A stretch of DNA of 64,000 nt, from NCBI GenBank assembly GCA_902826035.1, contig CADEDG010000001.1:38305-102304 (forward strand). The letters are read 5' to 3'. The stretch is from an uncultured Alphaproteobacteria bacterium (GTDB lineage: Bacteria > Pseudomonadota > Alphaproteobacteria > Caulobacterales > Aquidulcibacteraceae). The translations under genes were made by a program, and so were the position numbers. Below, piece after piece: positions 1 to 64,000 of the stretch (its first letter is position 1; the number at the start of each line of letters is the position of its first letter). The notes below the pieces were generated by a model. It searched no databases and was not told the DNA's origin. It was given only the letters and a program-made list of their open reading frames with translations.

Positions 1-2991
1 GTCGAGGATCAGGTCACCTATCCCTTGACCACGACGATGCTGTCCGTTCCGGGCGCGCGCACGGTCAGGGGCTATTCGTTTTTCGGCGACAGTTTCGTCT
101 ACATCATCTTTGGAGACGGCACGGACCTTTATTGGGCGCGCTCACGCGTGCTTGAATATCTCAATCAGGTCCAAGGCAGGCTTCCCTCTCAGGCGCGGTC
201 CTCGATCGGTCCTGACGCGACGGGCGTTGGCTGGGTGTTCCAGTACGCGCTGGTCGATCGCAGCGGCCGCCATGATCTTGGCCAATTGCGCAGCCTGCAG
301 GACTGGCTTTTGCGCTTTGAATTGAAGAGCGTGCCAGGTGTCGCCGAAGTCGCCTCGATTGGCGGCATGGTGCGCCAGTACCAGATCGTCTTGGATCCCG
401 AGCGCATGGCCGCTTACGGGATTAGCCAACAGCGCGTCGCCGATGCTGTGCGCGCCGCCAACGGCGAAGCTGGCGGCGCCGTTGTCGAGATGGCGGAAGC
501 AGAGCACATGGTGCGCGCCACCGGCTATTTGCGCACGCTTGAGGATTTCGACGCCATTCCGCTCGGCGTCAACGCCGCGGGCGTGCCCGTGCGGCTATCC
601 GATGTCGCGTGGGTGCAGATAGGCCCCGAGATGCGCCGCGGCATCGCCGAACTTAATGGCGAAGGCGAGGTCGCGGGCGGGGTCGCCATCATCCGCGCCG
701 GCGAGAATGCGCGCGAGGTGATCGCCGCCGTGCGTGCAAGGCTTACAGAACTTCAGCGCAGCCTTCCTGAAGGTGTGGAGATCGTCACCACCTACGACCG
801 CTCCAATCTGATCGACCGCGCGATCGAGAACCTCACCAGCAAACTCGCCGAGGAATTCATCGTCGTCGCCCTCGTGTGCGCGCTCTTCCTCTTCCATCTG
901 CGTTCGGCGCTCGTCGCCGTCATCACGCTACCCTTGGGAGTGGGCGCGGCCTTCCTGGTGATGCGTGTGCAAGGCGTCGACGCCAACATCATGTCGCTCT
1001 CCGGCATCGCCATCGCCATTGGCGCCATGGTCGATGCGGCCATCGTCATGATTGAGAATGCGCACAAGAAACTCGAACGATGGCGCGACGAGCACGACGG
1101 AGAAATGCCGAAGGGCGCCGACCACTGGCGCGTCATCACCGACGCGTCAATCGAGGTAGGCCCTGCGCTCTTCTTCAGCCTCCTCATCATCACGCTCTCG
1201 TTCCTGCCCGTGTTCACGCTGCAAGCCCAAGAGGGGCGGCTCTTTGCACCGCTCGCCTTCACCAAGACCTATGCGATGGCTGCGTCCGCGGCGCTCGCGG
1301 TGACGCTGACGCCTGTGCTGATGGGCTACTGGATCCGCGGCAAGATTCCTCACGAGGACGCAAATCCAATCAATCGGTGGCTCGCCTCGCTCTACCGGCC
1401 GGCAATCGATTTCGCTTTGGCGACGCCGAAGCTCGTGCTGCTGATCGCGGCGCTCGCGCTTGCAACGACCGCCTGGCCCTTGTCGCGCCTAGGCGGCGAG
1501 TTCATGCCGATGATGGACGAGGGCGACCTCTTATACATGCCCACAGCTTTGCCGGGCTTGTCGGCGGGCGAAGCTTCGGAATTGCTGCAGCAGACCGACC
1601 GGCTCATCCGCACCGTGCCGGAAGTGGAGAGCGTGTTCGGCAAGGCGGGGCGCGCTGAGTCCGCCACCGATCCCGCGCCGCTTGAAATGTTCGAGACCAC
1701 CATTCGTCTGAGGCCGCGCTCTGAGTGGCGGCAGGGCATGACGCCAGAACGTCTGATCGAAGAGCTTGACCGAACCGTGCGCGTGCCTGGCCTTACCAAT
1801 GTCTGGGTGCCGCCGATCCGCAACCGCATCGACATGCTGGCGACCGGGATCAAGAGCCCGATCGGCGTCAAGGTAGGCGGCCCTGATCTGGCTTCGATCG
1901 AGCAGGCCGCTCGTGCAATCGAGGCGGTGGCGCGCACTGTTCCAGGCGTCTCTTCGGCAATTGCTGAGCGCATTTCGGGCGGGCGCTATGTCAATGTCGA
2001 GATCGACCGCTTCGCCGCGGCGCGTTACGGCCTCAACGTCGCCGACGTTCAAGAGGTGGTCTCCGGGGCGATTGGGGGAGAAAACATCGGCGAGGTGATC
2101 GCCGGGCGCGCGCGCTATCCGATCAATCTGCGTTATCCACGCGAAGTGCGCGATACGCTCGACCGATTGATCGCGCTGCCGGTTGTGACTGAAGCGGGTT
2201 TGCGTCTCACGCTTGGCGAAGTCGCCAATATCGAGATCGCCGACGGTCCCGCCATGATCCGCAGCGAGAACGGCCGGTTATCGGCGTTCATCTATGTCGA
2301 TGTGCGCGGGCGCGACCTTGCCTCCGTCGTGGGTGATCTGAGGCGGTCCGTTGCAAGCAGGGTGGAACTACCGGCGGGGGTCAGCGTCGCCTATTCCGGG
2401 CAATTCGAGTATCTTGAGCGGGCGGCCCAACGCCTTCTGATCGTAGGCCCGGCCACCCTCTTCATCATCTTCCTCTTGCTCTATTTCACCTTCCGCCGCT
2501 TCGATGAGGCGGCGATCGTGATGGCCAGCCTTCCGTTCGCGCTCACCGGCGGCATCTGGCTGGTCTATCTCCTCGGTTACGACTTCTCCGTCGCGGTCGC
2601 TGTCGGCTTCATTGCTCTTGCTGGGCTTGCGGCCGAATTTGGCGTGGTCATGCTGATCTATCTGAAGAATGCGCTCAAGGAGCGCGTTGAACGCGGCGAG
2701 ACGATCACGCCGGACGTGGTGGCCGACGCCGTGCGCGAAGGCGCACTGCTGCGGCTGCGCCCCAAGGCTATGACCGTCGCGGTGATTTTGGCCGGCCTCT
2801 TCCCCATCCTGTGGACCGGCGGCGCAGGCGCGGAAGTCATGCGCCGCATCGCTGCGCCCCTGGTCGGGGGCATGCTGTCTGCGCCGCTTCTGTCTTTGTT
2901 CGTGATACCGGCGGCCTATCTCATGATCCGGCGGATGGAACTCAAGCACCCATCTCCGAATTCATCGGCTCCGCAGATCGCTTTGCAGTGA
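1..2991 (+). CDS. cusA: CusA-type heavy-metal (Cu+/Ag+) RND efflux permease, 5'-truncated by the window edge
   Basis: Frame is open from base 1 ([19 protein letters not shown]). Has CusA motifs [36 protein letters not shown] and LRLRPKAMT. Confidence 0.95.
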
Positions 2992-3004
2992 GGAGGCTAA
3001 CGCT

Positions 3005-3352
3005 ATGCTGAGACATCTAGTCCTGACCGCCGCGCTCTTGGGCGCAGCCTGCACGCCGCCCGCTGGCGATGGGGCGCAGAGCCCAGCGACCGACCAGGCC
3101 GAACCCGCCGCGGCAGCGGGAGAGGCCGCGCCAGTCAGCGCGACGGGAACGGTGACGGCCGTGGATGCGGCAGCCGGCACAATCTCGATCGATCACGGCG
3201 CGATCGCTGCGATCAATTGGCCTGCAATGGAGATGCAATTCACCGCGCAGGATCCAGCGATCCTGCAGGGGATCGCTGTCGGCGATCGCGTCCAGTTTGA
3301 ACTGAAGAGCGCCGTTGAAAGCACGGTTGTGACGGCGGTTCGCAAGGATTAG
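3005..3352 (+). CDS. cusF: CusF-family periplasmic copper-binding lipoprotein
   Basis: Lipobox LGAAC; IDHGAIAAINWPAMEMQF carries the H-W-M-x-M CusF site; GGAGG RBS; directly after cusA. Confidence 0.9.
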   Translation: MLRHLVLTAALLGAACTPPAGDGAQSPATDQAEPAAAAGEAAPVSATGTVTAVDAAAGTISIDHGAIAAINWPAMEMQFTAQDPAILQGIAVGDRVQFELKSAVESTVVTAVRKD

Positions 3353-3367
3353 CGCTTGAAGGCCCGC

Positions 3368-3391
3368 GGGGAAAGGCCGGCTGGTGCGTAT
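3368..3391 (+). promoter_or_regulatory. Putative ECF promoter GGG-N15-GCGTAT upstream of the 3418 ORF
   Basis: GGGGAAAGGCCGGCTGGTGCGTAT. Confidence 0.65.
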
Positions 3392-3417
3392 CAGTAGTGA
3401 AGGGTGGACGAACCCTG

Positions 3418-3729
3418 ATGCGGACACTAGCGCTCTTTGTGTTGAGCCTCGCTTTGATCATGGCGCTTACGCCGCAGTCTGCGCGCGCCTGTGTCCCGCA
3501 TCAGGCCCCTGCCTGCGTTTCGATCGATTGTACAATGAACAACCAATGTGAGGAGGGCCAAAAGGCGTGCGCCCTCTGCTGTGCAACAGCTTGCGCTGTA
3601 GCAGCAGCGCTCGCGGAGAACGCAGCCGCTTTGCCCGCGCCGCCGCACCCGCATTTTGCCCGCTCGCCCTCGCAGCGCGTTCGCGTCGGCTATCGCTCGC
3701 ACGATCCTCCCGTGCCTCGTCTCGGTTGA
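3418..3729 (+). CDS. Small exported Cys-rich protein (DUF2946-like putative metal-binding protein)
   Basis: Signal peptide, CALCCATAC cluster and C-terminal PPVPR, an architecture typical of small ORFs beside metal-efflux genes. Confidence 0.6.
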   Translation: MRTLALFVLSLALIMALTPQSARACVPHQAPACVSIDCTMNNQCEEGQKACALCCATACAVAAALAENAAALPAPPHPHFARSPSQRVRVGYRSHDPPVPRLG

Positions 3730-3809
3730 ACGCTTCTCGCGCTGGCGCACGCCCGGAGGAAACCCCGGACCGCGCTCACTTCAATCTCAAGACAAGTACG
3801 AGGATCATC

Positions 3810-4100
3810 ATGCGTGTTCTTATCCTTGCGGCCGCGATGGCGCTGGTCGCTCAACCCGCGTTCGCGCACCATAAACCGAACCATCGCGACTTCGTCTCGC
3901 GCGCAGAGGCGAGCGCAGCCGCGCCCGATGCGTGTGCGGCGCGCCGACACCGCCATCGTCAGGCCGGCAGTCAGCAGGCGTTGGCCCAGCACTGCCGCGA
4001 GCTTCGTGAGGCGCTGCGCGCCGCGCCCGGCGATGAAGGCTTGCGCGCGCGTTGCGATCAGGCCGCGCACGCCTTGAGCGGGCGCCCGTGCGAGGACTGA
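3810..4100 (+). CDS. Small secreted His/Cys-containing hypothetical protein
   Basis: GAGGA RBS, ATG at 3810, signal peptide ending PAFA, mature N-terminus HHKPNH, four Cys. Confidence 0.65.
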   Translation: MRVLILAAAMALVAQPAFAHHKPNHRDFVSRAEASAAAPDACAARRHRHRQAGSQQALAQHCRELREALRAAPGDEGLRARCDQAAHALSGRPCED

Positions 4101-4295
4101 TGGCGTCAGTGGCGAGGCGGCGAGAACGTTAGCGCGTTTCGCGCCGCTTCGGTCCTTCGGTCTCGATGGGTGGCGATCCACGCGGCGCGCACATCCCGCA
4201 TGCGGATTGAAAGTGGCGAGGATTGGAACGCTAACGCCCAGGGCGCCGTTGGAGAGGAATGAGGCGCCCTGTGGCGCGATCGATGGAGTCTCGTC

Positions 4296-4760
4296 ATGGA
4301 AGCAACAGGCAGCCACCATAAGCCCTACGCCCGGCTCGCGATCATGGCGTTGCTTTCCTTCGTCGCCATGTATGCGCTGATGTATGCGATGGTGGATCGC
4401 TTCGCGAACGTCTACCCCAACCTCAATCAAGCCTATATGGCCGCGTTAATGGCAGCGCCGATGGTCGCCATCGAGATCGTATTGATGGCCTCGATGTATC
4501 CGAACCAGCGGACCAACGCCCTCATTCTGGCCGGCAGCGCGCTTGTGCTGGTCGGCGCATTCTGGGCGATCCGTGAACAAGGCGCCATTGGTGACGACGA
4601 GTTTTTACGCTCGATGATCCCCCACCATGCGGGCGCGATCCTGATGTGTGAGGAGGCCTCGATCAGCGACGCCGAGATCCGGGAACTTTGCGGCGCCATC
4701 ATCGAGAGCCAGCGCCAGGAGATCGCGACCATGAAGCAGATGCTTGATCGCCGCGGCTGA
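4296..4760 (+). CDS. DUF305-family Met/His-rich protein with N-terminal membrane segments
   Basis: FLRSMIPHHAGAILMC and IIESQRQEIATMK are DUF305 motifs. Confidence 0.85.
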   Translation: MEATGSHHKPYARLAIMALLSFVAMYALMYAMVDRFANVYPNLNQAYMAALMAAPMVAIEIVLMASMYPNQRTNALILAGSALVLVGAFWAIREQGAIGDDEFLRSMIPHHAGAILMCEEASISDAEIRELCGAIIESQRQEIATMKQMLDRRG

Positions 4761-4774
4761 GCGCCCCTTTGTGT

Positions 4775-6043
4775 CTAACGCAGGCGCGCATCGAGAAAAT
4801 CGAACGTGACTTGCCAATCGGCGTCGTTGATCCCGTGTGTGCCCCCGCGCAGCGCAAATCTGGGCGGCGGCGCCTCTAGCAGGTCAAACGCCGGGCGCGC
4901 GCCGGCCAGCGCCATATAGGCGCCTTGAGGATCGGCCCAAGCGTCGCGCTCGGCGTGCCCGATGAGGAGAGGGCGCGGAGCGATCAGCGCCAGCAATTGG
5001 TGTTGGTCAACGGGCGGATCTCGCCGCGCATAATTGCGGTAGCGCGGCGAAAACCAGTGCGGATAAATCCGCGTAATCGCAGCGACGCTCTCCCCGGCGC
5101 GATGCGCCGTCAATGCGTCGCCGCCGCGGCCTGACTGCAATGCGATCACGGCATCGATGCGTGGATCAAGTGCGCCGGCCAGCAGCGCGACTTTGCCAAA
5201 CCGTGACTGACCCCAAGCGACGATCCGCTCGTGATCGAAGCGCGGATCGTCCTCGATGACATCGACGACGCGCGCATGTGTCCAGGTCCAGGCTGCAATC
5301 GCGCCATCGGCATCCAACACGCGCAAGGCATCAGGCGCATCCGGCGCATGATCAGGCACGACATCGCCGCCATAGAAAAGTGCAAGCGCATAGCCGCGCT
5401 TGGCGATTCGCGCGAAAGGAGGTCCCAGCATCCACCGCCCGAACGCGGCTTGATGCAAAGGATCGAAGGCGCCGTGCCGGCAGGGGATTGGATATTGGTT
5501 CCGCGGCCCCGCTATTGCGCGGGGGCGTGCGGGAAACGCGGCCTGATTGCCGCAGAAGTTCTGCATGACGATGACCGGCGCCGGTCCATCCCCAGGCGGC
5601 ATGACCAGGACAAGGTTAAACTGGACACCATCGCCAACCTCGACCTCGATCTGCTCGACGCCAGCAACGCCGCCAGCGTCGCCAGCAGCGATTGAAATGC
5701 GCCGCACGGCGCGCGCGCGAACTTCTGCGGGCAGAGGGCCATAGATTTCCGCTTGCAGTGCGGCCACGATGCGCTGGCGTTGGTCTTGCCAGGCGTCTGG
5801 CGTGGCAACGCGCACACCGGAAGCGTCATCAAGTGCGTTAGGCGCGGCGGACGCAAGCGCGCGCCTGTCGAGCGCGACCGCGCGGTAGGGGCCCGCAGAA
5901 TAGAGCCATGCCAACACAGCGGCGGCCACCGTCACCGCAGCTAGCGCTTTCTTCGCCCTTGGGCCGATGCGCGCGCTTCGTTCCGTCATGGGTTCGATCT
6001 CAGCTCCACCGCGGCGTTCGTCGTGCGCGCGGCCCTCTGTCAT
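4775..6043 (-). CDS. CE15/glucuronoyl-esterase-like alpha/beta hydrolase (start may be 5989)
   Basis: GQSRFGK nucleophile motif (G-x-S-R-x-G-K), LQSGRGG and QHQLLALIAPRPL. Confidence 0.75.
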   Translation of the reverse strand: MTEGRAHDERRGGAEIEPMTERSARIGPRAKKALAAVTVAAAVLAWLYSAGPYRAVALDRRALASAAPNALDDASGVRVATPDAWQDQRQRIVAALQAEIYGPLPAEVRARAVRRISIAAGDAGGVAGVEQIEVEVGDGVQFNLVLVMPPGDGPAPVIVMQNFCGNQAAFPARPRAIAGPRNQYPIPCRHGAFDPLHQAAFGRWMLGPPFARIAKRGYALALFYGGDVVPDHAPDAPDALRVLDADGAIAAWTWTHARVVDVIEDDPRFDHERIVAWGQSRFGKVALLAGALDPRIDAVIALQSGRGGDALTAHRAGESVAAITRIYPHWFSPRYRNYARRDPPVDQHQLLALIAPRPLLIGHAERDAWADPQGAYMALAGARPAFDLLEAPPPRFALRGGTHGINDADWQVTFDFLDARLR

Positions 6044-6067
6044 TTACGCACGACGCCAGCAAATCCC
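6044..6067 (-). promoter_or_regulatory. Putative ECF promoter upstream of the CE15-like gene
   Basis: Minus strand GGGATTTGCTGGCGTCGTGCGTAA. Confidence 0.5.
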
Positions 6068-6171
6068 GCGCGCGCCGTCGCTGAATGTCATGCCGCCAGC
6101 AAACTTTCTGACCGCTTCGTTGACCTAGCTTGTGAGCATTGGCGACGCAGGTCATGCTCTGGAGTGCCGGG

Positions 6172-6247
6172 GCCGCCCTAGCTCAGTGGTAGAGCAGCGC
6201 AATTGTAATGCGAAGGTCGGGTGTTCGAATCACCTGGGCGGCCTCCA
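6172..6247 (+). tRNA. tRNA-Thr(UGU)
   Basis: Cloverleaf: acceptor GCCGCCC/GGGCGGC, D arm GCTC-AGTGGTA-GAGC, anticodon loop ATTGTAA (TGT at 6204-6206), T arm GGGTG-TTCGAAT-CACCT, 3' CTCCA. Confidence 0.93.
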
Positions 6248-6551
6248 CGTTTTTGTGCTCAGCGTGAGCCGCCCTTTGGGTCAGTCTAATGAGCGGCGTC
6301 TGCGCTCGGGCTCGGGCTCGTTCCCGGTAATGGAAGCGTAAATTGAAGGCTTAGGTCAGCCGGACGGCGTCTTAGGGTATGACGACCCACGGCGGCGCTC
6401 AAAGGCTGCGGCGATGCTAGCGCGAATAGGCTAGGCGGGGCTCTGATCGAAACGGAACCGCAGAGCTTGGGATTGCTTGATTGAGCGCAATGACAGGCGC
6501 AAGCCAACGTGGCTGGTCAGTCGTTGCGCTAGCCCGAATCGGAGCAAACCC

Positions 6552-7052
6552 ATGCGTATCACCTTCACCCGCACTCTGGCGGCCACAGCGCTCAGCCTCG
6601 TCATAAGCGCGTGCGCCGGCGCGCCCGGCGGCGCCATGGCCGGGCGTCAATCCAGCATGCAGCATGAAGGCGGAATGATGCACGGTGGCGACATGATGAT
6701 GTCGATGGGACCGATGGTCGGATGCCCAGGCTCGACCGCAAGTGTTGACGCGCGCTTGGCGTCCTTGCACGCAACGCTGCGGATCACGGGTACGCAGGAA
6801 GCGCTCTGGGCGACGTACGCCGACGCTTATCGCCGGAGCGCGTCATCGATGGGAATGGGAGCGATGGGCTCCATGGGCGCCATGCCGTTGCCCCAGCGTC
6901 TTCAGCATCATGAAACGATGATGTCGACCCATCTTACTTCCCTTCATGACCTTCGCGCGGCGCTTTCGCCTTTGTATGCATCGCTGAGCGCCGAGCAGAA
7001 GGCGATCGCCGATGCGATGGCGTGCGACAGGCCAATGCAAGCGCGGCCTTGA
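6552..7052 (+). CDS. Spy/CpxP (LTXXQ)-family periplasmic chaperone-like lipoprotein with Met/His-rich N-terminus
   Basis: Lipobox ISAC; LRITGTQEALW and LYASLSAEQKAIAD; MQHEGGMMHGGDMMMSM. Confidence 0.8.
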   Translation: MRITFTRTLAATALSLVISACAGAPGGAMAGRQSSMQHEGGMMHGGDMMMSMGPMVGCPGSTASVDARLASLHATLRITGTQEALWATYADAYRRSASSMGMGAMGSMGAMPLPQRLQHHETMMSTHLTSLHDLRAALSPLYASLSAEQKAIADAMACDRPMQARP

Positions 7053-7055
7053 GCC

Positions 7056-7442
7056 GTGAGCTATTATTTCTCGAAGGTTATCGACGCGCCGTTCTCCGAG
7101 GCGGTGGCGCGCACAAAGGCCGCGCTCTCGGCGCACGGCTTTGGCGTGCTGAGCGAGATTGATGTCGCGGCGACCCTGAAGGCGAAGATTGGCGCTGAGA
7201 TGGCGCCCTATCTCATTCTAGGCGCCTGCAATCCCGAATATGCCCACCGTGCGCTCCAGGCCGAGTCCAAGATCGGGACTATGCTGCCGTGCAACGTGAT
7301 CGTGCGCGAGGAAGCGCCGGGAAGGGTCGAGATCGCGGCGGTGGATCCGGTGGCCTCGATGCAAGCAGTGCACAATCCGGCCCTCGCCGAAATCGCGGGG
7401 CCAGTTCGAATGCTCTTGCAGGATGTCATTGAAAAGCTCTAG
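7056..7442 (+). CDS. DUF302 domain protein
   Basis: GFGVLSEID, YLILGACNP and GTMLPCNV motifs. Confidence 0.9.
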   Translation: MSYYFSKVIDAPFSEAVARTKAALSAHGFGVLSEIDVAATLKAKIGAEMAPYLILGACNPEYAHRALQAESKIGTMLPCNVIVREEAPGRVEIAAVDPVASMQAVHNPALAEIAGPVRMLLQDVIEKL

Positions 7443-7738
7443 GCGCCTTTGCGCCGGGCGCATGAGACCGCAAACGTACCATGTGCTGGGCCGCCAAGCG
7501 CCCCCCCGCGTGCTCGCCATCCTGATAGCCCGCGTGTCCGCGCGTATCGAGTGCCGCTTTGCTCTAAAGCCTTCGACACGGTCGGCCTAGAGACGCGCGC
7601 TCGGAGGAAAAGGGTGGCGCACGCGACCACGGAAGTTGGCTTTCCGACGCCGGGAAGCCTTTCATGGGGACTTTCTGTCGTCGAAGTCAGAGACGACGGG
7701 GATACTGCAAGCATGCGCGCGCAACGTGGCCTCGGTCG

Positions 7739-8425
7739 TCAGAACGCCAAGTGCCCAGCGCCGTGGGTGACCTCCGCGCCTAGATAGGCCTGGCCGAGGA
7801 TCACCAGCACTGTGAGTGCAAGCGTGATTTCATAGAGCCGCCCGCCTAGACGCACCGCGGCCTCGTCAACCGGCTTCTTGAGCCACCACACGAACATGAT
7901 GAGGAAGGGGATTGCAGTGCCGATCCAGCGATGCAGCACCAAAGCGGCTTCATCGTCGGCCGCAGGCAGGCCCGCGTTCGCCCAGCCCAAAGGCGCGGCG
8001 GCGAAGGCGCCGAGCGTCGCCACGGCGAGCAGGATCTTGTTGCTCGCCGCATAGATGGGTTTTTGCCGAAACGCCGCCGCCGCTTCGAGGAAGGCGACAG
8101 TCAGCAACAAAGCGATGGGAAAATGGATGACGGCTGGGTGCCACACGCCGAGCCAGCGTATGATCCGGCCCGACAAGGTCGTCGGGCGCGCATCATGATC
8201 CATCATCATCCCGCCCGCGCCTTCGGCGCTCGGCCACGTCATTTCTCCGGGCTGCATAGCGCCCATGTCGTGTTCGGGCGCGGTTTGCGATGAGTCGGTT
8301 TGCGCTGCCTGCGGGGGATGTTCTTCGCCTCTGTGGGCCAAGGAGATCTGAGGGGTGAAGAGCAGCAGCGAAAGCGTCACGGCCAGCATCGCCGCAATGC
8401 GGACCGTCAATTTCTTGTGCGCCAT
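7739..8425 (-). CDS. DUF2231-family membrane protein with N-terminal His/Met segment
   Basis: HPAVIHFPIALL, LHRWIG and GAEVTHG motifs; GAGGGG RBS before ATG 8425. Confidence 0.8.
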   Translation of the reverse strand: MAHKKLTVRIAAMLAVTLSLLLFTPQISLAHRGEEHPPQAAQTDSSQTAPEHDMGAMQPGEMTWPSAEGAGGMMMDHDARPTTLSGRIIRWLGVWHPAVIHFPIALLLTVAFLEAAAAFRQKPIYAASNKILLAVATLGAFAAAPLGWANAGLPAADDEAALVLHRWIGTAIPFLIMFVWWLKKPVDEAAVRLGGRLYEITLALTVLVILGQAYLGAEVTHGAGHLAF

Positions 8426-8491
8426 CTTGTTCCCCTCAAAAGCGCGCCGCACGCGCGAGCGTTAGCCCACGCGTGCGACGTATTGGCCCGC

Positions 8492-8824
8492 CTAAAGTAC
8501 GTGGATTTCCGTCACCATCGGGCGGCCATTGTCGTTCATAAGCTCGAAGTGAACACGCTGCCCAACGCTCACGCCTTGCAGCACCGCAGCTGAGTGAACG
8601 CGGAAGGTCATCGTCATGGCCGGCCAACCGAGGCTTGCGATGGGACCGTGATTGAGCGTGACTGTGCCGGCTTGCGCGTCGATGGCGGTGACGGTGCCTT
8701 CGCCCTCCGCCGTCTGCGGCACGGCCTGATGTTGTTCGCCTTGATGGGCGAGGGCAGGCGCGGTCAGGGCAAAGCTTGACACCATCGCCGCGGCGATTGC
8801 ACTGACCAGAAGTTTGGCTTTCAT
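8492..8824 (-). CDS. cusF: Second CusF-family copper-binding protein
   Basis: Signal peptide; VTLNHGPIASLGWPAMTMTF. Confidence 0.92.
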   Translation of the reverse strand: MKAKLLVSAIAAAMVSSFALTAPALAHQGEQHQAVPQTAEGEGTVTAIDAQAGTVTLNHGPIASLGWPAMTMTFRVHSAAVLQGVSVGQRVHFELMNDNGRPMVTEIHVL

Positions 8825-8868
8825 TTCGAATTCTCCGTTGGTGAGCGTCGGGGCCGCTCACATCCTTC

Positions 8869-8892
8869 ATACGCGCGCTTATAGCCAATCCC
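8869..8892 (-). promoter_or_regulatory. Putative ECF promoter upstream of cusF-2/DUF2231
   Basis: Minus strand (A)GGGATTGGCTATAAGCGCGCGTAT. Confidence 0.75.
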
Positions 8893-9633
8893 TCAACCGT
8901 CGGCGCCAGCGCTCGCCGCAGGCCCGCTTTTGCGCCGGCGCCCGCTTCCAAACCGGATGCGGTAGGGGATGAGCACGATGCCGGCGATCACCGACAGCAG
9001 CGTGATGGCGGTGACAGCGATGATGAGCGGGTGATTGAAGTCCTCATGATTTTGCCAATCCATGATGTGGAGCGCCCACAGAGTGTCGTAGAGCCGCCAC
9101 ATGTCGGAACGCCGCGCCGTGACCGCGCCGGTATTGGCCGCGACATAGACCGCCAACCCGCCATCAGCGAATTGCGCCCGCCAAGCCGGAAGGGCGCCTC
9201 GATATTCAGGGCTCTCGGCTTCGATGAGTTCGACACGTTCGGGAGCGTCGCCAAGTGTGACGTGCGCGCGCGCGATCGCCGTCGCGATCTCGGCGTCGAG
9301 CGGCGACACTTGCCGCAGCGTTGAAGCGTCCAAGAGCGCGGGCGCGCCATCGGCGAATTCGGCGACAATGACTTCGCCCATGACCGGGCGCGTCTCGATC
9401 GTGAGCTTGACCGGCGCACGGCCTTGCGCGTCGCGGATTTGCGCCAATGCGGCGGCGTTCGAAACAGTGAGCGTTCGCACTGTTTCAGCCGGGCGGATGA
9501 GATGTTCACTGCGAATTTGTTCGATCGGGATGATCGTGAAGACAAATCCGCTCACCACCCAAAAAACGATTTGCACCCCGACCAGCAGCGCCAGCCATTT
9601 GTGCACGAACGACGCCAAACGTGCGAGATTCAC
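8893..9633 (-). CDS. PepSY-associated TM-helix membrane protein
   Basis: HKWLALLVGVQIVFWVVSG and WRLYDTLWALHIMDW; common in cop clusters. Confidence 0.85.
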   Translation of the reverse strand: MNLARLASFVHKWLALLVGVQIVFWVVSGFVFTIIPIEQIRSEHLIRPAETVRTLTVSNAAALAQIRDAQGRAPVKLTIETRPVMGEVIVAEFADGAPALLDASTLRQVSPLDAEIATAIARAHVTLGDAPERVELIEAESPEYRGALPAWRAQFADGGLAVYVAANTGAVTARRSDMWRLYDTLWALHIMDWQNHEDFNHPLIIAVTAITLLSVIAGIVLIPYRIRFGSGRRRKSGPAASAGADG

Positions 9634-9696
9634 GATGTCCCCCCCCGGTGTCTAGTATTCTACATCGCGCGCGCTGACGGCGCGGCCTTCACAGCA

Positions 9697-9993
9697 TTAT
9701 TGATGCCCTGGCGGATGCTCCATGTTGGGCATTTCCGACATGTCGTGGTCGGGCATTGTCTGTTCGGGCGGCGGCGTTGGCGCCGGCGCCGGCTGGGCGC
9801 GTGGACGCTGGGGCGCAGGCGTGCTCGCTTCAGGAGCAGGTTGAGGAGGTGCGGTCTCTGGCGCAGGCGTCGGCGCTACCGCAGCCGGTTCCTCGACCGC
9901 CGCGCTGTCTGCCGGCGCCGCACTGTCCTGATTGGCTGGCTGGCAGGCCGCCAAAGCAACGGCGGCAACCGCCATGATCGCGATCTTTCTCAT
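9697..9993 (-). CDS. Pro-rich lipoprotein with Met/His C-terminal tail
   Basis: GGAGA RBS; lipobox LAAC; tail MPDHDMSEMPNMEHPPGHQ. Confidence 0.75.
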   Translation of the reverse strand: MRKIAIMAVAAVALAACQPANQDSAAPADSAAVEEPAAVAPTPAPETAPPQPAPEASTPAPQRPRAQPAPAPTPPPEQTMPDHDMSEMPNMEHPPGHQ

Positions 9994-10018
9994 CTTGGCT
10001 TCTCCATATGCGTCTTCA

Positions 10019-11179
10019 TCAGAACCAAGCGCGAATGCCGAGCACCAGGCGCGCATCCTCGGGATCCTCGCCGCGCGCCTTTAGAAAATCGCGCGTGTCG
10101 CCGAAGCTGCTTGACCATTCAACGCCGACATAAGGCGCAAACTCGCGGCGAATTTCATAGCGCAGACGCACGCCGAGTTCAGCGCTCGTTACGCCCGAGC
10201 CAATCGCAAGTTCGGGAACATCTTCGGCCGACAGATTGATTTCGGCGCGCGGCTGCAAGATGAGGCGTTGCGTCAGGCGCAGATCGTATTCCGCTTCGGC
10301 GCGGGCGCTGAATTCGCCTTCGTTGGAGAGGAAGGCCGCCACGTCGACTTCGAACCAATAGGGCGCGAGGCCCTGCACGCCGACGACAAGATCGGTGCGA
10401 TCGGCATCCGGCGTGTAACGCTGGCGAACCCCGGCCTGGAAATCGAAATAGGGCGTGAACGCGCGGCTGTAGAGCGCTTCTATCTCTGCGGTCTCGAGTT
10501 CGCCGTTGAACGCGCCTTCGCCCTCGCTCTTCCACCAGAAGCGATGAATATCGCCGCCATACCAGCCCTGTGCGTCCCAGACATAGGCGTCCGCGCCCTC
10601 GCCAAAAGTGGCTTCAAGGCGATCGATGATGACGACGCTGGTGCGGATGTCGCCGTTTTCGGCGAGCAATTGTTCGCGCGCCGCGGCCATCGCTCGAGGA
10701 TCGAAATAAAGATCGGCGGCATGCGCCGGTTCGCTGCTCGCAACCGCCGGCGCTGGCGGTTCGCCCGGGCGACCGGGATTGTCCGCGCTGGTCTCGATCT
10801 CGGGGATCGCTGTCATCGCGGACATGTCGTGTCCGCTATGAGCCTCAGCGGGCGGCGTTTGCGGCCAGGCCATTTCCGGCATCGTGGACATGTCATGTCC
10901 AGCGTGCGGATCGGGCGTGGTTTGCGGCATGGTCATGCCTGCATGCGGGTCTGGCGCGGTCTGGGGCATGGCCATGCCCGGCATGCCCGCATGCGGGTCC
11001 GGCGTGGTCTGCGGCGTGGTCATGCCGGACATATCATGGCCCGCGTGCGGATCGGGCGGTTGCGTCTGTTGCTCCGCTGGCGGGGTTTGTTGATGGGCGG
11101 AGTGATCGCTCGTTTGCGCGAGCGCGGGGCTCGCGACCGCGAGCACTAGCGGCGTAAGGGTGGCTGCAAAGAATCTCAC
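10019..11179 (-). CDS. copB: Copper resistance outer-membrane protein CopB
   Basis: WDAQGWYGGD, GLAPYWFEVD and YEIRREFAPYVG; ATGA overlap with the MCO gene. Confidence 0.95.
   Translation of the reverse strand: MRFFAATLTPLVLAVASPALAQTSDHSAHQQTPPAEQQTQPPDPHAGHDMSGMTTPQTTPDPHAGMPGMAMPQTAPDPHAGMTMPQTTPDPHAGHDMSTMPEMAWPQTPPAEAHSGHDMSAMTAIPEIETSADNPGRPGEPPAPAVASSEPAHAADLYFDPRAMAAAREQLLAENGDIRTSVVIIDRLEATFGEGADAYVWDAQGWYGGDIHRFWWKSEGEGAFNGELETAEIEALYSRAFTPYFDFQAGVRQRYTPDADRTDLVVGVQGLAPYWFEVDVAAFLSNEGEFSARAEAEYDLRLTQRLILQPRAEINLSAEDVPELAIGSGVTSAELGVRLRYEIRREFAPYVGVEWSSSFGDTRDFLKARGEDPEDARLVLGIRAWF
10813..11059 (-). repeat. Tandem intragenic DPHAG(H/M)-Met repeats in the CopB N-terminus
   Basis: Four PDPHAG units plus one EAHSGH unit, separated by Met-rich spacers. 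Confidence 0.9.
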
Positions 11180-12999
11180 GAAAGCTCTCCGTCTAGAGGA
11201 CGGATAGTCACCACGTTGAACATGCCGGCATGCATGTGCAGCAAGAGGTGGCAGTGAAACGCCCAGTCTCCCGGATTGTCGGCAGTCAAGTCGAACGTCA
11301 CCTGTCCGCCGGGCGCGACATTGACCGTGTGCTTCAAGGGTTGATGTCCGTCATGGCCGTTGACCAGTTCGAAGAAATGGCCGTGCAAGTGAATGGGGTG
11401 CGACATCATCGTGTCGTTGACGAGCGTAACCCGCACGCGTTCGTTGCGCGCGAACCGGATCGGCTCGACGAGTTCGCTGAAACGCCGGCCGTCAAAGCCC
11501 CACATGAAGCGTTCCATGTTGCCGGTCAGATGAATTTCCATCGTTCGCGACGGCGCCCGGCGATCGCGGTTGGGCGAGAGCGCGACAAGGTCGGTATAGA
11601 CGAGCACGCGGTGATCGACGTTCTCAAGGCCGAGCGGGCGCTCGCCCATCCGGTTCTGCGGCATTGGCGCGATTGTCTGCACGCCAACGCCCACCGCCAT
11701 ATCCGGCGGCGCGTTCTCTGGATCGCGCATATTCATGGCGCCGTGACCGCCCGCGCCGTCATCCGCGGCGCCCATTTGCATGCCCTCCATCTGCATGCCG
11801 CTCATGTCCATGCCCGAATGATCCATACCGGCCATGCCGCCCGACATGTCGTGGCTCATGGCGCCGGTCCCGCCCATGTCCATGCCCATGTCGCGCATGG
11901 TGAGGTTGGGAACTTCACGCAGCGGCGGAATCTCGCCGCTCATGCCAAGCCGCGGCGCCAAGGTCGCGCGGCCCATGCCGGAGCGGTCGATCGCTTCTGA
12001 GACGATTGTGTAAGCGCGGTCTTCGCTCGGGGTGACGATGACGTCGTAGGTTTCGGCGACCGAAATCTGAAATTCATCGACTTCGACGGGGCGCACATTC
12101 TCGCCGTCGGCTTGCACGACGGTCATCGCAAGGCCCGGAATGCGCACATTGAAGATCGACATCGCTGACGCGTTGATGATCCGCAACCGCACCCGCTCGC
12201 CGGGGCGGAAAATGCCCGTCCAGTTTTCTTCGGGGCCGTGACCATTGATGAGGTAGGTGTAAGTCGAGCCGCTGACGTCGAGCACGTCGCGTGGGTCCAT
12301 GCGCATTTCAGCCCACATCCGGCGGTCGGCGGCGCTCATGCGGTCTTCGCCTGAAAAGAGACCCGCCACCGTGGTGCGCTGATAATTGAAATAGCCGGGG
12401 CTTTGCTTGAGGCGCGCCAAAATTTGGTGCGGATGCATGAAGCTCCAGTCCGATAGCACAAGAACGTGCTCGCGGTCGTATTCGACCGGATCGCGCGAGG
12501 CCGGGTCGATGATGATCGGCCCGTAATGGCCCAACGCTTCCTGGAGCCCTGAATGGCTGTGATACCAAAACGTGCCCGCTTGGATGATCGGGAACTCATA
12601 GACAAAAGTCTCGCCAGGGCGAATGCCGGGAAAGCTGATGCCTGGCACGCCGTCCATCTGAAACGGCAGCAGCACGCCGTGCCAGTGGATCGAGGTGTCT
12701 TCTTCCAGCCCATTGGTGACGGACAGGCGGACGTTTTGACCTTCGCGCAGGCGCAGCAGCGGCGCTGGCAGCGTGCCGTTGATGGTGACGGCGTGACCTG
12801 TTCGCCCGCCGACGCTAAAAGGGGAGTGCCCGACATTGAGTGCGACCTCGGGGCCGGCCAAGGTCGTTACTGCCGGCGCGATCCCGGCGGAACCGGTTTG
12901 CGCCCATGCAGGCATCATGCTGTCAAAGGCAAGCCATCCGGCGCCTGCGCCAGCGGCCTTCAACAAAGTTCGACGATCCAGCGCCTTACGCACAAGCAT
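11176..12999 (-). CDS. copA: CopA/PcoA multicopper oxidase, Tat-exported
   Basis: DRRTLL Tat signal; HWHG, WYHSH, HPIHLHGH and HCHLLLHM copper ligands; Met-rich insert. Confidence 0.97.
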   Translation of the reverse strand: MLVRKALDRRTLLKAAGAGAGWLAFDSMMPAWAQTGSAGIAPAVTTLAGPEVALNVGHSPFSVGGRTGHAVTINGTLPAPLLRLREGQNVRLSVTNGLEEDTSIHWHGVLLPFQMDGVPGISFPGIRPGETFVYEFPIIQAGTFWYHSHSGLQEALGHYGPIIIDPASRDPVEYDREHVLVLSDWSFMHPHQILARLKQSPGYFNYQRTTVAGLFSGEDRMSAADRRMWAEMRMDPRDVLDVSGSTYTYLINGHGPEENWTGIFRPGERVRLRIINASAMSIFNVRIPGLAMTVVQADGENVRPVEVDEFQISVAETYDVIVTPSEDRAYTIVSEAIDRSGMGRATLAPRLGMSGEIPPLREVPNLTMRDMGMDMGGTGAMSHDMSGGMAGMDHSGMDMSGMQMEGMQMGAADDGAGGHGAMNMRDPENAPPDMAVGVGVQTIAPMPQNRMGERPLGLENVDHRVLVYTDLVALSPNRDRRAPSRTMEIHLTGNMERFMWGFDGRRFSELVEPIRFARNERVRVTLVNDTMMSHPIHLHGHFFELVNGHDGHQPLKHTVNVAPGGQVTFDLTADNPGDWAFHCHLLLHMHAGMFNVVTIRPLDGELS

Positions 13000-13034
13000 G
13001 CTCCAGTCTGAGAAGACCCCGACAGTATCTAAGA

Positions 13035-13058
13035 ATACGCGCCCTCCCGCGCGATCCC
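13035..13058 (-). promoter_or_regulatory. Putative ECF promoter upstream of copA(MCO)-copB
   Basis: Minus strand (A)GGGATCGCGCGGGAGGGCGCGTAT. Confidence 0.75.
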
Positions 13059-13092
13059 TCAGCGCGTACGCCTGAGACTGGCGCCAGGATGC

Positions 13093-13116
13093 GGGAAATC
13101 AGCAACTGGCGCGTAA
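13093..13116 (+). promoter_or_regulatory. Putative ECF promoter, divergent partner, upstream of 13147
   Basis: GGGAAATCAGCAACTGGCGCGTAA. Confidence 0.7.
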
Positions 13117-13146
13117 ACCCAATGGGCGCGACAGCGCCAAGGGGAG

Positions 13147-13629
13147 ATGCGGATGCTAAAGAAATTGGTGATCATCTTTGTCGCAGCCTGGGCCATGGCG
13201 GGCGCGGCGGCGGCCCAGCCCAGCGCCGATGAGTTAGCCGTGGAAGCGGTTCTCTCAGGATACCGCCAGGCCATTGAGGCGCGCGACGGCGAGGCGGCCT
13301 CGCGCTATTTCTGGCCGGAATCGCAGGTCTTTGAGCAAGGCGGCGTGGAGGGCGATTTTGCCACTTATCTTGCCCACCACTTGGGACCAGAATTGCACGA
13401 GATCGCCAGTTTCGATTTTGACGGCCTTGAGACCGACTTCGAAATCGCAGGCGATTTCGCTTATGCCAGCGAAGTCTACACCTACGCGATCACGTTCCCT
13501 GAAGCTGCGGCGCGCGCGCCAATTGCGCGACGCGGCGTTGCTACCAGCATGTTGCAGCGCCGTGGCGGCGAGTGGCGCATCGTTGTCTATCACTCGTCTT
13601 CACGTGCGCCCCGGCCGCCTGCAAATTAG
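13147..13629 (+). CDS. Secreted NTF2/SnoaL-like (DUF4440/YybH-like) protein
   Basis: Signal peptide; YLAHHLGPEL; C-terminal WRIVVYHSSSR. Confidence 0.8.
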   Translation: MRMLKKLVIIFVAAWAMAGAAAAQPSADELAVEAVLSGYRQAIEARDGEAASRYFWPESQVFEQGGVEGDFATYLAHHLGPELHEIASFDFDGLETDFEIAGDFAYASEVYTYAITFPEAAARAPIARRGVATSMLQRRGGEWRIVVYHSSSRAPRPPAN

Positions 13630-13769
13630 CGGCTGCGACGAAAGAGGCGGTTTGCTTGCGGATCGCCGCTTGCGCGTTTGCGTTGCAGGCGAATCGCCGC
13701 TGCCGCGCGGGTTCGCGCAAGCGCTCAAGAGTGTTGTCGCGCGCGCTTTTGCGGCGACCGTTGGCTTGT

Positions 13770-14429
13770 TTAGACCTCCTTTGTGGCGCGCCAAATCGAA
13801 ATCAGGCCAGTCAAGGTGGGCACGCGCTCGACTATTTCGGTCCGCTTAAAGCCGCAGGCCAGCAACAGTTGGGGGATCGCGCCGCGGCGATTGTGCTCGG
13901 TCGGCTCGAAGCCGTCGGTCATTTGAACGAGCCAGAACGCCATGCGCATCAAAGGCGTCGGCTGTTCGCCGTAATCGGCAAGCACGAGCCGCCCGCCGGG
14001 CTTTAGCAGCCGAAACGCGTTCTCAAGAATGCTTTGCTTGGTTTCAAGCGGACATTGGTGCAGCACAAGCGAGCATGTCACCGCATCAGCGCTGGCCGCC
14101 CCGACCGAGCCGACGGGCGCGTCTCCCATGGCGGTTTGGTACTCGATCTCGACTCCCGCCGCGCGGGCCTTTCGTTCGCCGATGAGCCTCACTTCAGGGT
14201 CTGGATCGACTGCCACAAGGCGCGCGCCAGGCGCGCGCTTTTTGATCATGATGCCGAGCGAGCCGGTGCCTGCGCCCAGATCGACGATGACCTCGCCGCC
14301 TCGCGGGTTGAGCGTCGTAAGGACAAGCGATCGCCACACCCGCTCGCGCGTCATGGCCGCAATCACCCAATCATACATTCCGGTCCATTCGCGGCGACCG
14401 AGCGCGGGAATATAGCCAGCGTTGTTCAT
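13770..14429 (-). CDS. Class I SAM-dependent methyltransferase
   Basis: VDLGAGTG motif I; LKPGGRLVLADY. Confidence 0.88.
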   Translation of the reverse strand: MNNAGYIPALGRREWTGMYDWVIAAMTRERVWRSLVLTTLNPRGGEVIVDLGAGTGSLGIMIKKRAPGARLVAVDPDPEVRLIGERKARAAGVEIEYQTAMGDAPVGSVGAASADAVTCSLVLHQCPLETKQSILENAFRLLKPGGRLVLADYGEQPTPLMRMAFWLVQMTDGFEPTEHNRRGAIPQLLLACGFKRTEIVERVPTLTGLISIWRATKEV

Positions 14430-14499
14430 TGGTTTGACCTTCAAATGGAGCGCAGTGACAGACCAAAGCGCGCAGAGCCTTATAGGCGGGCGAACACTC

Positions 14500-15339
14500 T
14501 TAGCGCCGAGGGTCGAACGGGGCGGCGTGCTGGGTGAAGAACCCCTTCGGATAGGTCGCGTCACTCAAACCCAAATCGTGGGGTCCAATCCGCTCCGGGG
14601 CGTCGTGAAGGCTCCCGAACAGCCAATCCCATATAAGAAAGACTTCGCCGAAATTCACCTGCGCGTCTTCGTAATCGCGTTTGTGGCGCCAGCGATGCAT
14701 CTCGGCGACGCCGAGCAGACGCCGCGCTGGACCTAACGTGTAGTCGATATTGGCGTGCTGGAATGCTAGGTGCACAGGCAGGATTGCGAACCAGCCGGCA
14801 AGCGCTGCTTGCGGCGCGCCAAGCAATGCTGCTGCAAGGAGGCCGGGCGTCGCCAGAATAAGGGCGCTTACGATGTGGCGGCGTTCGCCGTTCAGCCAAT
14901 AAAGTCGTTCGGGGCTGTGATGCGGTTGATGGAAGCGCCACAGAAATCGCGAATTGTGGCTCCAGCGGTGCATCCAATAAAGGCCGAAATCGATGATGGC
15001 GCCAACACCGAACACGCTTGCCCAGAGTGGCCAAGAATTGGGCCAAATGCCTAACGACAGCGTTGTGGTGCTGAGCGGGTAGATGAAGTGGACGCTCGCC
15101 TGGATGAGCCCAGCGCCCAGCACATTGTATTGGACGTCAGCCCAAAGATCGCCATGGCCTTTTGTCCAGGCCTGCTGGTAAGGCGAAAGCCGTTCAAGCC
15201 CGCCGACCGCAAGAACGCCCGCGAGCGTTAAGGCTGGCAACGCCAGTGCGGCGCTTGGCGACGCAGCGAGCGTTGTCGCCGCCAAGACCACAGCAGCCAT
15301 GACAAGGGGATAAGCGAGGTAGCGAATGGCCAAGCGCAT
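14500..15339 (-). CDS. Sterol desaturase / fatty-acid hydroxylase family protein
   Basis: His boxes YWMHRWSH, FHQPHHS and FQHAN. The last box reads HRWRH rather than HxxHH. Confidence 0.85.
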   Translation of the reverse strand: MRLAIRYLAYPLVMAAVVLAATTLAASPSAALALPALTLAGVLAVGGLERLSPYQQAWTKGHGDLWADVQYNVLGAGLIQASVHFIYPLSTTTLSLGIWPNSWPLWASVFGVGAIIDFGLYWMHRWSHNSRFLWRFHQPHHSPERLYWLNGERRHIVSALILATPGLLAAALLGAPQAALAGWFAILPVHLAFQHANIDYTLGPARRLLGVAEMHRWRHKRDYEDAQVNFGEVFLIWDWLFGSLHDAPERIGPHDLGLSDATYPKGFFTQHAAPFDPRR

Positions 15340-15398
15340 CGAAATGTCTCCTGGCCTCTATTTCGCGGGTTCGGCAGGCGTGCGCTTGAACGAAACAG

Positions 15399-16139
15399 CT
15401 ACGCCTCGTCGAATTTCACCGCGCCCGTGATGGTGAGCGGGCTTGCGCCGAACATGCGCGCGCAGGTGCGCGAGAAGTGAGCCGAATCGGCAAAGCCGCC
15501 ATGATGTGCAGCTTCGGTGAGTGACAATCCCTGAGCGATGCCGGTGAAGGCGCGCCGGAGCTTCGACCAAAGCAGGAATGACCGGATCGGCACGCCGATC
15601 TCGTCGCGAAAAAGATGGGCAGCGCGCGATTGCGAGAGATTAAGGGTGCGAGCGAGTGCGCGCGCGTCAAGGGGAGCGTCGCTCTCGTGAAAGGCGCCAA
15701 GCGCTGCACCAATGCGGGCGTCGCGGGCCGGCGCTATCTCTGCGGCGCCCAACAAACCGGCTAGTCGCTCGGCTGGATCGGCGCCTTCATCAGCGATCGA
15801 GGTTTCGACGATGGCGGCCAGTTCTGCTGCTTGGGCCGGGGAAAGCACATTGATCCGATCGCCGATTGCACGAGCGATCCGCTGCCCGGATGTGCTGTCG
15901 GGATCGACGTAGAGAAAACTGCTGGGATAGGCCGCCGTTGCGCGATGAGAGACATTGGCGGGCGCTACAAATCCTTGGCCGTGATGTTCGCCGCTTGCGT
16001 CCACGAGCAGTGCGTGGGGGCCAGCAAATGCTTGAATTGCGTGGTGGCTATGAAAGCCATTGTCGCCCGCGGCGCCAAGGAATGCCGCCCACCACGGCCC
16101 GATGCGGGCTGCGCCCCGCCATTTGGCGACGCTATTCAT
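15399..16139 (-). CDS. AraC-family transcriptional regulator
   Basis: LSQSRAAHLFRDEIG and AAHHGGFADSAHFSRT double-HTH motifs. Confidence 0.92.
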   Translation of the reverse strand: MNSVAKWRGAARIGPWWAAFLGAAGDNGFHSHHAIQAFAGPHALLVDASGEHHGQGFVAPANVSHRATAAYPSSFLYVDPDSTSGQRIARAIGDRINVLSPAQAAELAAIVETSIADEGADPAERLAGLLGAAEIAPARDARIGAALGAFHESDAPLDARALARTLNLSQSRAAHLFRDEIGVPIRSFLLWSKLRRAFTGIAQGLSLTEAAHHGGFADSAHFSRTCARMFGASPLTITGAVKFDEA

Positions 16140-16692
16140 CGCGCAGCGCCCGTGCGAGAGCCAGTTTGGCGCGGTAAACGCGGGTTTCGACGGCTTTGGG
16201 TGTTAAGCTCAGCACGCGCGCGGCGTCGTGATGGCTCATCCCGCTGATCGCTGTCAGCAGCAAAGGTTCTTTCAGACCCGCGGGCAAGGCTGCAATCGCG
16301 GAATCGAGCCGGGTCAGATTGCGCTGCAAGGTCTCGTCGTCAGCGTCTGTCGCGGCGGCGATGTCTGGGGATGTCTGGATGCTCTCGGCGCCAAAGAAGA
16401 AGCGACGAACTGCGCGGCGACGCGCCCAGTCACGGCATTTATTGAGCGCGATCCGCTTGATCCATGCCGGAAATGGACGGTCCTTATCGTAGCGAGCAAG
16501 CGCAAGCCAGGCCGCAGCAAACGCCTCCTGGGTGAGGTCATAGGCTTCGTCGGCGTCGGCCACGTAGGAGCGCACGAACCGGTAAACCTTTTCCTTGTGA
16601 CGGCGCACCAGCAGAGAAAATGCCGCCTCCCGACCCCCGAGCGCCGCTGCCACGAGCGATGCGTCATCGCTTTCGGGCGAGGGGACGCTCAT
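16132..16692 (-). CDS. ECF sigma factor, CnrH-like (module 1)
   Basis: Sigma2 (EAYDLTQEAF, AWIKRIALNKCRDW) and sigma4 (VETRVYRAK); translationally coupled to the sensor gene. Confidence 0.9.
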   Translation of the reverse strand: MSVPSPESDDASLVAAALGGREAAFSLLVRRHKEKVYRFVRSYVADADEAYDLTQEAFAAAWLALARYDKDRPFPAWIKRIALNKCRDWARRRAVRRFFFGAESIQTSPDIAAATDADDETLQRNLTRLDSAIAALPAGLKEPLLLTAISGMSHHDAARVLSLTPKAVETRVYRAKLALARALRDE

Positions 16693-17126
16693 TGGGGCTC
16701 GGCGGTTAACGCCTCGACGACGGTATCGTCGAAGATCGCCTTCTGCTCATCGTTCAGGACCTCGCGCATCGCAAACATGTGAGCGATGGTTTCGGTCTGT
16801 AGCCGCCCCATCGCGTCATGAAATCGCTCAACCGCAGCCGCGACCCTTGGACCGTTCTCATGCTCTTCGCGGATGGCCGCGGCCAGCTCGGCGTTGGCGG
16901 AGCGCATTTCAAGTTCAAGCGCGTGCTTGCGGGCGGCGAACGCGCCTTCCAGCGTCTCGATTCTAGCGAGTTGATCGCCGCTTAGATCAAGGCGGTGATG
17001 CACGACATCGTGCATTGAGGGTGCAGGCCCCGGCGCCAGCGCCTTCATGCCTAACCAGACCCCGCCGAAACCTGCCGCCAAGGCCACCAACGCCGTCAGC
17101 AAGATGGCCCGACCCGAAAGTCTCAA
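16689..17126 (-). CDS. Periplasmic heavy-metal sensor, CnrX/NccX-like (module 1)
   Basis: One TM helix, then HDVVHH, FHDAMGRLQ and HMFAMREVL: the His/His/Glu/His/Met ligand pattern. Confidence 0.88.
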   Translation of the reverse strand: MRLSGRAILLTALVALAAGFGGVWLGMKALAPGPAPSMHDVVHHRLDLSGDQLARIETLEGAFAARKHALELEMRSANAELAAAIREEHENGPRVAAAVERFHDAMGRLQTETIAHMFAMREVLNDEQKAIFDDTVVEALTAEPQ

Positions 17127-17404
17127 CGATCATCCCCGAGCAAGGTCGAAGGCGCATAAGCGGCATGCACCGCAAAGGGCGAGAAATCGATCGCGGGGCG
17201 GGCCGCTGAGGCGCCGCCAGCAAAGGCGCCGAAGGTCAGCATTACTGCAGCTAGGGCCGCTTGCCAGCGCCAGGCGCGGGGCGGCCCGACGATCATGCGC
17301 GCGGCTTCAATTTGCTCCCAAACCTTCGGCTCCAACTGATCGAGCCTGCGGTCAAGCGGGCGTTCGCGAAGTGCAAGGAGCAATCGTTCAAGGTCGACGG
17401 TCAT
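17123..17404 (-). CDS. Anti-sigma factor, CnrY-like (module 1)
   Basis: LDQLEPKVWEQI, one TM helix, C-terminal FAVHAAYAPSTLLG; first gene of a Y-X-H order. Confidence 0.8.
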   Translation of the reverse strand: MTVDLERLLLALRERPLDRRLDQLEPKVWEQIEAARMIVGPPRAWRWQAALAAVMLTFGAFAGGASAARPAIDFSPFAVHAAYAPSTLLGDDR

Positions 17405-17430
17405 GGTTTCCAACTCTTGTTCCACCAGCA

Positions 17431-17454
17431 ATACGCACGAATACGCCGGAACCC
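17431..17454 (-). promoter_or_regulatory. Putative autoregulatory ECF promoter of the cnrY-X-H-like operon
   Basis: Minus strand (A)GGGTTCCGGCGTATTCGTGCGTAT. Confidence 0.8.
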
Positions 17455-17473
17455 TCAAGCGGCCTTCACTTGA

Positions 17474-17497
17474 GGGTTTTCGACCGGTGCTGCGTAG
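17474..17497 (+). promoter_or_regulatory. Putative ECF promoter upstream of MTase-DUF411-pyruvyltransferase
   Basis: (A)GGGTTTTCGACCGGTGCTGCGTAG. Confidence 0.7.
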
Positions 17498-17543
17498 CAA
17501 GAGGGAAGGGTGGAAAACCGCCCCGGGCGAGGGAGCGCAGCTT

Positions 17544-18254
17544 ATGGATCAACCGATTGCCGTTCAGCAGGCGTATTGGAACGACTGGAACGCGGCCAAG
17601 AACGAGCGCCCGCTTTCTGATATTTCCGCCGACCAGCGCGAGTTGGTGGTGCAGTGGCTTTCCCGGATCGGACGCACCGATCTCAAAATTTTGGAGGTCG
17701 GATGCGGGGCAGGCTGGCTCTGCCCGTCGCTAAAACCATTCGGTCATGTGACCGCCACCGACCTCTCCGAAGGCGTACTCCGCGAAGCCGCCGAGCGTGT
17801 GCCGGACGTCAAGTTCGTCGCCGGCGACTTCATGGAGCTCGACTTGGGGACCGGGGAGTACGATGTGATCGTCAGTCTCGAAGTCTTGTCGCATGTGGCC
17901 GATCACCCGGCCTTTATGGCAAAGCTCGCCAGTCTATTACGCCCCGGCGGCATGCTCATGCTGGCCACGCAAAACCGACCGGTGCTTGAACGCCACAACA
18001 ACGTGCCCCCGCCCGCGCCGGAACAATTGCGCAATTGGGTCGATCGCGATGAATTGAGGGCGTTGCTGATGCCGCACTTTGAGATACGTCAGCTTCGAAC
18101 TATTTCTGCCACGGCTAACAAGGGTTTTTATAGGCTCATTCTTGGGCGCAAAGCCAAGCGCGCTATGCGCGCGCTGTTTGGACGGAGTCTCGAAAACGCC
18201 ATGGCGCGCGCGGGCTTAGGCTGGACGCTGATCGCAATGGTGCAAAAGCGCTAA
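17544..18254 (+). CDS. Class I SAM-dependent methyltransferase (UbiG-like fold)
   Basis: ILEVGCGAG; SLEVLSHV; LRPGGMLML. Confidence 0.88.
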   Translation: MDQPIAVQQAYWNDWNAAKNERPLSDISADQRELVVQWLSRIGRTDLKILEVGCGAGWLCPSLKPFGHVTATDLSEGVLREAAERVPDVKFVAGDFMELDLGTGEYDVIVSLEVLSHVADHPAFMAKLASLLRPGGMLMLATQNRPVLERHNNVPPPAPEQLRNWVDRDELRALLMPHFEIRQLRTISATANKGFYRLILGRKAKRAMRALFGRSLENAMARAGLGWTLIAMVQKR

Positions 18255-18273
18255 CGAAGACAGGATAAGCAAC

Positions 18274-18741
18274 GTGAATCGTCGCCGACTTCTTTCCACC
18301 ACCGTTTTGTTGCTCGTTTCCGCCGTCACCCCCGGCTGCGCTCAAGAGGCGCAAGCGCTTGAGATGCAGGTGCGCCGCGACGCCGGTTGCGGCTGCTGTG
18401 AGGTGTGGACCCAGCAAATGGGTGCAAGCGGGCGCTTTCGCACGACACTCGTCAACGAGGCGGATATGAGCGCGCTGAAACGCCGCCTCGGCGTGCCCGA
18501 AGATCTGGCCTCGTGTCATACCGCGGAGGTCGCAGGCTTTGTGATCGAAGGTCACGTGCCCGCGCGTGAGATCATGCGCTTGCTTGCAGAACGTCCCGCG
18601 GGCGTGCGCGGGCTCGCCGTTGCGGGCATGCCCGCGGGCTCGCCGGGGATGGAAATGCCCGATGGGCGGCGCGACGCCTTCGATGTTGTCGCCTTTGGCG
18701 ATGGACGAAGCGTGTTTGCGAGTTACCCGGCGTCGGCCTGA
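18274..18741 (+). CDS. DUF411 (CopG-like) periplasmic metal-binding protein
   Basis: CGCC, SCHTA, IEGHVPA and GMPAGSPGME motifs. Confidence 0.92.
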   Translation: MNRRRLLSTTVLLLVSAVTPGCAQEAQALEMQVRRDAGCGCCEVWTQQMGASGRFRTTLVNEADMSALKRRLGVPEDLASCHTAEVAGFVIEGHVPAREIMRLLAERPAGVRGLAVAGMPAGSPGMEMPDGRRDAFDVVAFGDGRSVFASYPASA

Positions 18742-18751
18742 CGCGGCTACG

Positions 18752-19918
18752 ATGAGCTGGCGGCGGCGCATAATTATCCTTGGAACGTATGGCGGCGGCA
18801 ACTTTGGCAACGACGCTTGTTTCGAGGCGACGCTCGGGTGGCTGCGCGCCGCCTTCACCAACGCCTCGATTCTAGCCGTTTGCGCCGACCCCATGATCAC
18901 GTCGGAGCGCTTTGGAATTCCGGCGGTCAGTCTCAGAGTGTTTCCGCCGCTGCTGCCGCGTTGGCTCGATACGCTGCTACTGCGCCAGCCCAGCCTTTGG
19001 TTGAATTGGTGGGCATGTTTTGGAGCCCTGAAGCGCTGTGATCTGTTGGTTGTCGCGGGCGCGGGCATTATTCATGATTTCCGCGACCGCCCGTGGGGAT
19101 GGCCCAGCCGCTTCCTCCGTTGGATTCTTGCTGCGCGCCTGCAGGGCGCATCCGTTTGGTTTGCCTGCGTCGGTGCGGGCCCGGTTATCAATCCGGTCAG
19201 CCGATTGATGATGGTTTGGGCGGCGAAGCTCGCGACCAGGCGTTGCTATCGTGACGAAAGCTCTCGCGCCTACATGAGTGCGCGAGGAGTGGACGAAACC
19301 GCGAGCCAGGTTAGCGGCGACATCGCCTTCTTGCTGCCCGCCCCAACACCAAGCGATCACGGCGCCAGACAAATCGTCGTGGGCGTCGGGATCATGAACT
19401 ATCGAGGCTGGCGCACCAACGAAAAAATCTACCGCGCCTACATCGAAAGCATGGCCCATCTCATCGAATGGCTGAAATTCAAGGGACATAAGGTTCGTAT
19501 TCTGATCGGTCAGCGGCCAACCGATCTCATCGCCGTCGGTGATCTTGAAGCGCGCTTGGGCTATGCGTTGATGAGCGACGCAGAGCGTGAGGTCCGCTCC
19601 TATCAGGACATCTTGAATGTGGTCGCCGACACTGACCTGGTCGTAGCTTCGCGTTACCACGTGCAGATTGCGGCCCTCAAAATGGGCCGTCCCGTGCTTT
19701 CGATCAGTTACGGGCCGATGAACGATGACCTGATGCGCGCTGCAGGTCTTGGCGTCTTCATCCATGACATCGAGCACATGGATCATCGCGCGCTCATTTT
19801 ACAGTGCGACCAACTCATCAATATGCGCGTTCACTACGCAAAGGTCGTGCAAACGGAAATCAAGGCATTGGAGGCCGGGCTGCATGAGCGACTACGAGCC
19901 TTCATTTCACCTTCCTAG
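18752..19918 (+). CDS. Polysaccharide pyruvyl transferase family protein
   Basis: GTYGGGNFGND, GVGAGP-like CVGAGP, YRDESS and SRYHVQIAA. Confidence 0.82.
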   Translation: MSWRRRIIILGTYGGGNFGNDACFEATLGWLRAAFTNASILAVCADPMITSERFGIPAVSLRVFPPLLPRWLDTLLLRQPSLWLNWWACFGALKRCDLLVVAGAGIIHDFRDRPWGWPSRFLRWILAARLQGASVWFACVGAGPVINPVSRLMMVWAAKLATRRCYRDESSRAYMSARGVDETASQVSGDIAFLLPAPTPSDHGARQIVVGVGIMNYRGWRTNEKIYRAYIESMAHLIEWLKFKGHKVRILIGQRPTDLIAVGDLEARLGYALMSDAEREVRSYQDILNVVADTDLVVASRYHVQIAALKMGRPVLSISYGPMNDDLMRAAGLGVFIHDIEHMDHRALILQCDQLINMRVHYAKVVQTEIKALEAGLHERLRAFISPS

Positions 19919-20342
19919 CGCGGCCTGGCCGGCGCGCGACCTTGGCCGTGGTTTTCGGGGCGGCGAGATCATCAAGGATCGGACACTCGGGACGATCGTC
20001 GCCGTGGCAGGCATGGACGAGCCGCTTCAGCGTCCGCGACACCGTTCGCATTTCGGCCATGCGCGCCTCGATGTCGGCCAAGTGCTTTTCGGCAAGGCGG
20101 CGCACCTCGCGCGACGATCGGCGCCGGTTGCGCCAGAGCGCCACCAGAGAAGCGACCTCTTCAAGCGAAAAACCCATATCCCGGGTCCGCCGGACGAACT
20201 GGAGCATCGCAACTTCGTGGTCGCCATAGTCACGATAGCCATTGTCGCGGCGGCCGGCCGCTTCAATCAGGCCTATGCTCTCATAATAGCGGATCATCTT
20301 CGCCGATACGCCCGATTGCTCGGCGGCCATACTAATGTTCAT
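19902..20342 (-). CDS. cueR: Cu(I)-responsive MerR-family regulator CueR
   Basis: MNISMAAEQSGVSAKMIRYYE; CHGDDRPECPIL metal loop. Confidence 0.95.
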   Translation of the reverse strand: MNISMAAEQSGVSAKMIRYYESIGLIEAAGRRDNGYRDYGDHEVAMLQFVRRTRDMGFSLEEVASLVALWRNRRRSSREVRRLAEKHLADIEARMAEMRTVSRTLKRLVHACHGDDRPECPILDDLAAPKTTAKVARRPGRARKVK

Positions 20343-20369
20343 TCTGAATTCGCTCGTGAATTAATCCCA

Positions 20370-20400
20370 TTGACCTTCCCATTGTGGGAAGGTGCAGGCT
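20370..20400 (+). promoter_or_regulatory. CueR-type sigma70 promoter with operator
   Basis: -35 TTGACC (20370-20375), 19-bp spacer, -10 CAGGCT. Inverted repeat ACCTTCCCA-TTG-TGGGAAGGT at 20373-20393. Confidence 0.9.
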
Positions 20401-20445
20401 GCTTTTCAAGTCAAACCAGGAGCGCGAGCGCTCGCGTTATCAGCT

Positions 20446-22866
20446 ATGAACACTCACGACCACAGCCACGATCATAAGAGCCAAGCAGCCGCCGGTGGCG
20501 CGCCGCGCGATCCCGTCTGCGGCATGACGCCCAAGCCTGACACGCCGCACAGGCTCATGCACGCAGGCCAAGAGGTGCTGTTCTGCAGTGCTGGCTGCAA
20601 GGCCAAGTTCGAGGCTGATCCCGCGAAATATACCAGGTCCGCCGGCGAGCACGCTTGCTGCGCCAAGCCTGCCGCAGCAGATGAGGCCGGCTCATGCCAT
20701 GCGCACGGCCATGCGCCGCACGGCGCGCCGGCCGTCGATCCGATGACAGTTCCGGCCGGCTCGAAATGGACCTGCCCAATGCACCCCGAAATCGTCCGCG
20801 ATGGGCCGGGCTCATGCCCGATTTGCGGCATGGCGCTTGAGCCGATGATGCCCAGCGCCGACGCCGGACCCAATCCGGAACTGATCGACATGACGCGCCG
20901 CTTCTGGATCGGTGCGGCGCTCGCCTTGCCGGTGCTGGCGCTCGAAATGGGCCGCCACTTCCTTGGTATCGATGGCTTCGTGCCGCCGGCTTGGAACGGT
21001 TGGTTGCAGTTTGCGCTGGCGAGCCCTGTCGTCCTGTGGGGCGGCTGGCCGTTTTTCGAGCGCGGCTGGGCCTCGCTTCAAACCCGCCATCTCAACATGT
21101 TCACTTTGATTGCGCTGGGGACTGGCGTGGCGTGGTTTTACAGCGTCGTCGCGCTCTTTGCGCCGTCGCTCTTTCCGGCGGAGTTCCGAGACGCGCATGG
21201 TCTCGTTGCTGTCTACTTCGAGGCGGCCGCCGTGATCACGGTGCTGGTTCTGTTGGGTCAGGTGCTTGAGCTGCAAGCGCGCGAGCGCACCGGCGGGGCT
21301 ATTCGTGCGTTGCTTGATCTTGCGCCCAAAACGGCGCGGCGTCTGCGCGATGGCGTCGAAGAAGAAGTTCCGCTCGATCAGATCGTCGTGGGCGATCGCC
21401 TGCGCGTGCGTCCGGGTGAGAAAATTCCCGTCGACGCCATGGTGCTCGACGGTCGCTCCTCCATCGATGAATCCATGGTGACGGGCGAATCGATGCCGGT
21501 GACGCGGGAGGGCGGCGAGCGCGTCATCGGCGGGACCCTCAATCAGACAGGCGCATTGGTCATTGAAGCCGATCGCGTCGGCGCCGACACGATGCTCTCG
21601 CGCATCGTCCAGATGGTGGCTGAGGCCCAACGGTCGCGTGCTCCAATTCAGCGGTTGGCGGACAAGGTGTCGGGCTGGTTTGTGCCGGCCGTCATCGTGG
21701 TCGCCGTGATCGCCTTCTTGACCTGGTGGGCGTTTGGCCCATCGCCGGCGTTGTCCTACGGCCTGATCGCGGCGGTCTCGGTGCTGATCATTGCCTGCCC
21801 ATGTGCGCTGGGGCTCGCCACGCCTATGTCGATCATGCAGGGCGTGGGGCGCGGCGCGCGCGCGGGCGTCCTCATCAAGAACGCCGAAGCGTTGGAGCGG
21901 TTCGAGAAGGTTGATACGCTTGTGCTCGACAAGACCGGCACGCTGACCGAAGGCAAGCCGGCGGTGACCGCCATTCACACCGTCGGCGGCGGCGAATTGA
22001 ATGAGATGCTGCGCCTTGCCGCAAGCCTTGAGAATCGCAGCGAACATCCGCTCGGCTTGGCCATTGTAGCAGCAGCGCAAGCGCGTGGCGTTGGGCTTGT
22101 CGAGCCGACAGAATTCGACTCGCCCACTGGCAAGGGCGTCCTCGGCGTCGTTGAGGGGCGCATCATTGTGATCGGTGCGGAACGCTTTCTAGACGAACAG
22201 GGCATCGACGCGTCGGGCTTGAAGAGCGAAGCGGACGCCGCGCGACGCGACGGTGCAACTGCGATCTATGTCGCCATCGACGGTACGCTTTCAGGTCTCT
22301 TTGCGATCGCCGATCCGGTAAAGCCGACGACACTGGCGGCGCTTGAAGCCTTGCGGGCTCAAGGCATGCGGCTCGTCATGTTGACCGGCGACAACCGAAC
22401 CACGGCCGAGGCGGTGGCGCGCGGCCTTGGCATCGATGAGATCGAGGCCGAGGTGTTGCCGGAAGACAAGTCGCGCATTGTCGAGCGCCTTAAACGGGAG
22501 GGGCGCGTGGTGGCGATGGCGGGTGACGGGGTCAACGATGCGCCCGCTCTCGCCGCGGCCGACGTCGGCATCGCTATGGGCGGGGGTACGGATGTGGCGA
22601 TCGAGAGCGCAGGCGTTACGCTGTTGCGCGGCGACCTTGGCGGCATCGTCCGCGCCCGCATCATCTCGCGTGCGGTCATGCGCAACATCCGCCAAAACTT
22701 GTTCTTCGCGTTCGCCTACAACATCGCCGGCATTCCGATCGCCGCGGGCGTTCTCTATCCGATAACCGGGGCGCTGCTTTCGCCGATGATTGCGGCCATG
22801 GCGATGGCGTTGTCGTCCGTATCGGTTATCGCGAACTCTCTGCGCCTGGGCTCTTTGCGGGTCTGA
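20446..22866 (+). CDS. copA: Cu(I)-exporting P1B-1 ATPase with YHS domain
   Basis: DPVCGM..FCSAGC (YHS), WTCPMHP..CPICGM, CPC, DKTGTLT, YN and MALSS. Confidence 0.97.
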
Positions 22867-23025
22867 GGCCGGCTGAGCGGGAAGGGCGGCCCGCGTGGCC
22901 GTCCGTCCCGTCGGACTGAGTGTGGGAGTTGAGCCGCAACGCGCCCTGGCGCCTTGTGTCGCTACGCTCAAGAAAATTGTTCAAGGCGCTGTGGAATGTC
23001 CCCGATCTCTCGAAGCGTATCAATG

Positions 23026-23097
23026 CGAGCGCGCACAATCCGGAGCACGGGGCGTGCGGGAGGGGCCGGGGAAAATGATCCAAACTGGCGCGCTCAC
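23026..23097 (-). ncRNA. Candidate structured RNA, copy A (orphan, ECF promoter-driven)
   Basis: Starts 6 nt after GCGTAT; terminal stem GAGCGCGC/GCGCGCTC; internal GGATC and CCCCTCCC; homologous to 48370-48439 and 54377-54448. Confidence 0.5.
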
Positions 23098-23103
23098 TTA
23101 GAT

Positions 23104-23127
23104 ATACGCGCAGCGACCTCGAACCCC
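23104..23127 (-). promoter_or_regulatory. Putative ECF promoter with no downstream gene
   Basis: Minus strand GGGGTTCGAGGTCGCTGCGCGTAT. Confidence 0.65.
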
Positions 23128-23317
23128 GCACGCCGTGCACTGCGCGAGCTCCGACCATCGCGGCGTGTGCAAGGGTGTCAGGCGCGCTTCGTCATTCTGT
23201 GACGAATAGATTTGCCCTCGCTCGGGCGGGGTAGGCACAAATACTGCTTCAGGAAACGCACCGGACCTTACGTTCAGTTTGTGTGCCAACCATCCCGGAA
23301 ACTCGTTTAGAGGGCGT

Positions 23318-24538
23318 ATGTCGCGCGAGAATTATATCTTCACCAGCGAGAGCGTGTCAGAGGGCCACCCGGATAAGGTGGCCGACCGCATCTCCGACAC
23401 CGTCGTGGACGCGTTCATCGAGGCCGATCCCGAAGCCCGCGTCGCCTGCGAAACCATGGTCACCACTAACCGCATCATCCTCGCCGGTGAAGTGCGGGCC
23501 GGGAAGCCGGGCAATGACAAGGCCGCCAACAAGGCCTTCACTAAGGACATCATCGCGTCGCTGCAGCCGAAGGTCCGCACGGCGGTGAAGGACATCGGCT
23601 ACGAGCAAAAGGGCTTTCACTGGGAGAAGGCGCGCTTCGCCAACTATCTGCATGGCCAGTCGGCGCACATCGCCCAAGGCGTCGATGCGTCGGCGAAGAA
23701 GGATGAAGGCGCCGGCGACCAGGGCATCATGTTCGGCTACGCCTGCGAGGAAACGCCGGAGCTGATGCCGGCGACGCTGCAATACTCGCACAACATTTTG
23801 AAGCGTCTCGCCGAAGTGCGCCACAGCGGCGAACGCCCGGAACTAGAGCCGGACGCGAAAAGCCAAGTCACGCTACGTTACGAAAACGGCAAGCCCGTCG
23901 AGGTCGTCGCCATCGTCGTCAGCCACCAGCACAAGAAAAAACTGGGCGAGAAGAGCTACAGCCAGTCGCGCTTTGCCGAACTCGTAAAGCCGATCGCCGC
24001 TTCGGTTTTCCCTGAGGGGCTCATCACCAAGAAAACCAAGTGGCACATCAACCCAACCGGCAAGTTCGAGATCGGCGGCCCGGATGGCGATAGTGGTTTG
24101 ACCGGCCGCAAGATCATCGTCGACACTTACGGCGGCGCAGCCCCGCACGGCGGCGGCGCATTCTCTGGCAAAGACCCAACGAAGGTGGACCGCTCTGCCG
24201 CTTATGCCTGCCGCTATCTGGCGAAGAACGTTGTCGCCGCCGGCCTTGCACAGCGCTGCACCATTCAGATCAGCTACGCGATCGGCGTCGCTGTGCCGAC
24301 CAGCTTCTACGTCGATCTCCATGGCGCCGACACGATTGATCCCGCGATTCTCGAAGCGAAATTGCCAGAGTTGATCGGCGGCGCGACTCCACGTTCGATC
24401 CGCAACCATCTGAAGCTCAATCGCCCGATCTATGCGCGCACCGCCGCCTACGGCCATTTCGGCCGTCTGCCCGACAATGAAGGCGGCTTCACTTGGGAAA
24501 ACCTGGATCTCGCCGCTGAGTTGCGGCGCCTTCGCTAA
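23318..24538 (+). CDS. metK: S-adenosylmethionine synthetase
   Basis: [32 protein letters not shown] and GGGAFSGKD. Confidence 0.98.
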
Positions 24539-24666
24539 TCGCTTTTGCTCCTTGCTGCGGGCGTTGGCCGGGCGGAACGCTGCCGCCAACCGGTCCAGCC
24601 GCCCCGCAGCCCTTGGCTTCCGCTCGGTTAGCCGCAAAAGTGTCCTCGGAAGAGGCGATCAATCCC

Positions 24667-25245
24667 ATGGCTGCGGACCCAAGCGACTTGCCAGAAGCTG
24701 ATGTGCGGCGCGCACTTGAAGAGGGGCTCGACAAGATCCGTGCCTACCTCCGCTCCAGGCTGGGCGATCCAAATCATGCCGACGAAGTGCTGCAGGCTTT
24801 TTGCGCCCGGGCCTTGGAACGAGCCAGCGATCTGAAAGAGGGCGGCGCGGCGCGTTCCTGGTTGTCGCGCGTACTGGCGACCGCCATCGCCGATCACTAT
24901 CGCGGCCTCGCCCGGCGACGGGCGCGCGAAGCGCCAGCCGAGGAGCTGAGCTCTCTCGCAGCCGAGACAGAAGCGGACAGCGCTGCTTGCGCGTGTTTGC
25001 TGGCGCTCCTGGATGCTCTTGCCGCAAAGGATGCGGCGCTCATTAGAAACATCGATCTCGAGGGCCGAGATCGGACGAGTGTCGCCGCGAATCTGGGTTT
25101 GACCTTAAATGCGCTGACCGTCCGCTTACACCGCGCGCGGGCGCGGCTAAGAGAGCTGGTGCTGCGACTCTGCGCCGTGTGCGTCATCCACGGCTTTGGC
25201 GAGTGCGAATGTCCGCCGCCCAACCCGGCGAGTGCGGAACACTGA
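24667..25245 (+). CDS. ECF sigma factor with CxC linker and C-terminal Cys-rich domain (CorE/SigZ-like)
   Basis: Sigma2 and sigma4 (LTVRLHRARARL); linker CAC; tail CAVCVIHGFGECEC; no adjacent co-oriented anti-sigma. Confidence 0.85.
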   Translation: MAADPSDLPEADVRRALEEGLDKIRAYLRSRLGDPNHADEVLQAFCARALERASDLKEGGAARSWLSRVLATAIADHYRGLARRRAREAPAEELSSLAAETEADSAACACLLALLDALAAKDAALIRNIDLEGRDRTSVAANLGLTLNALTVRLHRARARLRELVLRLCAVCVIHGFGECECPPPNPASAEH

Positions 25246-25541
25246 TAGGCAAGCGCCAAACGACACCGTTTTTGTCTGTCCCCCTGAGGTCGGCGAAAGG
25301 CCACAAAATGGGCGAGCGGGGGCGCCCAATCGGTCGTGGAGGGGGCTGCCTGTAATAATTGCGCCGCCGCAGCGTCCTTTCCTTCAAAGGGCGCTCCAAG
25401 AATGAACCAGGCTTTCCGGTGAAGATGCAGTCTTACGAAAGCACGGGTGTGGGCCATTCTTCCGCGCCAGCTTCATCGAACCCCATGCGCGTCGATCGCC
25501 ATTCTTGGTTTCCTTCGCATCGCGAAAGCGGCGGCCTCCGC

Positions 25542-25988
25542 TCATTCTTCGTCCACGCCGCGCAACAATTCTTCACGCACGATCATGTCGAACCGCGCCT
25601 GTTGATCGGCATTGAGCACAGCACGCATTTCGAAGACGTGCGCGATAGCGTCTCTTTGGGTTTGGCCCATGGCGTTGTGAAACCGATCAATCGCTTGGCT
25701 GAGGCGCTCACTCTGGGCGTGATCCTCGACCACGGCGGCGGCGATATCCCGCGCGGCCGCGCGCAGCTCGGCGTCAAGGGCCGCTTGGCGCAATGCGTAA
25801 CCGGCTTCGATCGCTTCCAGACGCCGGTCCTGTTCGGGCGTCAGATCAAGTTCGCGATGAACCGCGGCGTCGAGCGTGTCCCGATGGGTGTCGGAACGTG
25901 TGAGAATTGTCCCGACAAACACGCCCCCCAGCCCGGAGCCGAGCCCCACGAGTGCTGCGAGCGCCAGCAGCTTCCAGGTTTTCAACAT
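25542..25988 (-). CDS. Periplasmic heavy-metal sensor, CnrX-like (module 2)
   Basis: AAVHRELDL, FHNAMGQTQ and HVFEMRAVL; paralog of 16689..17126. Confidence 0.88.
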   Translation of the reverse strand: MLKTWKLLALAALVGLGSGLGGVFVGTILTRSDTHRDTLDAAVHRELDLTPEQDRRLEAIEAGYALRQAALDAELRAAARDIAAAVVEDHAQSERLSQAIDRFHNAMGQTQRDAIAHVFEMRAVLNADQQARFDMIVREELLRGVDEE

Positions 25989-25991
25989 GAC

Positions 25992-26237
25992 TTATCGGCC
26001 GAGGGCAGTGGCGGGCGCATAGGGCTGATCGAGCGCAAACGGTCCAACATCGACCGTAGCCGACGCGGCGGCCGTCGATACGCCAACGGCGGAACTGACC
26101 ATCAGGACGAGGGCGCAGACCCCGGCGACCGCGCCGTTGGCGCCAGCGCCGGCGCGGTGTCGCGCGCGCGCGTCAATACGAGCCCAGACATCGCTTTCCA
26201 GTCCGTCCAATGCTGTGTCGATGTCCACCCGGCCCAA
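25992..26237 (-). CDS. Anti-sigma factor, CnrY-like (module 2); start may be GTG 26228
   Basis: LDGLESDVWARI, TM helix, FALDQPYAPATALG; paralog of 17123..17404. Confidence 0.78.
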   Translation of the reverse strand: MGRVDIDTALDGLESDVWARIDARARHRAGAGANGAVAGVCALVLMVSSAVGVSTAAASATVDVGPFALDQPYAPATALGR

Positions 26238-26295
26238 GGCTGCGAGTTGGCGATCAAGGTCGGTCAGGGAAGCCTCCGGGCGATCACGCTCTTCT

Positions 26296-26319
26296 ATACG
26301 CGCGCGGCGAGGCGCGCCC
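26296..26319 (-). promoter_or_regulatory. Putative ECF promoter of the module-2 Y-X operon
   Basis: Minus strand (AG)GGGCGCGCCTCGCCGCGCGCGTAT. Confidence 0.72.
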
Positions 26320-26467
26320 CTGGAACAGCTAGCCCATCGCGCTGCGGCAGATCAAGAATGAGACGCTCAAGACGCACTTGCAGGAGGTTGATCCAAAGCA
26401 AAGCACGGGTTCAGGTTAGGCGCGACCTTGTCATGGGGTCCCGGTTTTGGCGGCCTGCGAGGCGACC

Positions 26468-27103
26468 ATGAAACGCATGACGGCTCAGGCTTTGGTGCAG
26501 TCGGGGCAGGCCCGCTCGCCGCTGCGACGCGTCGCCTTCACCGGCGGGTTCGATGATCTGATTGCAGGCGCCCGGAGCGGCGATCGGGCGGCATTCAGCA
26601 CGCTGATGAGAAGCCACAAAGACGATCTGTTTCGCTTCGTGCGCCGGCGCGTCGCCAACGCCGACGCGGCAAGCGATATCGTTCAAGAAGCCTTCGTGGC
26701 AGCCTGGAGCGCGATGGCAAACTTCGATCCGGAGCGCTCGTTCAAGACCTGGCTGCACGCCATCGCGTTGAACAAGTGCCGTGACGCGGCGCGCCGCGCC
26801 GCGACCCGCCGAGCTTTCTGGGGCGACTGTCCCGACGGCGACGATTTGCGCGTCGCCGATGAGCGGCCATCGCCCGAAGCGGAGACAGTGAGCCGCGATG
26901 AGTTGCGAATGCTGCGCGGGGCGCTGGCGACCTTGCCGGAGCATCTGCGCGAGGCGCTGATGCTGACCGCCGTCGATGGTCTCTCGCAAGCAGCCGCCAG
27001 CGCGACCCTTGGATGCTCGGTCAAATCGCTTGAATATCGCGTCCACCGGGCGCGTGAATTGCTCACAGCCGAGATGGAACGCAGCGCCATGCCGCGCCGC
27101 TAG
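26468..27103 (+). CDS. ECF sigma factor, CnrH-like (module 2)
   Basis: AASDIVQEAF, TWLHAIALNKCRDA and LEYRVHRAR; divergent from its Y-X pair. Confidence 0.88.
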   Translation: MKRMTAQALVQSGQARSPLRRVAFTGGFDDLIAGARSGDRAAFSTLMRSHKDDLFRFVRRRVANADAASDIVQEAFVAAWSAMANFDPERSFKTWLHAIALNKCRDAARRAATRRAFWGDCPDGDDLRVADERPSPEAETVSRDELRMLRGALATLPEHLREALMLTAVDGLSQAAASATLGCSVKSLEYRVHRARELLTAEMERSAMPRR

Positions 27104-27147
27104 CGCCATCTCCGGAGACCTGGATCAATCGCGCGGTTGAGGCAGCC

Positions 27148-28299
27148 TTGACGACGGGTTCCATACTTACGGTCAATTGCGGCTCATCGAGCGTGCGCGT
27201 TGCGTGCTTTGCGCCTCGCTTGGCCTGGCGTGCGCATCTGAGCGGCATTGGCCGCGCCAAAGCGCAACTCACCATCGAACGCGCTGGTGAGAGCAAGACT
27301 ATTGATCAAGCGCCTGCCGGCGATCATCGCCAAGCGCTTGAGGCGCTCTTCAACGCCGCGCCGCCGGCTGCGCCGGTCGCGATTGGCCACCGCGTCGTCC
27401 ATGGCGGCATCGACTTCGTCGCGCCCACGCTGCTTCAGCCTGATGTTGAGGCGAGATTGCTGGAATTGGCCGCCATGGCGCCATTGCACCAAGCGGCCAA
27501 TCTTGCCGGCATCGCGGCGGCGCGTGCGCGCTGGCCGCGCTCTCGCCAGATCGCCTGCTTTGATACCGCCTTCCACGCAAATCTACCCACAGCGGCGGCG
27601 ATGATGGCGCTGCCGCGGGATCTGTTTGCCGCCGGTGTCCGCCGCTTCGGCTTTCATGGATTGTCCATTGCATCGATCCTTGCGGCGTTGCGGCGCGACG
27701 GCGTCGATGTCGGCCGCGAACGCTTGATTGTCGCCCATCTGGGTGCTGGCGCGTCGATCTCGGCCATTCGGAGCGGACGCAGCATTGAGACCTCGATGGG
27801 GTTTTCGACCGTGTCTGGCTTGCCGATGGCGACGCGAAGCGGCGACATCGACCCCGGCGCGGTTATGCACCTGCTGCGCGGAGGTCTGTCCGTAAACCAA
27901 GTTGAGGATTTGCTCCATCGCCGCTCTGGTCTGCTCGGCATATCGGGTGTGAGCGCGGACATGGCTGAATTGCTTGCCTCGACCGAGGCGGGTGCAAGTG
28001 AAGCGGTCGATGTGTTTTGCCAATCGGGCCGACGCTGGCTTGCGGGGCTTGCCGGCGTGCTGGGCGGCGTCGACCGGGTCGTGTTTACTGGAGGAGTTGG
28101 TGAAAATGCGCCGCGCGTACGCGCCAACATATGCGAAGGCCTCGCCTTCATGGGCCTGGCGCTCGACGCGGCGCGCAACGAATCGGGCGCATGCGTGATT
28201 TCCTCCGCTGCCGCAGCCGTGATCGTTGAAGTCCGAAAGAGCGACGAGGAAGGCGAGATCGCCCGCCAGACCCAAGCTCTCCTAACAGGACCTAGTTAG
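27148..28299 (+). CDS. ackA: Acetate/propionate kinase
   Basis: LTVNCGSSS, GHRVVHGG, CFDTAFH, FGFHGLS, HLGAGAS, TRSGDIDP and FTGGVGEN. Confidence 0.93.
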   Translation: MTTGSILTVNCGSSSVRVACFAPRLAWRAHLSGIGRAKAQLTIERAGESKTIDQAPAGDHRQALEALFNAAPPAAPVAIGHRVVHGGIDFVAPTLLQPDVEARLLELAAMAPLHQAANLAGIAAARARWPRSRQIACFDTAFHANLPTAAAMMALPRDLFAAGVRRFGFHGLSIASILAALRRDGVDVGRERLIVAHLGAGASISAIRSGRSIETSMGFSTVSGLPMATRSGDIDPGAVMHLLRGGLSVNQVEDLLHRRSGLLGISGVSADMAELLASTEAGASEAVDVFCQSGRRWLAGLAGVLGGVDRVVFTGGVGENAPRVRANICEGLAFMGLALDAARNESGACVISSAAAAVIVEVRKSDEEGEIARQTQALLTGPS

Positions 28300-28315
28300 G
28301 CTGAGGCCTCTGTCA

Positions 28316-28339
28316 GGGCGTGGACCCTGGCGTGCGTAT
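28316..28339 (+). promoter_or_regulatory. Putative ECF promoter of the phosphoketolase operon
   Basis: (A)GGGCGTGGACCCTGGCGTGCGTAT. Confidence 0.75.
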
Positions 28340-28392
28340 AGATTGAAGGCGGAACTGAAGGGCGTGCGCCGGCCCCAATCCGGATTATTGTC

Positions 28393-30765
28393 GTGCCAGC
28401 TTCACCGGACGATCTGTGGCGAGATGGCTATGGCGTGATCCGCCACCGGCCGGAAACCGTCGAGAGAATAGAAAATCTCGTCGCGCGGCACTGGACGGAG
28501 GGCGCGCTCGCCGATCGAAACGCGGCGCTCGCCCTGTGCGCCGCCGCCGATCGCCTCGCCAACGCCGCGATGTGGGTCGTGGCGCACATGAGCTATGCCA
28601 CCCGTGTCGATGTGAGCGGCGCCGAACTCCCGGCTGAGGTGTTCAAGGGCCAACCCGAGGGACACGTGGGCGGCTCGCTCAACGCCGCGATCGCCTTTGT
28701 CGGCTATCATCTGGCCAATGCGCTGAGCGGAAAGACGCGCGCCTGGATCTTAGGGCAGGGCCATTGCGTGGCCGCGATCGAAGCGGTCAACGCGCTCTTG
28801 GAGGATGTCTCTCCCGCTCAACAGGGGCGGTACGGGCGCAGCGAAGCTGGCCTCTCGCGGCTCGCGGCCGACTTCTATTCCTATGCGTTGACGTCAGATG
28901 GGCGCCCAGCGGCGCCGCTCGGCAGTCACGTCAATCCGCACACTGCAGGCGGCGTCTCCGAAGGCGGTTATCTGGGTTTTGCCGAAACCCAATACGTTCA
29001 CATGCCTTTGCCGGGTGAGCGCTTGGTCGCGTTCTTGAGCGACGGGGCGTTCGAAGAACAGCGTGGCTCCGACTGGTCGCCGCGTTGGTGGCGCGCCGAA
29101 GACAGCGGCTTTGTTGTGCCCGTCATGATCCTCAATGGCAGGCGCATCGAGCAGCGCACCGAAATCGGCCAGGAGGGGGGCGCGGAGTGGCTCGCTCAGC
29201 ATCTGCGGTTAAGCGGTTTTGATCCCATCATCATCGACGGTCACGATCCGCTTGCCTACGCCTGGGCCATCATCGAAGCCGAATCTGCGCTCACGCATTT
29301 CACGTCCATGTCGGAGCGGGCTTATCCAGCGCGGCTTCCCTATGTGATCGCGCGCTGCGTCAAGGGCTATGGCTTTCCGGGGGCGGGCACAAATCGCGCG
29401 CACAATTTGCCGCTTGCCGGAAATCCGCGCGCCGACGCCCAGGCGCGACGGCAATTCAATGAAGGCGCACGCGCGCTCTTTGTGCCGAAAGTCGAACTCG
29501 ATGCGGCGGCGCAGGCGTTTGCTGTGCACGATGCGCAAGAGCGGCCGCGCGAAAGCCGCCATCCACTGGCAATGAGGTCTATCCCGTCGCCGGTCTTGCC
29601 TGAGCCGGCTTGGGCGCCCGAGGGGGGCGCAAGCTGCGCCATGGAGGCGCTCGACGCACTTTTTGTTGAGATCGTCAAAGCCAATCCGAATCTACGCGTG
29701 CGCGTTGGCAACCCAGACGAGTTGAAAAGCAATCATATGGGCGCAACGCTCGACTTGTTGCGCCACCGCGTAAATGCGCCCGAACCGGGCGCGCCGGAAG
29801 CCGTGGACGGCGCCGTCATTACTGCGCTCAATGAGGAAGCGGTCATTGGTGCGGCGCTCGGCAACAAAGGCGGGCTCAATCTCGCGGTGAGCTACGAAGC
29901 CTTCGCCATGAAAATGCTGGGGGCGCTGCGCCAAGACATCATCTTTGCCCGCCGCCAGCGCGAGATCGGCGCGCCGCCGCGTTGGCTGTCGGTGGCGCTC
30001 ATCGCTACGTCACACACCTGGGAAAACGCTAAGAACGAACAATCGCACCAGGATCCGACCTTGCCCGAGGCGCTGCTGGGTGAAATGGCGGATACCGCGC
30101 GCGTGCTTTTTCCGATCGACGCCAATTCCGCGGCGGCCGCACTTCGCAGTGTCTATGCCTCGCACGGTCAGATCGCCTGTCTCATTACGCCCAAACGCGC
30201 TGTGGCTCGCCTCCTCAGCGGGGCGCGCGCCGAACAAGCCGTGGCTGACGGCGCAGCGCATCTCCTGGGCGACCCCAGAGAGGCTGACCTCCAGTTCGTC
30301 GCGATTGGCGCCTATCAAACAGCGGAAGCCCTACGTGCGAGCGAACGCTTAATGGCGCGTGGCCGTTCAGCATGCGTCACCGCGCTTGTGGAGCCCGCCC
30401 GCTTTCGCGCCGGGCGCGACGACATCGAAACGGCCTATGCCGCGAGTGAGGCGCAGCGCAGACATTTCTTCCCGGACGAGACGCCGCGCGTTTTTCTCAC
30501 CCATACTCGCCCTGAGCCTATGCTTGGGGCTTTGCGCCGGCTCGGCGCCGGACCTTCGCGCACGAGCGCGCTTGGCTTCATCAATCGGGGCGGCACACTC
30601 GACGTATTCGGTATGCTGTTCGCCAATCGCTCAACCTGGGCGCATGCGCTTGAGGCCGCAGCTCGCATCCTCGGCTGTGGTCGCGAGGAGTTTTTGTCGG
30701 AGGTCGAAATGACCGCACTCGACGGGCGCGGCGACCCCAGTGTTCTGCGCGCTCCGTCTCAATAG
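28393..30765 (+). CDS. Divergent phosphoketolase (Xfp-like, ThDP-dependent)
   Basis: 790 aa; GQGHC, SHVNPHTAG, GGYLG, SDGAFE..LNG ThDP motif, KGYG..HNLP, NPDELKSN and NEQSHQDP. Confidence 0.82.
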   Translation: MPASPDDLWRDGYGVIRHRPETVERIENLVARHWTEGALADRNAALALCAAADRLANAAMWVVAHMSYATRVDVSGAELPAEVFKGQPEGHVGGSLNAAIAFVGYHLANALSGKTRAWILGQGHCVAAIEAVNALLEDVSPAQQGRYGRSEAGLSRLAADFYSYALTSDGRPAAPLGSHVNPHTAGGVSEGGYLGFAETQYVHMPLPGERLVAFLSDGAFEEQRGSDWSPRWWRAEDSGFVVPVMILNGRRIEQRTEIGQEGGAEWLAQHLRLSGFDPIIIDGHDPLAYAWAIIEAESALTHFTSMSERAYPARLPYVIARCVKGYGFPGAGTNRAHNLPLAGNPRADAQARRQFNEGARALFVPKVELDAAAQAFAVHDAQERPRESRHPLAMRSIPSPVLPEPAWAPEGGASCAMEALDALFVEIVKANPNLRVRVGNPDELKSNHMGATLDLLRHRVNAPEPGAPEAVDGAVITALNEEAVIGAALGNKGGLNLAVSYEAFAMKMLGALRQDIIFARRQREIGAPPRWLSVALIATSHTWENAKNEQSHQDPTLPEALLGEMADTARVLFPIDANSAAAALRSVYASHGQIACLITPKRAVARLLSGARAEQAVADGAAHLLGDPREADLQFVAIGAYQTAEALRASERLMARGRSACVTALVEPARFRAGRDDIETAYAASEAQRRHFFPDETPRVFLTHTRPEPMLGALRRLGAGPSRTSALGFINRGGTLDVFGMLFANRSTWAHALEAAARILGCGREEFLSEVEMTALDGRGDPSVLRAPSQ

Positions 30766-30780
30766 AAAGAAGCCAACGAC

Positions 30781-32145
30781 ATGACTTTGACTTTAACGAG
30801 CCTTGGCGCTGCTGGGACTGTCACCGGTTCAAAGCACCTCATGGAGGCGGATGGCCGGCGCGTTCTGGTGGACTGCGGCATGTTCCAGGGGCTCAAGGTC
30901 CTGCGCGAGCGCAATTGGGCGCCGCTGGCGATCCCGCCGGATTCGATCGACGCGGTGGTGCTGACGCATGCGCACTTGGACCACAGCGGCTATCTCCCGA
31001 AGCTCGTGCGCGACGGCTTTAGGGGCCCCGTCTATTGCTCCTCCGCGACGGCCGATCTCTGCGACATCCTGTTGAAGGATAGCGCCAGAATAGCCGAGAA
31101 CGACGCCGAATACGCCAACCGTAGAGGCCACACAAAGCATAAGCCCGCGCTTCCACTTTACACCGTGCGCGACGCTGAGGCCGCATTGAAGCAGCTGAAG
31201 GCGATCGCCTTCGAGACGGAAACAAGCGTTGAAGGCGGCGCCAAGATGCAGCTGCGCCGTGCAGGCCACATCCTCGGCGCCGCGACGGTCGAATTCAATT
31301 GGCAAGGGCGCGGAATCGTATTTTCCGGCGATTTGGGACGTTATGATGACGTGTTCATGCCTGATCCCGCCCCGGTGAACGCGGCCGATTATGTGGTCGT
31401 TGAATCGACCTATGGCGACCGCATCCATCCCAAAAACGATCCGATGGAAGCCTTGGGCGCGGTCGTGGAGCGGACGGTGCGCCGCGGCGGCACCGTCGTT
31501 ATTCCCGCGTTCGCGGTCGGGCGCACCCAGGTGCTGCTCTATCATCTGTGGATGCTGAAGCGCGCGGGACGCATCAAGTCCGTGCCGATCTTTCTCGACA
31601 GTCCGATGGCGATCAATGCGACCGAACTCCTATGCGGCCATTTAGACGACCATCGCTTTTCAGCCGAGACCTGCGAGCAATCCTGCGCCATCGCCACCTA
31701 TGTGCGCGATGTCGAAGACTCAAAGGCCATTGTGTCAAATCCGATGCCCAAGATCGTCATTGCAGGCAGCGGCATGGCGACCGGCGGGCGCGTCTTGCAC
31801 CACATCAAGGCGTTCGGGCCCGAGGCCAAGAATACGATCCTGTTTGCCGGCTATCAGGCCGTCGGCACGCGAGGCGCCCGTCTGCTTGCTGGTGAAACCG
31901 AGATCAAGATGTTTGGCCAATGGATTCCGATCCGGGCTGAAATCGCCAACCTGCCTGAACTCTCAGCCCACGCCGACGCCGGCGAGATCATCCGCTGGCT
32001 GAGCGGCTTTGAAAAGCCGCCGCGCCGCACCTTCATAGTGCACGGCGAGCCGGACGCTTCCGATGCGCTGCGCGTGCGCATCGAGCGCGAACTCGGCTGG
32101 GACGCGGCGGTTGTCGATGATCAGCGCAGGTATGAACTCGCATGA
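30781..32145 (+). CDS. MBL-fold beta-CASP ribonuclease-like protein
   Basis: GAAGTVTGS, THAHLDHSG, AGHILG, VESTYG, SAHAD and VHGE. Confidence 0.92.
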   Translation: MTLTLTSLGAAGTVTGSKHLMEADGRRVLVDCGMFQGLKVLRERNWAPLAIPPDSIDAVVLTHAHLDHSGYLPKLVRDGFRGPVYCSSATADLCDILLKDSARIAENDAEYANRRGHTKHKPALPLYTVRDAEAALKQLKAIAFETETSVEGGAKMQLRRAGHILGAATVEFNWQGRGIVFSGDLGRYDDVFMPDPAPVNAADYVVVESTYGDRIHPKNDPMEALGAVVERTVRRGGTVVIPAFAVGRTQVLLYHLWMLKRAGRIKSVPIFLDSPMAINATELLCGHLDDHRFSAETCEQSCAIATYVRDVEDSKAIVSNPMPKIVIAGSGMATGGRVLHHIKAFGPEAKNTILFAGYQAVGTRGARLLAGETEIKMFGQWIPIRAEIANLPELSAHADAGEIIRWLSGFEKPPRRTFIVHGEPDASDALRVRIERELGWDAAVVDDQRRYELA

Positions 32146-33671
32146 GCGCCGCGCCAACGACCAGGGAGGGCGAACACGCTTCGCATCTTGTGGCCAAGCG
32201 CCTCAAGCTTCTCTCGCAAGACGACGCGATCGTTCTGATGCGCACCGATTGTCACGTCTGCAAGTCCGAAGGGCTGTCCGCGCGCGCTCGCGTGCTCTTG
32301 ACCGCTGGTGATCGGCGCGTGATCGCAACGCTCTACCAGGTCGAGAACGATTGGCTGACTGTCGATGAAGCAGGGTTGTCCGAGGCGGCGTGGAAACGCC
32401 TGGCCGTAGCCGATGGTGAACACATAGCCGTCAGTCATGCGCCGCCGCTTGACTCGCTTGCTGACGTGCGACGGCGCATGTATGGCGGCCGCCTCGATCA
32501 GCGCGCGTTCCGCTCTATCATCGGCGACATCGCCGGTGGTCGCTATGTCGACATTCATCTCGCCACGTTTATCGCGGCGTGCTCGGCCTTTCCGCTCGAT
32601 CTCGATGAAATCACCTCGCTCACGCGCGCCATGGTCGAAGTGGGCGAGCGTCTCTCCTGGCCTTCGGTGATGGTGGTCGACAAACATTGCGTGGGCGGCC
32701 TTCCTGGCAATCGCACCACGCCAATCGTGGTCGCTATCGTCGCGAGCTTGGGGCTCCTCATGCCCAAGACTTCTTCGCGCGCGATCACCTCGCCGTCGGG
32801 CACGGCCGACACAATGGAGACGTTGGCGCCCGTCGATCTCGATATTGCCGCCATGCGCCGCGTCGTCGAGGCCGAAGGCGGCTGCATCGCCTGGGGCGGC
32901 GCCGTGCGCCTCTCGCCAGCCGATGACGTGCTCATCCGCATCGAGCGCGCGCTTGATATCGACACCGAAGGTCAGCTCATCGCCTCGGTCCTGTCCAAAA
33001 AAATCGCCGCGGGCGCCAGTCACGTCGTGCTCGATCTGCCTGTGGGGCTCACAGCGAAGATCCGTACGCAGGAGGCGGCGCGCGATCTGAGCGCGCACAT
33101 GACCGCCGTCGCCGAGGCGTTTGGTCTTAAGACACGCTTTGTATTGAGCGATGGCGCGCAGCCCGTTGGACGCGGCATCGGGCCGGCGCTCGAAGCCAAC
33201 GACGTGCTCGCCGTGCTTGTCGGCGCTGCCGATGCGCCAACAGACTTGCGCGAGCGGGCGCTCGCGATCGCGGGCGCGGTGCTTGAGCTTTCAGGAACGG
33301 CGCCCAACGGACAAGGGTATGAGTTGGCGCGCGCTGCGCTCGACGACGGGCGCGCTTGGGCGAAGTTTCAAGCCATCTGCGAAGCGCAGGGCGGCATGCG
33401 CACGCCTCCGAGCGCGCCGCTCACGCGCCCATGGGCGGCGGCCCGTTCGGGCATTCTCACCAACATCAACAATCGCAAGATCTCCCGCCTCGCTAAGCTC
33501 GCGGGCGCGCCCGACGATCCCGCCGCCGGAATTGTGTTGCATGTGCGGTTAGGTGACGGCGTCGTCGCCGGAGCCCCGCTTGTGACCGTGCACGCCCAAG
33601 CACCTGGGCAACTCGCCTATGCGCTCGACTATGCGGCGGCCAACCCAGACATATTCGAAATCGAGGCTTGA
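32142..33671 (+). CDS. AMP/thymidine phosphorylase family protein (long, archaeal AMP-phosphorylase-like form)
   Basis: N-terminal CHVC domain; DKHCVGGLPGNRTT, KTSSRAITSPSGTAD and SKKIAAG. Confidence 0.9.
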   Translation: MSAAPTTREGEHASHLVAKRLKLLSQDDAIVLMRTDCHVCKSEGLSARARVLLTAGDRRVIATLYQVENDWLTVDEAGLSEAAWKRLAVADGEHIAVSHAPPLDSLADVRRRMYGGRLDQRAFRSIIGDIAGGRYVDIHLATFIAACSAFPLDLDEITSLTRAMVEVGERLSWPSVMVVDKHCVGGLPGNRTTPIVVAIVASLGLLMPKTSSRAITSPSGTADTMETLAPVDLDIAAMRRVVEAEGGCIAWGGAVRLSPADDVLIRIERALDIDTEGQLIASVLSKKIAAGASHVVLDLPVGLTAKIRTQEAARDLSAHMTAVAEAFGLKTRFVLSDGAQPVGRGIGPALEANDVLAVLVGAADAPTDLRERALAIAGAVLELSGTAPNGQGYELARAALDDGRAWAKFQAICEAQGGMRTPPSAPLTRPWAAARSGILTNINNRKISRLAKLAGAPDDPAAGIVLHVRLGDGVVAGAPLVTVHAQAPGQLAYALDYAAANPDIFEIEA

Positions 33672-34540
33672 ACGTGACGCGCCTTTACCTCCCCATGCCC
33701 GGAAACGAGACCATCGCCCGTGCGCTTGCTCTCTCGGCCGGCGCCGAACTCGGCGCGATCGAGACGCGCCGCTTTCCCGATGGCGAAGCCTATGTTCGGC
33801 TTCTCTCGGCGGTCGAGGGCCGCGAGGTTGAGATTGTCTGCACGCTAGCGCGGCCGGACGAGCAGTTTCTGAGCCTTATCTTCGCCGCCGAAACTGCGCG
33901 CGAGATGGGCGCGGCGCGCGTCAATCTCATCGCGCCTTATTTAGCCTACATGCGCCAGGACAAAAGGTTCAAGGACGGCGAGGCGATTTCCTCAGCGCAT
34001 TTCGCCCGCCTGCTGTCGCAATCGTTCGACGGGCTCATCACCGTCGATCCGCATCTGCATCGCCGCCGCGATTTGGGCGAAATCTTCACCATCGCCACGC
34101 GCGTAGAGCATGCAGCGCCCCTCCTTGCCGATTGGATCAAAGACAATGTGAGCGACCCCCTCGTGGTAGGCCCCGATGCGGAGAGCGAGCAGTGGGTTGC
34201 AGCGGTGGCCGGGCGGGCCGGCGCGCCGCACATCGTCTCGAACAAAACCCGCCGCGGCGACCGCGACGTGAGCATTGACCTGCCTGATCTGTCCGCTCTA
34301 CGCGGAAGGCGTGCCGTTCTTGTCGACGACATTGTCTCCTCGGGGCGCACCATGATCGAGACTGCGCGCAAGTTGGCCGCAGCTGGCATGGCCAAGCCGG
34401 TTTGTGTCGCCGTGCATGCGCTCTTTGCGGATCAATCCTACGCCGAGCTCTTGAGCCTGTGCGAGCGCGTCGTTTCGACAGACACCGTGCCGCATGCTTC
34501 GAACGCCATTAGCGTAGCGGCGCTGCTGGCGCCGGCGTGA
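33668..34540 (+). CDS. prs: Ribose-phosphate pyrophosphokinase family protein
   Basis: RFPDGEAYVR, PYLAYMRQD, VGPDAES and LVDDIVSSGRT. Confidence 0.92.
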   Translation: MNVTRLYLPMPGNETIARALALSAGAELGAIETRRFPDGEAYVRLLSAVEGREVEIVCTLARPDEQFLSLIFAAETAREMGAARVNLIAPYLAYMRQDKRFKDGEAISSAHFARLLSQSFDGLITVDPHLHRRRDLGEIFTIATRVEHAAPLLADWIKDNVSDPLVVGPDAESEQWVAAVAGRAGAPHIVSNKTRRGDRDVSIDLPDLSALRGRRAVLVDDIVSSGRTMIETARKLAAAGMAKPVCVAVHALFADQSYAELLSLCERVVSTDTVPHASNAISVAALLAPA

Positions 34541-34579
34541 CCGGCGTCTCACAGTTTACTTGGACGCAACGTCTCGAAC

Positions 34580-35233
34580 TCACACGGGCAGCGCGGCGGC
34601 CAGCGCCGCGCCAATTGCCGCCACGATGAGGACGCCGCTCAGAATAAGGAGGAAACCGTCGCGGGCAAAAAGCCCAAGGCCCAGCACGGTGATGGCAAGA
34701 CCCGGGATCAGCGGCGCCAAAGGAATTAAGCTCAACGGAAAGGTCGCGATCGCCGCGAGCGCGCACAAGAGCCCCGCTGCGTTCGCGAACGGCGTCTCGG
34801 ACAGAAAGACAAGACGGGGCTGAAGCACACGGTCGAGCCGACGCGCCCACTTGCGCAAGCCGTCACTGGTCGCCGCTTTAATGGACGATCGAGCGATGCG
34901 CAGGCGCAAGAGCATGCCTGGCAGCCAAAGATGCGATGACCCGAAGGCCAGTTGTAGAGACACCGCCAGCGTCACCAGCGCCGCAGCGGAAGTCATGCCT
35001 GGCAATATGGTGGCCGGAGAGATGGAAAATAGTCCGAGCACCAGGAGCAATGGGCCATAGGAGCGCCGGCCGATCACCGCCATTATGTCGGCAACGCTCA
35101 CGCTTGTCGGTTTGCCAATGCTGGCGTCCTCGGCAAGCACTGCGATGCTCTCGACGAGATGCGAGAATGAGTGAGGCCTGCACGCAAGCCTTGGCGCACA
35201 CACGCCGCTTGTCGTCTCAGCGCACATGAGCAC
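34580..35233 (-). CDS. exoD: ExoD-family membrane protein (start uncertain)
   Basis: GRRSYGPLLL, HLWLP, PLSLIPLAPLIPG and RDG. Confidence 0.82.
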   Translation of the reverse strand: MLMCAETTSGVCAPRLACRPHSFSHLVESIAVLAEDASIGKPTSVSVADIMAVIGRRSYGPLLLVLGLFSISPATILPGMTSAAALVTLAVSLQLAFGSSHLWLPGMLLRLRIARSSIKAATSDGLRKWARRLDRVLQPRLVFLSETPFANAAGLLCALAAIATFPLSLIPLAPLIPGLAITVLGLGLFARDGFLLILSGVLIVAAIGAALAAALPV

Positions 35234-35267
35234 GCGTCCGCTGTCGCATGGAGCTCACCCGCAGGCG

Positions 35268-35558
35268 TCAGTTCGGCTGCGGCGTCTCGCCATGTTGATG
35301 CGGGTCGGAGGCAACTGGCGGGCATTCCGCTGGCGCCGGATCGGCGTGCTGATGCTCGCCCTGCGCTTGTCCGGAGGGCGCAGGCGCTGGCGCATGTTCG
35401 CTTTGCTGGGCGCCTGGACAGTTCGCTTGACCATGCTCTCCCGACATGGCGCTCATCATGCCATCGTGATGGGCGCCATGCATGCCATGGCCCATGCCGG
35501 CGCAGCCGCCGAGGCTAAGCGCCAGAGCCAGCACCGGTCCTGAACTCAATATATGCAT
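35268..35558 (-). CDS. Small His/Met-rich lipoprotein
   Basis: GGAG RBS; lipobox LGGC; AGMGHGMHGAHHDGMM; HQH motifs. Confidence 0.72.
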   Translation of the reverse strand: MHILSSGPVLALALSLGGCAGMGHGMHGAHHDGMMSAMSGEHGQANCPGAQQSEHAPAPAPSGQAQGEHQHADPAPAECPPVASDPHQHGETPQPN

Positions 35559-35841
35559 GCCCGTCATCTCCCTTGGCGCGATGTTGATCCTGATTATACG
35601 CACGCCGCCCTAGCGGCCCCGGCGCAGTCGAACGTGGCCCACAGGTTCTCACGGTTTCGTGCCGCAGCCGTAGGCTTCTTTGGAGGCTTCGTGTTGCGCC
35701 GTTGACTGGGCGAAAAGCGGGCGGATCGCTGGCAGGGAAGGATTGGTCCAACGCTTCGTTGATCCTTTCTTCGCGCCTCGACTTGTGGCCACAGCGATTG
35801 CCATCAAGCATGTGCGCCGCGTCTGTGATGTGATTTGTCAT
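35515..35841 (-). CDS. Small protein with INEALDQSFPASDPP motif (C-terminal extent doubtful)
   Basis: The DEAL-x-x-SFPASDP motif marks a widespread small-protein family; GAAGG RBS. The tail overlaps a promoter and the next gene. Confidence 0.55.
   Translation of the reverse strand: MTNHITDAAHMLDGNRCGHKSRREERINEALDQSFPASDPPAFRPVNGATRSLQRSLRLRHETVRTCGPRSTAPGPLGRRAYNQDQHRAKGDDGHAYIEFRTGAGSGA
35596..35619 (-). promoter_or_regulatory. Putative ECF promoter of the 35558 lipoprotein
   Basis: Minus strand (G)GGGCCGCTAGGGCGGCGTGCGTAT. Confidence 0.7.
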
Positions 35842-35962
35842 GCCCGTCATCCTTCGCGTGCTGCAGGAGAGCGCCGCGTGACGCGCGAGGCCGATGAGAC
35901 CGGGCGCAGGCGAGCCTGGGGTGCAGTTGGATCTTGGCGCCCGCTCGTCCTCGCCACCGCAC

Positions 35963-36226
35963 TCATCGCGAGCGCCGCCACAAAGGATAAACGCCCAAGA
36001 GGAGCGCTGCGACTATCAGCAACGGCAACACCACCAGCAGATGCACGCCGTGTTCGACGATGGCGTAGTGAGCAAGCGCGCCGAGCAATGCGAAAATCAA
36101 GAGCGCGACGAGGAGATAGCGCACAAACCAAAATGCTGCTGACGTAAAAAAGAGCATGAACCAGGAGGTTTGAGAGCCTGCTCCGCCTTTTCGAGGTTCG
36201 TTGTGACGAGGCGCCCGCAATGACAC
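35963..36226 (-). CDS. Small membrane protein resembling DUF2933 but lacking its His tail
   Basis: GGAG RBS and GTG start; YAIVEHGVHLLVVLPLL resembles YVIAEHGAHLLAAWPLL of 48064..48339. Confidence 0.55.
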   Translation of the reverse strand: MSLRAPRHNEPRKGGAGSQTSWFMLFFTSAAFWFVRYLLVALLIFALLGALAHYAIVEHGVHLLVVLPLLIVAALLLGVYPLWRRSR

Positions 36227-36304
36227 TTGTCGTCAACTCCTAGCCCCGGCGGCGAGCCCATAACGCGCTGATCGGCCGGGGACGAAGCGCGGACCCACCA
36301 AGCT

Positions 36305-36328
36305 ATACGCGTGAGGCTCGACGATCCC
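36305..36328 (-). promoter_or_regulatory. Putative ECF promoter upstream of 36226
   Basis: Minus strand (G)GGGATCGTCGAGCCTCACGCGTAT. Confidence 0.7.
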
Positions 36329-36474
36329 CGGAGCTGACGTTTGAACCGAAGACGGGCGTTCGCTAGCCATTCTCTTTCGCCGGTGCGGCGAGGCCTGGCT
36401 CGGCGCGAGTTGTCGGGCGAGAAGACTACGAGCGCCGCGATCTCGCTTGTAGTGCATCGATTGGTTCAGCGAGG

Positions 36475-37230
36475 TTAGCTCCGTCGCTCGCCCAAGAAGG
36501 CGAGCAGGAATTGGAAAAGATTGATGAAGTCGAGATAGAGGCTGAGCGCGCCGTAAGAGGTGGCCGCGCCCAAGGCGGCCGCATCGCCGCCAAGCTGATA
36601 ATAGGCGTTCTTGAGCCGTTGGGTGTCATAGGCGATGAGGCCAGCGAAGATGAGGACGCCTGCAGCGCTGACGACGAACGAAAAGCCGGGCGGATTCCAG
36701 AACATCTGGACGAAAGTTGCGATGATCAGTCCAACGAGGCCGACAAGCAGGAAGCTCCCGAAGCCCGACATGTCCATCCGCGTGGTGTAGCCGAAGAGGG
36801 AGAGCGCGCCGAACGCCGCGGCGGCGATAAGAAAAGTCGAGACCAGCGAAGCGCCGGTATAGACAAGTCCGAGCACCCCCAAGGATGCTCCAATGAGAGC
36901 GGCAACCGTCCAGTATATGAAGCTCGCGCCGCGCGCGTTTGGACGGCGCATGACGAACATGGCGCCCACGAGCACGACAAGCGGGGCGAACACGACAGCG
37001 AGGCCAAGTGGGGTGTAACCGGCGAAGGCGCCTTCCGGCGAGACCCGAAATAGGAGGTCGCGCACAGGCGCGATCATGCTTGTTGCGTAAGCAAGCGCTC
37101 CCGACAGCGTAAGGCCAAGCGCTACTTTATTATAGACGCCCAGCATGAAGCGGCGCAGCCCAAGGTCGACCGACATGTCGGCGCGGCCTGCTGGCGCAAC
37201 AATGATGCGCTCGTCGTGGGAGTGTGACAT
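36475..37230 (-). CDS. Bax inhibitor-1/YccA family membrane protein
   Basis: GLRRFMLGVYN, IFAGLIAYDTQRLK and ALSLYLDFINLFQFLL. Confidence 0.93.
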   Translation of the reverse strand: MSHSHDERIIVAPAGRADMSVDLGLRRFMLGVYNKVALGLTLSGALAYATSMIAPVRDLLFRVSPEGAFAGYTPLGLAVVFAPLVVLVGAMFVMRRPNARGASFIYWTVAALIGASLGVLGLVYTGASLVSTFLIAAAAFGALSLFGYTTRMDMSGFGSFLLVGLVGLIIATFVQMFWNPPGFSFVVSAAGVLIFAGLIAYDTQRLKNAYYQLGGDAAALGAATSYGALSLYLDFINLFQFLLAFLGERRS

Positions 37231-37286
37231 TTGGCCTGTTCCTTCTGTGCAGTCGCCTCTCAATTACGCTGGCGCGCGGGACGCCT

Positions 37287-37488
37287 TCAGCAGCCGCGCC
37301 CACCGCGATCCGAGGTTTGCCGCCTACCGATTTCTCGCCCGTGGTGTCCGCGACGGACATCTGGCGTGTCCTCGGCGCGCTGGGCGGCGTGACGGCCGTG
37401 GCGATGCCCGCCATGACTATGTCCGAACACGTAATGGGCGAAGGATGGTCAGAAGAATCCACGCCCAATTGGTGACTAGCCAAGCCAT
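37287..37488 (-). pseudogene. Frameshifted small His-rich single-pass membrane protein (DUF2933-like), absent from the ORF track
   Basis: ATG 37488 gives MAWLVTNWAWILLTI. A +1 shift near 37443 then gives FAHYVFGHSHGGHRHGRH...GGRGC with stop at 37287. Total 202 nt = 3n+1. Confidence 0.7.
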
Positions 37489-37533
37489 GACCGGCCCTTG
37501 GCGGAGCTGCGGGATTGCCGCTCTTGGATATTT

Positions 37534-37557
37534 ATACGCGGCCGCTGCGGCGATCCC
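37534..37557 (-). promoter_or_regulatory. Putative ECF promoter upstream of the frameshifted gene and BI-1
   Basis: Minus strand (A)GGGATCGCCGCAGCGGCCGCGTAT. Confidence 0.75.
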
Positions 37558-37583
37558 TGGAGCAGCTTGTTTTAGGGTAGATC

Positions 37584-38591
37584 CTAAGGCGCGACGACGA
37601 CGTTCTGCGGCGTTCCTCGCGCAAATGCCTCGATGTTGGCGAGCGTTGTATCGATGATGCGCGCGATTGCCTCTGTCGTATTGTAGGCGTTGTGCGGCGT
37701 CACCAGCACGTTGGGAAATCGAAGCAGAACGTGGTTGGCGACGAGCGCTTTGAGGTCGATGCTGCTCTCGGAATCCGCGCGAAAGATTTCGGCCTCCTCG
37801 CGCAACTGCGGCTCCCGCGGCAGCACGTCGAGGCCTGCGCCCGCGAGGCGCCCCTCGGCGAGGGCGCGCACCAGCGCCTCCACGTCGACCACAGAGCCCC
37901 GGGCGGTGTTGAGGAGCACGGCGCCCGGCTTCATCAGCGCAAGCTCCCGTTCGGAAACGAGGCCTTGCGTTTGCGGCGTTGCCGGAACGTGCAAGGTGAC
38001 GATGTCGGCCTCGGCGAGGGCAGCGTCGAGGGAAGCATAACGAAAGCCGAGGCGCCGCGCGGCCGTTTCGTCCGGCCGGTCGTCGACCGCGATGACATGC
38101 ATGGCAAAGCCCTGAGCGATTTCAATCACACGCATGCCAATGCGCCCTGCGCCGATGACGGCGATGGTCTTGTCTTTGAGTTCAAAGCCGCGAAGGCCCG
38201 CCTGATCGAATCGGCCGCGCCGGGTGCGCTCGGCGGCGTCAGCGATCTTGCGTGCAAGTCCCAGCAGCAGCGCAAACACATGCTCGGCCACGGTGGAGTC
38301 GCCGTAGCCCGGCACGTTGCAAACAATGATCCCACGGCTTTGGCAGTAGCCAAGGTCGATGTGGTCATAGCCGGTGGAGCGCGTGGCGATAAGCTTGAGG
38401 TGGGCAAAGCGGCTCAGCACGCGCGCGTCGAGCCGTGAATAGACGAAAGGCGATACAATCTCGGCGCCGGCATGGTCGCTGGCGGCGGATTCATTGACTA
38501 TGCCGCGTGTGCAAGACACTTCATGCGCTGGCGTCAACCGCAAGCAGGCCTCATGCTCCCACTGCTCGGCTTCGAAGACAGCGATCTTCAT
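37584..38591 (-). CDS. D-isomer-specific 2-hydroxyacid dehydrogenase (D-lactate dehydrogenase-like)
   Basis: RSTGYDHID, VAEH, GAGRIG, LLNTARG, GLDVLPRE and VTPHNAY. Confidence 0.92.
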   Translation of the reverse strand: MKIAVFEAEQWEHEACLRLTPAHEVSCTRGIVNESAASDHAGAEIVSPFVYSRLDARVLSRFAHLKLIATRSTGYDHIDLGYCQSRGIIVCNVPGYGDSTVAEHVFALLLGLARKIADAAERTRRGRFDQAGLRGFELKDKTIAVIGAGRIGMRVIEIAQGFAMHVIAVDDRPDETAARRLGFRYASLDAALAEADIVTLHVPATPQTQGLVSERELALMKPGAVLLNTARGSVVDVEALVRALAEGRLAGAGLDVLPREPQLREEAEIFRADSESSIDLKALVANHVLLRFPNVLVTPHNAYNTTEAIARIIDTTLANIEAFARGTPQNVVVAP

Positions 38592-38712
38592 CTTTGGCCT
38601 TTCGCGCCGGAAGGACGTTGCTCACCGGCTGTTGCGCGTCCACCGGCTCCCAGCCGCTGACCGCGCGCTGGAGGGCAGGCGCACGGCGGGGAAGCGTCGC
38701 CCAAACGGCGCG

Positions 38713-39030
38713 TTAACGCGCGCCGGCCCGCGCTTTCTCTTGGCCGTCCTTGCCGCCAAAGACGACACGTACGACGCCGCCCCAAAGGTTGTAGAAGAAG
38801 ACGAAGACGATGGCGACGAACCAGCCATAAAGGGCGCTGGCGACCAGTCCGTAGAAGACGCTCGGCAAAGTGAGCAGCTCGAATTGCGGGAAGAGGGTCG
38901 CAAGCAATGCGTGCGTGGGAAGACCCGGTAAGAAGGCCCAGATGGCAAGACAGGCGATATAGATTGTCATAAACAACATACACGCGCCGAACATCGTCGG
39001 CAGATAGGCAAGCGGGTGATACTTGCTCAT
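38713..39030 (-). CDS. DUF5676-like membrane protein
   Basis: HALLATLFPQF..LYGWFVAIVFVFFYN; AAGGAG RBS. Confidence 0.72.
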   Translation of the reverse strand: MSKYHPLAYLPTMFGACMLFMTIYIACLAIWAFLPGLPTHALLATLFPQFELLTLPSVFYGLVASALYGWFVAIVFVFFYNLWGGVVRVVFGGKDGQEKARAGAR

Positions 39031-39098
39031 GAGGCATCTCCTTGGCGGCCTCGGGGGAGACCTGCCGAACGTCCGCTGACGCCCGTACTCATCTGGCT

Positions 39099-39123
39099 AT
39101 ACGTGGGCGGGCCGCTCACGCCC
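39099..39123 (-). promoter_or_regulatory. Putative ECF promoter (spacer +1, -10 ACGTAT)
   Basis: Minus strand (A)GGGCGTGAGCGGCCCGCCCACGTAT. Confidence 0.55.
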
Positions 39124-39232
39124 TGGGAAAAATCGCGCGCTTCAGAAAGATGCGCGATCATACCTATGGCGGCGCGGCGAGATTGGCGCAGACGCGCTGC
39201 GGATCGGCCTCTGTCGCTTTGGCGGCAGCGGC

Positions 39233-40498
39233 CTAGATCACAAAGACGGGCGCAAAGCCCCCGCCGGGCGTGCGGAAGTTGGTGGTTTGACCCTGATAGA
39301 GACGCGCGGCCGCCAGCACAATCTTGGCGTCGTACGTGTAAAGCCGCACATCAACCTTGCGGTCTTGACGCACGCCGTCGAACACAATCGCGCGCGTGCC
39401 CGGGGGCGCGAACCTTTGTGCGACATAGTCGCCGGCGAGGATGTCGCTCCAGACGCGCTGCGTGAGCTTATCGCCGCGGTACGCGGCCTTGCTGCCATAA
39501 CCGTGCGCCGGTTTGAAAAACCAATGCTTGCGCTCCGCCCAAAGCACGGGCGCATTGTCCGGCGTGACGCGGCGGGTCTGAGGGATTGCGGCGAGCGCTG
39601 CAATGTCGGCTTCAGATACGTTCCATGAGGAAAGCAACGCAGCATCGCTCATAAGCGTTAGGTTGCGCTTGTCGGCGAAGAGCGCGTGCGCGCGCGGATT
39701 GGGCGTCACGACGGCCGCGCTGGATTCATAGGCCGCGCGCAGTGGCGCATGCGCGCCCTCCGCCAAGGAAAAGTCGACCAGCCGGTTGTAAACGAGATCG
39801 ATCGCTTGGCCGTTGGCGTTGAGGCGCCCGTTGGCGAACTCAAGATCGCGCGCATCGGCCACGATACTCCTAACGCCATGGCGTTCGAGCGCGCGCGCAG
39901 CCAGAAGAAATTCCGGGTAGAGGAATTGCGTGCTTGGATCATTATCGACGATCGCGATCGAGACGGGGCTGCCGCTGCGCCCCTGCGCGCGCCATTCCGC
40001 CTCGATCATGGCGAAGAATGCATCCTCGAACTGCTCGGCCGAGGACGGGGCGATCTGGGCTTCTTCACAGCAGACGCGCTGCGCGCGCGCCAGCGCCGCG
40101 TTGAGAAAGGCGCCGCCAGCATTGGTGTTGACCTCAATCAGCGCCGGCCCGCCCACGCCCAGATGGAAGTCATAGCCCATAAGCACCCCGCGCGGCCCGT
40201 GATCGTGGCGCGCGATGGGCGTCGCCCACGCCAGAGCCGCCGCGATATAGGCCGGGCGGCGCGTCAAACTTTCGATCGCGGCGACGACCTTGCTCATGGT
40301 CTCGATTTCGGAACGCGAGACAAACACCGCGACGTTGGAGAAGAGGTGGGGCCGATTGCCCAGCAAAGCGTCGCCATCAAGCTCCCGCTTTAGCGCCGAT
40401 CTAAGCGCGGTCTCATCAAGTGTTTGGCAAAGGCACGCCCGATTGAGCGCGTGTGCGGCCTCGCCCGGCGCGCTCTCTTCATCGCAACGGCGCGTCAT
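39233..40498 (-). CDS. ATP-grasp-like hypothetical ligase
   Basis: YDFH, LIEVNTNAGG, VYNRLVD, KPAHGYGSKAAYRG, KVDVRLY and TNFRTPGGGF; GAGGAG RBS. Confidence 0.75.
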   Translation of the reverse strand: MTRRCDEESAPGEAAHALNRACLCQTLDETALRSALKRELDGDALLGNRPHLFSNVAVFVSRSEIETMSKVVAAIESLTRRPAYIAAALAWATPIARHDHGPRGVLMGYDFHLGVGGPALIEVNTNAGGAFLNAALARAQRVCCEEAQIAPSSAEQFEDAFFAMIEAEWRAQGRSGSPVSIAIVDNDPSTQFLYPEFLLAARALERHGVRSIVADARDLEFANGRLNANGQAIDLVYNRLVDFSLAEGAHAPLRAAYESSAAVVTPNPRAHALFADKRNLTLMSDAALLSSWNVSEADIAALAAIPQTRRVTPDNAPVLWAERKHWFFKPAHGYGSKAAYRGDKLTQRVWSDILAGDYVAQRFAPPGTRAIVFDGVRQDRKVDVRLYTYDAKIVLAAARLYQGQTTNFRTPGGGFAPVFVI

Positions 40499-40557
40499 GG
40501 TTGCTCCTCTTGCCGCGTATTTCCTAGTGGGCTCGCCCGCAACAAGCCTCACGTGCC

Positions 40558-41055
40558 TCAATCAGGCAAAGGCAGCGCGGCCGCATCATAGATGAACGTC
40601 AAGCGCGCTGCTGGGCGATCTGGGCGGCGCGCCTCGATGGTCAGATGATAGCGGTCGCGCGCAAGTGTCGTGAAACCGCCATAGGCGAGGGCGTCTTCAA
40701 TGCGCATCGGCTCAAGCCGCAGCTGGCGCGCGCCGCGATGGCGTTCGCCGCGCAAGCTCGCTTCGACTGCGGCGTCTTCGATGCGCGCGCCGGTATCTGC
40801 ATCGAACAGCGCGACCATGACATGTGCGTTGCCGCCGCCTACGCCCGCATGCATGCGCCGCTCCGCATGGCTTGGCGCGTGAGTTGCGATCAACGCGCTG
40901 GGCGCAACTCCCAAATAGGCCGTGACGCCATCGGCGGTTTGCACAAACATGGTTTCGTGGGGCCGCGGAGGCGTGCAGGCCGTTAACGCCGCGACCAAAA
41001 GCGCTACGATGAAGCCGCGGCGCAAGCTGACGCTCGAATCCGGGACGAGCGTCAT
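40558..41055 (-). CDS. Hypothetical His-containing lipoprotein
   Basis: Lipobox LTAC; HAPSHAERRMH, HVMVALFD; ATGA overlap with the upstream gene. Confidence 0.7.
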   Translation of the reverse strand: MTLVPDSSVSLRRGFIVALLVAALTACTPPRPHETMFVQTADGVTAYLGVAPSALIATHAPSHAERRMHAGVGGGNAHVMVALFDADTGARIEDAAVEASLRGERHRGARQLRLEPMRIEDALAYGGFTTLARDRYHLTIEARRPDRPAARLTFIYDAAALPLPD

Positions 41056-41621
41056 GATGCTTGGCGCGGCGGCGCCGCTGCAAAGAGCGAAAGGCCAAAG
41101 CTGATCAGGTTGATCGCCAGGAACACGCCAGGGGCGATCATTCCCGAGTGCGGCAGCGCCCAGATGAGCAAGCCGCCCAGAACGAGGCCGAGCACGCCGC
41201 CCAAAGCCATGCGCCCCCACGGACACGATTTGTGCGTACGGTGCGCCAGCGCATGACCAAGCGCGATAAGCCCCTGGGTCATGAGCGCCGCACCCAAGAT
41301 GACGGTGAGCGCGAGCGCGCCAGGCCAAGGATGCAGAAGCAGACAAATGCCGGCGACAATAGCGACCACCGACCAAAGCAAGCGCCAGGCAAAACCCTTG
41401 GCGCGCCAATCCACAATCAGCAGCGCCAGACCTGAGACGCCGGCAGCCAACATCGCCGCGCCAAACCAAATACTGGCCGCGAAGGTTGCGAGTATCGGCG
41501 CAAACGCAGCCGCGACGCCGAACGTGATCATCAAGGCCCCAACAATCATGAACACGATCCGCCGCGCTCCGGTCGATCGAGCGGCGGGGCGAGGGGCGGA
41601 TGGCGTGGCGGCTTCGGTCAT
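41052..41621 (-). CDS. HdeD/DUF308-family membrane protein
   Basis: Six TM segments, with PILATFAASIWFG and PWPGALALTVILG repeats. Confidence 0.75.
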   Translation of the reverse strand: MTEAATPSAPRPAARSTGARRIVFMIVGALMITFGVAAAFAPILATFAASIWFGAAMLAAGVSGLALLIVDWRAKGFAWRLLWSVVAIVAGICLLLHPWPGALALTVILGAALMTQGLIALGHALAHRTHKSCPWGRMALGGVLGLVLGGLLIWALPHSGMIAPGVFLAINLISFGLSLFAAAPPRQAS

Positions 41622-41656
41622 GATGGGGCTCACATAAAGCGGCGTACCAAAAGGTG

Positions 41657-41680
41657 ATACGCACGCTCGCCCGCTCTCCC
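41657..41680 (-). promoter_or_regulatory. Putative ECF promoter of the HdeD-lipoprotein-ATP-grasp operon
   Basis: Minus strand GGGAGAGCGGGCGAGCGTGCGTAT. Confidence 0.72.
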
Positions 41681-41791
41681 GCAAAGAAAAACTCCAGAAG
41701 CGAGATTTAGCGACGTCTCGATAGAGGCGCGCTTGACAAGGCAGGGGCGCGGCTTCGATGTCGTTTGCGTCGGCCGGCGAGAGGAGTGTCC

Positions 41792-42475
41792 ATGTGCTTT
41801 TCAGCTGAAGCGAGTTTCACTGCGGCGGCTTTGCTCATCCCGCTGGGCGGCGTCGCTGTTGCGCGGGCCATGAAGGTTACGCCGAAATATGCCCCGCTGT
41901 GCACGCTGCCGTTGTTGTTCGGCTTGCAGCAGGCGATGGAAGGACTGGTCTGGGTGGCAGGCGGCGGGCCCGATGGCGCCTGGGTCGAACGGTTCTCGCT
42001 CGCCTATATGTTCTTTTCGTGGATCGCCTGGCCGGTCTGGGTGCCGGTCTCCGTCTATTTTCTTGAGCCCCCTCGCCGGCGGCCGCTCTATCTCGCGTTT
42101 GCCGTCGGCGGCGCCATGCTGGGTGGTCTGCAATACATTCCGTATTTCGCGCATGAAGGCTGGCTGAGGACCACTTTCCTCCAGTACGCGATCAGGTACA
42201 GCGACACCCAATTGCTCGATGCGCTCATGACCCGCGAGGCGACCTATCTCTTCTATCTCGTCTTTATCATCGTGCCGCTCCTCGTCTCGAGCGACCGCGC
42301 GGCGCGCATCTTCGGCGTGCTGGTAACGTTTGTGCTTGCCATCACCTATTTCTTCTTCTCGTTTGCCTACATATCCGTTTTTTGCATGGGCGGCGCGATC
42401 ATGTCGTCCTATCTCGTCTGGATGATATTCCAGAAAGGCGCCGACGCGCCGCCGCGCGCGGCAGCGGCGGCATGA
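41792..42475 (+). CDS. Multi-pass membrane protein (DUF6629-like)
   Basis: GAGGAG RBS; MCFSAEASF, QQAMEG and SVFC motifs. Confidence 0.7.
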   Translation: MCFSAEASFTAAALLIPLGGVAVARAMKVTPKYAPLCTLPLLFGLQQAMEGLVWVAGGGPDGAWVERFSLAYMFFSWIAWPVWVPVSVYFLEPPRRRPLYLAFAVGGAMLGGLQYIPYFAHEGWLRTTFLQYAIRYSDTQLLDALMTREATYLFYLVFIIVPLLVSSDRAARIFGVLVTFVLAITYFFFSFAYISVFCMGGAIMSSYLVWMIFQKGADAPPRAAAAA

Positions 42476-42484
42476 GTGCTAGCT

Positions 42485-43606
42485 TCAGGCTTGCGTCGCG
42501 AGAAAACGCCGAAAGCGGAAAAGGCTGAAGGCGAAGAAGAGCGCGCCAATGCCAAGCGTTCCGGCGAAGTGAGGCCACACGATCGCGAGATCGGCGCCGC
42601 GGATGAGGATAGCCTGCGTCATGGCGACGTAGTGGGTGGAGGGCGATGCCTGCATAACGGTTTGCAGCCAGCCCGGCATGCTTTCAAGCGGCGTGTTGCC
42701 GCCCGACAAGAGGTTCATCGGCAGTACAACCAAGATGAAGATGAGCGCCAATTGCGGCATTGAGCGCGAAATCGTACCCAAGAAAATGCCGAAGCTGCCG
42801 GCAAAGAAAAGGTAGCTCGCAACGCCTAGAAGAAAGAGCGGCACAGAGCCCGCGGGTTCGAGACCGAGCAGGCCTTCGACAATGAAGATGAGCGCAAGCC
42901 CCGCAAGCGCAAGGATGACCGCCCCGTTGGCGATTGTCTTTGCCGTCATGATCTCGGCGGCGCGCACTGGCATGGCCAGCAAGTGTTCGAGCGTGCCGTG
43001 TTCGCGCTCGCGCACGATGGCTGCGCCGGCAAGCAGGATGGCCAGCATGGTTGTGGTGTCGAGGAGTTCGACGACGCCGGTAAACCAGGTGCTGACCAGC
43101 GCCTGATTGAACGCCGCGCGAAGCTCTAACGGCGGCGCCCGCGCCGCCGGGCGTCCGCGTCCGCGCAAGAAATCGCCGACTTCCTGATCGAGACTGGCGG
43201 CGATGTGAGAGGCGCCGAGCCCGGCTTGTGAGATGGCGGTGGCGTCGATCAGGAGTTGAATGCTAGGGCTTCGGCCGGCGAGCACGTCGGCCTCAAACCG
43301 CGGCGGGATGTCCAGCGCGAATGTCGCTTCCCCGGATTCCAACAGACCATTGAGTTCGCCAGGCATGACCATGACCGCTTGGCGGAAGTGCTGTTGCGGC
43401 AACATGCGTGCGATGCGGCGGGATAATTCCGATCCGTCTTCGTCGGCGATGACGATGCTCGCATTGCGAATGTCTTGGGCGTTGCCGGTGGCTTGCACAT
43501 AGATCGAAGCGGTGAAGGCGTAAATGACAAAGCCAAGCAGAAAACGATCGCGGGCAAGGCTGCGTAATTCCTTTAACGCCAAGGCAAAGACGATGCGCCA
43601 ATTCAT
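42485..43606 (-). CDS. yhhJ: ABC-2 permease, YhhJ-like
   Basis: REREHGTLEHLL and LLSGGNTPLESMP. Confidence 0.88.
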   Translation of the reverse strand: MNWRIVFALALKELRSLARDRFLLGFVIYAFTASIYVQATGNAQDIRNASIVIADEDGSELSRRIARMLPQQHFRQAVMVMPGELNGLLESGEATFALDIPPRFEADVLAGRSPSIQLLIDATAISQAGLGASHIAASLDQEVGDFLRGRGRPAARAPPLELRAAFNQALVSTWFTGVVELLDTTTMLAILLAGAAIVREREHGTLEHLLAMPVRAAEIMTAKTIANGAVILALAGLALIFIVEGLLGLEPAGSVPLFLLGVASYLFFAGSFGIFLGTISRSMPQLALIFILVVLPMNLLSGGNTPLESMPGWLQTVMQASPSTHYVAMTQAILIRGADLAIVWPHFAGTLGIGALFFAFSLFRFRRFLATQA

Positions 43607-43607
43607 C

Positions 43608-46298
43608 TCAGCGCTCCTGTTTGCGCAGGAGGGCGATGGCGATGGCCAATAGTCCGGCCCAGAACAGCGCCAAAATGCCAAGTTCGCCGGCCAAATCGAA
43701 GAGACTGCGACCTTTAGCGAAGACGCCGGTGCTGACCTGATTGAAGTGCGACGTGGGAAAGAGCGCGCCGATGGCGCGATCGACCGGCTCCAGACTGGCG
43801 AGCGGCTGCATGAGCCCAGAGAACTCTACCGCTGGCACCATGATGACGATGGCGGTGCCGAATACAGCCGCGGTCTGGGAGCGCGTCAGCGCCGAGGACA
43901 CAAAACCGACGGCGCTGGTGGCGGCGACGTAGAGAAAACCCGCGGCCAACAAGGCGATGAAGCTGCCCTTGATGCTCAAGCCAAACAGCAAGAGCGCCAA
44001 GAGCACGAGCAGCAAGAAGTTCACGAAGCCAAGCGCGATATAGGGCAATTGCTTGCCGAGCAGGAATTCGGTGCGCGAGATCGGCGTTACATAGAAGTTG
44101 GTGATCGATCCGAGTTCCTTTTCGCGCACCACCGCGAGTGAGGTTAGGATGGACGGAATCATCGCCAGCAGAATCCCGATCATGATCGGCACGACAGCGT
44201 TGAAGCTGCGGAAGGCTTGGTTGTAGAGGAAGCGCGGTTCGAGCGCATAAGCGGCGCGCACGGGCGCGCCGGGCCCAGCTGCGGCGGCGATCGCTCGCCG
44301 ATGTAAGGCCTCAGCGTATCCTGAAACGGTTTCGGCCCGGAACGGCATGGCGCCATCGACCCAGGCGCCGATTGGGGGCGCCCCTCCTGAAGCAAGCGTA
44401 CGCCCAAATCCCGGCGGGATATCGAGCACGAGCGTCGCCCGGTTGCTGCGCAGCGCCTGCTCGATGGCGCGGTCGTCGTTGAGCGCCGCTCTCAGTTCAA
44501 AATAAGGGGAGGAGGCGAATTCTTCGACGTAAGCGCGGCTCGCCGGGGTGCGGTCGCGGTCGATGACGGCAAGCGAAACATCCTCGACGTTGAAGGAAAT
44601 GCCGTAACCAAAGGCCAAAGCCAGAACGAGCGTGCCGGCAAGCGCCATCGCAAAGCGCACCGGCTCGCGCAGCATTTCCAGAATTTCGCGCCGCGCCACG
44701 GCGAGCAATCGCGCCGCTCGTTTCGGCCTCTTCGTGCTCGCGCTGGTGATGAGCGCCGAGAGCGTATCGGTCGGCGGGTCGCCGGCGCCGCCGATCTGCA
44801 TGAAGCGCACGAAAGCGTCTTCGAGGGTTGCAGCGCTTTGGCTCTGTCGGAGTTCGTCTGGCGCGCCCTCGGCGATGACGCGGCCCGCATGCATGAAGGC
44901 GATCCGATCGCAACGTTCCGCCTCAGTCATGAAATGGGTGGAGATAAAGATCGTTACCTGCTGATCACGGGCCAATCTCTCGATCTCTTGCCAGAACGTC
45001 TCGCGCGCTGCCGGGTCGACGCCCGAAGTTGGCTCGTCGAGGATAAGCACTTCTGGTTCGTGCAGGACCGCGATCGCCAGCGACAGGCGCTGGCGGACGC
45101 CAAGCGGCAAGCCTCCCGCGACGGCGCCGGTGTGTTCGATGAGGCCGAATTGGTGCGTAAGCGCGGTGATCCGCGCCGCGCCGCTATCGCGACCAAGGCC
45201 AAACAGTTCTGCGTGCAGATTGAGATTCTGCTGCACGGTCAGTTCGCCATAAAGCGAAAAGCCCTGAGACATGTAGCCAACGCGTCTGCGCGTGGCGAGA
45301 TCGCGCGCATCGACGAGGCGGCCCAACATACGGGCCTCGCCCGCGCTCGCGGGCAAGAGCCCAGTGAGCATTTTCATCGTCGTCGTCTTGCCGCACCCGT
45401 TTGAGCCTAAGAAGCCGTAGATCTCACCCCGGCGGACGCTGAATTCCACCCGATCGACCGCCACGAACGCGCCGAAACGGCGGGTCAATCCATGCGCCTC
45501 GACAGAAATTGGCGCGTCAGGCGCTGGCGGGCGCCGCATAATTCGGTCTGGAACTTGAGCGCCCGTCAAGGTCATGAACAGCGCCTCCATCGAGGCCGCG
45601 CCGTGTTCAGATTTCAAATGCGCCGGCGCGCCATCGGCGATGATGCGGCCGGCTTGCATCAAGACGACGCGCCCGAAGCGCTCTGCTTCATCGAGATACG
45701 AGGTCGCGACGATGAGCGCCATGGCCGGGCGGGCGCCGCGAATGGCGGATACCAGATCCCAGAACTGGCGGCGCGACAGCGGATCGACGCCGGTCGTTGG
45801 TTCATCCAAGATCAGAATGTCAGGGTCGTGCACCAACGCGCAGCACAGGCCGAGCTTCTGCTTCATGCCGCCGGAGAGTTTTCCGGCCGCGCGAGCGGCG
45901 AATGGCGCAAGCCCTAGAGCCTGCATCAGCGCGTCTACACGCTTGGACGGCGCGCCGCCGAACAGGGCGGCGAAATAATCTATGTTTTCACGGACACTGA
46001 GCGTTGGATAGAGATTGCGGCCAAGCCCTTGGGGCATAAATGCGATGCGAGGCTGGACAGAAGTGCGCGCGCGTTCCTTGGTGATGTCGTGGCCAAGCGT
46101 TTCCACCCCACCTTGCTGAACCCGCGTGGCGCCGGCGATCAGCGCGAGCAGCGTCGATTTGCCCACGCCATCGGGCCCGATGACAACCACTGCTTCGCCG
46201 GCGGCGACCGCGAGGCTCACATCGTCAAGAGCAACCGATTTTGCGTAGACGTGACGCACGCCCGTGAGCCGCGCGGCCCATGGCGGCGGCTCGGTCAT
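43608..46298 (-). CDS. rbbA: RbbA-like dual-ATPase/ABC-2 permease fusion
   Basis: Two Walker A motifs (GPDGVGKS, GSNGCGKT), LSGGMKQK, and a C-terminal permease with REKELGSITNFY. Confidence 0.92.
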   Translation of the reverse strand: MTEPPPWAARLTGVRHVYAKSVALDDVSLAVAAGEAVVVIGPDGVGKSTLLALIAGATRVQQGGVETLGHDITKERARTSVQPRIAFMPQGLGRNLYPTLSVRENIDYFAALFGGAPSKRVDALMQALGLAPFAARAAGKLSGGMKQKLGLCCALVHDPDILILDEPTTGVDPLSRRQFWDLVSAIRGARPAMALIVATSYLDEAERFGRVVLMQAGRIIADGAPAHLKSEHGAASMEALFMTLTGAQVPDRIMRRPPAPDAPISVEAHGLTRRFGAFVAVDRVEFSVRRGEIYGFLGSNGCGKTTTMKMLTGLLPASAGEARMLGRLVDARDLATRRRVGYMSQGFSLYGELTVQQNLNLHAELFGLGRDSGAARITALTHQFGLIEHTGAVAGGLPLGVRQRLSLAIAVLHEPEVLILDEPTSGVDPAARETFWQEIERLARDQQVTIFISTHFMTEAERCDRIAFMHAGRVIAEGAPDELRQSQSAATLEDAFVRFMQIGGAGDPPTDTLSALITSASTKRPKRAARLLAVARREILEMLREPVRFAMALAGTLVLALAFGYGISFNVEDVSLAVIDRDRTPASRAYVEEFASSPYFELRAALNDDRAIEQALRSNRATLVLDIPPGFGRTLASGGAPPIGAWVDGAMPFRAETVSGYAEALHRRAIAAAAGPGAPVRAAYALEPRFLYNQAFRSFNAVVPIMIGILLAMIPSILTSLAVVREKELGSITNFYVTPISRTEFLLGKQLPYIALGFVNFLLLVLLALLLFGLSIKGSFIALLAAGFLYVAATSAVGFVSSALTRSQTAAVFGTAIVIMVPAVEFSGLMQPLASLEPVDRAIGALFPTSHFNQVSTGVFAKGRSLFDLAGELGILALFWAGLLAIAIALLRKQER

Positions 46299-47326
46299 GA
46301 GCGCGGCGTGTCGGGGAAGCGGCGCGTCCATTCTGACTGCAGCCGCGCAGGCCAGCGCGCATCCGGTCTCAATTGAATATAGGCCACGCCGGTCACGCCG
46401 ACATTGAGCCGATCGGGCCGCGATTGCGTCAGCTCATCGGGAATACGCACGCGCACGCGATACATGAGATTATCGCGCTCGCCGCGCGTCTCCACCTGCC
46501 GCGGCGTGAATTGCGCTTCAGGCGAAATGAACGAGACCCGCGCCGGCAGGGGAGCGTCTGCTTGGGCGTCGAGCACAATCCGCGCCGGCGCGCCCATTGC
46601 CAGCGCCCCTGCCTCCCGTGTGGGCAAGAATACGGTCATGTAAATGTCGGAGGTGTCGAGCAAAGTGGCGATCGGTCCCCCGGCGTTGATGAGTTCGCCG
46701 GACTCAGCCAGCCGATAGAGCACGCGCCCTGGACGCGGGGCGAGCAAGGTGGCTTCGCGGATCTGCTCCCTGATGCGGTCAGCCTCGGCTTGCGCAGCCG
46801 CAGTGTCGGCGTCGGCGGCCGAGCGTGCGCTCTGGGCCGCGCGCAGTCCAGCGGCGGCGGTTTGTTGTGACGCGCGCCTTTGATCTAAGAATTGCTCGGG
46901 CGCGAAGCCGCGATGGTGCAGTGTCTCGGCGCGGCCATATTCGAGCGTCGCGAGCCTGAGTGCGCTGTTCTGCTGGGCGATTGTGGCGTCACTGACAGCG
47001 CGCTGTTGGCGCGCGCGCTGGATGCGAGCCTCCGCCGCGCGCAGCGCCGCTTCGAGTTCTCGGGTGTCGAGGCGGGCTATCACATCGCCTGCGGCGACGG
47101 CGTCGCCTTCCTGTACTTGGATCTCGATCAAGCGGCCCGGATAACGCGCTATGATGTCGATCTGCCGCGCTTCGAGGCGGCCATTGGCCTTGGCAAAGCC
47201 GGCTGGCGGATCTGGCGGCGAGCCCAACAGCACGCAAGAACCGAGCCCTGCGCCGATGACGACAATAAAGGCCCCGATCGCCGCCGGCAGCCGCTGAGCC
47301 GGGCGCAAGGGCGTTCGCGCAAGCAA
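46295..47326 (-). CDS. HlyD/YhiI-family periplasmic adaptor
   Basis: NGRLEARQIDI and SPEAQFTPRQVET. Confidence 0.9.
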   Translation of the reverse strand: MLARTPLRPAQRLPAAIGAFIVVIGAGLGSCVLLGSPPDPPAGFAKANGRLEARQIDIIARYPGRLIEIQVQEGDAVAAGDVIARLDTRELEAALRAAEARIQRARQQRAVSDATIAQQNSALRLATLEYGRAETLHHRGFAPEQFLDQRRASQQTAAAGLRAAQSARSAADADTAAAQAEADRIREQIREATLLAPRPGRVLYRLAESGELINAGGPIATLLDTSDIYMTVFLPTREAGALAMGAPARIVLDAQADAPLPARVSFISPEAQFTPRQVETRGERDNLMYRVRVRIPDELTQSRPDRLNVGVTGVAYIQLRPDARWPARLQSEWTRRFPDTPRS

Positions 47327-47390
47327 GGCGTCGAGCCGCCGCTTGATGGTCTCAAGAATTGCGATGTCGGCCTCCCCGCATCAGATAGAT

Positions 47391-48071
47391 TTAGGACGTC
47401 GAGGCGAGGTTGCGCGGCGCCCTCGCGCGCCCGCCCAGGAAGCGGGGGAGGAAAGCCGGCGTGCGCGCCGCATAGGCCCGCCATTGCTCGCCGAATTGCG
47501 CTTCGGCGTCGCGCTCCTCGCTCCTGGCGAGGCGCAAATACATAAACACCAACACCGGAAACATAAGCGCCGTCAGTATCGTCGGCCATTGCACGAGAAA
47601 GCCAACCATCACCAGGATGAAAGCGAGATACTGGGGATGGCGGATCGACTTATAGGGTCCCTCGACCGCAAGCGCGCCAGCCGCCTGGGCGCGATGCAGC
47701 ACCGTCCAGGATTCCACCAGCAGCCACAGACCGCCGACAATGAGTGCATCGCTCAGCCAGTGAATTGGCGTGAAATGCGGATCGCCGCGCCAGCCCAACA
47801 ATGTAGGCCAGAAATGGCCCCCATTGTGCGTAAGGATGTCGGCGCCCGGCGCAAAGCTCTGGAGCCAGGGGGCGAGCAAGTAAAGGGTGAGCGGGAAGCC
47901 GTACATTTCAGTGAAAAGCGCGATGATGAAGGCCGAAAAAGCGCCGAAGCTGCGCCAATCGCGCGATGATCGCGGCTTTGCAAAACTCAGCGCGAACACG
48001 ATGAAGAATACGGAATTGACGAAGGCGAGCAGCCAGAGGCCGTAGCCCGAGAAGGCGCCATGGTCAGTCAT
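47391..48071 (-). CDS. Isoprenylcysteine carboxylmethyltransferase (ICMT/PEMT)-family membrane protein
   Basis: FTEMYGFPLT, GPYKSIRHPQY and EERDAEAQFG. Confidence 0.88.
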   Translation of the reverse strand: MTDHGAFSGYGLWLLAFVNSVFFIVFALSFAKPRSSRDWRSFGAFSAFIIALFTEMYGFPLTLYLLAPWLQSFAPGADILTHNGGHFWPTLLGWRGDPHFTPIHWLSDALIVGGLWLLVESWTVLHRAQAAGALAVEGPYKSIRHPQYLAFILVMVGFLVQWPTILTALMFPVLVFMYLRLARSEERDAEAQFGEQWRAYAARTPAFLPRFLGGRARAPRNLASTS

Positions 48072-48339
48072 TGGCCGCTCCATTGTCACGCTGTTGCGCT
48101 TGACCATGGCTGCCATGTCCGCCGTGACCGCCATGCATGAAGATGTGCATCAGCGGGCAGGCGAGCAGGATGAGAAGCGGCCAAGCCGCCAGCAGATGCG
48201 CGCCGTGTTCGGCGATGACATAATAAGCGCCTACGCCGAGCAAGGCGAACATAAGCACGCGGACCAGCCAAGACGCGCGGGGACGCGGACTCGCGGGGGG
48301 CGCGGGTGAGGTGGGTTCGTGATGGGCGTGCATGCTCAT
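48064..48339 (-). CDS. DUF2933 His-rich membrane protein
   Basis: EHGAHLL..LLACPLMHIFMHGGHGGHG. Confidence 0.9.
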   Translation of the reverse strand: MSMHAHHEPTSPAPPASPRPRASWLVRVLMFALLGVGAYYVIAEHGAHLLAAWPLLILLACPLMHIFMHGGHGGHGSHGQAQQRDNGAAND

Positions 48340-48369
48340 GCGCGGGCGTCCTTCAGGCGGCAGCTTGGT

Positions 48370-48439
48370 CGAGCGCGCCGCGCCGGGGATGACAGGGCGG
48401 GGAAGCGGCAGGTCGATCGCCCGGTTTAGGCGCGCTCGC
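48370..48439 (-). ncRNA. Candidate structured RNA, copy B (5' leader of the DUF2933 operon)
   Basis: Starts 6 nt after GCGTAT; stem CGAGCGCGCC/GGCGCGCTCG; internal GATC and CCCCGCCC; ends 30 nt before ATG 48339. Confidence 0.5.
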
Positions 48440-48445
48440 ATTGCT

Positions 48446-48469
48446 ATACGCGGCCCGAGGCGGGTTCCC
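48446..48469 (-). promoter_or_regulatory. Putative ECF promoter of the DUF2933-ICMT-HlyD-rbbA-yhhJ operon
   Basis: Minus strand (A)GGGAACCCGCCTCGGGCCGCGTAT. Confidence 0.78.
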
Positions 48470-48508
48470 TGAAGCTGATCGCAACGGCGCCTTTGGCAAA
48501 GCCGTCCA

Positions 48509-48532
48509 GGGCGAGCGCCGTCAGGCGCGTAT
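48509..48532 (+). promoter_or_regulatory. Putative ECF promoter of the DUF5676-GAPDH-ATPase operon
   Basis: (A)GGGCGAGCGCCGTCAGGCGCGTAT. Confidence 0.78.
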
Positions 48533-48590
48533 TAGAATGGAGCGCGCCCGACCGGGGCTTTTGTGTTCGCTTGGCAGAAGGAAGAGAAAC

Positions 48591-48881
48591 ATGGCTCAGC
48601 AACCAAGCGCTGAACGAAGCGCAGGGATCGGCGTTCTACCGTTGGGCATTGCGTTGGCGGTGACGCTGCTCGCAGCCTACGGGGCATGCTGGCTGGTTGC
48701 GGCCTCGCCCTATGCTGCGCCGTTCGCGCACGCTTGGCTGCAATTGTTCTCGGCCGAGCCCGAAGGCTCAATCGCGCAACTGATTGAGGGCGCGATCTTC
48801 AGCGCCGTCGCCGCCTGGTTCGCCGCCCTCATCTTCGCGCCTGTCTATAACTTGGTCGCCCGCGCCGATCGCATTATTTGA
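48591..48881 (+). CDS. DUF5676-like membrane protein (second paralog)
   Basis: HAWLQLFS..AWFAALIFAPVYN, similar to 38713..39030. Confidence 0.7.
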   Translation: MAQQPSAERSAGIGVLPLGIALAVTLLAAYGACWLVAASPYAAPFAHAWLQLFSAEPEGSIAQLIEGAIFSAVAAWFAALIFAPVYNLVARADRII

Positions 48882-48909
48882 CGCGCTCGTTTCGCGAAGT
48901 GAGGAAGTC

Positions 48910-49902
48910 ATGACGATACGGGTAGGCGTCAACGGCTATGGCGTCATCGGCAAGCGCGTCGCCGACGCGGTCAGGCTGCAAACCGACATGGAGCTTGTCG
49001 GCGTCTGCGACATCGCCGACGATTGGCGCATTGGCGTCGTACGCGATCAGGGCGTCCCGATCTATTCTCCCTCCGGCGCAGCAAGAGCAGGATCGCTTGA
49101 GGATATGGCGGCCGGCGCCGATCTGGTGGTCGACTGCACCCCCAAGGGCGTCGCCGCCAAGAACGCCGTGCTCTATCGCAAGCTGGGCGTCAAATTCATC
49201 GTCCAGGGCGGTGAAAAGCATGAAGTCACAGGCCATTCCTTTGTCGCCGATGCGACCTATGCGAGCGCTCTCAACCGGCCCTCGACGCGTGTTGTGTCGT
49301 GCAACACGACTTCGATTGTGCGCGTCTTCGGCGCGCTGCGGCGCGCTGGTTTGCTGCGGCGCGCACGCGGGACTTTGCTCCGCCGTGCGCTCGATCCATG
49401 GGAGAGCCATCTTGGCGGGATCATGAACACGCTTGTCCCGGAGGCGCACGTTCCAAGCCATCAAGGTCCGGACGCCCAAACCGTCGACCCCGCGCTCGAT
49501 CTCGTCACCATGGCGGTCAAGGTGCCTGAAACGCTTGGACACATGCATTTCTGGTCCGCCGATCTTACCGGCGATCCCACGCGCGACGAGGTGCGCGCCG
49601 TGCTCTCCGCCTCGCCGCGCATCGCCTTCGTGCGCGAGAGCGAGGGCCTTGGCGCGCTTAACGCGGTCAAGGAGCGCATGCTCGATCTTGGCCGGCCCCG
49701 TGGCGACCTTTATGAAGTCGCGATCCTGGAGGAGACGCTGACGGTGGCGAATGGCGAACTCTTCTGCGCCTATATGGTCGACAATCAGGCGATTGTAATT
49801 CCAGAAACCATCGACGCTGTTCGCGCTCTTATGGGCAGGGAGCAGGAGGCGGCGGTCTCAATGCGCATGACCAATCAGGCGCTCGCCATCGCCGCCCGAT
49901 GA
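48910..49902 (+). CDS. Type II (archaeal-type) phosphorylating GAPDH
   Basis: NGYGVIGKRVADAV, FIVQGGEK, VVSCNTT, SHQGPDA and VDNQAIVIPETIDA. Confidence 0.9.
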   Translation: MTIRVGVNGYGVIGKRVADAVRLQTDMELVGVCDIADDWRIGVVRDQGVPIYSPSGAARAGSLEDMAAGADLVVDCTPKGVAAKNAVLYRKLGVKFIVQGGEKHEVTGHSFVADATYASALNRPSTRVVSCNTTSIVRVFGALRRAGLLRRARGTLLRRALDPWESHLGGIMNTLVPEAHVPSHQGPDAQTVDPALDLVTMAVKVPETLGHMHFWSADLTGDPTRDEVRAVLSASPRIAFVRESEGLGALNAVKERMLDLGRPRGDLYEVAILEETLTVANGELFCAYMVDNQAIVIPETIDAVRALMGREQEAAVSMRMTNQALAIAAR

Positions 49903-49927
49903 ACCGCCGCGGCGGGGAAGAAGAACT

Positions 49928-52210
49928 ATGCAGACCGAAACACTGACCTTCGACGATCTCGTCACGCCGCTCGATCCGCTCGTGCTGGAGCGCCATCTAA
50001 AGCACACCCCCGGCGTCGCCGACGCAACGGCTAATTTTGCATCGGGATCCGTTACGGTCACGTTCGATCCGGCCGAAACTGATGTAGACCGGGTGCGTGC
50101 GGCTGTGAGCGCTTGCGGGTTTCACTGCCGCGGCGTGTCGGCTCCCCAGCATGTGGGTTCGCGTGAGCACGAGGCTCACACGCACAAGACCGCACCGGCG
50201 CCCTCCGAGCGCGGTCATCAGGGCGCGAGCGATGTCGGACACGAGATGGGTCATGGCGGGGGCATGGGCATGGCCGCCATGGCGAAGGATATGCGCAATC
50301 GCTTTCTGGTCGCGCTCGGCTTTTCCATTCCGATCTTCCTGTTGGCGCCGATGGGCATGGAAGCCATGCGCATCGATCCGCCATTCGGGTGGGATCTTGA
50401 AGTTACGCTTTTCTTTCTGGCGAGCGGGGCGATCCTCTATCCAGGTTGGCCGTTCTTTGTCGCCGCCGTGCGCGCGCTGCGTCGCGGCGTCTTCAACATG
50501 GCCGTGCTGGTGCTGTTAAGCGTTGGCGCCGGCTATTTCTTCTCAATTGGCGCCACTTTTGTCTGGGGCGGCGCGCAATTCTACGAAGCATCTTCGGTGC
50601 TCTTGGTGTTCATCCTGCTGGGGCACTGGCTGGAGATGCGCGCCAGAGCCGGCGCGTCAGAAGCCATACGGCGGCTCATGGATCTGGCGCCGCCGATGGC
50701 TATCGTCGTGCGCGACGGCCAGGAGGTCTTGGTCTCAACGGCCGAGGTGAAGATCGAGGATATCGTCGTGGTGAAACCGGGCGGCAAAGCCCCAGTCGAT
50801 GGCGTCATCATCGAAGGGCGCTCCGACATCGATGAATCCATGCTCACCGGCGAATCGTTGCCAGTGAGCAAGACAATTGGGGACGCCGTCATTGGCGGCA
50901 CCATCAACAAAAGCGGCATGATCCGTTATCGCGCCACCAAAATCGGCGCCGACACAGCTTTGGCGCAGATCGTCAAGCTGGTGCAGGAAGCACAGAACTC
51001 CAAGGCGCCAGCCCAATTGCTCGCCGATCGCGCCTCGCAGTGGCTGGTGATCGCCGCCATCGTCATAGCCGTCGCCACTTTCGTCGCCTGGCTGGCGCTT
51101 GGTCAGCCGCTCCTTTTCGCGCTTACGTTGGCGATCACAGTCTTGGTCATCGCCTGTCCGGACGCGCTTGGCCTTGCGACGCCGATGGCGATCATGGTCG
51201 GCACCGGCATTGGCGCGCGCCATGGCATCCTTATCAAAGACGCGGTTGCATTGGAGGATTCCGCCAAGCTCGACGTGGTTGTGTTTGACAAAACCGGCAC
51301 GCTGACCCTGGGCGCTCCGAAAGTGGTTGAGGTCGTTGCAAGCGAAGGGCTGAGCGAAAACGACCTTGTCGCACTGGCGGCCGCAGTCGAGAGCGGTTCC
51401 GAGCACCATATCGCCGTCGCCCTCAAGGAACGCGCCAAGGGTCTGACGTTGCCAGAAGTCTCTGACTTCGCCTCGTTCGAAGGCAAAGGCGTCAGCGGCG
51501 GTATCGGCGGCGCCAAAATTCTTTCAGGCAACCGCATGCTCATGGCCGACAACCAGGTGGCGTTCGGCGCGCTCGCCGACGAGGCCGATCGTCTCTTGGG
51601 ATCCGGCCGCACCGTTGCGCACATAGCTCGCGATGGCCAATTGATCGGCCTCATCGCGATCGCTGACGCCGCGCGCCCGACGGCGGCCGCGACTGTCGAG
51701 CGCCTCAAGCGCCAAGGCGTCGAGGTCGCGATGATGACCGGCGACAATCTCGCCACGGCGCGGCGCATCGCGGGCGAACTCGGCGTCGATATCGTGCTTG
51801 CGGAAGTCCTGCCGGGGCAGAAGGCGGACAAGATCAAAGAGCTGCAGGCGCAGGGCAAGAAGGTTGGCATGGTTGGCGATGGCGTCAATGATGCGCCGGC
51901 GCTGACCCAGGCCGATGTGGGGTTCGCCATTGGCGCAGGCACAGACGTCGCCATGGAGAGCGCCGACGTCGTGCTCATGCGCAGCGATCCTTACGATGTC
52001 GTGCGCGCGATCGATCTGTCGCGCGCCACGTTGCGCAAGATGCATCAAAATCTTTGGTGGGCGGCGGGCTACAATGTGCTCGCGTTCCCGTTGGCGGCGG
52101 GCGTGCTCTACCCGCTGCTGCTCAGCCCCGAGATCGCGGCGCTGTCGATGTCGGGCAGCTCAGTGATCGTGGCGGCCAACGCGCTCTTGCTGCGCTGGGA
52201 GAAGCTCTGA
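49928..52210 (+). CDS. Copper-type P1B ATPase with CPD motif (P1B-3-like)
   Basis: HMA-like N-terminus and His/Met linker; LLGHWLEM, ACPDALGLATP, DKTGTLT, YN and MSGSS. Confidence 0.93.
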   Translation: MQTETLTFDDLVTPLDPLVLERHLKHTPGVADATANFASGSVTVTFDPAETDVDRVRAAVSACGFHCRGVSAPQHVGSREHEAHTHKTAPAPSERGHQGASDVGHEMGHGGGMGMAAMAKDMRNRFLVALGFSIPIFLLAPMGMEAMRIDPPFGWDLEVTLFFLASGAILYPGWPFFVAAVRALRRGVFNMAVLVLLSVGAGYFFSIGATFVWGGAQFYEASSVLLVFILLGHWLEMRARAGASEAIRRLMDLAPPMAIVVRDGQEVLVSTAEVKIEDIVVVKPGGKAPVDGVIIEGRSDIDESMLTGESLPVSKTIGDAVIGGTINKSGMIRYRATKIGADTALAQIVKLVQEAQNSKAPAQLLADRASQWLVIAAIVIAVATFVAWLALGQPLLFALTLAITVLVIACPDALGLATPMAIMVGTGIGARHGILIKDAVALEDSAKLDVVVFDKTGTLTLGAPKVVEVVASEGLSENDLVALAAAVESGSEHHIAVALKERAKGLTLPEVSDFASFEGKGVSGGIGGAKILSGNRMLMADNQVAFGALADEADRLLGSGRTVAHIARDGQLIGLIAIADAARPTAAATVERLKRQGVEVAMMTGDNLATARRIAGELGVDIVLAEVLPGQKADKIKELQAQGKKVGMVGDGVNDAPALTQADVGFAIGAGTDVAMESADVVLMRSDPYDVVRAIDLSRATLRKMHQNLWWAAGYNVLAFPLAAGVLYPLLLSPEIAALSMSGSSVIVAANALLLRWEKL

Positions 52211-52286
52211 AAAAGGTCAGATCGATCGAACGCAAAGCTGGTCCGATGCTGAGGCCGCAGAGGCTGAGAGTTCGGGAGGCGAAGTC

Positions 52287-52511
52287 ATGAAACTCCTGGC
52301 AATCGCGGCGGTCGGCGTTCTCGCTCTAGCGCTCGGCGCCTGCTCGCATATGGGCCAAGGCATGCATCCGATGCACGAAGGCGGAAGGATGGACGGCCAT
52401 CGGACGCAGGAGCGCGCCTGTCCCGCGGACCACGCTGGCGATCCGGCCAGCGCGCACGAGCACGCCGAGGGTGCGGAAAATGAGCGTCCAGCTCCAGCGC
52501 AACCGCAATAG
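52287..52511 (+). CDS. Small His/Met-rich lipoprotein
   Basis: GGAGG RBS; lipobox LGAC; SHMGQGMHPMHEGGRMDGH; ends PAQPQ. Confidence 0.75.
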   Translation: MKLLAIAAVGVLALALGACSHMGQGMHPMHEGGRMDGHRTQERACPADHAGDPASAHEHAEGAENERPAPAQPQ

Positions 52512-52591
52512 CGCCCACTTGCGCAGCGCGCGCTGAACTGCGCCGCTCGCAAGGCATGAGCCTCGAGAGCGGCGCGGGGACGCAAATTAGG

Positions 52592-52876
52592 TTATTGCGG
52601 TTGCGCGGGGGCCTCGGTTGGCGCGGCCTGCGTATCCGTTTGCTGTTCACGGCAACCCGGATGGGCCGCGGTCGGCATACGACTGTTGTCATGTGGCCGA
52701 TTCATATCGTGGCTTGCCGTATCATAGGGGCAGTCCGTCGGTTCGGCAGGCATGGCGGAGTCGCGCATCGTCTCGCGCGGCCCATGATGATGCCTATCCG
52801 CTGGCGCCGTGCATGCGCCAAGCGCCAACAGCCCGCCAGCGGACGCGGCGCAAACAATGCCCTTCAACACGTTCAT
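52592..52876 (-). CDS. Small His/Met/Cys lipoprotein
   Basis: GAGGAG RBS; lipobox LGAC; HHH, CPYD and HPGC; ends PAQPQ. Confidence 0.72.
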   Translation of the reverse strand: MNVLKGIVCAASAGGLLALGACTAPADRHHHGPRETMRDSAMPAEPTDCPYDTASHDMNRPHDNSRMPTAAHPGCREQQTDTQAAPTEAPAQPQ

Positions 52877-52922
52877 ATCAATGATCTCCTCGCAAAGGGG
52901 CGCTCCACGCCTCTGCTAGAGA

Positions 52923-52946
52923 ATACGCACCGGCGCGCTCTTGCCC
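52923..52946 (-). promoter_or_regulatory. Putative ECF promoter of the 52876 lipoprotein
   Basis: Minus strand (A)GGGCAAGAGCGCGCCGGTGCGTAT. Confidence 0.75.
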
Positions 52947-52977
52947 TGAACCCGCACTTTCGCCCGGCGCTCATCCA

Positions 52978-53001
52978 GGGCGAATGCCGCGTGGCGCGTA
53001 A
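52978..53001 (+). promoter_or_regulatory. Putative ECF promoter of cfa
   Basis: (A)GGGCGAATGCCGCGTGGCGCGTAA. Confidence 0.72.
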
Positions 53002-53064
53002 TCAATGTGAGGACGCACCTGAGAGCGCGCCCGGGAGCGCAAGTGATGGGAGAGAGCGATCAAT

Positions 53065-54330
53065 ATGCTTGAGAGTTCCACCGATAAGGCACGCAAGGGC
53101 GTGGTGCTGGGCCAAAAGCGTCACTTTCTCTCGTCGGAAGCTCTGCTCTGTGCAGCGCTCGATCAGCTCATTGCGCGCGGCAATCTGGTCGTCACCTTTC
53201 CCAGCGGCGAGCAGCGCCACTTCGGCGAGCGAGCTGGCGCCCCTGTCGTTGTCGCAATCGAAGAGGCAAACGCTCTAGGCCGGCTGCTGACCAATGGCGA
53301 ATTGGCGTTGGGCGAACTTTACACCGATGGCCTCATCACAATCGCCCGCGACGATATCGATGGCCTGCTGGCGCTCATCCTGCAAAACCTTCGAAGCCAT
53401 GGCTTCAAAGCGAGAGCCGCGCCCGCGGGCATGCGCCTCTTTGAGGCGCCGCGCCGCGAACTCAACGACAGAAAACGCGCCGAACGCAACGTAGCGCACC
53501 ACTACGACATCTCCAATGAGCTTTACCGGCTCTTTCTCGATGAAGACCTGCAATATTCGTGCGCCTATTTCGAAACGGGCGGTGAGACCCTCGAACAGGC
53601 ACAAGAAGCCAAGAAGGAGCTCATCGCAGCAAAGCTCTGCCTGCGCCCAGGCCTTTCGGTCTTGGACATTGGCTGCGGCTGGGGCGGGCTTGCGCTCCAC
53701 TTGGCGCGCACGCGCGGCGTTCATGTCCGCGGCATCACACTCTCGCAAGCCCAGTTGCCAGTTGCGCGCGTGCGCGCCGAGGCGCAAGGCCTCGCGCCGC
53801 AAACAAGTTTCGCGCTCGAAGATTATCGCGAAACGAACGGCGCGTTTGACCGGATCGTCTCGGTTGGCATGTTCGAACATGTCGGACGTGGCCACTATGA
53901 TGAGTTTTTTCAAAAGCTCGCTTCGCTGCTTGTTGAGGATGGCGTGGCGCTATTGCACACGATCGGCCGCGCGGATGGACCAGGCGCCACTAGTCCATGG
54001 ATCGACCGCTACATCTTCCCGGGCGGCTACATTCCCGCGCTTTCAGAGATCATGCCGGCGGTTGAGCGCGCGGGATTATATGTGACCGACATTGACGTGT
54101 GGCGTCTTCACTACGCCTTCACGTTGCGTGCATGGCGAGAACGCTTCGAAGCGCGGCTGGACGACGTGCGCGCCATGTTCGATGAGCGCTTCTGCCGCCT
54201 GTGGCGCTTCTACCTGGCCGCAAGCGAAGCGGCGTTTCGGTACGGCGGCCATGAAGTGTTTCAGATTCAGCTCGCGCGCCGTCAGGACGCTGTTCCGCGG
54301 ACACGGCGCTATCTGGAACGCCCCGCTTAA
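53065..54330 (+). CDS. cfa: Cyclopropane-fatty-acyl-phospholipid synthase family methyltransferase
   Basis: HHYDISNELY, QYSCAYF, LDIGCGWGG, VSVGMFEHVG and YIFPGG. Confidence 0.93.
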   Translation: MLESSTDKARKGVVLGQKRHFLSSEALLCAALDQLIARGNLVVTFPSGEQRHFGERAGAPVVVAIEEANALGRLLTNGELALGELYTDGLITIARDDIDGLLALILQNLRSHGFKARAAPAGMRLFEAPRRELNDRKRAERNVAHHYDISNELYRLFLDEDLQYSCAYFETGGETLEQAQEAKKELIAAKLCLRPGLSVLDIGCGWGGLALHLARTRGVHVRGITLSQAQLPVARVRAEAQGLAPQTSFALEDYRETNGAFDRIVSVGMFEHVGRGHYDEFFQKLASLLVEDGVALLHTIGRADGPGATSPWIDRYIFPGGYIPALSEIMPAVERAGLYVTDIDVWRLHYAFTLRAWRERFEARLDDVRAMFDERFCRLWRFYLAASEAAFRYGGHEVFQIQLARRQDAVPRTRRYLERPA

Positions 54331-54376
54331 GCAGGTTTGAAGAGCCTCCGTCGCCCGATCGAGGATCAGGAATGAG

Positions 54377-54448
54377 TGAGCGCGCACGGCCCAGGTGCGC
54401 CGTACGGGGGGAGGGGCGCGAGGGTTGATCCCAGGCTGGCGCGCTCAT
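54377..54448 (-). ncRNA. Candidate structured RNA, copy C (orphan, convergent on cfa)
   Basis: Starts 6 nt after GCGTAT; stem TGAGCGCGC/GCGCGCTCA; GGGATC; CCCCTCCC; 72 nt like copy A. Confidence 0.5.
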
Positions 54449-54454
54449 TCTATA

Positions 54455-54478
54455 ATACGCACGAGCCCAGCGGTCCCC
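54455..54478 (-). promoter_or_regulatory. Putative ECF promoter with no credible downstream gene
   Basis: Minus strand (A)GGGGACCGCTGGGCTCGTGCGTAT. Confidence 0.7.
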
Positions 54479-54593
54479 TCACGGATCGAGCCGCCAAGCC
54501 AAGGTGTGGGAGGTTGCAACTGAATCGTTGTGAGCAGGTCGAGGCGAAGCCGCAATTCGACGCGCCACACGGTGGCTCGTTGGGAGCATATCG

Positions 54594-55484
54594 ATGAGCT
54601 TCGGCGCCCGATCGCGTCTCGTCTTGGTGATGGCGCTCTGGGCGTCGTGCTTTCCTCTGATCACCATAGGGCTCGAATTTGCGCCGCATTTGGCGTTTGC
54701 TGCGCTCCGCGCCGCGATCGGTGGCATCGCGCTCATTGGCGTGGGGGTGCTGCTGCGCCGTCCCATGCCAAAAGGTGTGGGCGCGTGGGGCATGATTATT
54801 GTCTTGGCCTTGGGCGCGACGTCGCTCGGTTTTCTCGGCATGTTTCACGGCGCAGCGTTGCTATCGCCCGGCCTCGCCACGCTCATCTTCAGCACACAGC
54901 CGCTCGTGGCGGCTTTGCTTGGACGTTTCTTCCTGGGCGAACGATTAAGCGGTCAGGGCGCTCTCGGGCTGATACTGGGCTTTGTGGGTGTGGCCGTCGC
55001 CAGCTGGCCCGCGCTCAACTCACCCAACGCTTCGATCTACTTCACGGGTGCGGGCTTCGTCATCGCGGCGGCCATCGGAACGGCCATCGGGAATGTGGTG
55101 ATGAAGCGCATCAGCCAGAACATGAGCGCAACTATTGCGGTCGGTTGGAGCCTTGCGCTCGGAGCCATTCCGCTGGCGATCGCGTCCGCAATCAGTGAAG
55201 ACACTCCTATTGTCTGGTCTAGTGAGTTCCTCGCCGTGCTCGCCATCCTATCGCTCTTCGGCACGGCGCTTGCGTTTTGGCTTTGGTTCGACGCGCTCAA
55301 GACGGCGCCTCTGAGCGAGGCCAACGCTTTCAGTTTTCTCGTGCCAGTCTTTGCACTGACGCTGGGCAGTCTCTTCTTCGGCGAGCGCGTTGGCCTTCCG
55401 GAAATTGCTGGCGCGGCGCTTATTGTAGCCGGCGTCGCCTTGGCTAGCCGCGCTGAAGCGCCAGATTCAGCGAAAGTTTCTTAA
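54594..55484 (+). CDS. EamA/DMT-family transporter
   Basis: Ten TM helices in a duplicated EamA layout; FSTQPL..LGERL and FLVPVF..GERVG. Confidence 0.9.
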   Translation: MSFGARSRLVLVMALWASCFPLITIGLEFAPHLAFAALRAAIGGIALIGVGVLLRRPMPKGVGAWGMIIVLALGATSLGFLGMFHGAALLSPGLATLIFSTQPLVAALLGRFFLGERLSGQGALGLILGFVGVAVASWPALNSPNASIYFTGAGFVIAAAIGTAIGNVVMKRISQNMSATIAVGWSLALGAIPLAIASAISEDTPIVWSSEFLAVLAILSLFGTALAFWLWFDALKTAPLSEANAFSFLVPVFALTLGSLFFGERVGLPEIAGAALIVAGVALASRAEAPDSAKVS

Positions 55485-55527
55485 TTCGCGCATGTCAGAG
55501 GTAAGCGAACTCTGAATCTGGCGATCC

Positions 55528-56019
55528 ATGTTTGGCAAAGGCAAGCCTCCGACTCGCATCGACCTCGCTGCGCGCGTCAAGCAGGTGACCGCCAAGACCC
55601 GGCCGCCTCGCAACCGTCTCCACTTATCTCCCGTCCAAAGCGGGCTGACCGTCAAGCCGTTTTTCGGCAGGCCAACCGAAGTCATTACGCCCGCGCAGCG
55701 GGCGATCATGCTCGCCTGTGACGTACGCAGCGCCGCGGGGGAGAACATCGATCCAAACCCGGTGGTAAAACTCTTCACGCCGGACGGCGCCTGCGCCTGG
55801 CTCTTGACCGAACTTGATCCGGAAGATCCCGACGTTGCCTTCGGACTCTGCGATCTCGGAATGCGCTTTCCTGAGCTCGGATCGGTCAGGCTATTTGAAT
55901 TGATGGCCGTGCGAGGCGCACTTGGGCTCGCGGTCGAGCGCGATGTCCACGTCACGGCGACGCGCACGCTCGGCGAGTACGCCGATGCAGCCATGAAGGC
56001 GGGCGCAATCCGCGCATGA
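55528..56019 (+). CDS. DUF2958-family protein (start uncertain)
   Basis: PVVKLFTPDGACAWLLTELDP, FGLCDLGM..PELGSV and VERD. Confidence 0.85.
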   Translation: MFGKGKPPTRIDLAARVKQVTAKTRPPRNRLHLSPVQSGLTVKPFFGRPTEVITPAQRAIMLACDVRSAAGENIDPNPVVKLFTPDGACAWLLTELDPEDPDVAFGLCDLGMRFPELGSVRLFELMAVRGALGLAVERDVHVTATRTLGEYADAAMKAGAIRA

Positions 56020-56101
56020 GCACGGACGGTAGGCCTCTATATCGGCATTTGCGGGCGCGTCAGCGACGCACCCGCTTGGGGCGAAGCTCACGGCCGCTCA
56101 G

Positions 56102-56236
56102 CTAATGTTGGTGTGCGCAAAGCGCGTGATCGGCGAGCGACTCAATGATGCGGCATTCGCCCGAGGGCCCGCCAGAGCAGGCCTCGATCATGCGCACGAG
56201 TTCGGCTTCGAGAGCGCGCAGTTGGTCGAGGCGCTG
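56102..56236 (-). pseudogene. C-terminal remnant of a MerR-family (CadR/ZntR/PbrR-like) metal regulator
   Basis: A frame not in the ORF track reads QRLDQLRALEAELVRMIEACSGGPSGECRIIESLADHALCAHQH*, with no HTH or start upstream. Confidence 0.8.
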
Positions 56237-56697
56237 ACGGGTCCGACATAGAGGACGCGCACGGCGCGTTGCGTGTCCGCGTCGGCGACTTCCACATAGC
56301 GATAGCGATCGTCGCCGCGAGAGGCAAAGCCGATGCGCTCCACTACGCCCGCGATCGGCGCACGAACGATCTCACCAGGCTCGGCGACGTGATCGGCGCC
56401 GCGATGGCGCCGCGCGCCGCCGCCGCGTGACGCGCCAAAGGCGCCGGCGCCGTAAACATCTTCGCCTCGCAGATCGTGTCCCGTCGGGCTGACCACGTCA
56501 GGAGGCAGAGTGGGCTTGACGCCCAATGCGATCTTGGGCGCGTCCATCATCGGCGCTGCAATGAGGGAGCGCTCAGCCGCAAAGCCCGCGCCGACGCAAC
56601 CCGCCAACGCGAACGTCGTGAAGAGAGTTGCGGCCGCGCCCCGGGGGGCGGGGAAAGTGACGCGGCCGCGCCGCCGGACACGAGAGGATGCGCTCAT
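56188..56697 (-). pseudogene. Truncated M23-family peptidase-like lipoprotein
   Basis: Lipobox LAGC; RHRGADH (HxxxD) and VRAPIAG. Similarity stops at YVGP (~56240), before the HxH zinc motif. Confidence 0.7.
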
Positions 56698-59093
56698 GCG
56701 GCGGTTTCCTTGTAGTTCAAGAGTCGGAGCGCGTTGGCGACCACGAGGAGCGTCGAGCCTTCGTGAAAGATGATCGCCGAGCCGATTCCGAGACCCAGAA
56801 TGGTCGATGGGATGAGCACGGCGACGACACCGAGGCTGACCCAGAGGTTTTGCCGGATCACCTGCGTGGTGCGCCGGCTCAAGCCCACCGCGAAGGGCAA
56901 ATGATTGAGGTCATCGGCCATCAGCGCGATGTCAGCGGTTTCGAGCGCGACATCCGAACCGGCCGCACCCATCGCAATGCCGACGCTTGCATTGGCGAGC
57001 GCTGGCGCATCGTTGACGCCGTCGCCGACCATGGCGACGCCGCCTTTGTGTGATGCGAGTTCTCTGATGGCGGTGACTTTGTCTTCCGGCATCAGCGCGC
57101 CGCGCGCCTCGGTCAAACCGACCTTCTGCGCGATCGCGTCGGCGACACGCTGATTGTCGCCGGTCAGCATGATCATCTGCTGCATGCCGAGACCGCGTAA
57201 ACGCTGCAGCACGCTCTTGGCCGCTTCGCGTTCGGTATCCATCACCCCGAGCGCGCCCAGATAGTGTGCGCCGCGGCGCACGATCATCACCGTGCGACCC
57301 CCGCTTTCGAGCCGGCCGACCGCGCTTATCATCTCCTCACTCAAGGGCGAGGCGCTTTCCTGGAAGAGCCCAGGCTTGCCGATCTGGACGATCGCGCCGC
57401 CGATGCGGCCCTGCACGCCTTTGCCGGTAATGCTTTCAACCGCTTCTGCTGCCGGGATCGGCGTATCGCCGGCGCGCGCGCTGCCATCGCGCACGACTGC
57501 GCCCGCCAGCGGGTGGTCGCTGCCTTGCTCGATGGCGATAGCGACGGAGAGAAGCTCGGTTTCGCCGATGCCGCTCGCAGGCACGACGTCGGTTAAGCGC
57601 GGCTTGCCTTCAGTCAGCGTGCCGGTCTTGTCGAACGCTATCGCGGTGACGCGTCCCAGCGCTTCAAGAGGTGCGCCACCCTTGACCAAGACGCCGCCGC
57701 GCGCAGCGCGTGCGACGCCGCTTAAGACCGCGCTCGGCACCGAAATGGCGAGCGCGCAGGGGCTTGCCGCTACCAGCACGGCCATCGCGCGATAGAAACT
57801 TTGTGAGAACGGTTCGTCGACAACGACCCAGGCTAGGAGCAGGAGGCCAATCAAAACGAGCACGCATGGCACGAAGAAGCGCTCGAAGCGGTCGGTGAAG
57901 GCTTGCGTCGGCGAGCGTTGCGATTCTGCTTCCGCGACGAGCGTGACGATGCGCGCCAACGTGCTCTCAGTGGCGAGGCGGGCGACGCGCACGTCGAGCG
58001 CGCACACGCCGTTGATTGTTCCCGCGAAGACGCGGTGCTGGTCCGGCGCTTTCGAGAAGTCCGCAAAGGCGTCGGGGCTGGCGGCGGCTACTTTTTCGAC
58101 AGGCGCGCTTTCGCCTGTGATCGGCGCCTGGTTCACCGCACTCTCGCCGGCGATGACGATCCCATCGGCTGGCAGTCTTTCATTGGGCCAGACCAGGATG
58201 ATGTCGCCGACTTTGAGATCAGCAACCGCAACCTCTTCGATGGCGTCGCCGCGCCGCAATTGCGCGCGCTCAGGCGCCAATTCCCCGAGCGCCTCGATCG
58301 CGCGCTTGGCGCGCCCCATCGCCCAGTTTTCGAGCGCGTGACCCAGGCTGAAGAGAAACAGCAGGAGGGCGCCTTCGGCCCAGGCGCCGAGTGCTGCCGC
58401 GCCAATGGCGGCGACGATCATCAGGCTGTCGATGCGCAGCCGGCGATGGCGCACGTTGTCGATCGCCTCCAACACTGTGAAGTAGCCGCCCAAGGCGTAG
58501 GCGGCGATGTAGAAGAGCAAGGGCAGGATCGGGGCGCCGCTTAACTCAGCAAACCAGCCGATCGCCAAGGCCGCGCCCGATCCCACCGCGAAGGTGAGTT
58601 CCGATCGTTCACCGAAAGGGCCTGCGTGTTCATGGCTGTGCGCCGTCGGCGCGCGCGGCGGCGATCTTGGCGCACCCGGCGTTTCAGCGAAGGTTTGGAC
58701 TAAAGTCTCGGCGAGGATCAGGTTCGGGTCGAAGTCGACGAGCACCTGATGTTCGGACCGTTCGGTTGCGAGCAAGACGCCGTTGCAGCGGCGCAGGCGC
58801 TTGGCCGCCGCTTTCGCCTCGCTCACATTGAGCGCGATATGCTCGCGCCGCCGCAGCACCTGCGATGCAGCCTGCGCGGCGAGGATGTGGATGCGTCTCT
58901 TGTCCTCCTTCGCAGGATCGAAATGGACACAGATGCGCAGACCAGAGTCAAGATTGCCCTCCACGTGCGCTTGGCTGACCGCTGCTATGCGGTGAAGCTT
59001 GCGAGCGAGTTCCACACCGCAAGCGCGGCAAGCGCCCGCGGCTTCAGTTCGAAGCACATTGGGCAGTTCCAGTTTGAGCTTGGCGGTCGTCAT
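56694..59093 (-). CDS. P1B-4-type heavy-metal (Zn/Co/Cd) ATPase
   Basis: AASPCALAIS, DKTGTLT and HEGSTLLV; N-terminal CRAC domain and HSHEH. Confidence 0.93.
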   Translation of the reverse strand: MTTAKLKLELPNVLRTEAAGACRACGVELARKLHRIAAVSQAHVEGNLDSGLRICVHFDPAKEDKRRIHILAAQAASQVLRRREHIALNVSEAKAAAKRLRRCNGVLLATERSEHQVLVDFDPNLILAETLVQTFAETPGAPRSPPRAPTAHSHEHAGPFGERSELTFAVGSGAALAIGWFAELSGAPILPLLFYIAAYALGGYFTVLEAIDNVRHRRLRIDSLMIVAAIGAAALGAWAEGALLLFLFSLGHALENWAMGRAKRAIEALGELAPERAQLRRGDAIEEVAVADLKVGDIILVWPNERLPADGIVIAGESAVNQAPITGESAPVEKVAAASPDAFADFSKAPDQHRVFAGTINGVCALDVRVARLATESTLARIVTLVAEAESQRSPTQAFTDRFERFFVPCVLVLIGLLLLAWVVVDEPFSQSFYRAMAVLVAASPCALAISVPSAVLSGVARAARGGVLVKGGAPLEALGRVTAIAFDKTGTLTEGKPRLTDVVPASGIGETELLSVAIAIEQGSDHPLAGAVVRDGSARAGDTPIPAAEAVESITGKGVQGRIGGAIVQIGKPGLFQESASPLSEEMISAVGRLESGGRTVMIVRRGAHYLGALGVMDTEREAAKSVLQRLRGLGMQQMIMLTGDNQRVADAIAQKVGLTEARGALMPEDKVTAIRELASHKGGVAMVGDGVNDAPALANASVGIAMGAAGSDVALETADIALMADDLNHLPFAVGLSRRTTQVIRQNLWVSLGVVAVLIPSTILGLGIGSAIIFHEGSTLLVVANALRLLNYKETAA

Positions 59094-59166
59094 GAGCGTT
59101 TCATGCCGGAGAGCCGCGCCAGCGCGCGCGGTCGAGGCGTGTGCGGCAATCGAGCCAATGTCCGCA

Positions 59167-59706
59167 TCACGCCGCTCCGGCCGACGCTTGCTTGATGCGC
59201 AGCGCGGTGTTGGCGGCGTTGACGGTGGCGGCAATGCGCAGTGCCGCTTGAACGCGCTCAAGCGTTACGCCGCGCTTGTGCAACTCAGCTTCGTGGACAT
59301 TGAGGCAGGCCCCGCAATTGGCCATCGCCGAGATGGCGAAGGCCCAGAGTTCGAAATCGATCTTGTCGACCTCGGTTTGGGCGAGCCCCGTCATGCTGAG
59401 ATTGGCGTTGGCGGCGCGGTAGTCGTGATTGGAAAGGAGATTGATGGCGCCGTAATAGACCGTGTTCATGGCCATCACGGTGGCGGCCAGCTTTGCCGCC
59501 TGCCTGGCTTTTTCAGAGAGCGCCGGCGCTGCGGCGCTCTCCATGTGACGGATCAAAGTCGGATTGTCGGTGGCGTAGGCGCACGCCAAGAAGCATCCCC
59601 ATTTTTGCTGATCACTCAGCAGCGTCTCGCCAACGAGCGCGTCAAGATTGCGCTTTTGATCCCAGGCATAATCGGGAAGGGCGTCGCGCAAAGCGTCGAT
59701 GGACAT
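59167..59706 (-). CDS. ahpD: AhpD-like alkylhydroperoxidase (CMD family)
   Basis: LPDYA, MAMNTVYY, DFELW and NCGACLNVHE (CxxC). Confidence 0.88.
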   Translation of the reverse strand: MSIDALRDALPDYAWDQKRNLDALVGETLLSDQQKWGCFLACAYATDNPTLIRHMESAAAPALSEKARQAAKLAATVMAMNTVYYGAINLLSNHDYRAANANLSMTGLAQTEVDKIDFELWAFAISAMANCGACLNVHEAELHKRGVTLERVQAALRIAATVNAANTALRIKQASAGAA

Positions 59707-59719
59707 GGGTCTTTCTCCT

Positions 59720-62700
59720 TTACTCGGCTTGGGCCGGTGATGCGTCGCCCGAATAAGCGGTAGGCATCTCGCCCGAGCGCGCGACGTGACCGCTCTTCAG
59801 CATGAGCCGGCAGATTGCCGGCAACACAAAGAGCGTGAGCAAGGTCGCGGTGATGAGGCCGCCGATCACGACGGTCGCCAGAGGTTTTTGCACCTCAGCG
59901 CCAGTGCCGTGCGCGATCGCCATCGGCACAAAACCGATCGCGGGCACGATGCCCGTCATCAAGACGGCGCGGAATTTTTCGATCATGCCCTCGCGGATGG
60001 CGTCATCGAGAGGCATGCCAAGATCGAGGCGCTTATTGATGCCGGTCATGACGACAAGACCGTTGAGGACGGCGACGCCCGCAAGACAGATGAAGCCGAC
60101 CGCGGCCGAGATCGAAAATGGCATGCCGGTGAGGAAGAGCGTGTAGACCCCGCCCGCGAGTGCGAGCGGCACCGCGGTGAACACAGCGCCCGCGGCGCGG
60201 AAGGTGCCAAGCGCCATATAGAGAATGCCGAAGATCAAGACGAAGCAAGCCGGCACGATGAGCGACATACGTTGCGACGCCGATTGCAGGTTTTCGAACT
60301 GGCCGCCCCAGTCGAGGTAAGCGCCGGTGGGCAAGTCCACCTCGGCGTTCACCCGGCGCTGTGCTTCGGCGACGAATGAACCCAAATCACGCCCGCGCAC
60401 ATTGGCTTGCACGACAACCCGGCGGCTGCCGTTCTCGCGGCTGACCTGGTTTAGCCCTTCGGAGAAGGTGAAGGTCGCAACCTCCCTGAGGGGGATCGAT
60501 TGGCGCGGTCCTTCGCTCGTTTCGGGCAGCATCACCGGAAGTGCGCCGACGGCGTCGAGATCGTCGCGCATAGCGTCGGGCAAACGCACGACGACGTCGA
60601 AGCGCCGGTCGCCTTCAAACACGAGACCGGCTTCGCGCCCGCCCATGGCCGTCGCGACCGTATCGGTGACCTCTTGCAGCGAGAGCCCGTAACGGGCGAT
60701 GGCGTCGCGGTCGAAATCGACATCGAGGGTCGGGAAGCCCCCGGTCTGTTCGACTTTCACGTCGGCGGCGCCGTCGATCGATTGCAGCACCGCGGCGATG
60801 CGCCCCGCCGCTGCGCTCATCTCGGTCAGATCCTCGCCGTAGAGCTTGATCGCGACGTCGCCGCGTACGCCGGCGATGAGTTCGTTGAAGCGCATCTGAA
60901 TCGGCTGCGTGAACTCATAGGAATTGCCGATGAGCTGGGCGAGGCGAGCCTCGATGCGGGCGATGAGCTCGGCCTTTGATTCGTTCGGGTTTGGCCATTC
61001 CGAGCGCGGCCGGAGGATGACGAACGAATCGGAGATGTTGACCGGCATCGGGTCGGAGGCGACCTCTGCCGTGCCGGTCTTCGAGAACACGAACGCCACT
61101 TCGGGAAACTCCGAGATCGCTTGCTCCACCCGCGACTGCATCGCGGCCGATTGCTGCAGCGAGGTCGACGGAATGCGCACCGCTTGGATGGCGATGTCCT
61201 GCTCGTCGAGCTGGGGGATGAATTCCTGGCCGAGCGTAAAGAAAAGGAGGATTGCGGCGACGAAGACGCCGACCCCTCCGGCGATCACCGTCTTTGGCTT
61301 GCGCAAAGAAAAGTCGAGACCGGGCATGTAGCGGTTGCGCGCGATCTCGACCGCCTTGACTTCCTTCTCGGCGACCTTGCCGCGGATGAGGAGCGCGACC
61401 ATGGCCGGCACGAACGTCAGCGAAAGAACGAAGGCGGCGCCGAGCGCCAGCATCAATGTGATGGCCATCGGCGAGAACATCTTGCCTTCGACGCCGGAAA
61501 AGGTGAGCAGCGGCGCAAATACGAGGAAGATGATCATCTGGCCGAAGATGGTCGGCTTGATCATTTCCCGGCTCGCTTCCACCGTCTCGTAGAGGCGCTC
61601 CGGCAGCGTCAGCAGTCTGCCTTCGTGGTGTTGACGCTCCGACAATCGTCGCAAGCAATTCTCGATGATGATCACCGAGCCATCGACGATGAGGCCGAAA
61701 TCGAGCGCGCCCAGGCTCATGAGATTGCCAGAGACGCCAAAGACATTCATGCCGATCGACGTCATCAGCATGGAGAGTGGAATGATGAGCGTGGCGATCA
61801 CCGCGGCGCGCACATTGCCCAAGAGCAGGAAAAGCACGACGGCAACAAGAAGCGCGCCTTCAGCGAGATTACGCTCGACCGTGGCGATGGTGGCGTTGAC
61901 CAGCTTCGAGCGGTCGTAAACCACTTCGGCGACGATGCCGGGCGGCAAGGTCTGCGAGATTTCAGCGAGGCGTTCGGCGGAGGCGGCCGCGACGGTGCGG
62001 CTATTGCCGCCCGTCAACATCAGCACCGTGCCGACCACCACCTCATGGCCCCCAGAGGTCGCAGCGCCGGTCCGGAGATCGCCGCCAACGGCGACGTTGG
62101 CGACATCGCGCACCGTGATCGGCACGCCGTCGCGCGTCGCCACCACGGCTTCGGAGATTTCCGCCAAAGTGCGGATGCGGGCGTCGGCGCGGATCAGGAA
62201 GGATTCGCCGCCTTGCTGGATGAAATTGGCGCCGACCGAGAGATTGGCGCGCTCCAGCGCCTCAGCCAGTTCCGAGAACGAGATGCCGTAGGCCGCCAAG
62301 GCGCCTGCGTCGGGCTCGACCACATATTGTTTTTCATAGCCGCCGATTGAATCGACGCCGGCGATGCCGGCGACCGAACGCATCTGCGGACGGATGATCC
62401 AATCCTGGATCGTGCGCAAGTAAGCGGCTTGCGCGACAGGATCGGCAAGGCGCTCGCCTTCGACTGTCAGATACGCGCCGTCCGCTTGCCAGCCCGGCTC
62501 GCCGGGCGCGGCGCGTGCGCCTTCTGCGTTGGGATCTGCGTAGTGGACCGTCCACATCAGCACTTCGCCGAGGCCGGTCGAGATCGGCCCCATTTGCGGT
62601 TCAACCCCTTCGGGCAAGCTTTCGCGCGCCTGCGTCAGCCGTTCGGCGACTTGCTGGCGGGCGAAATAGATGTCGACGCTGTCGTTGAAGACGACGGTGA

Positions 62701-62977
62701 CTTGGCTGAAGCCGTTACGGGAAATCGAACGCGTGTTTTGCAGTCCGACGATGCCGGACATCGCGGTTTCAACCGGATAGGTGACGAGGCGTTCGACATC
62801 GAGCGGGCCGAACGCTGGCGCGACCGTATTGATCTGCACTTGCCGGTTAGTGATGTCGGGCACCGCATCGATCGGCAGGCGCACGATGTTGAAGACGCCG
62901 ATGCCGGCGACGACGAGGACGATCGCCATGACAGCCCAGCGGGCTTTGACGGCAAGTTCGATGAGACGGCTAATCAT
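59720..62977 (-). CDS. czcA: CzcA-type divalent-cation RND efflux permease
   Basis: IDAVPDITNRQVQIN, GPISTGLGE, ALDFGLIVDGSVIIIEN and QKPLATVVIGG. Confidence 0.96.
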   Translation of the reverse strand: MISRLIELAVKARWAVMAIVLVVAGIGVFNIVRLPIDAVPDITNRQVQINTVAPAFGPLDVERLVTYPVETAMSGIVGLQNTRSISRNGFSQVTVVFNDSVDIYFARQQVAERLTQARESLPEGVEPQMGPISTGLGEVLMWTVHYADPNAEGARAAPGEPGWQADGAYLTVEGERLADPVAQAAYLRTIQDWIIRPQMRSVAGIAGVDSIGGYEKQYVVEPDAGALAAYGISFSELAEALERANLSVGANFIQQGGESFLIRADARIRTLAEISEAVVATRDGVPITVRDVANVAVGGDLRTGAATSGGHEVVVGTVLMLTGGNSRTVAAASAERLAEISQTLPPGIVAEVVYDRSKLVNATIATVERNLAEGALLVAVVLFLLLGNVRAAVIATLIIPLSMLMTSIGMNVFGVSGNLMSLGALDFGLIVDGSVIIIENCLRRLSERQHHEGRLLTLPERLYETVEASREMIKPTIFGQMIIFLVFAPLLTFSGVEGKMFSPMAITLMLALGAAFVLSLTFVPAMVALLIRGKVAEKEVKAVEIARNRYMPGLDFSLRKPKTVIAGGVGVFVAAILLFFTLGQEFIPQLDEQDIAIQAVRIPSTSLQQSAAMQSRVEQAISEFPEVAFVFSKTGTAEVASDPMPVNISDSFVILRPRSEWPNPNESKAELIARIEARLAQLIGNSYEFTQPIQMRFNELIAGVRGDVAIKLYGEDLTEMSAAAGRIAAVLQSIDGAADVKVEQTGGFPTLDVDFDRDAIARYGLSLQEVTDTVATAMGGREAGLVFEGDRRFDVVVRLPDAMRDDLDAVGALPVMLPETSEGPRQSIPLREVATFTFSEGLNQVSRENGSRRVVVQANVRGRDLGSFVAEAQRRVNAEVDLPTGAYLDWGGQFENLQSASQRMSLIVPACFVLIFGILYMALGTFRAAGAVFTAVPLALAGGVYTLFLTGMPFSISAAVGFICLAGVAVLNGLVVMTGINKRLDLGMPLDDAIREGMIEKFRAVLMTGIVPAIGFVPMAIAHGTGAEVQKPLATVVIGGLITATLLTLFVLPAICRLMLKSGHVARSGEMPTAYSGDASPAQAE

Positions 62978-63013
62978 GAAAGCGAAATCCGGTCAGGAGG
63001 ATTGAGGAGAAGC

Positions 63014-63994
63014 TCAGTGATCGTGCGAGGCTGAGCCCTTGCCGATTTCGGCTTTCACGAGGAATGCGTTCTCGGAAACGTAGATTTCGCCGGGCGTCAG
63101 CCCCGCCGGGATCTCGACCGTATCGCGTCCCGCGCGCCCCAGCGTGACGGGCCGCGCTTCGTAGGTGTCTTCAGACACGCGCACGAACACGACAGTTCGC
63201 CCTTCGAGCGTCTGCACCGCCTCGCGCGCCACCGCAATCGGCACTTGCTGTTCGGTCAGCACCACGGAGGCGCGCACCGCCATGCCGGGGCGAAGCGGCG
63301 AGCCCTGCGGGATGGTGAGCGGGGCGCGGGCGAGCAGGGTCTGACTATGCGCGTCAGCGGTAGGGAGTACGCTGGCGATGCGCGCTTCGATGCGCGTCGC
63401 ACCGTCGAGACCTGTGATGAGCACGCTTTGCCCGGACGCGACACGACCGATGTCGCGCGTCACGACGTTTAATTCGGCCTGAAGACGCGTCAGATCGCCG
63501 ACTACGAACAGCGGCTCTTCGCTGGTGACGTCGCCGATATTGGTTTGCCGCTCCAGCACAACGCCGGAGATCGGCGTGACGATGGAATAAGTCTGCAGAC
63601 TCTCCGCACTTTCGACGCGCGCGAGCGTCTGGCCGCGCTGCACGATGTCGCCGATATTGTGTGTGACGGCGCGCACGGGTCCCGGATAGGGCGCATGCAC
63701 TTCGGCGCGCGCGGCCGGTTGCAACATGATGCGCCCGGTCAGATTGAGCGTCTCCTGGATCGCGCCGGGTCCAACCGTTGAGACCCCGATGCCGGAGGCT
63801 TCAGCAGATGCGGCCGGAATGGTGACCCGCTCGGCGGCGCTTTCTTCTTCGGCGTGCCCGCCTTCGCCCTCAGCGTGGCTCTCTTCGCCTTCCTCATGGC
63901 CCGCCTCTGCGGTGGGTTGTTCGGCTTCGCCGGCCCCGCAGCCGGAAAGGCCAAGCGCCAAAATCAGCGCGATCGGCGCTGCGGCCAGCTTCAT
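63014..63994 (-). CDS. czcB: CzcB-type RND periplasmic adaptor with His/Glu-rich N-terminus
   Basis: Lipobox LSGC; GHEEGEESHAEGEGGH; C-terminal KAEIGKGSASHDH. Confidence 0.92.
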   Translation of the reverse strand: MKLAAAPIALILALGLSGCGAGEAEQPTAEAGHEEGEESHAEGEGGHAEEESAAERVTIPAASAEASGIGVSTVGPGAIQETLNLTGRIMLQPAARAEVHAPYPGPVRAVTHNIGDIVQRGQTLARVESAESLQTYSIVTPISGVVLERQTNIGDVTSEEPLFVVGDLTRLQAELNVVTRDIGRVASGQSVLITGLDGATRIEARIASVLPTADAHSQTLLARAPLTIPQGSPLRPGMAVRASVVLTEQQVPIAVAREAVQTLEGRTVVFVRVSEDTYEARPVTLGRAGRDTVEIPAGLTPGEIYVSENAFLVKAEIGKGSASHDH

Positions 63995-64000
63995 TCTGAA

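Follow-up and report, generated by a model that had tools for sequence, protein, structure and literature searches.

A further CorE-like ECF sigma factor, a predicted metal sensor, in an alphaproteobacterial copper island

The window analyzed here is a stretch of 64,000 nucleotides that carries a copper island in a genome of about 3.1 Mb (3.14 Mb) assembled from a metagenome; among named organisms, Hyphomonadaceae and Terricaulis are nearest to it. On the minus strand, genes for CopB and a multicopper oxidase (10019-12999) precede a Y-X-H module (16132-17500), in which a CnrY-like protein and a CnrX-like sensor are encoded together with an ECF sigma factor designated ECF1. In gene order, a methyltransferase, a DUF411 protein and a pyruvyl transferase then lead to cueR (19902-20342, minus strand), the product of which scored 158.6 bits against TIGR02044, over the cut-off of 147.4 bits. 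A CueR box, TTGACCTTCCCATTGTGGGAAGGT (20370-20393), lies ahead of the gene for a CopA-type P1B ATPase on the plus strand (20437-22866). Its dyad could be read straight from the sequence as ACCTTCCC-N5-GGGAAGGT, and the canonical CueR operator TTGACCTTCCC-N5-GGGAAGGT occupies the same positions. The pump has a CPC motif and an N-terminus with YHS and HMBD domains (Pfam and NCBIfam), and its start is most likely ATG 20437 and not GTG 20392. In eight of nine close relatives, a P1B ATPase gene stands directly upstream of the sigma factor gene that is the subject of this study (24667-25245, plus strand); the CopA-type pump is its ancestral upstream neighbor. Between the two genes, the window contains a second copy of metK (23318-24538, plus strand; Pfam), 85% identical to the copy on contig C71, which is carried on an insertion of roughly 1.7 kb (22906-24610). 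None of the nine close relatives has metK at this spacer, and the ancestral spacer between pump and sigma factor genes was split around the insertion.

Downstream of the sigma factor gene and convergent with it, the minus strand encodes a CnrX-like sensor (cnrX2, 25542-25988; PF13801 Metal_resist, 3.2e-11) and a small CnrY-like membrane protein (cnrY2, 25992-26237). Divergent from these two lies the gene for ECF2 (26447-27103, plus strand), a conventional ECF sigma factor by both Pfam and NCBIfam. ECF2 has its own conserved upstream block, which begins with TTGATCC and was kept across an insertion of 390 bp in one relative (locus L082). Metal-related genes also accompany the sigma factor gene elsewhere: P1B ATPase genes were found near it in eight of nine close and 12 of 71 distant loci, and DUF411, multicopper oxidase, CopB and CDF transporter genes also lie beside relatives. 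A previous sequence-only reading of the window had described a cytoplasmic metal sensor working alongside two CnrYXH-like modules and CueR. Both modules, each with a sensor, a small membrane protein and an ECF sigma factor (16132-17500 and 25542-27103), and CueR with its box are indeed present. The additional claim that this control is unusually layered was overstated, since a 2011 study had already listed alphaproteobacterial CorE-like genes within copper islands (PMC3107203).

The sigma factor gene itself runs on the plus strand from ATG 24667 to the stop codon at 25243-25245 and encodes a protein of 192 amino acids. An upstream TTG (24613) was rejected as the start codon, since ATG 24667 agrees with the start position in all close relatives. 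Pfam assigned residues 21-83 (24727-24915) to the sigma2 domain (PF04542, Sigma70_r2; E = 2.8e-08) and residues 110-161 (24994-25149) to the sigma4.2 region (PF08281, Sigma70_r4_2), and no other Pfam domain was detected in the protein. We aligned it with 26 relatives drawn from a collection of 5.8 billion proteins (alignment A1). Within sigma2, W65-L66-S67 and D76 were invariant, and so were N148, V152, R153, L154, H155, R156 and R158 in sigma4.2, where the recognition helix extends from N148 to R158. The ratio dN/dS against relatives of its own lineage was 0.14-0.27, and the gene is under purifying selection within this lineage.

Six of the seven cysteines of the protein form a distinct pattern. 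Two of them make up a CxC motif, C108-A109-C110 (24988-24996), where the linker meets sigma4, and the other four form the core of a Cys-rich domain (CRD), C169-xx-C172-x7-C180-x-C182 (25171-25212). Directly after sigma4.2, this tail reads C169-A-V-C172-V-I-H-G-F-G-E-C180-E-C182 and is followed by 10 residues. All six cysteines were invariant in the 26 relatives, down to 39% identity, and the seventh, C46, varied among them. The pattern is more than chance, since the alignment has only 36 invariant columns in total. The relation to CorE and CorE2 of Myxococcus was drawn from published residue numbers and strain lists rather than from a direct alignment; on this basis, the six CorE positions minus 12 give exactly 108, 110, 169, 172, 180 and 182, and the distance from C108 to the first CRD cysteine is 61 residues in both this protein and CorE. 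In an AF2 model the core was folded, and the tail had no confident fold, with pLDDT below 50 for residues 171-192. The nearest solved structures were those of SigL and SigH of Mycobacterium tuberculosis; the matches reached about profile position 183, and none of the matched structures spanned the Cys-rich tail.

CorE-like sigma factors (formerly ECF44, now merged into ECF238) are characterized by an ECF core, a CRD, a CxC motif and the lack of a linked anti-sigma factor (PMC3107203, PMC4937300, PMC8999054, PMC6851896). Four CRD cysteines, corresponding to CorE residues 181, 184, 192 and 194, are universally conserved (PMC3107203), and the CxC motif between sigma2 and sigma4.2 is formed by residues 120 and 122 in CorE and by residues 108 and 110 in CorE2 (PMC4937300). 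The protein studied here has sigma2 and sigma4.2 as its only domains, a C-x2-C-x7-C-x-C tail (C169/C172/C180/C182) with spacing identical to that of CorE, and the CxC motif C108-A-C110. Its gene is preceded by metK and followed by 296 nt of non-coding DNA and then by a convergent gene, and no co-oriented anti-sigma gene flanked the sigma factor gene at this locus or in the contexts read for its relatives. Features of CnrH-like (ECF20-type) sigma factors were not found: the gene is convergent with cnrX2Y2, and no GGG motif lies upstream of it. The best NCBIfam match was SigZ (TIGR02959; 1.4e-23), at 83.6 bits under the cut-off of 168.65 bits, and the second-best model scored 29 bits lower; SigZ and CorE2 are both members of ECF238 (PMC7826278). 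Thus, the sequence-only reading of this open reading frame as a Cys-rich ECF sigma factor of the CorE type agrees with our results, including the CAC motif between the two sigma domains and the C-terminal Cys-rich sequence exactly as quoted. The CorE-type family was already known, and the gene is a further member of it.

Relatives are widespread. A scan of one genome per species found 289 of them, and Alphaproteobacteria supplied nearly all of the best 80 of these. A profile search yielded at least 776 clusters at 90% identity (E <= 1e-8); among the best 120 matches listed, the named ones were nearly all alphaproteobacterial and none was myxobacterial. Among the members of the clade is EAQ23357.1 of Roseovarius sp. 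217 (43% identity over residues 1-182), the gene of which lies about 1.4 kb from that of a second CRD sigma factor; three such proteins were listed for this strain in the founding CorE paper (PMC3107203). Across genera of Rhodobacterales (Sulfitobacter, Roseovarius, Hoeflea, Yoonia, Phaeobacter and others; L024-L034 and other loci), near-identical CorE-like genes occur together with near-identical neighbors, and these loci carry two CRD sigma paralogs. The occurrence of the same genes and neighbors in so many genera suggests that they belong to a mobile island.

Two promoter motifs could be distinguished in and around the island. The first, GGG-N15-GCGTA, occurred 19 times in the window against 1.4 expected, an excess of about 14-fold; examples are found at 13036 (minus) and 13093 (plus), 17432 (minus) and 17474 (plus), 26297 (minus), 28316 (plus), and 48447 (minus) and 48509 (plus). 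It precedes both cnrY genes, the site upstream of cnrY2 being located at 26297-26319 on the minus strand. Among more than 90 related loci, the motif was numerous only in those with CnrX/CnrH-like genes (L001-L009, L062, L073, L079 and L081-L083), and it was absent or single in more than 60 other CorE-like loci that lack such genes. Judging from this co-occurrence, GGG-N15-GCGTA belongs to the CnrH-like sigma factors and not to the CorE-like one.

The second motif, TGTAA-N15-17-GCGTC, was matched 90 times in 940 kb of sequence around CorE-like genes, compared with seven matches in the whole 3.14-Mb genome, for which shuffled sequence yielded 14-21. A TGTAA-type motif was present beside the CorE-like gene in 45 of 80 loci: in 35 of the 80 it was on the same strand at positions -220 to -20 of the gene, and in 12 it lay right after the stop codon. 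The motif also agrees with the proposed CorE promoter, in which AAC at -35 is followed 16-18 nt further on by a conserved G. Since the sigma4.2 recognition helix is invariant, -35 specificity should be common to the clade, and it is reasonable to assign the motif to the protein in the window as well. Hence, TGTAA(C/T)-N15-16-GCGTC, rather than GGG-N15-GCGTA, is most likely the cognate promoter sequence of this sigma factor. It should be noted that a second ECF paralog often adjoins CorE-like genes and that some of these paralogs are CRD sigma factors with a TGTAA motif after their own stop codon; the motif could belong to the adjoining paralog. In three Sphingomonadales loci (L062, L073 and L079, around 1620-1750), TGTAA-type and GGG-N15-GCGTA sites located in one and the same intergenic region are both aimed at an operon of DUF411 and P1B ATPase genes, the control of which may be shared by the two sigma systems.

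On the contig of the window, the sole TGTAA-type site is a candidate CorE-class promoter, TGTAAT-N15-GCGTC (TGTAATAATTGCGCCGCCGCAGCGTC; 25351-25376, plus strand), which begins about 105 nt after the stop codon of the sigma factor gene and faces the 3' end of cnrX2. A looser pattern, TGTAA-N16-18-CGTC, matched 14 sites in the 3.1-Mb genome, mostly inside coding sequence; three appeared intergenic, one of them before the gene for a TonB-dependent receptor on contig C38. At this last site (around 13061, minus strand), TGTAA-N16-GCGTC precedes the gene for this receptor of 654 amino acids. The TGTAAT block of the window was conserved in L005, L009 and L006/L082 while the flanks diverged; in L009 and L005 it was nearly identical, the flanks being unalignable and dS being 1.0-1.5, which is near saturation. 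In L006 and L082, the site precedes a gene for a lipoprotein of 99 amino acids rich in His and Asp (9187-9486, plus strand, in L082, a relative of 74% identity). Between the sigma factor gene and the site, L082 also contains two fragments of open reading frames with CxxxCxxC repeats (8640-9023, minus strand), which resemble four-helix-bundle copper-binding proteins. Downstream of the site in the window, no obvious gene was found, and the search for a conserved open reading frame, a stable fold or a repeat was likewise negative. A small RNA or small open reading frame between TGTAAT and cnrX2 was rejected, the fold z-score being -1.13 and neither genome repeats nor a conserved start codon being detected. 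The idea that TGTAAT is the sole promoter of ECF2 was weakened, since the conserved upstream block of ECF2 makes a further promoter unnecessary.

The segment immediately upstream of the sigma factor gene (24606-24666, plus strand) is also conserved and contains a putative housekeeping-type promoter for the gene and a putative ribosome-binding site. The block CTTGGCTTCCGC..GGTTAGCCGCAA..GAAGAGGCGATC is common to L001-L004, L007 and L008 and remained attached to the sigma factor gene when metK was inserted. The segment is free of both TGTAA-type and GGG-type motifs, and autoregulation of the gene through either motif was discarded. A GGG-like match upstream of the gene in L007 and L008 falls within a GC-rich hairpin and is not conserved. 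It appears from the sequence of this 60-nt block that the gene is expressed from its own non-ECF promoter.

In distant relatives, the TGTAA motif is linked to particular target genes. In L064, L065 and L078 (Paracoccus, Jannaschia and Sphingobium), the gene that follows it encodes a small peptide containing CCC/CC clusters, and the next one a P1B ATPase with a CPD membrane motif (6901-9237, 6813-9233 and 3477-5954, respectively). The small proteins (6620-6841, 6641-6850 and 3222-3404) are 60-73 amino acids long, carry GCCCGGG close to the N-terminus and either GCCGG or GCCC at the C-terminus, and may be metal-binding or leader peptides. In L068, a gene for an archaeal-type GAPDH (6615-7667) comes after the sigma factor gene. 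The window contains orthologs of both: its CPD pump (49928-52210), 23 kb away from the sigma factor gene, is 63-66% identical to the pumps of the relatives, and its GAPDH (48784-49902) is 63% identical to that of L068. Here the two genes form an operon (48784-52210) that stands behind a GGG-N15-GCGTA site (48509, plus strand), with no TGTAA site. It appears that an ancestral target, driven in relatives from a TGTAA motif, has been rewired to the CnrH-type regulon, a shift between sigma motifs that would exemplify concretely how the regulons of a metal-resistance island can be rewired.

Taken together, we consider it quite probable that 24667-25245 encodes a CorE-like ECF sigma factor (former ECF44, within ECF238) which acts as a one-protein cytoplasmic metal sensor at TGTAA-type promoters. 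[quoted passage not shown] Both direct metal binding and independence from an anti-sigma factor are what we infer for this protein from the two Myxococcus proteins. The metal could not be read from the sequence, since the equivalents of CorE Cys189 (F177 here) and CorE2 Cys174 (V173 here) are missing; judged from the surroundings, it is probably copper.

Each of three other explanations appeared less likely than the CorE-type mechanism. The one that survives best keeps the same fold and supposes that the protein senses zinc, cadmium, oxidative stress or the thiol-redox state, its position in a copper island being incidental. The tail has only the minimal four cysteines and no counterpart of the cysteine chiefly responsible for the activation of CorE by copper, CorE2 responds to cadmium and zinc (PMC4937300), and the CxC and CRD motifs resemble those of zinc-binding anti-sigma (ZAS) factors (PMC6851896). 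Some relatives adjoin genes for a CDF transporter, thioredoxin/DsbA or cytochromes and not copper genes. However, the lineage keeps the gene beside a CopA-type pump controlled by CueR, the island also holds multicopper oxidase, CopB and DUF411 genes, and the motif-linked operons of distant relatives encode P1B ATPases of the copper family (TIGR01511), which make a sensor for something other than copper unlikely.

The strict invariance of the six cysteines would be equally compatible with a structural and a sensory site. They might form a zinc site needed for folding, with the sigma factor controlled otherwise, for example at the level of transcription or through capture by CnrY2. Deletion of the CRD inactivates CorE and CorE2 and does not activate them (PMC4937300), which speaks for such a site, and the distance to a CnrY-like anti-sigma gene is only about 750 nt. 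On the other hand, the activity of CorE and CorE2 depends on added metal, and single changes to Cys or Ala swap their specificity between cadmium and copper (PMC4937300); overproduction failed to bypass the metal requirement. With regard to CnrY2, its gene is convergent with the sigma factor gene, has a divergent ECF2 partner of its own and carries a CnrH-type motif, and most CorE-like loci lack CnrY and CnrX. We regard this explanation as very unlikely. That the sigma factor is a stranded remnant which controls nothing important in this genome, its ancestral targets having passed to the CnrH-type regulon, might be suggested by a single nearby TGTAA-type site with no gene downstream and by the position of the CPD pump/GAPDH operon behind GGG-N15-GCGTA, but it is very unlikely given the low dN/dS, the six cysteines kept across the lineage and a promoter block conserved against L009 and L005 despite near-saturated synonymous sites.

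With the CorE-type mechanism taken as the preferred one, the position of 25351-25376, the only TGTAA-type promoter predicted near the gene, leaves room for a more speculative wiring. In this lineage, the sigma factor would no longer drive a pump and would instead fire from this site into the convergent cnrX2-cnrY2 operon; in response to metal sensed in the cytoplasm, antisense transcription would lower the expression of the anti-sigma factor and free ECF2 and the GGG-N15-GCGTA regulon. A cytoplasmic sigma system would thereby be linked in a cascade to a periplasmic one through antisense interference, and we hold this wiring to be distinctly improbable.

To our knowledge, only two CorE-type sigma factors have been studied, both from Myxococcus. 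The present results leave the knowledge of how this family works unchanged; what they add is the promoter assignment, the split of two sigma regulons within one island, where the TGTAA motif separates the CorE-like from the CnrH-type regulon, and a CPD pump operon that appears to have been rewired. The clade described here is far larger than that pair and is minimal in that its members have the CxC motif and, in the tail, only the four universal cysteines; it thus offers a clean model for the core residues of the metal site. In addition, the predicted promoter TGTAA-N15-17-GCGTC provides a direct handle for reporters and biosensors.

One of the known systems closest to the one described here is CorE (MXAN_3426) of Myxococcus xanthus, the copper-dependent founder of ECF44. 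Both proteins combine sigma2 and sigma4.2 with a short Cys-rich tail, have the CxC motif and four tail cysteines at the same relative positions (offset 12), and lack a linked anti-sigma gene. Both genes stand among genes for copper handling, those for a P1B ATPase and for a multicopper oxidase among them, and each proposed promoter combines AAC or AAT at -35 with a G/CGTC element 15-18 nt further on. In CorE, C120 and C122 are essential for activity (PMC4937300), and Cys189 is the main residue of copper activation (PMC3107203). The distance from the first tail cysteine to the C-terminus is about 24 residues here (from C169) compared with 38 in CorE, and the tail has four cysteines rather than six; Cys189 (F177 here) and Cys206 have no equivalent, whereas a conserved histidine, His175, is present. 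The host here is an alphaproteobacterium.

The member that responds to cadmium and zinc, CorE2 (MXAN_5263) of M. xanthus, shares with the protein described here the CxC motif at residues 108 and 110 and a short CRD, and also, putatively, expression of the sigma factor gene that does not depend on metal and target genes directly 3' of it. However, its tail has six cysteines, including Cys174, which sets cadmium specificity and is replaced by Val173 here, and its targets are known to be a CDF pump and a glyoxal-oxidase protein. In 2011, CRD sigma factors of Alphaproteobacteria were listed together with CorE, from Roseovarius sp. 217, Roseovarius sp. TM1035 and Roseobacter litoralis as well as Mesorhizobium sp. 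BNC1, Rhodopseudomonas palustris TIE-1 and Phenylobacterium zucineum (PMC3107203). These proteins share a clade with the one in the window, none of them has been characterized, and in EAQ23357.1 of Roseovarius sp. 217 both the CxC motif and the C-xx-C-x7-C-x-C pattern recur. The best curated match, SigZ of Bacillus subtilis (TIGR02959; ECF238 subgroup 9), also has no known anti-sigma factor, but it contains only two C-terminal cysteines (PMC7826278). Finally, CnrH/CnrY/CnrX of Cupriavidus metallidurans (ECF20) is likewise a metal-responsive ECF system, and two similar systems flank the sigma factor gene in the window. CnrH is freed from a membrane anti-sigma factor upon periplasmic metal sensing, whereas the CorE-like protein is without such a partner, has a predicted cysteine sensor of its own and goes with another promoter motif.

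Follow-up and report, generated by a model that had tools for sequence, protein, structure and literature searches.

The window (the whole stretch of 64 kb that was analysed) contains a cassette of five genes, situated in a copper-resistance island and running from an acetate kinase to a ribose-phosphate diphosphokinase homologue. A check of its open reading frames and protein families recovered all five where the sequence-only reading had placed them (Table 1). The tight coupling that it had described for the last four genes is also borne out by the junctions: 15 nt separate the TAG of the XFP-like gene from the ATG of the MBL gene, and the next two junctions are 4-nt overlaps, ATGA (MBL/phosphorylase) and TTGA (phosphorylase/prs). 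The gene prs is thus predicted to be translationally coupled to that of the phosphorylase. The acetate kinase gene, ackA, does follow the ECF sigma gene directly, with 44 nt between stop and start.

Table 1. Features of the cassette and of its putative regulatory elements (positions in the window)
Feature	Position	Strand	Evidence or remark
CnrX-like periplasmic metal sensor	25542-25988	-	PF13801 Metal_resist, 3.2e-11; divergent from ECF sigma gene
Small putative CnrY-like anti-sigma ORF	25992-26237	-	Assigned from position only; divergent from ECF sigma gene
ECF sigma factor (CnrH-like)	26447-27103	+	Sigma70_r2, Sigma70_r4_2 and Sigma70_ECF domains; directly upstream of ackA
Acetate/propionate kinase, ackA	27148-28299	+	Pfam Acetate_kinase, TIGR00016
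ECF-type promoter motif AGGG-N15-GCGTA, AGGGCGTGGACCCTGGCGTGCGTA	28315-28338	+	55 nt upstream of XFP-like start codon
Divergent phosphoketolase-family ThDP enzyme (XFP-like)	28393-30765	+	Pfam XFP, XFP_N
Beta-CASP metallo-beta-lactamase-fold (MBL) ribonuclease homologue	30781-32145	+	Lactamase_B, Beta-Casp and RMMBL
Long-form (archaeal-type) nucleoside-phosphorylase-II enzyme, AMP/NMP-phosphorylase-like	32142-33671	+	PRK04350, TIGR02645
PRK07199-type ribose-phosphate diphosphokinase homologue (archaeal class III-like Prs)	33668-34540	+	NF005537
Second motif copy (48508-48531), then type II (archaeal-type) GAPDH	48508-49902	+	NF003251, 397 bits (cut-off 185)

Promoter motif and sigma factors

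The XFP-like operon lies behind a copy of the motif AGGG-N15-GCGTA, as the sequence-only reading had noted. This motif has 11 matches in the window, where 0.27 are expected (an enrichment of about 40-fold), and none of 100 shuffles gave as many. The window represents 2% of the genome but holds 11 of its 29 matches. The motif is common to the XFP-like operon, the copA/copB-type oxidase operon, the P1B ATPases, and two CnrYXH-like ECF modules. It also precedes the module in Phenylobacterium, Brevundimonas, and Hyphomonas, three further genera of Caulobacterales/Hyphomonadaceae. It is a real local regulon signal. Because this type of promoter is shared with the genes of the copper oxidase, the P1B ATPases, and the type II GAPDH, periplasmic metal stress is the probable inducer of the four-gene operon, as far as can be judged from the motif. 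The proposed metal-type promoter would serve these four genes but not ackA, which lies upstream of the motif copy at 28315 and is therefore not driven by it.

The regulatory genes upstream of ackA resemble the CnrYXH system of Cupriavidus metallidurans (PMC6851896): an ECF sigma factor, a periplasmic sensor with the PF13801 domain, a small ORF upstream of it, divergent auto-regulated promoters (a minus-strand copy of the motif lies at ~26320, upstream of the CnrX-like and CnrY-like genes), and resistance genes in the regulon. In contrast to the paradigm, the regulon comprises metabolic genes (the XFP-like operon and the type II GAPDH) together with copper determinants instead of cnrCBA, and the module is present in two paralogous versions. 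Both contain a CnrX-like sensor with this metal-resistance domain, and the sigma factor upstream of ackA is 45% identical to that of the second module (16132-16692). A third sigma factor, Cys-rich and CorE-like, accompanies the two modules.

A conserved triad with optional additions

We compared the cassette with 82 related loci from many genera. Prs adjoins the phosphorylase in 76 of them and the MBL gene does so in 73, whereas the XFP-like gene is found in 29 (absent from 53) and ackA in 14 (absent from 68). The triad recurs among 40 alphaproteobacterial loci that were sampled without bias, none of which has the XFP-like gene. Hence, the conserved core is the triad of beta-CASP RNase, AMP/NMP-phosphorylase-like enzyme, and PRK07199-type Prs; it cannot depend on the XFP-like gene or on ackA, because both are absent from most loci. 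The XFP-like subfamily is itself rare (1 of 301 alphaproteobacterial genomes) and is found only beside the triad: the gene directly precedes the MBL and phosphorylase genes in all 29 carrier loci and in the four loci retrieved with the XFP-like protein as seed. A homologue of the type II GAPDH occurs in 12 of the 82 loci, in several of which it directly adjoins the module. A D-2-hydroxyacid dehydrogenase is another recurrent neighbour.

Similar clusters had been said to occur in metal islands, and this association is strong. Within 10 kb of the module, 31-38 of the 82 loci (about 40%) encode P1B metal ATPases, which makes the link real, and the four XFP-like-seeded loci are all surrounded by Cu, Hg, or RND genes. 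A tie of the cassette's purpose to copper stress alone was not supported. In Bradyrhizobium, the triad is switched on at low oxygen as a direct target of FixK2 (PMC6515984, PMC9104804), and the module is therefore a general stress module and not a copper-specific one. The same three families form one operon in B. diazoefficiens (bll3117-bll3116-bll3115), co-regulated in the FixK2 low-oxygen regulon with a phosphoketolase-acetate kinase pair (bll2518-bll2517) (PMC6515984, PMC9104804). This operon differs from the one in the window in its gene order (phosphorylase-Prs-MBL), in its phosphorylase, which belongs to a sister subclade about 45% identical, in its control by FixK2 and oxygen instead of an ECF/metal system, and in its phosphoketolase, which is encoded at a separate locus and can be likened to the XFP-like enzyme at the family level only. 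Of 74 loci, 5 have FNR-type boxes ahead of the module, where about 1.4 would be expected.

The least probable explanation is that these genes adjoin one another by chance, as hitch-hikers in the island, or that they serve defence or act as a toxin system: the island is indeed mosaic, related copies lie on conjugative plasmids beside defence genes (e.g., of the Hachiman type) and the MBL homologues of the four XFP-like-seeded loci match Pfam Anti-Pycsar_Apyc1, but these matches are weak and rank beneath general MBL-fold domains, none of the five cassette proteins matches PADLOC, and gene order and overlaps are kept across Alpha-, Beta-, and Gammaproteobacteria and beyond, which makes it very improbable.

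Predicted activities of the encoded enzymes

The best solved relative of the MBL protein is the ribonuclease TTHA0252 of Thermus thermophilus (PDB 2DKF, 3IEK-3IEM; E-value 5e-82). The two agree in size and in their three-domain beta-CASP architecture, and the metal-binding HxHxDH motif is kept (HAHLDH). It is reasonable, by homology, that the module protein would degrade RNA to NMPs. TTHA0252 is not known to share an operon with a phosphorylase and a Prs.

The phosphorylase scores above the cut-offs of PRK04350 (659 bits, cut-off 434) and TIGR02645 (558 bits) but, unlike the archaeal AMP phosphorylases, misses that of the AMP_phos equivalog TIGR03327 (464 bits, cut-off 535); the name AMP phosphorylase is to be read as a family-level label, not an equivalog-level one. 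It is 41% identical over 425 residues (E 4e-98, structure 4GA5) to the enzyme of Thermococcus kodakarensis (TK0352; PDB 4GA4-4GA6). Both are long-form NP-II enzymes with the archaeal N-terminal domain, and they have in common the motifs GG(V/L)PGN(K/R)T and SSRAITS..GTAD. AMP, CMP, and UMP are substrates of the archaeal enzyme, which reversibly splits them with phosphate to give ribose-1,5-bisphosphate (PMC9700705), and homology makes it reasonable that the module enzyme would likewise convert NMPs into free base and ribose-1,5-bisphosphate. As in the archaeal NMP shunt (pentose bisphosphate pathway), this presumed product would tie nucleotides to central carbon metabolism (PMC9700705). The archaeal shunt includes a ribose-1,5-bisphosphate isomerase and a type III RuBisCO, whereas searches of this genome found no IF-2B-family isomerase, no RuBisCO, and no other known consumer of ribose-1,5-bisphosphate. 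The module also differs in its partners (the beta-CASP RNase, the Prs homologue, and sometimes the phosphoketolase-family enzyme), in its bacterial host, in its mobility, and in its control by stress regulators.

The Prs homologue matches PRK07199 (NF005537) with 419 bits (cut-off 322); its best solved relative is the Prs of Methanocaldococcus jannaschii (1U9Y, 4e-41). The motifs RFPDGE, RQD, and DDxxSxGxT of ordinary Prs are all retained. In place of the canonical loops, the subfamily has the invariant sequences DPHLHR and GPDxESxQW. Its reaction is uncertain because an invariant PDxES stands where bona fide Prs enzymes have a PDxGG loop.

The XFP-like protein matches Pfam XFP (2e-40) and XFP_N (2e-14) but not XFP_C, and it aligns over its full length with the Bifidobacterium XFP structures in profile searches (1e-30). 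With 136 bits it remains far below the NCBIfam phosphoketolase cut-offs (777-1518), and phosphoketolase, too, is best taken as a family-level and not an equivalog-level name. Its database name is 'xylulose 5-phosphate 3-epimerase'. Compared with the xylulose-5-P/fructose-6-P phosphoketolases of Bifidobacterium and Lactococcus (PDB 3AI7, 3AHC, 8IO6), it has the same fold, keeps the ThDP/Mg site (DG...N) and the equivalents of H64, H97, H142, H320, E437, E479, Y501, N549, H553, and K605, which are invariant across the subfamily, and differs by H548 to Lys, R442 to His, and GDGE to SDGA. The phosphoketolases of these bacteria work with acetate kinase, and ackA adjoins the XFP-like gene here too. 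Its product matches Pfam Acetate_kinase (3.6e-93) and TIGR00016 (296.6 bits, cut-off 293.4), and a single tblastn match makes it the sole copy in the genome. No stand-alone pta was found in the genome, where PTA_PTB matches only once, in the C-terminal region of another ORF of 588 aa outside the cassette; this fits a supply of acetyl-phosphate to AckA by the XFP-like enzyme.

A proposed module for recycling ribonucleotides and ribose phosphate

We infer the enzymatic steps, the metal induction, and the purpose of the module, while family-level identities, operon architecture, conservation, regulon motif, and genomic context were observed. Our preferred explanation, with a probability of about 0.4, is a module that moves horizontally, is switched by stress, and serves to recycle ribonucleotides and ribose phosphate, with an optional branch to acetyl-phosphate and ATP. 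The beta-CASP RNase would degrade RNA to 5'-NMPs, the phosphorylase would split these with phosphate into free base and ribose-1,5-bisphosphate, and the unusual Prs homologue would tie ribose phosphate to PRPP, its substrate being ribose-5-phosphate or possibly the bisphosphate. Bases and sugar phosphate would thereby be reusable when the normal supply of PRPP and energy fails. In favour of this, Prs is inhibited by copper in Staphylococcus aureus, where PRPP then becomes limiting (PMC10249872). In the optional branch, the module-exclusive phosphoketolase-family enzyme, which this locus shares with roughly a third of its close relatives, and here also AckA, would convert pentose phosphate into acetyl-phosphate and glyceraldehyde-3-phosphate and yield ATP without respiration. 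In this genome the four-gene operon would be read from a CnrH-type ECF promoter. NMP breakdown and PRPP synthesis look futile together unless separated in time or purpose.

Taken literally, the route of the sequence-only reading would make Fe-S-free ATP from RNA, via NMP, ribose-1,5-bisphosphate, pentulose phosphate, and then acetyl-phosphate plus G3P, the main purpose of the cassette under copper stress. The homology of each enzyme, the exclusivity of the XFP-like gene to the module, and an ackA lacking a pta partner all fit such a route; the type II GAPDH under the same motif and the neighbouring D-2-hydroxyacid dehydrogenase recall the enzyme set of phosphoketolase fermentation, and the low-oxygen induction in Bradyrhizobium would also suit respiration-independent ATP. 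The route is nevertheless only partly supported, because the genome, which has neither the isomerase nor RuBisCO nor another known link, lacks a step that would turn ribose-1,5-bisphosphate into a ketopentose. The genes do form a conserved unit, but those specific to the ATP branch are present in a minority of loci, the most constant partner, Prs, has no role in the proposed catabolic route, and burning RNA yields little ATP. As the main purpose of the module, we consider it unlikely.

We give a similarly low probability to a different chemistry, in which the phosphorylase pairs with the Prs homologue in a unit centred on ribose-1,5-bisphosphate and PRPP, with the RNase and the XFP-like enzyme secondary. 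It comes in three versions: ribose-1,5-bisphosphate might be converted directly into PRPP, it might serve base salvage that needs no PRPP, or AMP might be removed so as to hold up the energy charge. No part of the module is better conserved than this pair, whose genes overlap by 4 nt, and the altered Prs loops, the reversibility of the archaeal reaction, and the lack of a known bisphosphate consumer all point this way; the retained Prs motifs and the placement of the homologue in a Prs subfamily above the cut-off argue for ordinary Prs activity.

It is more improbable still that the operon is no pathway and merely supplies independently acting, metal-tolerant replacements for copper-sensitive Prs, GAPDH, and MetK. 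In Staphylococcus aureus, copper inhibits Prs and makes PRPP limiting, and raised prs expression lowers copper sensitivity (PMC10249872). A housekeeping prs (contig C31; 27% identity to that of the module) and a second metK (85% identity) lie outside the island, and the motif also precedes the type II GAPDH, an additional enzyme of archaeal type. Yet no housekeeping counterpart of the phosphorylase or the RNase was found in the genome for them to replace, both are predicted to be linked to prs in translation and accompany it in about 90% of loci, which span several phyla, and the triad is also part of low-oxygen regulons with no metal genes nearby.

The sequence-only reading knew of no established function for such clusters, and our literature search likewise found no paper on the bacterial module and no enzyme assays of its members. 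The module is bacterial, widespread, and horizontally mobile, and it is a worthwhile experimental target.

The cassette and the island around it

The five open reading frames that the sequence-only reading had joined in a cassette were recovered in one direction and at the same positions (see table). They encode an acetate kinase (AckA), a divergent phosphoketolase-family protein (XFP-like), a beta-CASP metallo-beta-lactamase (MBL) homologous to RNases, an AMP phosphorylase-like enzyme, and a Prs homologue. The tight coupling claimed for the last four genes was confirmed from the sequence (a 15-nt gap, then ATGA and TTGA overlaps), and ackA does directly follow an ECF sigma gene, starting 44 nt past its stop. 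AckA is the sole acetate kinase of the genome. Its pairing with a canonical pta was ruled out because no stand-alone pta was found in the genome; the single PTA_PTB match (profile positions 110-319) lies inside a 588-aa ORF that is probably a malic-enzyme-type fusion. A known defence system was also ruled out, since PADLOC returned no defence family for any of the five proteins.

The whole window is one large metal-resistance island. It includes two RND pumps, a CopA-type multicopper oxidase with CopB, three P1B ATPases, LTXXQ and PepSY proteins, an RbbA/HlyD ABC exporter with an ICMT-like gene, a CFA synthase, a type II (archaeal-type) GAPDH, an extra metK, and two ECF sigma modules. Several of its products are SAM-dependent methyltransferases. 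The short contig C155 of the same genome carries two promoter motif copies and, at about 1900-5200, a second P1B ATPase, 82% identical to one in the window; this may reflect a duplication or mis-assembly that involves part of the island.

Features of the window, with positions, strand and remarks
Feature	Position	Strand	Remarks
SAM-dependent methyltransferase	13770-14564		
SAM-dependent methyltransferase	17403-18254		
P1B ATPase	20392-22866		homologue on contig C155
metK	23279-24538		extra copy; second metK on contig C71, 85% identical
Third sigma factor	24613-25245		SigZ/CorE-like; CAC motif; Cys-rich C-terminus (CAVCVIHGFGECEC); between metK and the CnrX-like operon
ORF of 370 aa	25359-26471	+	Arg-rich, no family match, overlaps minus-strand CnrX/CnrY-like genes; treated as spurious, probably not a gene
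ackA, acetate/propionate kinase	27148-28299		Pfam 3.6e-93; TIGR00016 barely above cut-off
Promoter motif copy	28315-28338		AGGGCGTGGACCCTGGCGTGCGTA
XFP-like gene	28393-30765		XFP 2e-40, XFP_N 2e-14
beta-CASP MBL gene	30781-32145		Lactamase_B, Beta-Casp, RMMBL
Long-form nucleoside-phosphorylase-II gene	32142-33671		PRK04350 659 bits (cut-off 434); TIGR02645 558 (435)
prs, PRK07199 type	33668-34540		NF005537 419 bits (cut-off 322); TIGR01251 193 (113)
Motif-like site (GGG-N15/16-GCGTA)	35597-35620	-	upstream of exoD-like gene and neighbouring small ORF, convergent with cassette
Motif-like site (GGG-N15/16-GCGTA)	about 36306-36329	-	as preceding
D-2-hydroxyacid dehydrogenase	37584-38591	-	tried as D-lactate dehydrogenase; no equivalog cut-off reached
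442-aa protein	39233-41664	-	no Pfam or NCBIfam match
DUF6629 membrane protein	41765-42475	+	
ICMT-like methyltransferase	47391-48134		SAM-dependent
CFA synthase	53065-54330		SAM-dependent methyltransferase

The pattern AGGG-N15-GCGTA, of the ECF promoter type, has 11 copies in the window vs 0.27 expected, a number that shuffled sequences came nowhere near; the 3.1-Mb genome as a whole has 29 matches, these included. Copies precede the multicopper oxidase operon, both sensor operons, the GAPDH/P1B-ATPase pair, the ABC exporter operon, and the XFP-like operon. The sensors adjacent to both ECF sigma genes carry the heavy-metal-resistance domain PF13801, a layout that matches the CnrYXH paradigm (PMC6851896). 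The components of a CnrYXH-type regulon are thus present: the sigma factor, the PF13801 sensor, and a promoter motif common to the target operons. From this organisation, a metal-type promoter may fairly be inferred for the motif copy 55 nt ahead of the XFP-like start. The earlier proposal of such a promoter holds for the operon that begins there and fails for ackA, which lies upstream of the motif copy and, by this geometry, cannot be driven by it. Nor was a plus-strand copy found ahead of the sigma gene, in the stretch that separates it from the sensor operon.

Family membership of the encoded enzymes

The phosphorylase has the archaeal-type N-terminal extension on the NP-II fold, its residues 18-502 aligning to positions 4-488 (of 500) of the AMP phosphorylase equivalog TIGR03327. 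It scores below the cut-off of this model (464.4 vs 535 bits) and above those of broader models (see table). The best solved relative is the AMP phosphorylase of T. kodakarensis (4GA5; E 4e-98, 41% identity over 425 residues), in an alignment that begins inside the archaeal N-terminal domain and covers part of it; the segments GG(V/L)PGN(K/R)T and SSRAITS..GTAD are common to both proteins. The archaeal enzyme phosphorolyses AMP, CMP, and UMP to ribose-1,5-bisphosphate, and in haloarchaea it occurs only alongside RuBisCO (PMC9700705). Whereas the archaeal NMP shunt has ribose-1,5-bisphosphate isomerase and RuBisCO as partners, the profiles of these proteins (PF01008, IF-2B family; PF00016) had no match in the 96%-complete genome of the window and did match in positive-control genomes. 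A complete archaeal AMP pathway in this genome was rejected on that ground.

The MBL protein passes the Pfam cut-offs of all three domains that characterise beta-CASP ribonucleases. Its nearest match is the Thermus RNase TTHA0252 (5e-82), and the HxHxDH motif is intact, its THAHLDH aligning with that enzyme.

The Prs homologue keeps the motifs for ATP and ribose-5-phosphate (RFPDGE, PYLxYxRQD, and DDxxSxxxT). Its closest match is the class III enzyme of M. jannaschii (4e-41), whereas it shares only 27% identity with the housekeeping Prs encoded on contig C31 of the same genome. It lacks the canonical loops PDxGG and DLH/NPH of the assayed class I and class III enzymes: DPHLHR and GPDxESxQW stand in place of DLH/NPH and PDxGG and are invariant among 74 Prs sequences of subclade A (see below). 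The housekeeping Prs has SPDVGGVVRAR and LELHAGQIQGFF at these loops, and the M. jannaschii enzyme has PDkGa at the PDxGG position.

The XFP-like protein exceeds the cut-offs of PF09364 and PF03894 and spans the full length of the Bifidobacterium XFP structures (profile E 1e-30). The ThDP/Mg site (D217-G218, N248) is invariant in its subfamily, and so are the equivalents, counted in the alignment, of ten Bifidobacterium residues that we take to be catalytic residues of the active site: H91 (H64 in Bifidobacterium), H124 (H97), H179 (H142), H337 (H320), E443 (E437), E481 (E479), Y501 (Y501), N548 (N549), H552 (H553), and K601 (K605). It departs from the Bifidobacterium enzyme at H548 (K547), R442 (H448), and GDGE (SDGA), has no match to the Pfam domain XFP_C, and falls far under the NCBIfam phosphoketolase cut-offs (best 135.7 bits vs 777-1518). 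The protein is probably functional as a ThDP enzyme of the phosphoketolase type, and its substrate may be a different one. The database name of the subfamily, "xylulose 5-phosphate 3-epimerase", is a misnomer.

Conservation and regulators of the module

Public data contain over 8000 protein clusters of the phosphorylase family, which is found on conjugative plasmids and metal islands. We analysed 82 loci, 80 of them retrieved with a phosphorylase profile from one-genome-per-species contigs and two from plasmids, and scored the neighbours with the proteins of the window. Two of the fetched loci, L004 and L005, show 98-99% identity to the window, which marks its organism as a Hyphomonadaceae/Terricaulis-like alphaproteobacterium. 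A Prs homologue lies beside the phosphorylase in 76/82 loci and a beta-CASP gene in 73/82, nearly always immediately upstream of the phosphorylase. The XFP-like gene is present in 29/82, always immediately before the beta-CASP gene, and ackA in 14/82. The core of the module is therefore the triad MBL-phosphorylase-Prs, to which XFP-like and ackA are accessory.

The ORFs of all 82 loci were also clustered de novo to count recurrent neighbours. These include P-type metal ATPases (38 loci), MerR/CueR regulators and ICMT-like proteins (15 each), type II GAPDH (12), DUF6629 (11), FixJ-type regulators (9), DUF411 (8), FixL-like kinases, tandem USP, and PHA synthase (7 each), and CnrX-like sensors (6). 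With about six P-type ATPase genes in the 3.1-Mb genome of the window, adjacency within 10 kb would arise by chance in a few percent of cases, vs 40% seen, which substantiates the earlier remark that similar clusters occur in metal islands. Homologues of the 442-aa protein recur in 11 of the 82 loci (among them L008-L010, L041, L042, L056, L075, and L076); in Phenylobacterium its gene immediately precedes mbl, and the ECF motif stands in the gap. The D-2-hydroxyacid dehydrogenase and DUF6629 travel together near the module in rhizobial plasmids, Ancylobacter, Bosea, and Hansschlegelia (L002, L030, L031, and L039). On the Sphingomonas sanxanigenens conjugative plasmid pNXO2 (L001), the triad stands between DUF2933/ICMT genes and a stretch with Hsp20 genes, cueR, a P1B ATPase, and copCD/copAB; a few kb separate this locus from a Hachiman defence system and a TIR protein.

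In an unbiased sample, 47 of 301 evenly drawn alphaproteobacterial genomes (about 16%) encode PRK04350-type phosphorylases, and the regions around 40 of them define three subclades. Subclade A (at least 51% identity to the window protein) has the order mbl-tp-prs (tp being the phosphorylase gene), and 6-7 of 10 have a P1B ATPase no farther than 10 kb away. Subclade B (43-48%) has tp-prs-mbl or tp-mbl, the layout of Bradyrhizobium bll3117. Subclade C (29-42%) consists of solitary copies, mostly in small genomes; it is separate and possibly has a different role. Solitary long-form phosphorylases without MBL or Prs neighbours occur in many small (1-2 Mb) alphaproteobacterial genomes (L112-L124, from G002, G018, G023, G038, G057, G090, G214, and others).

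Among the 301 genomes, the XFP-like protein was found in the window's own genome only. Four further homologues on long contigs all have the order prs-xfp-mbl-tp or (ackA-)xfp-mbl-tp-prs and all lie beside metal genes, e.g., P1B ATPases, MerR, DUF411, and LTXXQ in a Mesorhizobium genome, and ECF/CnrX, ICMT, and CusB/CusF in Hyphomonas. The JGI metagenome contig L086 (4373-15126) has the same five-gene order as the window, ackA-xfp-mbl-tp-prs, right after a merT-merP-merA mercury operon; next comes an ABC system of the TetR/MacB type that includes a YHS domain. Since the XFP-like gene always accompanies module partners, in the 29 loci and the four further ones, it is a dedicated fourth component, and its subfamily is exclusive to the module.

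The motif GGG-N15-GCGTA stands just upstream of the module in four Phenylobacterium loci, Brevundimonas viscosa, and two Hyphomonas loci. FNR/FixK-type boxes (TTGA-N6-TCAA) precede the first module gene in 5/74 loci vs about 1.4 expected, Bradyrhizobium denitrificans and Achromobacter included. In B. diazoefficiens, the genes of the operon bll3117-bll3116-bll3115 (phosphorylase-Prs-MBL) are induced by micro-oxia at the protein and RNA levels and are direct FixK2 targets, as are bll2518-bll2517 (phosphoketolase-acetate kinase) (PMC6515984, PMC9104804). The module is therefore wired to different stress regulators in different lineages, and copper would be one trigger among others.

Proposed functions of the module

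By family-level homology, the beta-CASP protein would degrade RNA to 5'-NMPs, and the phosphorylase would convert NMP and Pi to the base and ribose-1,5-bisphosphate. That the Prs homologue is constant and translationally coupled speaks for a core devoted to the ribose-phosphate/PRPP node and not to ATP production. In S. aureus, Prs is inhibited by copper and PRPP becomes limiting (PMC10249872), so that a copper regulon would have reason to include a second Prs of a different kind. XFP-like and AckA would form an optional branch for substrate-level ATP, with which the type II GAPDH under the same motif and the recurrent 2-hydroxyacid dehydrogenase are also consistent. We give this reading, a salvage module with an optional ATP branch, a probability of about 0.4.

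The sequence-only reading had put ATP first, in a route under copper from RNA through NMP and pentose phosphate to acetyl-phosphate and ATP. The same accessory enzymes would serve it, but they are missing from most loci, Prs is nearly constant, and we consider this route unlikely. Just as doubtful is a phosphorylase-Prs unit with different chemistry; the altered loops of the Prs homologue speak for it, and the motifs of ordinary Prs enzymes that the protein keeps speak against it. Independent bypass isozymes, among which the divergent second Prs could be counted, are improbable given the coupled genes. That the genes have no functional link is very improbable in view of their recurrent order.

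Every version, the salvage module included, has one weak point in common, the fate of ribose-1,5-bisphosphate. One speculative extension, to which we grant only a small chance, makes the module a third, bacterial variant of the pentose bisphosphate pathway. The NMP phosphorylase would yield ribose-1,5-bisphosphate from RNA-derived nucleotides; the altered Prs would interconvert the bisphosphate and PRPP or make the bisphosphate directly; and the dedicated phosphoketolase-family enzyme, not RuBisCO or an aldolase, would cleave the pentose (bis)phosphate to acetyl-phosphate and G3P. Plasmids and islands would have spread this set of archaeal-type enzymes as a survival kit that does not depend on respiration, switched on by a metal-sensing ECF sigma factor or by FNR/FixK.

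The general theme, the NMP shunt or pentose bisphosphate pathway, is already known, and we place the module in it as a variant. The literature searched contained no functional study of the module, whose genes are mentioned there solely as entries in regulon tables of Bradyrhizobium. For the lxa locus of B. cenocepacia, a candidate site of the triad, the products named in the papers searched are limited to a 51-kDa MBL protein (BCAM0300), an alcohol dehydrogenase, and a phosphate acetyl/butyryl transferase. New from the window are the quantitative tie of the module to metal islands, the exclusive XFP-like subfamily, and the clear, motif-predicted wiring to a CnrH-type ECF regulon.

If the proposal is true, an archaeal-style nucleotide phosphorylase route is used by bacteria, and a distinct Prs subfamily and a distinct phosphoketolase subfamily would each gain a function. 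Metal-resistance islands are usually viewed as efflux and oxidation systems only; they would acquire a metabolic arm, for nucleotide, PRPP, and ATP maintenance. Such an arm would agree with recent work in which copper proved to poison both Prs and the pentose phosphate pathway (PMC10249872). A single metabolic need would then link copper stress to low-oxygen dormancy.

Follow-up and report, generated by a model that had tools for sequence, protein, structure and literature searches.

Gene organization and promoter of the locus

The window analyzed here, a 64-kb stretch of DNA set in a metal-resistance island of a groundwater bacterium, holds three same-strand genes behind a single ECF-type promoter motif: small96, a type II GAPDH (GAPDH-II), and a P1B ATPase (Table 1). 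The open reading frames and the sequence bear out the operon-like arrangement described in the first-pass annotation, in which one motif promoter (48509) precedes three closely spaced genes; the gaps given there, 28 bp (small96/GAPDH) and 25 bp (GAPDH/ATPase), are exact. Both contain ribosome-binding sites, with GAGGAAG just 5' of the GAPDH ATG at 48910. Folding revealed no hairpin in either gap or in the region 3' of the ATPase, and a scan for GGG-N15-GCGTAT found no further motif promoter site within 48533-52210. The lipoprotein gene orf74, which is also found at loci L010 and L040, is probably the fourth gene of the unit, and the strong stem-loop between orf74 and orf94 (-54.8 kcal/mol, z = -4.33; none of 200 shuffles folded equally well) probably serves as a bidirectional terminator that closes it. 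We infer that small96, the type II GAPDH, the CPD-type P1B ATPase, and the lipoprotein are co-transcribed as one unit.

Table 1. Features of the transcription unit and its surroundings, in window coordinates
Feature	Position	Strand	Basis or remark
D-2-hydroxyacid dehydrogenase	37584..38591	-	Pfam, NCBIfam
ICMT/PEMT-family membrane methyltransferase (CzcN-like)	47391..48134	-	Pfam
DUF2933 small His-rich membrane protein, divergent neighbor	48064..48339	-	PF11666, E=3.9e-21
Mirrored motif promoter GGGAAC-N12-GCGTAT of the divergent DUF2933 operon	48446..48469	-	Motif scan
ECF-type promoter motif GGGCGA-N12-GCGTAT	48509..48532	+	Ends 59 bp before small96 ATG
GAGCGCGCC box	48540..48548	+	7 nt after -10 element; common to 5 of 15 promoters (alignment of promoter-proximal regions)
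small96, 96-aa two-TM membrane protein, divergent DUF5676	48591..48881	+	hhalign
Type II (archaeal-type) phosphorylating GAPDH, 330 aa	48910..49902	+	NCBIfam, PDB matches, model
P1B ATPase, 760 aa, CopB-like "CPD" subtype	49928..52210	+	Motifs, HMM
orf74, small His/Met-rich lipoprotein, lipobox LGAC	52287..52511	+	76 bp after ATPase, RBS GGGAGG
Strong stem-loop between convergent orf74 and orf94	52503..52600	.	Folding

The window has 15 exact matches to GGG-N15-GCGTAT, the promoter ahead of small96 among them, compared with 0.44 +/- 0.66 in shuffles. Genome-wide there are 35 matches, the remaining 20 being scattered over the other 3.07 Mb; outside the window the motif is about as frequent as chance would have it, and it is restricted to the island. 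The plus-strand site is kept at the same position in all 11 Hyphomonadaceae relatives (11/11), in 9 of which it is paired with the mirrored minus-strand site. As in an ECF regulon, this over-represented -35/-10 motif is shared by, and placed 5' of, genes that include sigma/anti-sigma operons, namely, both CnrY-like anti-sigma operons (genes at 17431 and 26296). In the -10 element, CGTAT(A) is similar to the CCGTATA of the CnrH-dependent cnrYp (PMC13492112). Judging from its sequence, the promoter is predicted to belong to a CnrYXH-like ECF system and to direct sigma-dependent, metal-induced transcription, for which copper is a candidate metal.

The first-pass label of small96 as "DUF5676-like" holds as remote homology but not as membership by the Pfam threshold. 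The protein scores 9.4 bits (E=2.6) against DUF5676 (PF18926), below the gathering cut-off of 27.6, whereas hhalign against the DUF5676 proteins of other GAPDH-II loci gives a probability of 95.8% (E=7e-9, 79 aligned columns), and this profile-profile similarity extends from end to end and takes in the C-terminal (P)xYN motif. DUF5676 genes occur at at least 14 other GAPDH-II loci, and small96 itself has a dN/dS of 0.04 to 0.07. On the opposite strand, the methyltransferase family represented upstream recurs at 19 of 80 metagenomic GAPDH-II loci and lies directly upstream of GAPDH-II on Agrobacterium and Paracoccus plasmids. The DUF2933 protein is called as 91 aa in identical contigs. The island also holds Zn/Cd-type and RND systems.

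An accessory type II GAPDH and a CPD-type pump

The type II identity claimed for the GAPDH was confirmed by two models, NF003251 "type II GAPDH" (397.7 bits; cut-off, 185) and TIGR01546 (282.3 bits; cut-off, 232.9). Its PDB matches are the archaeal enzymes 1CF2 (M. fervidus), 2CZC (P. horikoshii), 1B7G (S. solfataricus), and 2YYY (M. jannaschii), with E values from 1e-60 to 6e-68, and full-length identity to archaeal GAPDHs is 35 to 40% (Foldseek %id). The structural model (pLDDT 75, pTM 0.80) reaches TM scores of 0.85 to 0.87 with the same four structures and 0.60 to 0.68 with class I enzymes. Cys131 (in SCNTT) and His211, which align to Cys140 and His219 of 1CF2, are invariant in 14 homologues, and the RR pair is kept. 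With a dN/dS of 0.07 to 0.10, the gene is under strong purifying selection. The enzyme still relies on a catalytic thiolate, and tolerance toward Cu(I) is not self-evident.

At the cofactor-discriminating position, three aligned archaeal enzymes have a lysine (Lys33 in M. fervidus), which reportedly, according to work by Charron et al. in 2000, plays a role in binding the 2'-phosphate. The window enzyme has Asp34 in place of this residue of an NADP+-preferring site, as do all 92 bacterial loci with a readable motif (92/92). Because Asp replaces the archaeal Lys33, we predict NAD+, not NADP+, to be the enzyme's cofactor; the substitution is a clade difference and no ground for exclusion from the fold family. 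Further marks of the bacterial clade are an invariant His-to-Gln exchange (PSHQGPD versus archaeal PSHHGPD) and, in the tree, a long branch away from three archaeal references, while the window's own subclade is missing 10 residues from the N-domain. We found no solved structure of a bacterial type II GAPDH. The only bacterial one assayed, from P. thermosuccinogenes, was inactive with NAD+ or NADP+, and the same 2019 study called functional evidence for type II GAPDH in bacteria nonexistent (PMC6543838). The window enzyme is predicted to oxidize G3P in a phosphate-dependent manner.

Type II GAPDH is an extra copy here, since the genome also encodes a class I GapA, whose site reads SCTTNC as against SCNTTS in the type II enzyme. 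PGK, enolase, TIM, and pyruvate kinase are each single-copy in the genome. Within the class, type II GAPDH is rare (5 of 401 genomes). Class I GAPDH is present in five carrier genomes (the host and four others), which supports the earlier view of a "backup" in the sense of an accessory copy. Bacterial type II GAPDH is thus a rare, mobile, extra-copy gene, and its commonest neighbor is a CopB-like pump.

The ATPase passes TIGR01511 "copper-translocating P-type ATPase" (594 bits; cut-off, 397), in agreement with its initial designation as a P1B ATPase. Its N terminus is an HMA-like domain with CGFHC but without CxxC, followed by a His/Met-rich linker, and its motifs are CPDALGLATP, YN(x)4P, MSGSS, DKTGT, TGES, and GDGVNDAP. 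Where P1B-3 pumps show CPH (metal-binding TM helix) and MSxST (last TM helix), this pump has CPD and MSGSS. Among the neighbors of GAPDH-II, its closest relatives are CPH pumps, at approximately 40 to 46% identity, and in Rhodobacterales, orthologues with the same motifs adjoin GAPDH-II. The CPD subtype corresponds to group VIc of Cubillas et al. 2017 (PMC5552934), whose members share with the window pump the CPD in the metal-binding TM helix, YN(x)4P, and MSGSS. With few His and no CxxC, the N terminus of the window pump also matches what is described there for proteins of Xanthobacter, Nitrobacter, and Bradyrhizobium. The subtype is a purely sequence-defined group with copper as its putative substrate, and the passages of that paper on CPD do not mention a linkage to type II GAPDH.

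Recurrent linkage of type II GAPDH and metal pumps

The co-occurrence of GAPDH with a metal ATPase, noted at first pass for this locus, proved to be widespread when we surveyed 71 non-redundant bacterial type II GAPDH loci. A P1B ATPase, mostly of CPD or CPH type, lies near GAPDH-II in 43 of the 71 loci, and within 3 kb in 32, on the same strand in 25 of these 32. Among the 41 loci whose flanks both reach 5 kb or more, 23 have a P1B ATPase within 5 kb. With 6 P1B loci per 3.14 Mb, we estimate that about 2% would be expected by chance, and the link is thus far above chance. P-type ATPases are the commonest Pfam family among the +/-2 neighbors of GAPDH-II. Plasmids and islands of several bacterial phyla carry the pairing, which is kept while gene order differs between lineages, and GAPDH-II and pump distances co-vary (Mantel r of 0.85 for CPD pumps and 0.71 for CPH pumps). 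Copper companions at other loci include CopRS, CopZ, multicopper oxidase, CueP, Csp, DUF305, CueR, CsoR, and CopY. The conserved linkage across phyla thus involves CPD, CPH, and CPC P1B pumps as well as copper genes. At 28 of the 71 loci, no P1B ATPase is in reach; GAPDH-II occurs without any pump in carbohydrate or low-oxygen-type clusters of Pseudomonas and of Phenylobacterium (PFOR, ADH, USP).

The first-pass annotation had also joined the GAPDH, a phosphoketolase, and the 2-hydroxyacid dehydrogenase into a heterolactic-like bypass. The genomic part of this idea stands: the dehydrogenase adjoins GAPDH-II at at least eight other loci (L014, L028, L060, L067, L084, L086, L088, and L092), and Paracoccus pAK2 carries the phosphoketolase-like cassette, the dehydrogenase, and GAPDH-II in one array. 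As to the enzymatic part, glyoxylate reductase, PGDH, and VanH models give the dehydrogenase nearly equal scores, and since it reaches no NCBIfam cut-off, we rejected the label of lactate dehydrogenase; the "phosphoketolase" is a divergent member of the XFP family with 135 bits (cut-off, 962), so that G3P as its product can only be assumed.

Possible role of the GAPDH-pump unit

Our leading explanation, to which we give roughly even chances, is that metal induces the joint production of a CopB-like pump and a spare GAPDH that covers for inhibited GapA. The unit would be driven by the promoter that is private to the metal-resistance island and also found before CnrYXH-like sensor operons, so that a periplasmic sensor reporting metal excess would have pump and GAPDH made together. 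The pump would then lower the metal in the cytoplasm, while the structurally unrelated isozyme would keep the conversion of G3P to 1,3-bisphosphoglycerate going when Cu(I) or another thiophilic metal inhibits class I GapA. Copper specifically inhibits GapA in S. aureus (PMC6350627) and in S. pyogenes (PMC7733945). The type II enzyme would be less metal sensitive. Three features fit such a backup role: the predicted use of NAD+, the single active-site Cys in place of the Cys-x3-Cys of GapA, and the fact that GAPDH is the sole lower-glycolysis enzyme carried by such islands. Weighing against it are the catalytic thiolate that the type II enzyme still needs, the His-to-Gln exchange of its clade, the inactive P. 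thermosuccinogenes enzyme, the loci where GAPDH-II has no pump, and the Zn/Cd-type and RND systems of the island.

These observations suggest that resistance islands carry replacement enzymes for copper-poisoned steps. In a wider and more tentative form, which we consider possible though somewhat doubtful, mobile metal islands would practice "target bypass" by carrying unrelated, metal-robust substitutes for enzymes that copper poisons, with GAPDH as the co-evolved, fixed partner of CPD/CPH pumps. Candidate substitutes would be type II GAPDH for GapA, a divergent Prs for Prs, and class I aldolases for Zn-dependent class II aldolases; an extra L,D-transpeptidase, Lnt, and cytochrome-c-maturation genes might be added. 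Prs, too, is inhibited by copper (PMC10249872), and the island holds a divergent second Prs. Since copper inhibits both GapA and Prs and the island has second versions of both, the idea of replacement targets is directly testable.

Alternatively, GAPDH may belong to a mobile energy-emergency module that makes substrate-level ATP when respiration fails, together with glycogen/trehalose breakdown, a phosphoketolase-like enzyme, acetate kinase, PEP synthase/PPDK, and the 2-hydroxyacid dehydrogenase. The gain would then be extra or separately regulated flux, for which no metal tolerance of the enzyme is needed. GAPDH-II is indeed accompanied by a cassette of XFP-like, beta-CASP, AMP-phosphorylase, and Prs genes at 9 to 17 of 80 loci and by the dehydrogenase at 12 of 80; GlgP, PfkA/PfkB, FBA, PPDK, and AckA recur with it as well, the Phenylobacterium plasmid groups it with PFOR, ADH, and USP, and Paracoccus pAK2 strings all parts together. 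However, PGK and pyruvate kinase were found together at a single one of the 71 loci, and enolase, TIM, and class I GAPDH at none; that these lower-glycolysis enzymes are nearly never carried points to a single vulnerable step rather than to pathway capacity. In addition, a metal pump is the commonest immediate neighbor of GAPDH-II, and no enrichment of FNR/FixK boxes was found in the window. We therefore regard this module as unlikely to be the main explanation, although it is compatible with a backup GAPDH.

It is improbable, in our judgment, that the enzyme has a different chemistry, acting on another phosphorylated aldehyde or acyl phosphate, such as erythrose-4-phosphate from a phosphoketolase that cleaves F6P, and then feeding biosynthesis together with the 2-hydroxyacid dehydrogenase (e.g., serine/cysteine for thiol buffers, or a PdxB-like step). 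The adjacency of the two genes, the even scores of the dehydrogenase, the invariant His-to-Gln exchange in the PSHHGPD motif, and the inactive bacterial enzyme (PMC6543838) are all consistent with this reading, but the full-length identity to archaeal GAPDHs, the kept Cys, His, and RR pair, and an equivalog model passed well over its cut-off argue against it. Just as little probability attaches to GAPDH being a passenger that hitchhikes on mobile metal islands and plasmids with no functional tie to the pump. While its presence on 35 PLSDB plasmids from five phyla and its heterogeneous contexts would agree with hitchhiking, across phyla the linkage outlives changes in gene order and orientation, many lineages show tight same-strand spacing (e.g., 25, 41, 67, 118, 128, 170, and 186 bp), the two distances co-vary, and the gene is under purifying selection. 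Finally, an ArsJ-like detoxification, in which GAPDH acts on arsenate or another oxyanion to give an unstable acyl adduct for export by a membrane protein, has a formal precedent in gapdh-arsJ, with a GAPDH beside an exporter in a resistance locus, but is highly improbable given a cation-type P1B ATPase rather than an MFS permease as partner, the rarity of MFS genes (2 of 137 neighbors), and the absence of ars genes among recurrent partners.

Significance and relation to known systems

If the target-bypass reading is true, it would represent a metal counterpart of antibiotic target replacement and would provide a first function for bacterial type II GAPDH; our literature search found no described case of target replacement involving copper and GAPDH. 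Resistance determinants may then include replacement targets besides efflux and sequestration, a point relevant to bacterial survival of the copper used as an antimicrobial, in agriculture, and by phagocytes and to the annotation of resistance islands; the finding could also supply metal-robust glycolytic enzymes to biotechnology.

Among known systems, the archaeal type II GAPDHs match the window enzyme in fold over the full length, but the latter comes from a bacterial, plasmid- and island-borne clade. The arsenate resistance pair gapdh-arsJ, reportedly described by Chen et al. in 2016, likewise combines a GAPDH gene with that of a membrane exporter in an operon for metal(loid) resistance; there, however, a class I GAPDH makes the exported compound and the exporter is an MFS permease, whereas in the window the partner is a cation pump, with no sign of a comparable product. 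Stress islands of the low-oxygen-activated (lxa) type, from Burkholderia and relatives, overlap in repertoire (phosphoketolase, acetate kinase, USP, dehydrogenases, and cation ATPases), but unlike these, the window is wired to a metal-sensor-type ECF promoter and lacks enrichment of FNR/FixK boxes. The unit also resembles stress isozymes and replaced targets, such as SoxRS-induced FumC/AcnA, Zur-regulated metal-independent paralogues, and PBP2a, in that a second, differently built enzyme for a vulnerable step would be switched on by a stress sensor; like drug-insensitive antibiotic targets, the window GAPDH rides a mobile element.

Organization of the putative GAPDH-II operon

The first-pass annotation had described three co-directional genes with gaps of 28 and 25 bp, and both the ORF listing and reading of the sequence reproduced this arrangement exactly: small96, which encodes a two-TM protein, is followed by the genes for a type II (archaeal-type) GAPDH (GAPDH-II) and a P-type ATPase. 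Neither the two gaps (z = 0.75 and 0.22) nor the 76 bp downstream of the ATPase gene (z = 0.40) folded above the level of shuffled sequences. A strong stem-loop lies 3' of orf74 (-54.8 kcal/mol, z = -4.33 against shuffles), and no additional site for the ECF-type promoter motif (GGG-N15-GCGTAT) was found on the + strand between 48533 and 52210. Because the gaps hold no hairpin, a stem-loop follows orf74 and an internal motif site is missing, the most economical reading is that small96, GAPDH-II, the ATPase and orf74 would form a single unit, with co-transcription predicted from anatomy only. Scans for sigma-70 promoters and terminators over 47.8 to 53.2 kb gave no excess over shuffles. The 5' leader likewise showed no excess folding stability (z = 0.46) and no known RNA in Rfam, whose sole match in the entire window is one tRNA.

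At the end of this unit, orf74 and its convergent neighbor orf94 encode small lipoproteins (lipoboxes LGAC and ALGAC), each rich in His and Met and with APAQPQ at the C terminus. A very stable hairpin lies between the genes, and a separate motif promoter at 52923(-) serves orf94. The two are probably periplasmic metal-binding paralogues.

Features of the GAPDH-II operon, the island and comparison loci (window positions unless a locus is named)
Feature	Position	Strand	Remark
small96	48591-48881	+	96 aa; from ORF listing, with 48380-50000 also read directly
GAPDH-II	48910-49902	+	330 aa; GAGGAAG ahead of ATG
P-type ATPase	49928-52210	+	760 aa; ORF listing
orf74	52287-52511	+	His/Met-rich lipoprotein; next same-strand gene after ATPase
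orf94	52592-52876	-	
Motif site	48509-48532	+	Ends 59 bp ahead of small96 ATG
Mirrored motif site	48446-48469	-	Serves divergent DUF2933-ICMT-HlyD-ABC operon
GAGCGCGCC box	48540-48548	+	
PSHQGPD motif	49456-49473	+	GAPDH-II residues 183-188; clade-wide His-to-Gln change within conserved motif
CPD-pump N-terminal HMA-like domain	49928-50130; L019 5078-5300; L023 3704-3930		Motif reading
Second Prs	33668-34540		
Second MetK	23279-24538		
Class I aldolase	L035 (Meiothermus) 651-1535; L039 (Corynebacterium) 11153-12037		DeoC/LacD and PF00274 types
Paracoccus sp. AK26 pAK2 array (L121)	7844-19008		Co-directional: DUF2933, ICMT, GAPDH-II, P1B ATPase, Prs, small ORF, XFP-like "phosphoketolase," beta-CASP hydrolase, AMP-phosphorylase-like

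Promoter motif and regulon

The motif promoter previously proposed ahead of small96 proved to be real, as the motif occurs 15 times in the window versus 0.44 ± 0.66 times in shuffles. The whole 3.14-Mb assembly holds 35 matches, of which 15 fall in the 64-kb window and the other 20 correspond to about the chance rate; the motif is essentially confined to the window, and regulon and island coincide. It also stands upstream of both CnrY-like anti-σ operons in the window (17431 and 26296), a placement that, judged from the sequence, is typical of ECF autoregulation. The -10 element CGTAT(A) is similar to the CCGTATA of the CnrH-dependent cnrYp (PMC13492112). Among the Hyphomonadaceae MAG loci, the + site is found at the same position in 11/11 and the mirrored - site alongside it in 9/11. 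Beyond these relatives, no GAPDH-II locus showed the motif, and the wiring of the regulon is therefore lineage-specific; the regulators at loci of other lineages are CueR, CopY, CsoR, CopRS or other ECF σ factors. Low-oxygen control through an FNR/FixK box was rejected: the window has 2 such sites where 1.15 would be expected, and neither is close to the operon.

A conserved GAGCGCGCC box follows the -10 GCGTAT of five motif promoters out of 15, namely that of small96 and those at 54455(-), 23104(-), 48446(-) and 52923(-). Its spacing from the -10 is about 7 to 10 nt (about 19 nt at 52923), and Rfam gave no match at the box, which may serve as an operator, act as a signal in the initial transcribed region or begin a leader common to these promoters.

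Proteins encoded by the operon

The assignment of the second gene to type II GAPDH stood, since both curated models were passed (NF003251, 397.7 bits with a cut-off of 185; TIGR01546, 282 bits with a cut-off of 233). The protein can be aligned over its full length with the four archaeal type II enzymes of solved structure (E values of 1e-60 to 6e-68), and Cys131 (in SCNTT) and His211 are the aligned counterparts of Cys140 and His219 of M. fervidus. Its AlphaFold model (pLDDT 75, pTM 0.80) is moderate, with residues 155 to 184, 201 to 209 and 246 to 267 below pLDDT 50, and was used for fold assignment only; the predicted fold reaches TM scores of 0.85 to 0.87 to archaeal type II structures versus 0.60 to 0.68 to class I enzymes. 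An Asp ends beta-2 in 92/92 bacterial loci; in the three archaeal enzymes of the alignment, this position is taken by Lys33, a residue to which the paper on structure 1CF2 reportedly assigns a role in NADP+ binding. Asp at this position is the classical NAD+ signature, and NAD+ is thus the predicted cofactor; a role in NADPH supply is disfavored by Asp34. The motif PSHQGPD is invariant in 96/96 bacterial loci and reads PSHHGPD or PSHHAKD in archaeal enzymes, and the subclade of the window's enzyme has 10 residues missing in the N-domain.

For small96, the earlier label "DUF5676-like" held at the level of profiles and found no support in direct searches: Pfam and NCBIfam gave no match at E ≤ 0.01, the sole Pfam match being a nonsignificant DUF5676 (E = 2.6), whereas the family profile matched DUF5676 proteins that lie beside GAPDH-II elsewhere (hhalign probability 95.8%, E = 7e-9), and the match extended to the C-terminal PVYN motif. 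The dN/dS values are 0.04 to 0.07 for small96 and 0.07 to 0.10 for GAPDH-II.

The third product was correctly named a P1B ATPase, as its scores exceed the cut-offs of the heavy-metal and copper-ATPase subfamily models (TIGR01511, 594 bits with a cut-off of 397). It carries YN(x)4P and MSGSS, and the metal-binding transmembrane motif is CPD in place of the CPC of CopA or the CPH of CopB. The HMA-like N-domain of such CPD pumps contains no CxxC and ends in a conserved C-G-[FY]-H-C (CGFHC in the window pump), followed by a His/Met-rich linker (HEMGHGGG); together, these may form an alternative metal site.

Genomic context of GAPDH-II in other bacteria

In Hyphomonadaceae MAGs (84 to 98% identity), the order ICMT <- DUF2933 / small96 -> GAPDH -> ATPase is retained. 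In Tabrizicola and Pseudogemmobacter (Rhodobacterales), an orthologous CPD pump (64% identity, same VIACPDALGLATP) precedes a 64 to 65% identical GAPDH, in a cluster that also includes ICMT, DUF2933, two ECF σ genes and CFA synthase and, next along, CopZ, CopA, CueR, DUF305 and Csp. PLSDB holds 35 plasmids with a GAPDH-II gene at 54 to 64% identity, from Alpha-, Beta- and Gammaproteobacteria, Bacteroidota, Actinomycetota and Deinococcota. Examples are Rhodococcus pRh5Ap-243 (phosphoketolase, CPD pump, 67 bp, GAPDH-II, CopY/M56), Corynebacterium marinum pCmarinum1 (CopRS, HMA, Cu-ATPase, DUF305 and GAPDH-II, adjoined by class I aldolase, phosphoketolase, multicopper oxidase, CueP and Csp) and Agrobacterium pAtCFBP6623a (CsoR / ICMT - GAPDH-II / CueR - ATPase - CopZ). 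The array on Paracoccus pAK2 joins two cassettes that are separated by 15 kb in the window.

With 80 metagenomic loci added and all loci collapsed at 90% identity, 71 remained. A P1B ATPase is present at 43 of them, with the motif CPD at 15, CPH at 15, CPC at 2 and unread at 11; it lies within 3 kb of GAPDH-II in 32 loci, on the same strand in 25 of these. Where each flank extends 5 kb or more (41 loci), the pump falls within 5 kb in 23 and within 10 kb in 30, against a chance rate that we estimate at about 2% per 10-kb span from the six P1B loci in the 3.14 Mb of the source genome. Homologues of other window genes among 80 loci were ICMT (19), beta-CASP (17), ATP-grasp-like and CFA synthase (15 each), EamA (14), Cys-rich ECF σ, multicopper oxidase and 2-hydroxyacid dehydrogenase (12 each), Prs and AMP phosphorylase (11 each) and XFP-like, a divergent phosphoketolase-family protein (9). 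In the tree, bacterial GAPDH-II forms one clade on a long branch from three archaeal references, with provisional rooting, and phyla are intermixed (e.g., Meiothermus with Corynebacterium, and Pontibacter within a metagenomic clade).

Possible role of GAPDH-II in the copper response

Type II GAPDH is rare in the class (5 of 401 species-level genomes), and the suggestion that it serves as an additional copy agrees with the genomes: the source genome also encodes the housekeeping class I GapA (dithiol site SCTTNC), as do all four other carriers in the class, and PGK, enolase, TIM and pyruvate kinase are single-copy in the source genome. The island further holds a second Prs and a second MetK, 27% and 85% identical to the respective housekeeping copies. 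Class I GapA is a specific target of copper inhibition in Staphylococcus aureus (PMC6350627) and Streptococcus pyogenes (PMC7733945), and Prs is likewise inhibited by copper (PMC10249872); by homology, the island has second versions of both published copper targets. For this reason, we consider it an evenly balanced proposition that GAPDH-II substitutes for metal-inhibited GapA at one vulnerable step, as a form of target bypass. The ECF system would switch on a CopB-like pump and an NAD+-dependent GAPDH-II together, and the latter would replace the inhibited enzyme. Three points weigh against such a substitution: GAPDH-II still needs a thiolate, no pump is in reach at 28/71 loci, and the sole published test of a bacterial type II GAPDH found no activity (PMC6543838).

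Other GAPDH-II copper islands also carry additional enzymes. The fructose-bisphosphate aldolases that accompany GAPDH-II on the Meiothermus and Corynebacterium copper-island plasmids are class I (metal-independent) and not Zn-dependent class II, and four islands (L033, L035, L039 and L121) have extra Lnt/Lgt, CcsB/ResB/CcdA, M23 peptidase and L,D-transpeptidase genes; cytochrome-c maturation genes occur as well. The genes in these four islands stand for further copper-sensitive functions, either catalytic-thiol enzymes or enzymes of envelope processes.

The main alternative, partly compatible with replacement of GapA, is that GAPDH-II is one part of a mobile module for substrate-level phosphorylation. 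This appears doubtful, as the islands have almost no other lower-glycolysis enzymes: PGK and pyruvate kinase occur at 1 of the 71 loci, and enolase, TIM and class I GAPDH at none. It is rather improbable that GAPDH-II uses another substrate, in concert with the adjacent 2-hydroxyacid dehydrogenase, for which profile comparison gave no assignment to lactate, glyoxylate or phosphoglycerate specificity. We regard it as just as improbable that GAPDH-II is a mere passenger gene. Pairwise distances among GAPDH-II proteins are correlated with those among their neighboring pumps (Mantel r of 0.33 for all pumps, 0.85 for CPD pumps and 0.71 for CPH pumps; none of 2000 permutations gave an r as high). 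This correlation shows that the linkage is old and stable, but descent with a common host may also play a part in it, and it is not proof of functional coupling. An ArsJ-like role is very improbable given an unbiased Pfam tally of the 137 ORFs within two genes on either side, in which E1-E2_ATPase ranked first (12) and HMA next (8).

Our literature search returned no paper tying type II GAPDH to metal resistance; one paper names the enzyme among the contents of a Pseudomonas aeruginosa accessory element, together with SoxR/MerR and a relaxase of ICE type (PMC7448275). As an association, the pairing of GAPDH-II with the pump has good support; replacement of GapA is put forward as a proposed mechanism that could equally turn out right or wrong. 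Compared with known systems, HMM, residues and fold all place GAPDH-II in the archaeal type II family, from which its cofactor signature sets it apart. The pump departs from classical CopB (P1B-3) at the defining CPH/MSxST motifs and is exactly of the CPD subtype of P1B-3 that PMC5552934 describes as novel, likewise from sequence alone, in Xanthobacter, Nitrobacter and Bradyrhizobium. The pairing itself would be of the same kind as stress isozymes or target replacement.
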